From positions 1 to 22,333 of the forward strand of contig JAZDJR010000028.1 in assembly GCA_043803815.1 (NCBI GenBank): a stretch of DNA of 22,333 nucleotides, read 5' to 3'. The notes under the pieces are model-generated. The model was given only the letters and a program-made list of their open reading frames with translations. It made no database searches and was not told where the DNA came from. The position numbers and the translations under genes are program-made. Shown piece by piece: positions 1 to 22,333 of the stretch. The first letter of the stretch is position 1, and the number at the start of each line of letters is the position of its first letter. The DNA is from Candidatus Micrarchaeota archaeon. GTDB lineage: Archaea; Iainarchaeota; Iainarchaeia; Iainarchaeales; JAGVWC01.

Positions 1-102
1 GCCGTTCTTGACCGAACGGTAACACCGTTTGGCAACTCAGCCAAAGCCGATGTGCCAGTGAAATATGTGGGAAAAAGAGCCTACGTGGTTATTTTGGGGT
101 AA
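1..102 (+). CDS. 3' end of DUF2080-like (putative transposon-encoded, AbrB-like) small protein; partial at window edge
   Basis: My translation of frame +1 (not in the ORF track) is AVLDRTVTPFGNSAKADVPVKYVGKRAYVVILG*, with TAA at 100-102. It matches the remembered DUF2080 pattern 'V.PFGNSAK.DVP..Y.GKR.YV.I'. Confidence 0.8.
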   Translation, partial: AVLDRTVTPFGNSAKADVPVKYVGKRAYVVILG

Positions 103-123
103 TGCCAACCCACCCCAAAATAA
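89..123. repeat. Perfect 12-bp inverted repeat (hairpin) with 11-nt spacer
   Basis: TTATTTTGGGGT (89-100), spacer AATGCCAACCC, then ACCCCAAAATAA (112-123). Confidence 0.9.
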
Positions 124-628
124 TCGTGCAACACAGCAAAAATTTTTCGTGGACGTCGGGGAAAAAGGATTGTACGCCGCCAAAGTAAAAGTGGTTGCGG
201 CTGAATCGGTTGGCCAGGTAAATGCCGCGAATCAGCAAGGCGGAAACACGTTTTGGGTGCTGAATGGCAAACACTAGTGCGAGCGTGCTTCCCCATGACC
301 CTCCGACAATAATCGCTTTTTGGAATCCGACAAAATCCATCAATTTTTCAATGTCTTTTACAAGAAGTTGCGTCGTATTATTTTTGGTTTCCGCAAGCGG
401 TTTGCTGTGATTGCTTCCGCGCTGGTCAAACAGCAATGCGTTAAATTTTTTGGGGTTGTAATAGTCGCGGTCTTTTTGCTGAAAACCCGCTCCTGGCCCT
501 CCGTGCAGGTGCACGACCGGAATTCCGTTCGGGTTTCCGACGAGTTCGTAATACAGTTCGTGCCCTTGCCCGACGAGAAAGTAACCTGTGCGGTACGGCT
601 TGTTTTTGGACTTGTATTTCAACGCCAT
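89..628 (-). pseudogene. pip: Proline iminopeptidase (alpha/beta hydrolase, peptidase S33), C-terminally truncated at 179 aa
   Basis: From ATG 628 (MALKYK): HELYYELVGNPNGIPVVHLHGGPG, LFDQRGS, NTTQLLVKDIEKL, nucleophile motif GGSWGSTLAL, LIRGIYL. The family is normally ~310 aa. The catalytic Asp/His half is missing and the last ~15 residues are unrelated read-through. Confidence 0.85.
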
Positions 629-724
629 GAAAAAATAGTTTTGCAATCGGTTTAATAGTATGAGTTTTCTTCGCTTTTTGACGTGAATGTATCTGTTTAA
701 AGATTTTTGCCGCGTTTTTTTTGT
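629..724. promoter_or_regulatory. Divergent archaeal promoter region (pip / mazG-like)
   Basis: TATTAAAC on the minus strand (650-657) lies ~22 nt before the pip ATG. TTTAAA (696-701) lies ~23 nt before ATG 725. The spacing is consistent with TATA boxes of near-leaderless transcripts. Confidence 0.5.
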
Positions 725-1132
725 ATGGAAAAGCTGGATAAAACCGTGAAATTGATTCGCAGGATTTATTCCAAAAACGGGTGCGTATTGCACCAAAAAG
801 TTTCCGTGAACGAGCATTTGAAGACACTGGAATCCGAAATTGAAGAATTGAAACAGGGTTTGTCCAAAAAGGACTGGCCGAATGTGCAGGAAGAGCTCGG
901 GGACATTTTGTGGGATGCAATTGCCTTATCCATTATTGCGGAAAAGGAAAACCTGACGACTTTTTCGCGGGTTTTAAAGCAATTGAACCGCAAAGTAGTT
1001 TTCCGCAATCCGCACGTATTTGGAAAGCGGAAAACCAGAAACGAGGAAATGGTGCGCGAAATCCGGGCCAAAGCAAAAGCGGATTATAAATTGTGGATGA
1101 AAAGGCATTTTCGGAAGAAAAAGAAAAAGTAA
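725..1132 (+). CDS. mazG: Single-domain MazG-family nucleotide pyrophosphohydrolase (135 aa)
   Basis: LESEIEELKQG...NVQEELGDILW...IAEKE...RKVVFRNPHVFG matches the MazG ExxE...EELGD and RHPHVF signatures. ATG 725 is preferred over TTG 707. Confidence 0.85.
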   Translation: MEKLDKTVKLIRRIYSKNGCVLHQKVSVNEHLKTLESEIEELKQGLSKKDWPNVQEELGDILWDAIALSIIAEKENLTTFSRVLKQLNRKVVFRNPHVFGKRKTRNEEMVREIRAKAKADYKLWMKRHFRKKKKK

Positions 1133-1144
1133 AAACCATTTTTT

Positions 1145-3229
1145 TTATCCGCCGCCGGGGTTTTCAATGCAGCGGTATCCAGTGGGCTTGGTTGCGTCTG
1201 CTACGCAGCCCATGTATTGGGTTCGGGAGCAGTGCAGGGGATAACAGGTCCATCCTGCGGTCCGGTCGGCGTCGGAGCAGTATTGGTCACTGGATGAACA
1301 GACCCGGCAGGACAAGGCGTCTTCTGTGCACGGGTCGCTGTCCGGAGAGCCCATGCAGGAGTGCAGGCTTTGCGTGGTGCAGGCTTCCGTGGGCTGTCCG
1401 GGATTTTCGCACACCTTTTGGGTGCATGCGGTTGTGGCGGTGCAGCGCGGAACGGAAACGCAGGTTGATTGGGAAGCGTTGCAGTAATGATAAGTGCAGG
1501 GAGTGTTTTGGCTGGCGCAGGCCTGGCTTTCCGGCGTGGCCGTGGTTTTGCAATAGCATGGTTCGCTGATGGAATCGCTTGGGCAGGTTTCGGTCGGGCT
1601 TGAAGTTTTGACGCAGGAACGCGTATAACAGTAATCGCTTGCTTGGCAAGCGGAAGCGGTTGCTTCGCAGCGGCACGAACCCGGTCCGCTTGGGCAGACG
1701 CATTCATAATTGTAACAGTTGTTGGAGCGCTCTGAGCAGGATGGACTGCATTCGTCTCCGGCGTCATCATCGTCTCCGCTGGAACCAGACCCATCGCCCA
1801 GGCAACCGTTTCCCGTGGGGTCGGGGCAGGGAATTTCCCTGAAAACGCGTTGGGTGTCGCCGGGAAGTGTTCCGCAGCCGGTTTGTCCCGTGCAATCGCA
1901 ATTCAGTTTGAGGGCAATGCGAAGCTGTAACTGGTTGGTTAAATAGCCGAATGATTCGGGCTTGAGGATGCGGCTTTTGGGGTCCTGGCATTTCACGGAA
2001 AAAAGCGCGGTTATTTCGGGGCGCGCGGTCACGTTTTCGTTTTTGTATTGGCCGGAAGGACAGGCTACCAGAATGTCGTCTCCAAGGGCTGGCAGTGCAG
2101 AATCAAAATTGGGTTGGATGGGGTTGCTGGTTGAATTGTCGGAGCCAAAAATCCATTCTGTTCTTGGGGAAGGAACAAGGCTGATGTCGTTGGGGCATTT
2201 CTTGTCCGGAATGATTCCTGATGCAAACCCGTTGTCGAATTCTTCGCTGCACAAAGGAACGGGGCATGCGTATTCCGGGGAAAGGCCTTCCATGTTGCAG
2301 TAGCGGAGTTCCTGGCAGGCCACGCTGCTCACGCATCGCTGTAATCGCTGGTAATCCCAGGTTTCCTTGGATGGGGGAACAAGCGAAACCGTGCATGAAA
2401 TGTTTGAATCGTCTTCGGCGAAGGAATCGTTGAGCCGTTGGACGCTTTTTTTGGCGGCTTCGGTGACCAAAAATTCGAGGGGAAACTGGCTCTTAATCAT
2501 TCCATCCGTAATCAACAATTTGTCCTGTCCAATCGGGGTTTCGCAGGTTGTCTTGGACAATTGGCACGGGGAAAAACCGAGCCAGTTGCACGAGGTTTGG
2601 GAAAATTCTCCGGCATCGTTGTTCATCCATGCCGCGAGTTTTTTGTAAAAATACCATATGCGGTAATCGAGGGAATAGTCCCCGCTTAAGTCCACGGTTT
2701 TCACGGTGTCGCCGTTGGAATATTTCACAAAAAGGTTTTGGACGCGGACAACCGCGTTTTGGTTGGGCAGGTTTTGTTTCAAAAAGTCCACGTTGTGGAT
2801 TTGGGGATTGATAGCGGGGCTGGTTTCGATTCCTTCAAGATGCAGTTTTGCGCTCCAGCCGTTTTCCACTCGGATGTCGCGTTCGCGCCCCAGTTCATCC
2901 AAAAAAACCAGTATTTGGTTGTGGAAAAAGATTTCGCTGGAATCCTGGATTTCTTGCACGTCGGGCGGCAGGGACTTGTTGCAGTACCAGCAGTCCGTCA
3001 CATTGCTGTCGCCGTTTCGCATCAATTGGTCGATTCCCAAAACAATGCCTTTTTCAAGCGAAAAACCGAATTCGTTGCGGATGTCCGCGATTCCGCCTTC
3101 CGTGGGCCGGTAAACCGGGGAAAAAAAAGCGGTTGCAACAAGGACTGTTACGAGTACGACCGCGACTGTCAAAAGCAGTGCGGGCATGTTTCCTTTTTTG
3201 TTGGTTGCCAAGAATCCGCCTCGTACCAT
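1145..3229 (-). CDS. Large pilin-like surface protein with class III signal peptide and Cys-rich C-terminal repeats (putative adhesin)
   Basis: NKKG|NMPALLLTVAVVLVTVLVATAFF gives a basic leader + G + hydrophobic helix. An acidic Gly/Ser linker GDGSGSSGDDDDAGD precedes ~200 aa densely packed with Cys. Alternative start TTG 3211 has GAGGCGG upstream. Confidence 0.75.
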   Translation of the reverse strand: MVRGGFLATNKKGNMPALLLTVAVVLVTVLVATAFFSPVYRPTEGGIADIRNEFGFSLEKGIVLGIDQLMRNGDSNVTDCWYCNKSLPPDVQEIQDSSEIFFHNQILVFLDELGRERDIRVENGWSAKLHLEGIETSPAINPQIHNVDFLKQNLPNQNAVVRVQNLFVKYSNGDTVKTVDLSGDYSLDYRIWYFYKKLAAWMNNDAGEFSQTSCNWLGFSPCQLSKTTCETPIGQDKLLITDGMIKSQFPLEFLVTEAAKKSVQRLNDSFAEDDSNISCTVSLVPPSKETWDYQRLQRCVSSVACQELRYCNMEGLSPEYACPVPLCSEEFDNGFASGIIPDKKCPNDISLVPSPRTEWIFGSDNSTSNPIQPNFDSALPALGDDILVACPSGQYKNENVTARPEITALFSVKCQDPKSRILKPESFGYLTNQLQLRIALKLNCDCTGQTGCGTLPGDTQRVFREIPCPDPTGNGCLGDGSGSSGDDDDAGDECSPSCSERSNNCYNYECVCPSGPGSCRCEATASACQASDYCYTRSCVKTSSPTETCPSDSISEPCYCKTTATPESQACASQNTPCTYHYCNASQSTCVSVPRCTATTACTQKVCENPGQPTEACTTQSLHSCMGSPDSDPCTEDALSCRVCSSSDQYCSDADRTAGWTCYPLHCSRTQYMGCVADATKPTGYRCIENPGGG

Positions 3230-3293
3230 TTATTTTCATTCGTGTTTTTATGGGTTTGTTTCAAAACCCTTTTTCAATTGCAAAAACTTTTTT

Positions 3294-6152
3294 TTAGCAG
3301 CCCGTAAAATTCCTGATGTGCTCGGGTTCCGTTGCTCCCATGGCGCTTGGCTGGGTGTGGTTTTTGGAATCGTATTTTTTGCTTTGGATGCTTCCTCCCG
3401 TGTAGCTGTGCGGCAGGTGGAATGCGCCGCTCATGGCGGATGCGCAGGTGCACGAACCAGGAATTTCCATTCCGGGTTGGCACGTGTCGCCGTAAAATTC
3501 CGAATTGGGGACACAGTCCAGGTCGTGCCATTGGTTGACGCAGCCGCCTGGCGTGTCGTTGTTTTCGCTTATCCAGGCTGCTTCGCTGTAATCCTCGCAC
3601 AAGCCGTACGTGTGCCCGAGTTCGTGCACGGAAATAAACGGATAGTACGTGGTGGAGGGATTGAGTGGCAAAAAAATCTGCGTTGCTTCGGTATCGCCGT
3701 ACATGTATGTGTACCCGACTCCGCCCATCAATGATTGCGTGCTGATTCCCACGTTTCTCTGCTGGTTGGTCCAGGAAATGGACGGGTTTGCAATGGTCGC
3801 GACTGCCTTGGCTTTTATTCCGGAAAGGCTTTCCGGCAAGGCGGGGTCGAATTGGTCCGCGCTGAGTGTGGCGCACAAAATCTTGTCGGCTTGGCAGGGC
3901 ATGCTGGCTTTGATTTGCTGGCATTCCGCGTTTGCGGCGTCTAAATAATCCTGGTAAGTGGCATCCCATTCAAAGGGGATGAAATTGTATTGGAGCGTGG
4001 GAATGCATTTTTCGCCGACGCAGTAATCGTCCAGGATTGCACTGCTGTTTTCGCCTTCCTCGTCGGTTACTGTCAGGGTAATGGTGTAATAGGTTTTTTG
4101 TTCTGTTCCGGAAGTATCGGGAAGGTCAATCGAAAAATTGGTGTCCGCCTTGTGGCCGCTGTCATCGGCATAGTCCGGCGTGGTTGCGTCCCTTGGAACA
4201 ATGTCCCATTCGTAATACAGTTGTTCCCCGAAAACCGGGTCGCTGGAATTGGGGTCCGTGCTGTCGCGTCCGTCCGCTATGACCGTGCAGGTGGCAGGGG
4301 AGCCTGCGGACATCGTGCTGCAGTACGGCATGGGGTATACCAATAGTTTGGCTTCGGGTGCAAAGTTGAGTTTTTCGATTTCGGATTCGGCTTTTTCAAT
4401 GGTGTGCGGAGAACGGTTCTTGTACAGCCATAAGCGCGCCGTGGTAAGCCTTCCGTTGCTTAATGGAAGCAGGGTTTCGGTCACGAATCGTTCCTCGTTT
4501 TGTTTTATGGAACCTATTCGAAAATCGATTTTTACCACGTTTATGACAAGGTTTCGCAGTTCCTGCTGGAAAGTATTGACGTCAAAATTGCCGGTCAGGT
4601 TAACCATTTTGCCGCTCGAGTTGGCGCTGGATTTGGCCAATAATTCCATTTGTTGCTGCAAATCGTTGATGCCGTCCTGTGCGTACGAATTGGAGTCGAT
4701 GGTAAATGCTTCGTCGCACGAATTGCGGACGCAGGCCTCGGTTTTTCCGGGGTTTGCTTGGCAGGCCGAACAGCAGGCGCCGTTGAATGAAGAGCCGCAG
4801 TTTGTGGATTGTTCGCAGCAGGGTGCGTGCGTGCCGGATAAGGGGCTGCAATAGGAATAGTTCCAGCATTGGTAGCCCCATTCTGGGCTGTTTGGATCCG
4901 AACAAACTTCTAAACTTGGATTACTGGTGGATGGGTAGCAGGGGTCTGTTTGGATGGGAAAAATGTAAAAGTCCGGGCGTTCCAGGTCTTTAATGATTCG
5001 TGCCGCGTTTTCCACGGTTTGCGCGCTGCGCTGGCTTCCGCAGGAATAGTCCGGGTTTGGGGGCCCGGTTTTTTGTCCGCATACTTCGCAGTAGTTCTTG
5101 TAGTTTTTGCATCGCGTGCAGTAGCTGGTTTTGCCGAGTTTTTCGCAGAGATAACAGTCCATGACCTTGGTGTAATTGGGGTTGGATGTGTACATGGAAT
5201 AGTTGCCGCATAGTTCCGGGCTTGTGCTGTAGGATTGGCATTCGGGTTTAATGCTTGAGCAGTAGGGCATGGTTTCGGTTTCTCCGGGCGGAAGGATTTG
5301 GTATATGGGGCTGTTGCAGCATGCGCTGGAATACAATTTTTCGCAGTATGAATAATCGGGCTTGTTGCAGGAATCGGGTTCGCTTCCCGTGGACAATTCG
5401 TCGCTGATGGGAAAGAAAAAAGTTATCGCTTTTTCAAGCGGGCTGTTGTCCATTTCAATGGCCTTGAATGCGGTTGCCGATGCCCAGTCTTCGTAGGACT
5501 TGATGGGAAGGTTGCGGACGCTTTCGAATTTATAATCCGCGTATACGTTTTGCATTTCAAGTTCGAGGCAATTGATGTGGATTGCTTCGCCGTTGACCAT
5601 GACGGTCCAGTCAAAGCTTTGGCAGTCGAATGCCACGGGGTCGGTGCTTTCGTTGCTTTTTAGTATGAATATTTGGGGTGGTTCGATTTCGATTCCTGTT
5701 CCTTCAAAGCTTTCCATGAGCGGCGGAAGCGTGGTGTGCAGGCTTTCCAAATCGTCTTTGAGGCTTTTGGAGCCGTCCACCAAAAAAATCATGCGCACGT
5801 CGGTTCCTTTGGGTTCGACTTGAAAAAAATAGTTTTCTTTTCCGTATACCGCGTCAAACGCGTTTTCAACGGTTTTTTTCACGTTGACCTGGACAAAGCC
5901 CGTGGTCATCGACGGGTTTTTGTAATAAATGTAGTGGCCGATGAGTTCGCTTAGCGGCATGTTGGAAACGGGTTCCGTGGTTTTGAGTATTCCCACAAGG
6001 TTTTCGGATAATTGGTGGCTGTAAAAAACCGTTTGGCTGGCTTTTGCCTGCTGTTCGAATTGGTTCGCCTGGTTGAAGGTGAGGATGAAATAGGCGGCCA
6101 CGACCAGCGTAATAATCAGGATAAATCCGACAATGTTTTCAAATACGCTCAT
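3294..6152 (-). CDS. 952-aa multidomain surface protein: pilin-like N-terminal helix, vWA domain with Cys-rich insertions, PKD/Ig-like domain, C-terminal zinc metallopeptidase
   Basis: N-terminus MSVFENIVGFILIITLVVAAYFIL. MIDAS-type IFLVDGSKS (aa 126-130) and FFPISDE. PKD-like ADGRDSTDP...LYYEWD...YTITLTVTDEEG. Zincin motif HELGHTYGLCEDY (aa 843 onward) followed by a possible Met-turn SAMS. Confidence 0.8.
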   Translation of the reverse strand: MSVFENIVGFILIITLVVAAYFILTFNQANQFEQQAKASQTVFYSHQLSENLVGILKTTEPVSNMPLSELIGHYIYYKNPSMTTGFVQVNVKKTVENAFDAVYGKENYFFQVEPKGTDVRMIFLVDGSKSLKDDLESLHTTLPPLMESFEGTGIEIEPPQIFILKSNESTDPVAFDCQSFDWTVMVNGEAIHINCLELEMQNVYADYKFESVRNLPIKSYEDWASATAFKAIEMDNSPLEKAITFFFPISDELSTGSEPDSCNKPDYSYCEKLYSSACCNSPIYQILPPGETETMPYCSSIKPECQSYSTSPELCGNYSMYTSNPNYTKVMDCYLCEKLGKTSYCTRCKNYKNYCEVCGQKTGPPNPDYSCGSQRSAQTVENAARIIKDLERPDFYIFPIQTDPCYPSTSNPSLEVCSDPNSPEWGYQCWNYSYCSPLSGTHAPCCEQSTNCGSSFNGACCSACQANPGKTEACVRNSCDEAFTIDSNSYAQDGINDLQQQMELLAKSSANSSGKMVNLTGNFDVNTFQQELRNLVINVVKIDFRIGSIKQNEERFVTETLLPLSNGRLTTARLWLYKNRSPHTIEKAESEIEKLNFAPEAKLLVYPMPYCSTMSAGSPATCTVIADGRDSTDPNSSDPVFGEQLYYEWDIVPRDATTPDYADDSGHKADTNFSIDLPDTSGTEQKTYYTITLTVTDEEGENSSAILDDYCVGEKCIPTLQYNFIPFEWDATYQDYLDAANAECQQIKASMPCQADKILCATLSADQFDPALPESLSGIKAKAVATIANPSISWTNQQRNVGISTQSLMGGVGYTYMYGDTEATQIFLPLNPSTTYYPFISVHELGHTYGLCEDYSEAAWISENNDTPGGCVNQWHDLDCVPNSEFYGDTCQPGMEIPGSCTCASAMSGAFHLPHSYTGGSIQSKKYDSKNHTQPSAMGATEPEHIRNFTGC

Positions 6153-6158
6153 TTTTTT

Positions 6159-7109
6159 TCACTCTTTTTTTGCCCGGGCTAAAAAAACCCATAATGCGAC
6201 AATTATGACAAGGGCTATAATGGAAACCAGCCATACCGGGTTGAATTCGGCTTTGTTTTGGGGTTGCGGCTGGCTTGAAGCGGGAGTATTTTTAATTGTG
6301 CAGTCCGCGGGGCATTTCTGTACGTTTTCGTTTGGTTCGCAGATGCCGTTTTGGTTGCAAACCGGTTGGCAGTCCGCGTCCTGCTCCGAAGAGCAGTCGG
6401 GGTCGCAGCGCAAGTCGCGGACCTTGTCGCAGATTCCGTCCGCTTGGCCCGTGCAGTCGCTTCGGCAGGTTTCAATGTTCTCATCGGCTTCGCACCGGTT
6501 GTTTCCGCAGTTTTGGAATTTTAGTTCGCGGCAGTCCCAGTCCGCGCTTGGCGAGCAGTCCGGGTCGCAGATGCCGTCCGTTGCCTTGTTGCAGTAGCCG
6601 TCGGGTTTTGCCGGGTCGCAGTCGTTTGGGCAGGACAAGGCGGTTTCTGTGGCGTCGCAGTTTGAATCGTTGTCGCAGGCCTTGTTTTTTATTGCAAACC
6701 TGCCGATTTCCTTGGAGTCGTGAAGCGCAACCAAGAAAGCCGCGTTTTCAGAGAATGGCAAAAGCGTGTACAATGTTCGTTCGTTTTGCCCGAGAATTTC
6801 CGTGTTTTCCAAATTGTCCGTAATCAGGTTGAATGTTATAATATATTTGGTTTCGCTGAGGGTTTGGTTGCCGGAGTCCAAAACGCGGATGGAATAATTT
6901 CCGTTGGCAAGCGACTGGTCGGGCGTTCCTTCGATGACGCGGATTCCTTCCAATCGCACGGAGTCCGGGTTTTTTACGAAAACCGTGTTGGCTTCAAAAA
7001 CAAGGGCTTGGGCCGGGACAAGCAGGGTTAAAAGCGCGGTTGCAATCAGGAAAAAGCCGGGTGGGTGCCGGAATTTTTTTTGTCCAACCGATTTCATGTT
7101 TTTGGTCAT
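6159..7109 (-). CDS. Secreted, C-terminally membrane-anchored protein with Cys-rich repeats (316 aa)
   Basis: Sec-type signal FFLIATALLTLLVPAQA|L. Three CxxxxxCxxxExxxxCxxDC repeats (CDNDSNCDATETALSCPNDC, CGNNRCEADENIETCRSDC, CNQNGICEPNENVQKCPADC) alternate with two DGxC...CDPDC...DxDC repeats. C-terminal TM WLVSIIALVIIVALWVFLA followed by RAKKE. Confidence 0.8.
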   Translation of the reverse strand: MTKNMKSVGQKKFRHPPGFFLIATALLTLLVPAQALVFEANTVFVKNPDSVRLEGIRVIEGTPDQSLANGNYSIRVLDSGNQTLSETKYIITFNLITDNLENTEILGQNERTLYTLLPFSENAAFLVALHDSKEIGRFAIKNKACDNDSNCDATETALSCPNDCDPAKPDGYCNKATDGICDPDCSPSADWDCRELKFQNCGNNRCEADENIETCRSDCTGQADGICDKVRDLRCDPDCSSEQDADCQPVCNQNGICEPNENVQKCPADCTIKNTPASSQPQPQNKAEFNPVWLVSIIALVIIVALWVFLARAKKE

Positions 7110-7187
7110 GTATCTATATTCCTTCCGGCAACGGGTCTGTTTTTTTTATTTCAGTTTTATTATTCTGTTACTTTCTTTTATCCTTTC

Positions 7188-7928
7188 CTATGGGGAAGTT
7201 GACGGTTGCAAAACGCAGTTGGTGGTGTCTATGCGGCAGCTTGTTTTGCACAAAAGCGTTCCGCCGGCATAGCGCGAAGAATCATAATCCGTGCATTGGT
7301 TCGAGTATTCGGGCAGCCCAAAATCGGTTGTGTCGCATTCTTCACGGCTGTTTTTGGTTTGGTCTCCGCAGTCCGCTTCCGAATCGTCTTCGGCGGAAGA
7401 ACAGCCAAAGTCCCCTGCGCCGGGTTCCGCGGAATAATCGATTTTTCCGTCCCGGTCATTGTCCACAAAATCGCGGCATTCGGGCACATAGTCCGCCGGG
7501 TTTTGGGCTTTTTTTCCGGAAAAGCAAAGCGATAATTCGGTCAGGCAGCGCGAGCCGTTCCGGTCCTGGGTGATGAGAAACGCGAGTTTTTTCGTGCATT
7601 CCTGCGTGTTCCCGATGGATTGCACAAGGGCGTTGCAGTTGAAGAATTCGAGTTGGCGGATTTCAAAGCCGGAAAGGGACGGTACTTTGTTTAGGCAGTT
7701 GTGGTCAGTGCTTTCTTTTTGGATTCTTGTTTGCGTAAAAGGCCCCATGCAGTTCAAAAGGGAATCCTTGTCGTCTACGGAATCGTGGAACGGTTCGATT
7801 TCTTCCGCCAAAAGGGATTCCCTGGCCGCAACCTGGAAATTGGTGTATACGAGCGTCATGATTGCGGCGACAACGATTACAATGAGCATGAATGCGCTTA
7901 CAATGGAATAGACCCCCTTATGATTCAC
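7188..7928 (-). CDS. Pilin-like protein with class III signal peptide and C-terminal Ca-binding-like / Cys-rich modules (246 aa)
   Basis: MNHKG|VYSIVSAFMLIVIVVAAIMTLVY. DxDxDG loop in ECRDFVDNDRDGKIDY...DFGC. CGD...EECD...GGTLLCKTSCRIDTTNC module. 14 Cys. Confidence 0.75.
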   Translation of the reverse strand: MNHKGVYSIVSAFMLIVIVVAAIMTLVYTNFQVAARESLLAEEIEPFHDSVDDKDSLLNCMGPFTQTRIQKESTDHNCLNKVPSLSGFEIRQLEFFNCNALVQSIGNTQECTKKLAFLITQDRNGSRCLTELSLCFSGKKAQNPADYVPECRDFVDNDRDGKIDYSAEPGAGDFGCSSAEDDSEADCGDQTKNSREECDTTDFGLPEYSNQCTDYDSSRYAGGTLLCKTSCRIDTTNCVLQPSTSP

Positions 7929-8325
7929 GGATTGTCACGGCTCCGTTTTGGGCTTCAATCAGTAAGCGCGAGTGCTCGTTGATTGCAATCGGCCGGTTGG
8001 CGTTCAAAAGTTTTTCGGCGCAATTGGTTTTTTTGCATTTTTTGAATTCGGCTCCGGTTTGGCAGTTGACGCACAGGCACAGTTCTCCCGAATTCCAGTT
8101 CAAATCGCCGCTTGTCAGGGAAAGATTGTAGGGGGAATGGTATTCCCTGGATAGGCAGGCTTCGTTGACGCGCGAACCGATTTCCTGCAGGTCGGTCTGC
8201 ATCTGCTGGACAATGCTGGAACCGGCGAAAAAGTTTTGCAGGTACCAGAACAATAGGATTCCGGTGGCAAGGACGATGCCGACCCACATGATGATTTCGA
8301 TGCTGGAACTAGCCCGTGCAGGCAA
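7918..8325 (-). CDS. Pilin-like protein with class III signal peptide (135 aa)
   Basis: TTG start. MPARA|SSSIEIIMWVGIVLATGILLFW gives RA cleavage with Glu at +5. 6 Cys. Overlaps both neighbours. Confidence 0.75.
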   Translation of the reverse strand: MPARASSSIEIIMWVGIVLATGILLFWYLQNFFAGSSIVQQMQTDLQEIGSRVNEACLSREYHSPYNLSLTSGDLNWNSGELCLCVNCQTGAEFKKCKKTNCAEKLLNANRPIAINEHSRLLIEAQNGAVTIRES

Positions 8326-8746
8326 GCGTTACTCCCTCCCGTTGGCGCAGAAAGGAACATGAAAAGGTGTGCGTGCTGTACAGTGACCGGATGGTTTCCG
8401 ATGTTAAGTCCATGCGGAAATTTTTTCGGGTTGCCGGAAAGGAATTCGAGTCCCAAATCGGGCATTTGCATTGGCGGCACTGCTGTTTTTGGCTGTAGGA
8501 ATAGCAGAGCGCGTTTAGGTCCGTGGAATAAACAGATGAACCGCTGGCCAATGGAACGCTTTGGGACAAGAACTGGTTGACGTCGCTTAGGCAGGTGAAA
8601 TCGCAGAAATTGGCGAGTTGGTTTAAGCTGGATTCCATGGTCATTTGCTTGTCGCGTTCGGTGTTGAATGAAATAAGCTGTGTGACGGCCAAAAGGCCGA
8701 TTAAAACCGCGATTACTCCGAAATACAACCAGACGGTTTGTTCCAT
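8309..8746 (-). CDS. Pilin-like membrane-anchored protein without basic leader (145 aa)
   Basis: MEQTVWLYFGVIAVLIGLLAVTQLI hydrophobic helix, followed by an amphipathic helix ending CDFTC. 8 Cys. Confidence 0.7.
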   Translation of the reverse strand: MEQTVWLYFGVIAVLIGLLAVTQLISFNTERDKQMTMESSLNQLANFCDFTCLSDVNQFLSQSVPLASGSSVYSTDLNALCYSYSQKQQCRQCKCPIWDSNSFPATRKNFRMDLTSETIRSLYSTHTFSCSFLRQREGVTLACTG

Positions 8747-8861
8747 ATTTTTTCGCTAACAACAATTGTTCTTTTGGTTTAATAACATTTCGAGTGGAAT
8801 CGGGTTCTGTAAACAAGCCGGTTTTTGGATTAAAGCGGGCCGTTTTATCGCCTTATTTTTT

Positions 8862-9302
8862 TTATTGTACGCGGACAAACGGGTGCAAGGAATTGGGAAT
8901 GCAGTGCATGGACAAGACCGCGGGAATCCCGATTCCGGCTTGTGGTTCCACGACTACGTTGCAGTCCCCGCAATAATTTACGGTGCGGAATTGGTCCAGC
9001 AAAAAAGCGGAATCAAGGTTCACGGATGCGTTCGGAAGCGATTCCAAGTAAGCCGCGCCGCAATCCGTCGCGTTGGCATCCGCCGGGTTTTGGGCAAGGC
9101 AGGTCTGCCAGCAGTCGCTTAACCGGTCCAAAAAAACCGGGAAAGGAATTTTTTCCAGGTTGGTTTCTTTTCCTTCCCCTGTCAAAAGCCGGAAAACGCT
9201 TTCCTGGAACTTTGCAAAATCAAACGAGAATAAAAAAAGGGTGATGATGCCGGCTGCGACAACCGCTACCACTAATAGAATCGTTATTTCAATTGCCTGC
9301 AT
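8862..9302 (-). CDS. Pilin-like protein without basic leader (146 aa)
   Basis: ATG 9302 gives MQAIEITILLVVAVVAAGIITLFLF with Glu at position 5. CWQTC motif, 6 Cys. The start lies 1 nt after the stop of the upstream micro-ORF, which makes the track's TTG 9350 unlikely. Confidence 0.75.
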   Translation of the reverse strand: MQAIEITILLVVAVVAAGIITLFLFSFDFAKFQESVFRLLTGEGKETNLEKIPFPVFLDRLSDCWQTCLAQNPADANATDCGAAYLESLPNASVNLDSAFLLDQFRTVNYCGDCNVVVEPQAGIGIPAVLSMHCIPNSLHPFVRVQ

Positions 9303-9303
9303 T

Positions 9304-9402
9304 CTAATGCGCTCCCATTGCGGAAAAAACGTACAACATGATGGCGGCAAGGGCTAAAATGCCGATTATGATTTCAATGATGAGCGTTAGGGTCTGGTTC
9401 AT
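9304..9402 (-). CDS. 32-aa hydrophobic micro-protein (minimal pilin-like helix)
   Basis: My translation is MNQTLTLIIEIIIGILALAAIMLYVFSAMGAH*. The ATG overlaps the platform gene's TGA (ATGA) and the TAG ends 1 nt before the next ATG, exactly filling the gap. Confidence 0.7.
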   Translation of the reverse strand: MNQTLTLIIEIIIGILALAAIMLYVFSAMGAH

Positions 9403-11276
9403 GAACTGATCACGCCTCTGAACAATAGCTCCGTAAACATGTAATAGCTTATGAACAAAAGGCCCGAATACAAGATGAACGAAACCATGAGGTTTTTGGA
9501 AAGAGTCCGCGCAATTTGGACCCGGTCGGTCCCGAAATTGATGTTGGACAAAAAAATCGACAGGATGGTGACCGTTTCCATCAGGTAAATTCCGACGATA
9601 ATCGCAAGGATGGTCGGGGGAATAATGCTTGTCATATCCACCAACTGCAGGTTTATCGACATGGTTTGGCCGCCTACGCTCTGCAGAATCGACGTGATTT
9701 GCTGCTTGATGAATTCCAGGCTCATGACAATGGCTAAGGCCATGATGGTTGCGGCAACCGCCAATAGCGGGGCCATGACTGTCACGGTAATGTCCACCAG
9801 GCTGCTGGTTTCCACAAGCAGCGTCTGGATGTAACTGTCCAGCTTGTACACGCTGATGGTTTGATTGCGGATCATGCGCGCGCTTTTTGCCGCGTTTTTC
9901 TGGTCGATGTCCGTGAACAAAACGATTTTTTTGAGGGTCTGCACCATGCGAAGCGAAGGCGTCAATGAAAGGATTTTTTTGTCAATGATGTCTTTTAATG
10001 TCATTTTGGTCCGCTCGATGGTCAGGCGGATGTTTTCCAGCATGATAATCGAAGGGTGTTTTGGAAAGCCGTGGCGCTTGTAATCGTCCTGAATATCGAC
10101 CAGTGCGCTTTCCAGGGAGCGGTTCAACGATAAATAACTGGCCAAAATGGACAGGAAATGCGGGATGTCTTCCTCGATTTCCTTGGCTTTTTTCCAGAGT
10201 TTTTCGTGCTGGTTGTAATAAAAAAATGATAATAGCCACGCCGCAAAAAAGAGTCCGAGCACCGCAAACCAAACGTTAATCAGTCCTCCCAAGGAATACT
10301 CGCGGGCAATGGAGGTCTGCGAGGACAGGTCGATTGTCGAGAGGTGCCAGAACGCGGGTATGGCCAAAAAAAGGGCGATTAGTCCTGCGAGGACGAAAAA
10401 AATCCAGGGGGTTTTTTTGTATTCGGGGGAATGCGTGATGTTTACGGTGTTGACTTGCAGGCGGTTGGTTGCAAAATCAAAGGCAAACACGAGTAACAGC
10501 ATGGGAAAGAAAATGTCGTAAATGAAAAAGAGGATTGTGGCGTCCAAAAACTTGGGCAAGAAAATGGTTATCAGGGGCAACAGAATCAGGCTCATCATGG
10601 GCAGCATGACGCCGATTGAAATCAAGGTTTTGGTTTTGTTGGAAAGGGTTTCCGTGAATTTTTTCCCGCTTTCGTAATAATACTGGATGACGGTTTCGAC
10701 GACCTCGTTGATTATTTCTTCGCGTACGTCCGGAGTGCTCATCGCGGCGGTCTGAAGCAGGTTCAGGCCTTTGACGAATTCGGGGTTGATTTGGAGCCAA
10801 AGGGGAATGTAGCGTTCAAAGGCATCGCCCAGGGTAATGTATTCTTTTTTTTCCATTTTTTGTCGGATTTCTCGCAGTTGTATTCCAAGGGTTCCGCTTG
10901 CGGTTTCGCTTATGTAAAAAATAGCGGCTTCCATGCTCGTGTTAAGCGAAACATAATTGGCGAGTTCCAAAATTGTCTGGAGCATTTCGTCGCGGAAGGC
11001 AATTACGCTTTGCGTGAAAAAAATCGAGGTTGCATATATGTATGCGCCAACCGCAAGGATTACCCCGAAAAAGAAAAAAATGTACGAACCCAAAGGAAAA
11101 AAGAACCAGAAAACCATGGAAATTAGGACAAAAGCCAGAAAATAAATCGCGATTCCGCTTAAAATGGCGGCGCTCTTGTAGGGAAACGAAATCAGTTTGA
11201 AGCGTTCGTCCAAAGAGTCCACTTTGGGAAAAAAAGTGAAGGATTGGCCGAGCTGATAAATGAATTCAAAATACAT
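9399..11276 (-). CDS. Type IV pilus / T2SS F-family (TadC/FlaJ-like) inner-membrane platform protein with two fused T2SSF domains (625 aa)
   Basis: Multiple TM segments. Two helical cytoplasmic repeats, EMLQTILELANYVSLNTSMEAAI and EDIPHFLSILASYLSLNRSLESAL, are typical of T2SSF domains. Directly downstream of the ATPase. Confidence 0.85.
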   Translation of the reverse strand: MYFEFIYQLGQSFTFFPKVDSLDERFKLISFPYKSAAILSGIAIYFLAFVLISMVFWFFFPLGSYIFFFFGVILAVGAYIYATSIFFTQSVIAFRDEMLQTILELANYVSLNTSMEAAIFYISETASGTLGIQLREIRQKMEKKEYITLGDAFERYIPLWLQINPEFVKGLNLLQTAAMSTPDVREEIINEVVETVIQYYYESGKKFTETLSNKTKTLISIGVMLPMMSLILLPLITIFLPKFLDATILFFIYDIFFPMLLLVFAFDFATNRLQVNTVNITHSPEYKKTPWIFFVLAGLIALFLAIPAFWHLSTIDLSSQTSIAREYSLGGLINVWFAVLGLFFAAWLLSFFYYNQHEKLWKKAKEIEEDIPHFLSILASYLSLNRSLESALVDIQDDYKRHGFPKHPSIIMLENIRLTIERTKMTLKDIIDKKILSLTPSLRMVQTLKKIVLFTDIDQKNAAKSARMIRNQTISVYKLDSYIQTLLVETSSLVDITVTVMAPLLAVAATIMALAIVMSLEFIKQQITSILQSVGGQTMSINLQLVDMTSIIPPTILAIIVGIYLMETVTILSIFLSNINFGTDRVQIARTLSKNLMVSFILYSGLLFISYYMFTELLFRGVISS

Positions 11277-11286
11277 CGAGTCGCCT

Positions 11287-12954
11287 TTAGGTGGTCACCA
11301 ATTTTTGGATTGCCTGCGTAAACTGTTTTTTGAATTCTTCCTCGTTTTTGGGCAGGGAAACCGGATTCAGCGTGTCAAACAGCCGCGTAAACAGGTTGTT
11401 GGCTTCCGCATTATTGAATGCTTCCAGGCCGTTCGGGGCTCCCTGCAGCAAATTCAAAAATTCCTTTCGGGCCCAGGCACGCAGTTTGATTTCCCGCAAT
11501 GCATCATCATACGCCTTGTACCCCTGGGTCATGGCCAGGATTTCCTTAATCAGCATGCTTTTCCCGTTTAACAAGGCGGAAGTGGGTTCAAGTTCGTCTT
11601 TTTGGGGATTGTACACCAACAAATCCTGGAACACGGGCACATCTTCCCATTCCTTTAACACTTCGGTTACGCGCAAAACCCTTCTTTTGCGGTGCAAGCC
11701 GCTTGCGGACTTGATTTGGTTGATAATTACGATTAAATCCGTTACCTTAAAGCTTCCCTTGGGTACCCCTAAATCGTTGACCACGCGGTCGTATACTCCG
11801 TACGGGTTATCCGCGTGGATTGTTCCCGCAACGGTGTTTGACATGGCTCCAACACGCATGGCCTCGTACAAGACCTTGGCTTCCGTGGAGCGGATTTCTC
11901 CCACAATCAGGACACTATCCCCCAACCGGAGCGACGTACGCAGGCCCTTGTCGAATTTTATTTCAAGGCCCGAAGCCATGAGCGCGCTTCGCACTTTTAA
12001 TGCCAACAAGTCGTATCCCATGGCTTTGAATGCATCCACGGGCAGTTCCTGAGTGTCTTCAATCGTAATCACGCGGTACTTTTTCAGTATTTCAAGCATC
12101 AAGGAACCGAGGAGCGCGGTTTTTCCGCTTCCGCGCGGACCCGCAATCAAAAAGGTTCGGCCATGCGCAATCGCAAAAGACATTAAGCCTGCAAACCATT
12201 CGTTCACCATTTGGTTTTGCATGAACAAGGGAACAGTCCACGGGGTTTCGCGGTGCTTTCGGATGGAATACCCGATCCCGTGGACCGAAAAAGGCGGAAT
12301 CACGGCGGCTACTCTTGCGCGCTGTTTTTCAACGAACAATTCGCCGTCGAGCTGCGGCTGGGCCTTGTTCAATGGTCGTCCCGTATTGATTTTCAGATAC
12401 GTGGCAAGGTAATTCAAAAAATCGATGGAAGGAAAAATGTTGGTCCTGCATTCCTCGAAGTCCTGGTGCACTACGGAAAAACTGTTCTGGAACTCGGGGG
12501 GATTGATGTTGATTTCCTGAACCAAAGGGTCGGACAATAAATAATACAAAATGCCGTGGTTTTTTATCCAGGTTTTCAAAAGCGGGTCGGTAAAATCGTT
12601 TTCCTCGAATTTTTTGTGCAGTTCAAACAACTGGTCCAGGTTTTGGTTCAGGCTTGGAATGTCCATGACATACGTCGGCTGGAGCTTTTGGTTTTCCTGG
12701 ACAATGCGCACCACGGCATCCTGGACGCGGTATGTTTTCAAGACTTTTCCCGAAATCGGCTGGATTAAGATGTCCATAAAAAACGGGCAAACCACGATTT
12801 TTTTTTCATGCAGGTACTGTTCCTTGATGAAAACTTTTCCCTTATATACCACCAAGTCGAGTTCGGGAGTCGGTTTGACGCATGCCCTGCACTGGGGCTG
12901 CGCCAGGTCCGAAACCCCGTCGCAGTTCTCGCAGTCGCGGACCACGTATTTCAT
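11287..12954 (-). CDS. Type II/IV secretion system (VirB11/CpaF/FlaI-like) pilus assembly ATPase with N-terminal CxxC...CxxC motif (555 aa)
   Basis: Walker A AGPRGSGKT, Asp box TIEDTQEL, Walker B LIVGEIRS, His box GTIHAD. N-terminus DCENC...QCRAC. Confidence 0.95.
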   Translation of the reverse strand: MKYVVRDCENCDGVSDLAQPQCRACVKPTPELDLVVYKGKVFIKEQYLHEKKIVVCPFFMDILIQPISGKVLKTYRVQDAVVRIVQENQKLQPTYVMDIPSLNQNLDQLFELHKKFEENDFTDPLLKTWIKNHGILYYLLSDPLVQEININPPEFQNSFSVVHQDFEECRTNIFPSIDFLNYLATYLKINTGRPLNKAQPQLDGELFVEKQRARVAAVIPPFSVHGIGYSIRKHRETPWTVPLFMQNQMVNEWFAGLMSFAIAHGRTFLIAGPRGSGKTALLGSLMLEILKKYRVITIEDTQELPVDAFKAMGYDLLALKVRSALMASGLEIKFDKGLRTSLRLGDSVLIVGEIRSTEAKVLYEAMRVGAMSNTVAGTIHADNPYGVYDRVVNDLGVPKGSFKVTDLIVIINQIKSASGLHRKRRVLRVTEVLKEWEDVPVFQDLLVYNPQKDELEPTSALLNGKSMLIKEILAMTQGYKAYDDALREIKLRAWARKEFLNLLQGAPNGLEAFNNAEANNLFTRLFDTLNPVSLPKNEEEFKKQFTQAIQKLVTT

Positions 12955-13529
12955 TTGGAACCAGTCTCCTTTCCAAACCTGACGTCGATTTCCTGTTTTA
13001 TCGCTTCAATGCGGCGGTCAATCGAAAAGCCGAATGCCTGCTCGATAATCTGTTCCTGCACCAGTAAGCGTCTTCGGATGGATTGGATGTGTTCAATCAG
13101 GTTCAGCATGACCGCGCGGTCATTCACGCGTTCAATCCCCACTTCCTGCTCCAAAACCTTGATTTTTTCCGCAATGGAAGAAATCCTTTTTTTGGTTTCG
13201 ACGTCCATAATATTTTTTCTGGCCGCCTGCATGGTAATCGCCGTTTCGCGGACAATCGCGGTCGAAAAATTCAGGCGCTCGGCAATAATCAGGTTTTGTT
13301 TCTCAAGCAACGCCAATAAATCCGTTCCTTCCTTGGAACCGACTCCTTGGCCGGAAGAAAAAAGTTCAATTAGGCGGTCAATGCGCGACAGTAAGGTGTT
13401 CAACTGGGCCTGAAAATAACGCAGGCGTTCCAGGACATCCAAGTCTCCCGCAAAGCGATAAAACTGGAATTCCCGGTTCTGCACGTCAAACGTTTTGGCT
13501 TTCACCGATTTATCGTCCGCAAACCACAC
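12951..13529 (-). CDS. Uncharacterised cytoplasmic coiled-coil protein (192 aa), translationally coupled to the ATPase
   Basis: GTG start with GAGGA upstream. Heptad-like helical sequence with no TM and no Cys. The stop overlaps the ATPase ATG (ATGA). Confidence 0.75.
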   Translation of the reverse strand: MWFADDKSVKAKTFDVQNREFQFYRFAGDLDVLERLRYFQAQLNTLLSRIDRLIELFSSGQGVGSKEGTDLLALLEKQNLIIAERLNFSTAIVRETAITMQAARKNIMDVETKKRISSIAEKIKVLEQEVGIERVNDRAVMLNLIEHIQSIRRRLLVQEQIIEQAFGFSIDRRIEAIKQEIDVRFGKETGSK

Positions 13530-13541
13530 AAAAAATCCTCG

Positions 13542-14189
13542 TTACGATTTCTTCCGGAACAGCCGAGAAAAAAATCCGCGTATGCCTGTAGGAATCCTTC
13601 GCGGTTGCGTTGCAACCGCGGTTGGTGCGACCGGCTTTGGCGCGACTTCGGCAACAACGTTTCCCGTGGCCGGCACAATGTCTTTCTGCAAATCCTTATT
13701 GATAAAATTCTCAATGGCGGAAATGTGCTTGTCCATGCTTTGCACGATTTCAACAAGCTCCACCAAAATCTCGTGCGTGTTCGAGCCGCTGTACTGCTTG
13801 ACCACGTTTTGCAGCACCTCAACGCGCGTTTCCATATTTTGGATTACTTTGTTTGAAACTCCCGCCTGTAATTCCTTTTTGATGACCTCGGTTTCGCGCG
13901 TCAAATCGTTGATTGTGGCGGCCAAAAGGCTCATTTTGGAGTTGTTTTCCTGAATCGACTGTTCGATTGTAGTAAGGCGTTTCATGGAGCTTTCGGCTTC
14001 CTGAAGGGGAACGCCGATTTCAATTACCCGTTCCAAAGATTCCAGCCGTGAATTAATGGAATCCATTTGGGTCAAAAAAAAGTCCATTTTTTCCTTGGGA
14101 ATCAGTCCCGCTTTTGGGCTCGAAATGGATTCAAAACTTTTTTTGACATCCAAAAACCCCTGCTTAAGTTCCGTCATTTCGCTCGCCAA
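13542..14189 (-). CDS. Uncharacterised coiled-coil protein with Pro/Ala linker and C-terminal amphipathic helix (~215 aa); first gene of the pilus operon
   Basis: Likely start is TTG 14189 (GGGGGCGA RBS-like just upstream) or ATG 14177. Long heptad region, then linker VAPKPVAPTAVATQP and C-terminus GIRGFFSRLFRKKS. Confidence 0.75.
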   Translation of the reverse strand: MASEMTELKQGFLDVKKSFESISSPKAGLIPKEKMDFFLTQMDSINSRLESLERVIEIGVPLQEAESSMKRLTTIEQSIQENNSKMSLLAATINDLTRETEVIKKELQAGVSNKVIQNMETRVEVLQNVVKQYSGSNTHEILVELVEIVQSMDKHISAIENFINKDLQKDIVPATGNVVAEVAPKPVAPTAVATQPRRIPTGIRGFFSRLFRKKS

Positions 14190-14473
14190 TGCATCGCCCC
14201 CGAATAGGTCAACATAGTAAAACAACCCATGTTTAAATAAATATCGATTTTTACGGCTGAACCGCATAACGCATATGGGCCGTATTGGGGTGCCGGATTG
14301 TTTTTTCTTTTTCTTTGTCTGCATTCACTCGGACAAAATTTTCGCCGATGGCCAATTTTTGGCGCTTTGAATTTCGATTGTTGGTGTCTTGGTTGACCGG
14401 ACCAAAACTCGGTCGGGGGAATCATTAAATATGCGTTTAACAATATTTTTGGCATTAGTGGGGTGAATACGAT
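14190..14473. promoter_or_regulatory. Divergent control region between the assembly operon and the two-pilin operon
   Basis: Minus-strand TATTTAAAC at 14231-14239. Plus-strand TTAAATA near 14426-14432. RBS GGGGTGA at 14460-14466. Confidence 0.5.
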
Positions 14474-14965
14474 TTGGAAATGCCTATCAGTATTGTCATT
14501 ACCTTGTTTGTGGTCGTGGTCGTCGGCGTTTTAGTAATCCTGTTTGCGCGCACGCAGGTGGAAAGCGCCCAAACCTCGCTCGAAGGCTTTAACCCGAATG
14601 AGACCGAGCAAAAAAACCTGGTTTTTGAAATCGACCAGTTAAGCGCGGTGCAGTTGGCGACCGGAATCAAGGAATGCTTTCGTCGGTATGGCCAGACGCT
14701 TCAAAGCGAGATGTGTTCGGTTTTTCACATCAGCAATTCAAGCCATTCGTTTGCTTTGGACGCAACCCAAAAAACGGCTATTTATGGCGAGCTTAGGAAC
14801 TATCCGGAATTGTACAACACGGATTCTTCCATGGGGCCGTCTGGCAGCACGGTAAGCGATGCCGAAATCGACAAATATACCGGAATTACGGTTACTTCAA
14901 GTCCATCCACGAGTTTTTTTGTGCGGTGGAATGCAGAACAAGGAAAAGTGGAGGTGACTACATGA
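14474..14965 (+). CDS. Pilin-like protein without class III leader (163 aa)
   Basis: TTG start after GGGGTGA. MEMPISIVITLFVVVVVGVLVILFA is paralogous to the predicted mature N-terminus of the next gene. 2 Cys. Confidence 0.8.
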   Translation: MEMPISIVITLFVVVVVGVLVILFARTQVESAQTSLEGFNPNETEQKNLVFEIDQLSAVQLATGIKECFRRYGQTLQSEMCSVFHISNSSHSFALDATQKTAIYGELRNYPELYNTDSSMGPSGSTVSDAEIDKYTGITVTSSPSTSFFVRWNAEQGKVEVTT

Positions 14966-15519
14966 ATCAGAAAGGAATGGAAATGCCTATCCAGATTTTT
15001 ATTACCCTGTTTGTTCTTTTGGCGGTTGCCATACTCGTGCTGACACTCGTTCAGCAGCAGTTTTCACAGAGCACCAGCGAACTGGACAAGCAAAAACGCG
15101 AACAGGAATTCCAGCAGTCTGTCAGCCTGGCCCAATCGACCTGCCAGAACCTGTGCAAGGACTCCTGTTCCAGCGCGCAGCGAAAAGCCAGTTACTGCAT
15201 TTCGCGGGTAAACAATCTTCCCCTCAACCTGTCCAAGGACGAGAACAATTACGACGAAACGTACTTGGCCGGAACGGGTATCTGCGAAGACAGCGTCTAC
15301 TGCGCCCAGATGTATGACTGCGATTGCGGCGGTTCCAGATTAACTATGGCCGCGTGCAAAACCCTCCTGTGCGACTATTGGAAAAGCATAGGCGACGCTG
15401 CAAGTGCAACCGCAAAGATCAAGCAGTTCATCAAACCCGGCTCGTGCTATACTGTCGGCAGCATGCCAAACCATTGGTATTCCGCTTCGCCTTACGGCGG
15501 AGACCCGTTGTGCTCGTAA
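14962..15519 (+). CDS. Cys-rich pilin-like protein with class III signal peptide (185 aa)
   Basis: Perfect RBS GGAGGTGA (14950-14957). ATG 14962 overlaps the upstream TGA. MNQKG|MEMPIQIFITLFVLLAVAILVLTLV. 12 Cys. Confidence 0.85.
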   Translation: MNQKGMEMPIQIFITLFVLLAVAILVLTLVQQQFSQSTSELDKQKREQEFQQSVSLAQSTCQNLCKDSCSSAQRKASYCISRVNNLPLNLSKDENNYDETYLAGTGICEDSVYCAQMYDCDCGGSRLTMAACKTLLCDYWKSIGDAASATAKIKQFIKPGSCYTVGSMPNHWYSASPYGGDPLCS

Positions 15520-15558
15520 ATAAAATCTTTCAAGGGAGTCTGGAAAAAAACCAACCCC

Positions 15559-15575
15559 TTGTTTTTCTTTTTTTT
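15559..15575 (+). terminator. Possible archaeal oligo-U terminator after the pilin operon
   Basis: TTGTTTTTCTTTTTTTT, 40 nt downstream of the stop. T-tracts are common in this genome, so the signal is weak. Confidence 0.35.
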
Positions 15576-15878
15576 GTCTGCCCAAAGTTACGAATAATCC
15601 GGGTTCTTTATTTTTTGTACGCTTTTTGTATCCGGATTTTTTTGAACCGCGGCAGGGTCAAAGTGGACAGCATGAATGGACCGCGGGACGATTGGTTGAG
15701 CCGGGGTGCGGAATCTGAATTACTTGAAGGTAAATTCCGATGGCCGGATAGGTAAAAATCATCAGGAGTGGCGGCGTGTCAGGCGGGTTTCCCGGGCCTT
15801 GTCTTTTTCACTTGGCGGCTGGTTCGTGGATTTTTTGGATTTCTTTTTCCAGGGCATTGCCAGCTTTCATGGAAACCC

Positions 15879-16235
15879 TTATTGTTTGATGGCTTGGCAT
15901 TCGGTTCCAAAGCAGGTGACTTTGACGTTGTCGCCGATTTGGTAGCCCAGGCAGTTGTCGCCGTCGGTGCAGACCGCGATGTTGGCGTCGTTGACGCGCA
16001 AAACGACTTTGGTGGTGCGCAGGTCTTGGGAAACGAATTTGTCGATTTTGGTGATGGGCCCGCTGAATTGGCTGGTGGTTCCGAATCCGTTGAGGCTGGA
16101 GCTGACAAACGTTCCGAGCAAAAACCCGATGACGACTCCGATGACGATGTAAAAAAGCAGTTGTTGGTTTTGGGCCGCGGGTTTTTTGGTCGGCTGGGGA
16201 GCGTCTTCCCCGCCGAATCCGTCATCGTCATACAT
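15879..16235 (-). CDS. Small single-pass membrane protein of unknown function (118 aa)
   Basis: Acidic N-terminus, TM LLFYIVIGVVIGFLLGTFV, and a short beta-rich C-terminal domain with 4 Cys (possible OB-like, ...YQIGDNVKVTC). Confidence 0.7.
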   Translation of the reverse strand: MYDDDGFGGEDAPQPTKKPAAQNQQLLFYIVIGVVIGFLLGTFVSSSLNGFGTTSQFSGPITKIDKFVSQDLRTTKVVLRVNDANIAVCTDGDNCLGYQIGDNVKVTCFGTECQAIKQ

Positions 16236-16273
16236 AAATCAAAATTGGGGTGAAAACGTTTTTAATCCGGCGT

Positions 16274-16906
16274 TTATTCGAATACAAACCGGCAATCCAC
16301 GGCAATCAGGCCTTTTTCCGTGGCAATTAAAGGATTGATGTCCATTTCCAATGGTTTTTCTTTTTGGATTAGTTTTCCAATCTGCATCAGGGTTTGCACG
16401 GCTTTTTTTTGGGGCAAAGGGGGTTGTCCGCGAAAGCCGTTAACCAATTGCTGGTGCTTGATTTCGCGAATCATTTGTTCGCAGTCCTTTTTGGTGACGG
16501 GCAGTACGCGCAAGGTGACGTCTTTTAAAAGTTCCACCCAGATTCCACCGATGCCAAAAACAATCGTTGCTCCGAATTGGGTGTCCGTTTTGCTGCCGAT
16601 AAGCCATTCGCTTCCGTAGATTTGCTGTTGGACTAACGCGCCTTCAAAACCGGATATTTTTTGGAGTTTTTTAAACGCGTTTTGGGCTTCCTTTTCGCTT
16701 TTGATATTGGTGTAGACTCCTTTGTGTTCGGTTTTGTGCACGGCTTTTTTAGAAACCACTTTGAGCACCAATGGAAAGCCGGTTTTTTTCACAAAGCGCA
16801 AAAGCTCTTTTTCGTTTTTGGCGAGGTGCGCATGGGCGACTTGTATTTTGTATTTGGATAATAATTTTAGCGATTCGACAACATCCATTGTTCGGGTCAT
16901 AGGCAT
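16274..16906 (-). CDS. acdB: Acetate--CoA ligase (ADP-forming) beta subunit, ATP-grasp
   Basis: GFPLVLKVVSKKAVHKTEHKGV, LVQQQI, EWLIG..DTQFGATIVFGIGGIWVELLKDV, EMDINPLI...AVDCR. Confidence 0.9.
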   Translation of the reverse strand: MPMTRTMDVVESLKLLSKYKIQVAHAHLAKNEKELLRFVKKTGFPLVLKVVSKKAVHKTEHKGVYTNIKSEKEAQNAFKKLQKISGFEGALVQQQIYGSEWLIGSKTDTQFGATIVFGIGGIWVELLKDVTLRVLPVTKKDCEQMIREIKHQQLVNGFRGQPPLPQKKAVQTLMQIGKLIQKEKPLEMDINPLIATEKGLIAVDCRFVFE

Positions 16907-16999
16907 TAGGATTGTTTTTTTCGGTTAAAAAGCGTTTGGATTTGGCTTCGCGGGGAGGGTGGTTTTATTAATTCTGGATTCGTTGTTTTGGCGAATAAC

Positions 17000-18283
17000 A
17001 TGCCTAAAAACGTTAAAGTGTCTTTTTTGGGGGCTTCGCACGAAGTGGGGCGAAGCGGTTTTTTGGTGGATTCCGGAGACAAACTGCTTTTGGATTATGG
17101 CGTAAAGTTTGGCCTGAATAATGCGATTGAGTATCCGCTTCCTGTCAAGACTAATTTGGATGCGATTATTTTGTCGCATGCGCATTTGGACCATTCGGGT
17201 TTTATTCCGAATTTGTTTGTGGATTCAAGCGCCTTGACGTATTTGACGCCGCCAAGTTTTGGTTTGTCGAATTTATTATGGGAAGATTCCCTGAAAATCG
17301 CGGGGCATAACGGAACGCATGCGGGCTTTACCGAAGAAGAATTGTTTCGTTTGCGAAGGTATTGTTTTCAGGTGGGCTACAAAAAGCGCCTGAATGTTTC
17401 CAAGGACTGGACCATGGAGTTTTTTGATGCGGGGCATATTTTGGGTTCTTCCTTGACCAAACTGACGTACAAAAAAGAGCACTCGTTATTGTACACGGGT
17501 GATTTTAATTCCGCGGAAACGCGTTTGCACGCGGGAGCGGATTTGAAAGTCGGAAAAGTGGATACCGTAATGATTGAGTCCACGTACGGGAATCGCAATC
17601 ATCCGCCGCGAAAAGAACTGGAAAAAGTTTTTTTCCAGGAAGTGCAGGATATTATCGACCGCGGAGGATGGGCTTTGATTCCGGCGTTTGCGGTCGGCAG
17701 AGGACAGGAAATCCTGATGATTTTGGACGATTTTGGAATTAACGCGGACGTGTATTATGACGGAATGGGAAAAACCGCGGCGCAAATCATGCTGGACAAC
17801 CCGTCGTATTTGAAGGACCCGTCCGCGCTCAAAAAAGCGTTGCGAAAAACGATTGTGGTGCAGTCCGCCAAAATGCGAAAACAGGCGCTCAAAAAGCCGT
17901 CGGTGATTGTGGCCAGCGCGGGAATGATGCAGGGCGGTCCGATTTTGTTTTACACGCAAAAATTGTGCAATGACAAGAATTCCAAGGTTTTTTTTACCGG
18001 TTACCAGGTGGAAAAAACCATCGGACGCACCTTATTGGACCACAAAAAACTGGTGGTGGACGGGGTGTTATACGATTCGCAATTGGAAGTGGAAAAATTT
18101 GATTTTTCTGCGCACGCGCAAAAAGACGATTTGGTAAAGTCCCTGAAAAAATGGAACCCTGAAAAGATTTTTTTGGTGCACGGAGACTTGGACATCATGG
18201 ATGCGTTCAAAGAAACCCTGCGCGGGCAGGGATTCAACAAAATCGAAGCGCCAAAACAGGGCGAAACCAAACAGCTGTTTTGA
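17000..18283 (+). CDS. Metallo-beta-lactamase / beta-CASP ribonuclease (aCPSF2-like, no KH domains)
   Basis: FLGASHEVGRS, LLDYG, SHAHLDHSG, AGHILGS, YTGD, IESTYG, PAFAVGRGQE, FSAHA, LVHGD. ATG 17000 is preferred; TTG 16988 is the alternative. Confidence 0.92.
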   Translation: MPKNVKVSFLGASHEVGRSGFLVDSGDKLLLDYGVKFGLNNAIEYPLPVKTNLDAIILSHAHLDHSGFIPNLFVDSSALTYLTPPSFGLSNLLWEDSLKIAGHNGTHAGFTEEELFRLRRYCFQVGYKKRLNVSKDWTMEFFDAGHILGSSLTKLTYKKEHSLLYTGDFNSAETRLHAGADLKVGKVDTVMIESTYGNRNHPPRKELEKVFFQEVQDIIDRGGWALIPAFAVGRGQEILMILDDFGINADVYYDGMGKTAAQIMLDNPSYLKDPSALKKALRKTIVVQSAKMRKQALKKPSVIVASAGMMQGGPILFYTQKLCNDKNSKVFFTGYQVEKTIGRTLLDHKKLVVDGVLYDSQLEVEKFDFSAHAQKDDLVKSLKKWNPEKIFLVHGDLDIMDAFKETLRGQGFNKIEAPKQGETKQLF

Positions 18284-18337
18284 TTTATTTGAACGGGTTT
18301 TTGGCTTTGATGCCTGAAACTTGGAGAATAACGCGTT

Positions 18338-18523
18338 TTAGTGGGGTTGTACTTTATTTTGTTCTATTTTGTCGCACCAATTGTTAATTGCCTCAATTAC
18401 GGAATTATGATAATCTTTTTTGGTTGGTCCAACGGTTTCTTTGACGGTTTGTTTAAACTCGTCATGTATGTCTTTGCTTACCCGAACACGCAATTTTCCA
18501 ATTCTGACTGTTACTTTTTCCAT
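18338..18523 (-). CDS. Small ribbon-helix-helix-like DNA-binding protein (61 aa)
   Basis: Beta-strand LRVRV followed by helix SKDIHDEFKQTV and helix SVIEAINNW. TTTAAA box upstream. Visibly AT-richer than neighbours. Confidence 0.55.
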   Translation of the reverse strand: MEKVTVRIGKLRVRVSKDIHDEFKQTVKETVGPTKKDYHNSVIEAINNWCDKIEQNKVQPH

Positions 18524-18663
18524 CGAGTATTTTAAATACCAAAATTCTTAAAAACGCCTTTGGAACCATCCGTTTCCTCGCGCCTTCGGCGGTTGTTTGG
18601 TTTTTAATGCGCCAAACTTGCGGATTAATTGATTTATTAATGGGTTTTGGCTTTGGTTGTTAT

Positions 18664-19374
18664 ATGAAAAAGCGTTTTTGCCCCAAGTGCGGCGCAACCG
18701 ACAAGGCGTTTGTGCGGGGCCTGTGCACGGATTGTTTTTTGGAATCCAATAAAATTGTGGATATTCCGTCGGAATGGCCGTTAAGCGTTTGCCGGGAATG
18801 CGGAAAGTTTTTGGAAAAAGGGACTTGGCATCATTTCTCGCCGGAAGCCTTGGCTTTTTTGATTGAAAAAAAAATCAAGGTCAAGGATTTAACGGATTCC
18901 AAAATCGCTTTGGAGGCCAAGCCTGTTGAAAACACGAATTGGAACGGCTGGTGGGTGCAGGGAAAAGTTGTCGGTTCTTTGGAAGGCGAATTTTTTTCGT
19001 TTCCCGTTTTGGTGAAAGTAAAAGTAAAGGATTCGCTGTGCAGCGATTGCAGTTTGATTAAGGCGGATTATTTCGAAGCCGAATTGCAATTGCGCTTTGG
19101 GAAAAATTCGGAGGATTTGCAAAAGCGCGTTTTGGAACACGTGCGAAACCAGGTGGCCGCGATGCACACGTTTGATTCTTTGTCGCAGATTGCGGCGGTT
19201 ACCAAGACCAAAGGCGGCGTGGATGTCAGAATCGGTTCCAAGCGCGCGGGAAAACTCGTTGCGGAACGGCTGCATAAAGACTTTGGCGGGGAAATCAAGC
19301 ACTCGTTTTCCTTGGCGGGCGTGGACAAAAGCGGAAAAACGCGGAAGCGGTACACGTTTTTGGTGCGGATTTAA
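18664..19374 (+). CDS. nmd3: NMD3-family ribosome biogenesis protein (short form, 236 aa)
   Basis: From ATG 18664: FCPKCG, LCTDC, CRECG, CSDCS zinc knuckles, then YFEAELQLR, GGVDVRIGS, and G.DKSGK...RYTFLVRI. Confidence 0.9.
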   Translation: MKKRFCPKCGATDKAFVRGLCTDCFLESNKIVDIPSEWPLSVCRECGKFLEKGTWHHFSPEALAFLIEKKIKVKDLTDSKIALEAKPVENTNWNGWWVQGKVVGSLEGEFFSFPVLVKVKVKDSLCSDCSLIKADYFEAELQLRFGKNSEDLQKRVLEHVRNQVAAMHTFDSLSQIAAVTKTKGGVDVRIGSKRAGKLVAERLHKDFGGEIKHSFSLAGVDKSGKTRKRYTFLVRI

Positions 19375-19670
19375 TGGGCCACGATTTTGATGCCGGTTTT
19401 TTCGGGGATAAGCCTGACGGTTTTTTTGGATTTAAGGCGGTATTGCTTGGATAATTCGCGGGGAATGCGAATCGCGTCGCTATCGCCCCATTTGGATACC
19501 ATAACCGTGTATTGTTTGAGGTTGCGGTATTTTTCGGCGACTTCGTGCAATTGTTTCATATCCACGATTTCGTCGCCGCAATTTGGGCATTTCCAATACT
19601 CGTATGGCAAACCGTCTTTCATTTGGTCTTCTTTGGTTACCATGTCGGTTTTACAGTGCATGCATTTCAT
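19371..19670 (-). CDS. Putative antitoxin: YgiT/MqsA-like Zn ribbon fused to AbrB/MazE-type DNA-binding domain
   Basis: MKCMHC...WKCPNCGDEI Zn ribbon, then VSKWGDSDAIRIPREL...KTVRLIP AbrB motif. ATG 19670 overlaps the upstream TGA; ATG 19676 is the alternative. Confidence 0.8.
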   Translation of the reverse strand: MKCMHCKTDMVTKEDQMKDGLPYEYWKCPNCGDEIVDMKQLHEVAEKYRNLKQYTVMVSKWGDSDAIRIPRELSKQYRLKSKKTVRLIPEKTGIKIVAH

Positions 19671-19903
19671 AGCCATTCCTTTTTGGTGATTGTAACGATT
19701 CGGATTACGTTACCAACTTTTTCATCCATGCAAACGATAGTCCTGTTGTGATAATGTTTTACAATTTTAACCCTATTTTTTCCGAACCAGTTAAATTGGC
19801 CGTGCTCGACGGTATCTTCGATGATTTCAATGCCGATATTTCGCTTGTCGGCCTGTTTAAGCGCGTGGTGAGTGAATCGGATTTCATATGGCGGTTTGTA
19901 CAC
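19667..19903 (-). CDS. DUF4258-like (RelE/BrnT-related) putative toxin (78 aa)
   Basis: IRFTHHALKQADKRNI...IEDTVEHG...IRIVTI matches the DUF4258 'F.T.HA..rm..R.I...v.t' pattern. GTG start. Coupled to the antitoxin-like gene. Confidence 0.75.
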   Translation of the reverse strand: MYKPPYEIRFTHHALKQADKRNIGIEIIEDTVEHGQFNWFGKNRVKIVKHYHNRTIVCMDEKVGNVIRIVTITKKEWL

Positions 19904-19925
19904 AAAATCACTGAAATGATATTTT

Positions 19926-19947
19926 AAAGATATCTAATGATATCTTT
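19926..19947. promoter_or_regulatory. Palindromic operator candidate overlapping the TA promoter
   Basis: Perfect inverted repeat AAAGATATC-TAAT-GATATCTTT abutting a minus-strand TTTAAAATAT box ~20 nt upstream of the toxin start. Confidence 0.6.
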
Positions 19948-20021
19948 TGGTTTGATTTTTACAGAATAAGCGTGAAAATCGTTAATAATTAAGAAAATTT
20001 TCGTTGGTTGCCGAATGGGAT

Positions 20022-20723
20022 TTAAACTTCGTATTTTTTGAGTTCGGAAATGATTTCGGCCAAGGGCTTGTTGGTGATGATGAGCGGGATTTTTTCGCTT
20101 TCCGCTATTTTAATGGCTAGCGGGTCGACTTTGGTTATTCCGTGGAGTACGACGATGGCGGGTTTCATGTCGGTTGAGAAGCGCCCGATTTTGACCGCGA
20201 TTAACGGGGAACGCCCGTTTTCGACTCCTTGAAATATTAATGCGCGTTCGGGGGTTTTTCCGTAGAGTTTCATGTATTCGTGCACGGGAACATTGAGAAT
20301 GACTTTGAGCGAGTCGATTATCGTGTATCCGTAAACGTTGAGGTCTTTGAGCCTTGCCTGGTTGCAGAGCACTTGGCCTTGAATTGAACTTTCAAATACT
20401 TTTCCTTTGACGGGTCCGGTGAATTCGTGGGTGTCAAAGATTTCCTGTTTGGGCTGGAAGTCTTTTTCAAGTTGTTTTCGGATTTTGGCGCCGCGGATTT
20501 CGTCGATTTCAAGCAGGGTTTCAACTAAGCGTTTGATGACGACAATGCCGGGGCTTTTGCGGCGTCCGCCTTCGTAATCGGAAATCGTGGAAGAGGAGAT
20601 TTTGAGTTTTTCTGCGAGTTCGGTTTGGCTGACGCCGAATATTTCGCGCCATTTTTTCATGCTTCCGCCGGGGTTTTGGGAAAGCGAGATTTCTCCGGCC
20701 ATTGTTACAGCTAATTGTTCCAT
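20022..20723 (-). CDS. Archaeal XRE-HTH transcriptional regulator with C-terminal DRTGG-like domain (COG1709-like)
   Basis: MAGEISLSQNPGGSMKKWREIFGVSQTELA...ISDYEGGRRKSPG, YGYTIIDSLK, ERALIF..V..GRSPLIAVK, KPAIVVLHG...DPLAIKIAESEKIPLI. Confidence 0.9.
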   Translation of the reverse strand: MEQLAVTMAGEISLSQNPGGSMKKWREIFGVSQTELAEKLKISSSTISDYEGGRRKSPGIVVIKRLVETLLEIDEIRGAKIRKQLEKDFQPKQEIFDTHEFTGPVKGKVFESSIQGQVLCNQARLKDLNVYGYTIIDSLKVILNVPVHEYMKLYGKTPERALIFQGVENGRSPLIAVKIGRFSTDMKPAIVVLHGITKVDPLAIKIAESEKIPLIITNKPLAEIISELKKYEV

Positions 20724-20857
20724 AGAACGAGTAGTGCCTAAAAATCCTTTAAAACCTTTTCGTTGATTGTCCCCCTAAAAGCGGTTTTTTTCAAGTGATT
20801 GTCGAAAAAAGGGGTTTTTTTGGGTGTTTGGCGGGTGTTTTCGGTAAATCTGTCGGT

Positions 20858-21595
20858 TTACCCGATTTTGGGAATGGTTTGCAAAAATACGTCGATTGCT
20901 TTTCCCGCGTTTTGTTTCATAATTTCTAAAACTTCTTTGTAAGTGACCGGCGTGCAGTCGGTTTTCCAGGAATCATAGTCTGTTGCCGTGGCAAGTACCG
21001 AATATTCGATTTCGAGTTCTTTGGCGAGTGTTGCTTCGGTGGCTGTGGTCATGTTGATGATGTCGCATTCCCAGTTGCGGAACATATTGGATTCCGCGCG
21101 CGAGGAAAAACGCGGGCCTTCAATCGTTACCACTGTCTTGTCGGAGTGAAACCGGAATTTTTTTTCAGCAAGGCTTTCCTCTAAGAGACGGTTCAGTTTT
21201 TTGGAAAACGGTTCCCCGAATGGCGTGTGGCAGTTTATTCCTTTTTCGTGGTTGAAACTGTGGGGACGGTGCTTGGAAAAATCAATAACCTGGCTTGGAA
21301 CCACAAAATCGCCTGGCCGTATTTCTTCGCGCAAGGAACCGCATGCGCTGGCCGCGAGGATGTGGGTTATCCCGAGTTCTTTTAATGCCCACAAGTTGGC
21401 CAAGTAGGGAACTTTGGACGGGGTGTATTCATGGCGATAGCCGTGGCGCGAAAGAACCGCAACTTCGGTTTTTCCTATTTTTCCAACCGTAATCGGCGCG
21501 CTTGTTTTCCCGAACGGTGTTTTGAATTCTTTTTTTTCGCTTTGCTTTAAAAATTCCGGTTTTTCAAGTCCGCTTCCGCCGATTATTCCGATCAT
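20858..21595 (-). CDS. mtnP: S-methyl-5'-thioadenosine / purine nucleoside phosphorylase (MTAP family)
   Basis: IGIIGGSG, LSRHG..H...PSKVPYLANLWAL, ACGSLREEI.PGD, EGPRFSSRAES, INMT, TDYD.W. Confidence 0.93.
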   Translation of the reverse strand: MIGIIGGSGLEKPEFLKQSEKKEFKTPFGKTSAPITVGKIGKTEVAVLSRHGYRHEYTPSKVPYLANLWALKELGITHILAASACGSLREEIRPGDFVVPSQVIDFSKHRPHSFNHEKGINCHTPFGEPFSKKLNRLLEESLAEKKFRFHSDKTVVTIEGPRFSSRAESNMFRNWECDIINMTTATEATLAKELEIEYSVLATATDYDSWKTDCTPVTYKEVLEIMKQNAGKAIDVFLQTIPKIG

Positions 21596-21630
21596 TTTTT
21601 CACTTTTCCTTTTTCTAGTTTTTCTTTCCT

Positions 21631-22149
21631 TTATTGGTCGAATTTCGCGAGGCTTTGCACGTTGTATCCTTCCAAATTCTTTCTTCCGTTCAAAAACGAC
21701 AATTCAATCACAAAGCCGATTTCAGCTACTTCCGCGCCGAGCTTTTCTACGAGGAATGTGGCTGCCCGACAAGTTCCCCCAGTGGCCAACAAATCGTCAC
21801 ATAATAGTACGCGGTCTCCTTTTCCGAACGCGTCCTTGTGGATTTCAATCGTTGCTTTGCCGTATTCGAGTTCGTATTCCTGTTTTAGGGTTTCGTGAGG
21901 CAGTTTTCCCTGTTTTCGGATGGGAACAAATCCTGCACCGAGTTTTTGCGCCAAAAGGCTTCCGAAGATGAATCCGCGGGATTCGATTCCCGCGACAAAA
22001 TCGATTTTTTGGTTTTGATATGGCTTGGCGAGGTGGTCAGCGACTTGTTTTAGGGCCTGCGGATTTTGCAGAACGGGGGTAATATCATAAAAGAGGATTC
22101 CTTTTTTTGGAAAATCGGGAATTGTTCGGATTAGCTGGGTCCAGCTCAT
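21631..22149 (-). CDS. apt: Adenine phosphoribosyltransferase
   Basis: IPDFPKKGILFYDIT, GIESRGF, IRKQGKLP, YELEYG, PRPP-binding LLCDDLLATGGT. Confidence 0.97.
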   Translation of the reverse strand: MSWTQLIRTIPDFPKKGILFYDITPVLQNPQALKQVADHLAKPYQNQKIDFVAGIESRGFIFGSLLAQKLGAGFVPIRKQGKLPHETLKQEYELEYGKATIEIHKDAFGKGDRVLLCDDLLATGGTCRAATFLVEKLGAEVAEIGFVIELSFLNGRKNLEGYNVQSLAKFDQ

Positions 22150-22268
22150 GAAAATGTTTCTATTGGAAAATGCTTTTTAATTCCTTGGATTTGGAACTCC
22201 TGACAAACTCGGTTGGTTTTTAAAGGTCTAATTTTTTAGGGGGCGAGCATTCTTATTTTGGTGATTGA

Positions 22269-22333
22269 ATGCTTTGCCCAAATTGTTTTGGGGCAAAGGG
22301 GGATATAGTTCTTTGGGGTCACCGGTACACCAA
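22269..22333 (+). CDS. Possible 5' start of a gene beginning with a CxxC motif; partial at window edge
   Basis: GGTGA RBS (22260-22264), then ATG 22269: MLCPNCFGAKGDIVLWGHRYT..., open to the end of the window. Confidence 0.45.
   Translation, partial: MLCPNCFGAKGDIVLWGHRYT

Follow-up and report, generated by a model that had tools for sequence, protein, structure and literature searches.

The operon and its largest gene

Could a single archaeal pilus protein both bind a target and cut it? This question is raised by P0001, a protein encoded beside type IV filament (T4F) genes in a 22,333-nucleotide stretch of DNA, which we analyzed in full and call the window.

3294..6152, minus strand: P0001, whole open reading frame of 952 amino acids plus the stop codon (3294-3296), with an ATG start

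These coordinates were given exactly in the initial annotation, but the open reading frame is on the minus strand; across the same interval, the plus strand reads as stop-ridden. P0001 is a single-copy gene in a 1.08-Mb genome. Its modules are, in order, a pilin-like helix, a vWA domain, a PKD-like domain, and a metzincin-like peptidase domain, none of which is recognized by Pfam or NCBIfam at their cutoffs. We think that P0001 probably serves a T4F system as a modular, pilin-like subunit or adhesin, in an archaeon of the DPANN type with a small genome.

The protein begins with MSVFENIVGFILIITLVVAAYFILTF, so that residue 5, counted before any processing, is a glutamate, and hydropathy identifies just one transmembrane-like segment, at the N terminus. 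It has 13 N-x-S/T sequons and 42 cysteines, most of which lie within amino acids 258-493 and the C-terminal domain. The two motifs that were first noticed are both present: DGSKS at amino acids 126-130, just after the hydrophobic strand MIFLV, and HELGHTYGLCEDY at amino acids 843-855. They are not expected by chance. When we shuffled the protein 20,000 times while preserving its composition, the pattern HE..H..[GN]..[HDE] arose once and [VILFM]{3,4}D.S.S arose 123 times, but they never arose together. When the whole window is translated in all six frames, the HE..H and D.S.S patterns occur once each, and both are inside P0001.

Homology searches identified a family of 119 representatives (E ≤ 0.001, counting the query), including one from a Candidatus Diapherotrites (DPANN) archaeon. 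The conserved portion of the family is the N-terminal 280 amino acids, with DGSxS at the fixed position 126 in most members.

A metzincin-like domain at the C terminus

3297..4007, minus strand: metzincin-fold zinc-peptidase-like domain (amino acids 716-952), from the AlphaFold model, Foldseek, VIA, and a profile
3588..3626, minus strand: zinc-binding motif (amino acids 843-855) with His843, catalytic Glu844, His847, Gly850, Glu853, and Asp854
3426..3440, minus strand: first Met-turn candidate, SAMSG (amino acids 905-909), which is aligned with the S[IV]MG that stand-alone relatives conserve
3333..3347, minus strand: second Met-turn candidate, SAMGA (amino acids 936-940), directly before the C-terminal helix

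The initial annotation had named three checks for this region: a zincin fold, a third metal ligand, and conservation of HExxH in homologues. First, the fold is there in the predicted structure. The AlphaFold model of amino acids 586-952 has a mean pLDDT of 65, with 70-90 over most of amino acids 715-875 and a poor stretch between 877 and 914. With Foldseek, the peptidase model had 29 matches in the PDB at E ≤ 0.001, and the matches listed are metzincins, including acutolysin 1qua (E = 2.1e-4), archaemetzincin 2x7m, ADAMTS4, fragilysin, and BF3526. With VIA-align, rows 2 through 32 are metzincin-type catalytic domains (Z = 7.3-11.9) that align through to the C-terminal helix. These are led by atrolysin 1dth (Z = 11.9, 164 residues aligned), ADAM8 (11.6), and BFT-2 (11.4), and they include archaemetzincin 2x7m (11.0), BF3526 (10.1), ulilysin (9.9), and IgAse (8.7-8.8). 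The best sequence-profile match among PDB sequences is archaemetzincin 2x7m (E = 3.5e-4, over DRxxGxT...HELGHTFGL), and the structural neighbors in the ESM Atlas are M66, M11, M64, M54, and reprolysin clusters.

Second, the position of the third ligand, 11 residues past the first histidine, is Glu853 in P0001, with Asp854 next to it. This position is acidic in 20 of the 21 aligned relatives (17 Asp, 3 Glu including P0001, and 1 Ser). Third, HExxH is conserved in 20 of 21, the exception being P0011 (HALGY). Tyr855 is invariant, while 9 of the 21 have a residue other than glycine at +8 (Y, E, S, A, K, or R, with N in one). The family signature is C[DE]EY..W..QN..GGCxNxYP..C plus a terminal cysteine. 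The HExxH motif had been read correctly as metzincin type, but it had been compared with M64, and the spacing is instead that of canonical metzincins, HExxHxxGxx(D/E), not that of M64 (igalysin). Thus, there is strong support from the motif and the model that P0001 ends in a predicted metzincin-fold domain with an intact HExxH, a glycine at +8, and an acidic residue at the third-ligand position.

The domain may be proteolytic, but it might instead be a pseudo-peptidase that is dead or very slow and acts as a binding module, which would still be compatible with display on a pilus. We consider this somewhat unlikely. The metzincin consensus has histidine or aspartate as the third ligand, so the glutamate of P0001 falls outside it (PMC12237041). 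P0001 also ranks second-lowest among the 22 training-set proteins against the HMM for the domain (only P0019 is lower), with E = 2.3e-47 versus 1e-52 to 1e-75 for the others. Its Met-turn is ambiguous: SAMSG is inside the poorly modeled stretch of amino acids 877-914, and SAMGA is in a region with pLDDT of about 79-87 that is followed by a helix (amino acids 942-950). Furthermore, P0011 implies that the domain can persist without catalysis, as it lacks HExxH. However, His843, Glu844, His847, Gly850, and Tyr855 are all intact in P0001, and both positions 11 and 12 are carboxylates. A glutamate at position 11 also recurs in P0005 and P0018, both of which have an intact HExxH, which argues that it is a tolerated variant rather than a sign of decay.

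The vWA domain and the spacer

4524..5813, minus strand: vWA-fold domain (amino acids 114-543), interrupted by two Cys-rich insertions
5763..5777, minus strand: MIDAS-type DxSxS motif (DGSKS, amino acids 126-130), with partners D222 (in DW) and D251 (in ISDELSTGS)
5028..5381, minus strand: Cys-rich insertion 1 (amino acids 258-375), from Cys density and conserved Cys columns in the family consensus
4674..4940, minus strand: Cys-rich insertion 2 (amino acids 405-493), from Cys density
4008..4364, minus strand: PKD/Ig-like beta-sandwich spacer (amino acids 597-715), including YYEWD and YYTITLTVTDEEGENS

Pfam's VWA model did not match P0001 at E ≤ 0.1, and Foldseek alone found no match for the region at E ≤ 0.001. 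In a wide VIA-align comparison, the top rows were vWA or integrin I-domains (Z = 9.0-11.2), including SpaC 6m48 (Z = 11.2, 189 residues aligned, rmsd 3.7) and PilB 7b7p (Z = 10.2, 183 residues aligned, rmsd 3.4). The family profile also weakly matched the beta1-MIDAS-alpha1 stretch of the integrin alpha-L I-domain (E = 0.2-0.3). The putative metal-binding residues are conserved across 95 aligned relatives: D126 in 88, S128 in 82 (with T in another 6), S130 in 66 (with T in 23), D222 and W223 in 91 each, and D251 in 85. The fold matches and this conservation bear out the vWA domain and MIDAS motif that were originally proposed, and they strongly support a predicted vWA domain outside the cell, in which the metal-site motif (DxSxS...D...D) is conserved. 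AlphaFold's confidence is low over parts of the insertions (amino acids 278-335 in the first; 411-455 and 481-493 in the second). C461, within the second insertion, is conserved in 91 of 95 relatives.

The proposal of a PKD-like domain fared less well when P0001 was considered alone: its match to Pfam's K319L-like_PKD was weak (E = 0.06) and below the cutoff. The relative P0037 scored E = 9.5e-5, likewise below the cutoff. The proposal does stand at the level of profiles and in the model, where the region forms an Ig-like sandwich. Specifically, the family profile matched PKD domains of solved structure (2c26, E = 3.3e-4; ColH 4u7k, E = 1.2e-3), and the modeled spacer aligned with FN3/Ig-like sandwiches (VIA Z = 6.6-7.2 over 84-96 residues).

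The N-terminal helix and its genomic context

5985..6152, minus strand: alpha-1 helix (amino acids 1-56), with a hydrophobic part (amino acids 7-26), Glu at residue 5, and no basic leader

The AlphaFold model has a helix from residue 2 to residue 56, and the means for 10-residue blocks across amino acids 1-60 all have pLDDT of at least 92. Among the 95 aligned relatives, 90 share the Met1 column, 74 have G, A, or S at residue 2, and 70 have an acidic residue 5 (40 E and 30 D). P0001 does not have a canonical class III leader or prepilin cleavage site: the open reading frame starts with MSVFE, and an in-frame TGA lies 9 nucleotides upstream of the ATG, so a longer leader is impossible. The "Glu5" of the initial annotation is therefore numbered from the initiator methionine, although the conservation of an acidic residue there did hold up. 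More distant members of the family have canonical [KR]G leaders, such as MKG-QAFE or MRKG-IVFE, which links the family with proteins that have class III signal peptides. As the N terminus of P0001's family begins one residue before the cut site of these relatives, the alignment raises the possibility that the leaderless proteins may mature by removal of the methionine, without a prepilin peptidase. We did not find a Peptidase_A24 gene in P0001's genome, but little weight can be put on this: the genome is 85.6% complete, and every one of the 60 relatives that we searched has such a gene.

P0001 is in an operon with these genes:

11287..12954, minus strand: type IV filament ATPase (FlaI/TadA/VirB11 family), first machinery gene of the operon
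9399..11276, minus strand: polytopic membrane protein (625 amino acids, hydrophobic sequence) adjoining the ATPase
7188..9302, minus strand: four small or medium pilin-like genes upstream of P0001, as follows
8862-9302, minus strand: p162, pilin-like, starts with MQAIE
8309-8746, minus strand: p145, pilin-like
7918-8325, minus strand: p135, pilin-like
7188-7928, minus strand: P0003, MNHKG and then a hydrophobic helix
6159..7109, minus strand: P0002, Cys-rich, with a signal peptide and a C-terminal transmembrane anchor
1145..3229, minus strand: P0004, 694 amino acids and 49 Cys, with a class-III-like N terminus (..KKG and then a hydrophobic helix)

On the opposite strand are the following:

14474..15519, plus strand: two putative major-pilin genes, pil163 and pil197
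14474-14965, plus strand: pil163, starts with MEMPISIV
from 14962, plus strand: pil197, MNQKG and then MEMPIQIF, preceded by a ribosome-binding site (GGAGGTGA)

The ATPase matches Pfam's T2SSE (E = 3.9e-18), as well as NCBIfam's TadA-family (E = 1.3e-32) and FlaI (E = 2e-30) models, both under their equivalog cutoffs. With the syntenic gene of the related genome G025, it shares 67% identity. The polytopic protein has no match in Pfam or NCBIfam; it is 55% identical to its syntenic counterpart in G025, and its position suggests that it could be the platform protein (FlaJ/TadC-like). The order of genes recurs in related genomes (G025, G002, and G029). In particular, p145-p135-P0003-P0001 is conserved in G025 and G002, homologues of P0004 are directly downstream of P0001's homologue in G002 and G029, and the homologues of pil163 and pil197 in G025 are inside the operon, between p162 and p145. 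P0002, which lies between P0003 and P0001, is in that place in this genome only, with no homologue in the four related loci that we compared. Overall, there is strong support for a conserved T4F locus that comprises an ATPase, a polytopic protein, and, besides P0001, five to seven pilin-like genes. The confident 55-residue helix and this operon uphold the original description of P0001 as pilin-like, and there is strong support that the helix, of the pilin type, is the membrane anchor.

We also predicted the complex of P0001 with P0003 (amino acids 1-140), using alignments built for this analysis. The ipSAE was 0.60 (0.62, 0.60, and 0.60 across runs), compared to 0.00 for the best of three controls. 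The runs shared at least 94% of their contacts, and pLDDT for the partner was no lower than 78. The mark that we used for ipSAE is passed by 58 of 80 solved complexes and by 2 of 110 mismatched pairs; values of 0.60 or less were seen in just 7 of the 80 solved complexes and in both of the mismatched pairs that passed. The model thus hints at a contact between the two proteins. Both of these chains have hydrophobic N-terminal helices, which the controls probably do not.

Alternatively, P0001 might be a membrane-anchored adhesin or protease outside the filament, at the cell surface or the base of the pilus, with its helix as an uncleaved signal anchor. TadG, another vWA protein, was once proposed to sit at the cell surface or the pilus base. 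The lack of a basic leader and of a canonical cleavage site would fit this scenario, as would the single transmembrane-like segment and the pilin-like proteins without the SPIII motif that are included in archaeal T4F loci, according to PMC13705601. However, the confidently predicted helix is, at 55 residues, much longer than a membrane span. The conservation of an acidic residue 5 and a small residue 2, the true class III leaders of distant relatives, and the gene's persistent place among the pilin-like genes of the T4F operon also argue against it, and we consider this scenario unlikely.

Recurrence of the fusion and its possible role

The initial annotation considered the architecture unusual, but the fusion recurs within the family: 16 representatives with the N-terminal module also have a C-terminal HExxH domain, of the HExGHTxxxC[DE]xY type in 10 and the HExxHxxGxxH type in 6. 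An HMM for the peptidase domain also found four members with HExxH outside its training set (P0114, E = 1.7e-20; P0045, 5.9e-8; P0085, 1.3e-7; and P0071, 3.5e-5). Pfam's models for metzincin families had no hits at cutoff to P0001 or 10 relatives. In a quick tree, P0001 is inside a clade of 13 rows (SH-aLRT = 98), of which 6 have the peptidase and 1 has a degenerate copy. P0001 thus belongs to an unannotated family that is a variant on the already-known theme of modular pilins.

We propose that P0001 is a tip pilin that would couple adhesion to proteolysis. Its N-terminal helix would let it join the filament alongside the neighboring minor pilin-like proteins. If it is displayed on the pilus, the tip or its vicinity is the most likely place, given that a head of 950 amino acids cannot pack in the shaft. 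Through a bound metal ion, the vWA site would attach to a ligand, either protein or glycan, of a partner cell or surface, the PKD spacer would position the peptidase beyond the adhesin, and the zinc site would cut surface proteins at the point of contact. If so, a single pilus-associated protein may grip and cut one target.

The protease might instead act on the cell's own surface or pilus proteins, for instance in maturation or shedding of the Cys-rich P0002 and P0004 or of other pilins, or in release of its own vWA head. The tight linkage of P0001 to other large Cys-rich secreted proteins is in keeping with this. However, about 79 of the 95 aligned members of the family lack any peptidase yet have the same operon partners; therefore, a housekeeping role in maturation is unlikely. 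Also, homologues of the peptidase occur as stand-alone, transmembrane-anchored proteins without a pilin module, including P0098 from a bacterial MAG. A self-directed protease thus seems quite improbable. Finally, that the motifs are chance matches in a miscalled or noncoding open reading frame has nothing in its favor besides the lack of Pfam or NCBIfam matches, and it is refuted by the 119 family representatives (including the query), the confident structural models, the shuffle test, and the conserved synteny, so we give it practically no weight.

Comparison with known systems

A close parallel in design is PilB from Streptococcus sanguinis, a type IV minor pilin of modular build that carries a vWA module (PDB 7b7p; PMC8179133). 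In both proteins, a pilin-type N-terminal helix precedes a bulky vWA module that has a MIDAS-type motif; both are encoded in T4P or T4F operons, and a role as a tip-exposed adhesin is proposed for each. PilB is bacterial and bimodular, with a 7-residue class III leader that is cut by PilD, and it has no peptidase. In contrast, P0001 comes from an archaeon and lacks a leader, two Cys-rich insertions interrupt its vWA domain, and it has additional PKD-like and metzincin-like modules. The two proteins have no detectable sequence similarity.

PMC8179133 also lists predicted pilins, which are uncharacterized, in which IPR012902 is fused to S74 or M26 domains. These share with P0001 the idea of a type IV filament pilin module that presents a peptidase. 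However, they are bacterial, were found via InterPro signatures, and have serine (S74) or M26 domains, whereas P0001 is archaeal and has an unannotated metzincin-like family behind a vWA adhesin. A similar entry in Dataset S1 of that paper is possible.

PilY1/PilC and TadG, which are associated with the T4aP and Tad pili of bacteria, also contain vWA domains (PMC8179133 and PMC4858521). They resemble P0001 in being large vWA proteins that are encoded with minor pilins and are thought to help in adhering to surfaces or sensing them. PilY1, which has a C-terminal beta-propeller, is not itself a pilin, and unlike P0001, neither PilY1 nor TadG has a peptidase. We found no sequence relationship of P0001 to PilY1 or TadG. 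A TadE/TadG cluster appears among the structural neighbors of P0001 in the ESM Atlas, with low TM scores (0.35-0.39) that make it a lead only.

Among the metzincins, we compared P0001's domain to adamalysins/ADAMs (M12B), fragilysin (M10C), archaemetzincin (M54), snapalysin (M7), and igalysin (M64). They have in common a beta-sheet, a backing helix, an active-site helix, a C-terminal helix, and HExxHxxG. The S[IV]MG turn and mostly Asp third ligand of P0001's relatives are like those of snapalysin-type metzincins. The spacing in igalysin, HExxHxxxGxxD, differs from P0001's, and P0001 has glutamate as its third ligand and lacks the His-Cys of archaemetzincin.

Finally, SpaC, RrgA, and GBS104 of sortase pili, and Mfa5 of the type V pilus, have vWA domains with insertions at the pilus tip. 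Unlike P0001, they rely on unrelated assembly chemistry (sortase or type V) and have neither a pilin alpha-1 helix nor a peptidase, but they are among the top matches to the fold of P0001's vWA domain, with VIA Z of 11.2 for SpaC, 9.8 for Mfa5, 9.3 for RrgA, and 9.1 for GBS104.

Domain architecture of P0001

P0001 combines a pilin-like N-terminal helix, a vWA domain, a PKD-like spacer, and a metzincin-like domain, and we rate it as an archaeal modular pilin with three modules and no leader, the effector being a metzincin-like domain of an unannotated family. Its domain architecture, the conservation of its metal-binding and catalytic residues, and its operon are directly observed or strongly supported. 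The initial annotation had proposed an "armed" pilus subunit with the layout pilin, vWA, PKD, and metallopeptidase, and our results support that reading at the level of architecture: the open reading frame is real, and the DGSKS and HExxH motifs are both present. The coordinates also held, on the minus strand; we rejected a plus-strand reading of 3294-6152 because many stops break the translation. The main features of the protein are:

3294-6152, minus strand: P0001, ATG start, 952 aa, N-terminus MSVFENIVGFILIITLVVAAYFILTF
aa 126-130 of P0001: DGSKS, with a hydrophobic strand just before it
aa 597-715 of P0001: PKD-like spacer, with the signatures YYEWD and YYTITLTVTDEEGENS
aa 843-855 of P0001: zinc motif HELGHTYGLCEDY

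Across 20,000 composition-preserving shuffles of P0001, the metzincin-type pattern appeared once, the strand-plus-DxSxS pattern appeared 123 times, and the two never appeared jointly. Each pattern occurs once in the six-frame translation of the window, both times in P0001. Hydropathy indicates a single transmembrane-like segment, at the N terminus, and there are 13 N-x-S/T sequons, which fits an extracellular location for everything but the first helix. Of the 42 cysteines of the protein, most fall within aa 258-493 or the C-terminal domain.

The only match for P0001 in Pfam or NCBIfam was to a K319L-like PKD domain (E = 0.06, below the cut-off), and direct comparison to PDB sequences found nothing at E ≤ 10. 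A word-index protein search returned the query alone, and the same search with an alignment (A1) returned merely two of its own input proteins. An exhaustive HMMER search of 1.84 billion representatives identified 119 proteins at E ≤ 0.001, including the query (62 at 1e-10 and 9 at 1e-30). What these proteins have in common is mainly aa 1-280, plus a stretch near aa 497-580. Their lengths range from about 370 to 1,900 aa, which points to a conserved N-terminal core with variable C-terminal extensions. Ten representatives had public names of "hypothetical protein," "PKD domain-containing protein," or none at all; one named family member is from a Candidatus Diapherotrites archaeon.

Searching with P0001 itself found a homologue in 5 of 60 related genomes. 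Of 215 genomes in a sample of the phylum, 51 had some match to the family profile (many of the matches PKD-only), and 14 genomes, including the source genome, had a match at E < 1e-50. Positions about 454-536 of the profile, which are PKD-like, hit repeated domains of many giant open reading frames (1,000-2,270 aa) in related genomes, so counts of matches to the full profile overstate the spread of the vWA-pilin core.

The pilin-like helix and the missing leader

The trademark of type IV pilins is a hydrophobic helix of about 50 residues with an acidic residue 5 (PMC8179133, in part). We modeled aa 1-590 of P0001 with AlphaFold from a 95-sequence alignment (mean pLDDT of 77.8 and pTM of 0.80), and the predicted helix runs unbroken from aa 2 to 56 (block means of pLDDT at least 92). 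The hydrophobic stretch is aa 7-26, and residue 5 is glutamate. Across the 95 sequences, this residue is acidic in 70 (E in 40 and D in 30). Thus, as modeled, P0001 carries the pilin-trademark helix, and it does so without a basic leader.

P0001 opens with MSVFE, and the short, basic, Gly/Ala-ended leader of class III pilins is absent. The open reading frame cannot extend further because of an in-frame TGA 9 nt upstream. The Met1 column is shared by 90 of the 95 sequences, and 74 of the 95 have G, A, or S as their second residue. A [KR]G leader with x-x-F-E after it does occur in a minority of distant family members, and when both forms are aligned, the leader-bearing form has its -1 position where the leaderless form has its initiator Met. 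On this alignment, removal of the Met might give the leaderless form the same mature end as the leader-bearing form.

We considered whether the family is leaderless because its lineage lacks prepilin peptidase. Neither PF01478 (Peptidase_A24) nor PF06819 (Arc_PepC) was found in the source genome (1.08 Mb, 36 contigs, 85.6% complete), whose markers are archaeal (NMD3 and beta-CASP RNase). We rejected this explanation because PF01478 is present in all 60 of the relatives searched, with 1-4 matches each; the missing Peptidase_A24 is most likely an assembly gap.

The leaderless pattern is not confined to P0001. Both the P0001 family (3294-6152, minus strand) and the family of p162, a small pilin-like gene of the same operon (8862-9302, minus strand), begin with M-x-x-x-E and a hydrophobic helix, without a basic leader. 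Beside them, the putative major pilin pil197 and the operon proteins P0003 and P0004 have short [KR]G leaders of the class III type. The leaderless pattern recurs in related operons, for instance as METIE or MQAIE.

The vWA domain

We compared the vWA region of the model to 48,161 representative chains using VIA-align, which aligned 151-221 residues (about 114-543 of the model). The resulting list was dominated by vWA or I-domain proteins, at Z = 9.0-11.2, which supports the proposed vWA fold. The tool cautions that Z values under about 8 are a common background; the values for this region are above it, and the matches are mutually consistent. They include SpaC (6m48, Z = 11.2, rmsd 3.7), BatB (3ibs, Z = 11.2), the A1 domain of vWF (7eow, Z = 11.1), Mfa5 (Z = 9.8), the ArnB paralog VWA2 (Z = 9.7), RrgA (Z = 9.3), and GBS104 (Z = 9.1). 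Foldseek with the N-terminal model found nothing at E ≤ 0.001, and its weak matches mixed SpaC, integrin I-domains, and collagen VI with unrelated folds. No Pfam VWA model matched P0001 at E ≤ 0.1, and the match to an integrin I-domain profile had an E value of just 0.2-0.3.

The DxSxS (MIDAS) motif is kept across the relatives: D126 in 88 of 95, S128 in 82, and S or T at position 130 in 89. Two putative partners at the metal site, D222 and D251, are found in 91 and 85 of the 95, respectively. The usual MIDAS threonine (DxSxS ... T ... D) seems to be replaced by the conserved D222. The domain also has two cysteine-rich insertions (aa 258-375 and 405-493), where confidence in the model is low.

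The PKD-like spacer

The PKD-like pattern noticed at first has moderate support: matches to profiles and folds favor it, and the Pfam scores fall short. Against the Pfam PKD model, whose cut-off is 27 bits, the spacer had E = 0.06 in P0001 and 9.5e-5 in its relative P0037, short of the cut-off in each case. The family profile matched solved PKD domains (2c26, E = 3.3e-4; ColH, E = 1.2e-3). The modeled spacer (pLDDT of 50-80) resembles sandwiches of the Ig/FN3 type, with VIA-align Z values of 6.6-7.2.

The metzincin-like domain

We modeled aa 586-952 separately (mean pLDDT of 65; most of aa 715-875 and the last helix are at 70-90). A zincin fold is well supported: Foldseek gave 29 PDB matches at E ≤ 0.001, and those listed are metzincins. 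Among the matches listed were acutolysin (1qua, E = 2.1e-4), ecarin, fragilysin, BF3526, archaemetzincin (2x7m), ADAMTS4, and BaP1 (TM of 0.48 by target). In VIA-align, rows 2-32 were metzincin-type catalytic domains, and their alignments span model residues 133 to 366/367, reaching the C-terminal helix. The best of these was atrolysin (1dth, Z = 11.9, 164 residues aligned, rmsd 3.5), along with ADAM8 (Z = 11.6), BFT-2 (11.4), archaemetzincins (11.0, 10.0, and 9.6), BF3526 (10.1), ulilysin (9.9), IgAse (8.7-8.8), and MMPs (about 7.3). A sequence profile of the domain matched archaemetzincin 2x7m (E = 3.5e-4) and ADAM17 (about 0.03). The ESM Atlas has a model of its own, whose structural neighbors belonged to M66, M11, M64, M54, and reprolysin clusters (TM of 0.43-0.62 by query).

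The metzincin consensus is HExxHxx(G/N)xx(H/D), and an Asp third ligand is found in snapalysins and thuringilysins (PMC12237041, in part). In P0001, the motif consists of H843, E844, H847, and G850, with Glu853 at the position of the third ligand (11 after the first His) and Asp854 next, as had been noticed initially. Across an alignment of 21 sequences of the domain, HExxH is conserved in 20; the third-ligand position is acidic in 20 (D in 17 and E in 3) and S in one; and the Tyr right after this position is invariant. The three sequences with Glu are P0001 and its relatives P0005 and P0018. Gly at +8 is found in 12 of the 21, including P0001, and Asn in one. The family signature is C[DE]EY..W..QN..GGCxNxYP..C, to which the long forms add a terminal Cys, and the family keeps the Met of its S[IV]MG turn in 90% or more of the sequences. 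P0001 has two candidates for the Met-turn: SAMSG at 905, which the alignment favors, and SAMGA at 936, which is better modeled and lies just before the last helix.

Thus, the metzincin fold and the catalytic dyad of P0001 are well supported, and membership in the metzincin clan is supported by the fold and partly by the motif. It is plausible that the P0001 copy is proteolytically active. The alternative explanation that the metzincin domain of P0001 is inactive and is used for binding still stands.

One relative with the full architecture does seem to have lost the active site. In P0011 (881 aa), which is the exception to HExxH in the alignment (HALGY), the zinc motif reads HALGYTFGLCSEY, which retains neither the catalytic Glu nor the second His nor the acidic ligand. 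By its sequence, P0011 is a natural pseudo-peptidase on the same scaffold.

As to which metzincin family is closest, the initial annotation had set the CEDY of P0001 against the M64-like xDEY, a resemblance that suggested M64. In the igalysins (M64), the Gly is preceded by one additional residue, giving HExxHxxxGxxD (PMC12237041, in part). The spacing in P0001 is canonical (HELGHTYGLCE places the Gly at +8, not +9), so it is not of the M64 type, and we rejected membership in M64. PF09471 (Peptidase_M64) did not match P0001; it matched 6 of 10 relatives below the cut-off (E = 0.0063-0.046). M54 is the closest family by sequence profile, on the strength of the match to 2x7m, and a HELGHTFGL stretch is seen in that alignment. 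The motif of archaemetzincins (M54) is HExxHxxGxxHC, with His as the third ligand; we rejected membership because P0001 has Cys at +10, Glu at +11, and no His ligand. Archaemetzincin is likely a distant relative of the P0001 domain. As for snapalysin (M7, whose catalytic domain has about 130 aa), the relatives share its kind of motif, HExxHxxGxxD; Peptidase_M7 matched 5 of 10 relatives below the cut-off (E = 0.0037-0.068), and the snapalysin structure 1c7k had E = 0.12 with the domain profile and Z = 6.8.

Spread of the peptidase module

Ten relatives align to the peptidase region alone, and eight of these are stand-alone proteins of 171-354 aa; other relatives have the full P0001 architecture. 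Six of the eight have an N-terminal CxxC motif and a transmembrane helix. In P0098, P0103, P0110, P0113, P0115, and P0118 (about 300 aa), the CxxC is directly before the helix, and there is a Pro/Thr-rich linker. One stand-alone relative is from a metagenome-assembled genome of an Anaerolineales bacterium, so the peptidase family is common to bacteria and archaea.

The N-terminal module is accompanied by a C-terminal HExxH domain in 16 representatives; the C[DE]xY type accounts for ten of them and the classical HExxHxxGxxH type for six. An HMM built from the peptidase domain also picked up members outside its training set: P0114 (1.7e-20), P0045 (5.9e-8), P0085 (1.3e-7), and P0071 (3.5e-5). 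A quick maximum-likelihood tree, built from aa 1-300 and comprising 95 rows, places P0001 in a clade of 13 rows with SH-aLRT support of 98. Six of the 13 have the peptidase, one has a degenerate copy, and six are without it; one of the last six, P0010, stops within the first 37 positions of the domain and looks truncated. Peptidase-bearing members are scattered elsewhere across the tree, so the module was gained or lost several times.

The operon

P0001 lies in a minus-strand operon in the order of two coiled-coil proteins, ATPase, polytopic protein, p162, p145, p135 (the last three being small pilin-like genes), P0003, P0002, P0001, and P0004:

12951-14324, minus strand: two coiled-coil-like proteins of 192 and 260 aa, of no clear family; same place in related genome G025
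minus strand: ATPase of the FlaI/TadA/VirB11 family (Pfam T2SSE, E = 3.9e-18; NCBIfam TadA-family, E = 1.3e-32)
minus strand: polytopic protein of 625 aa, with no family match
8862-9302, minus strand: p162, leaderless, beginning MQAIE, with Glu5
7188-7928, minus strand: P0003, MNHKG and then a hydrophobic helix, 14 Cys, no Pfam/NCBIfam family
6159-7109, minus strand: P0002, 20 Cys, signal peptide, C-terminal anchor, no Pfam/NCBIfam family
1145-3229, minus strand: P0004, 694 aa, 49 Cys, ending its leader in KKG and then a hydrophobic helix, no Pfam/NCBIfam family

From its position alone, the 625-aa protein is presumably the platform protein, and with that assignment by position, P0001 is encoded together with a T4F ATPase and a platform protein, as is expected of a pilin. 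Two probable major pilins are on the opposite strand. In one, a short leader of textbook class III form (MNQKG/MEMPIQIF) lies behind a GGAGGTGA ribosome-binding site.

Syntenic operons in related genomes carry P0001 homologues of various forms. G025 has the ATPase, polytopic protein, p162, both pilins, p145, p135, P0003, and a 591-aa P0001 homologue that lacks both PKD and peptidase. G002 has a pilin, p145, p135, P0003, a 645-aa P0001 homologue, and a P0004 homologue. In G029, a 701-aa P0001 homologue with the peptidase is followed by a P0004 homologue, so that in both G002 and G029 the P0004 homologue is directly 3' of the P0001 homologue. We did not find a P0002 homologue in four related loci.

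P0002 and P0001 are in one frame, separated by TGA-AAA-AAA (6153-6176, minus strand), and we considered whether the TGA might be read through. This seems unlikely, since the A-rich GAGTGA resembles a ribosome-binding site for P0001, and it is further disfavored because the related operons that we compared do not have P0002.

We also predicted the complex of P0001 (aa 1-590) with P0003 (aa 1-140) from custom alignments. The ipSAE was 0.60, as compared to 0.00 for the best of three controls; the runs shared 94% or more of their contacts, and P0003 was modeled with a pLDDT of at least 78. In a benchmark, 58 of 80 solved complexes and 2 of 110 mismatches reached the mark for ipSAE, and values of 0.60 or less were seen for just 7 of those 80 complexes and for both of the mismatches that passed. 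We give the score little weight because both chains have hydrophobic helices, which were probably absent from the controls. The prediction is weak support for a contact between P0001 and P0003, and it is the one result that bears on incorporation into the filament.

Relation to known modular pilins

Modular pilins are how simple type IV filaments acquire new functions. To our knowledge, the pilin modules that have been characterized so far are adhesive (vWA or lectin), and the peptidase modules are database predictions from bacteria. Among characterized systems, PilB of S. sanguinis comes closest, with its vWA module grafted onto a pilin: the vWA region of P0001 aligns to 7b7p with Z = 10.2 (183 residues aligned, rmsd 3.4, VIA-align). 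Bacterial fusions of pilins to S74 and M26 are predicted in databases, and none has been studied (PMC8179133, in part). In excerpts from two reviews of archaeal T4F (PMC4858521 and PMC13705601), adhesin-like proteins, a PilY-like adhesin, and pilin-like proteins without the SPIII motif are described; a vWA pilin or a metallopeptidase fusion is not mentioned in those excerpts. In a literature search that covered listings and main-text excerpts, we found no description of a pilin-vWA-metzincin protein.

What P0001 adds is an unannotated archaeal family, at least 16 representatives of which have a metzincin-fold domain after a vWA adhesin on a pilin-type helix, within a conserved filament operon of small-genome (DPANN-type) archaea. 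Leaderless pilin-like proteins sit beside canonical ones within this operon. P0001 is a concrete, clonable candidate for a contact-dependent protease. Variants with Asp, Glu, or a degenerate third zinc ligand form a natural series for enzymology.

A possible mechanism

We infer the function of P0001 (adhesion, proteolysis, and display on a pilus) from these features. Its helix might join the neighboring minor pilin-like proteins when filament assembly starts, which would place P0001 at the tip; modular pilins have been argued to end at the filament tip (PMC8179133, in part). The vWA site would then bind a ligand on the surface of a partner, and the peptidase, on its PKD spacer, would cleave proteins at the contact. 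Alternatively, P0001 could be a surface anchor that never enters the filament, which is still a viable explanation. It could also be that the protease acts on the cell's own pilus proteins. This explanation stands as well, and it gains from the other peptidases that have been linked to archaeal T4P loci (PMC4858521, in part).

Returning to a filament tip that acts on partner cells, this small-genome archaeon probably lives on other cells, which would make a host envelope protein an attractive target. As far as we know, how DPANN-type archaea recognize and breach their hosts is little understood. Pili-like connections and thin filaments are seen in DPANN co-cultures, with no molecular link to them in the part of PMC11329633 that describes these. 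In the most specific form of this idea, which we think is improbable as a whole, the filament tip of an episymbiont is both a grappling hook and a cutter, and the P0001 and p162 families are leaderless pilins. The vWA site would grip a protein of the host cell envelope, the distal metzincin would digest the host S-layer locally, and this digestion would open the contact site that cell-cell bridging needs. The mature N terminus would arise by removal of the initiator Met, given that residue 2 is usually small (G, A, or S, as above in the 95-sequence alignment). If this were true, part of the tip complex would be independent of prepilin peptidase.

Other features of the window and genome

Scans of the window for tRNAs and Rfam families found nothing. 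A 242-aa open reading frame (89-817, minus strand) matches the prolyl aminopeptidase model TIGR01249 over the first half of the model only (positions 2-157 of 307; E = 1.6e-53, below the cut-off) and is extended at its N terminus by 72 aa; it could be an alpha/beta-hydrolase gene that has been truncated or split. Elsewhere, ATPases of the T2SSE family match at five places in the source genome (C31, C26, C30, C18, and C28), and the open frames with these matches include two of 1,045 and 1,303 aa. Five such places in 1.08 Mb indicate that this organism invests in several machines of the type IV filament or secretion type.
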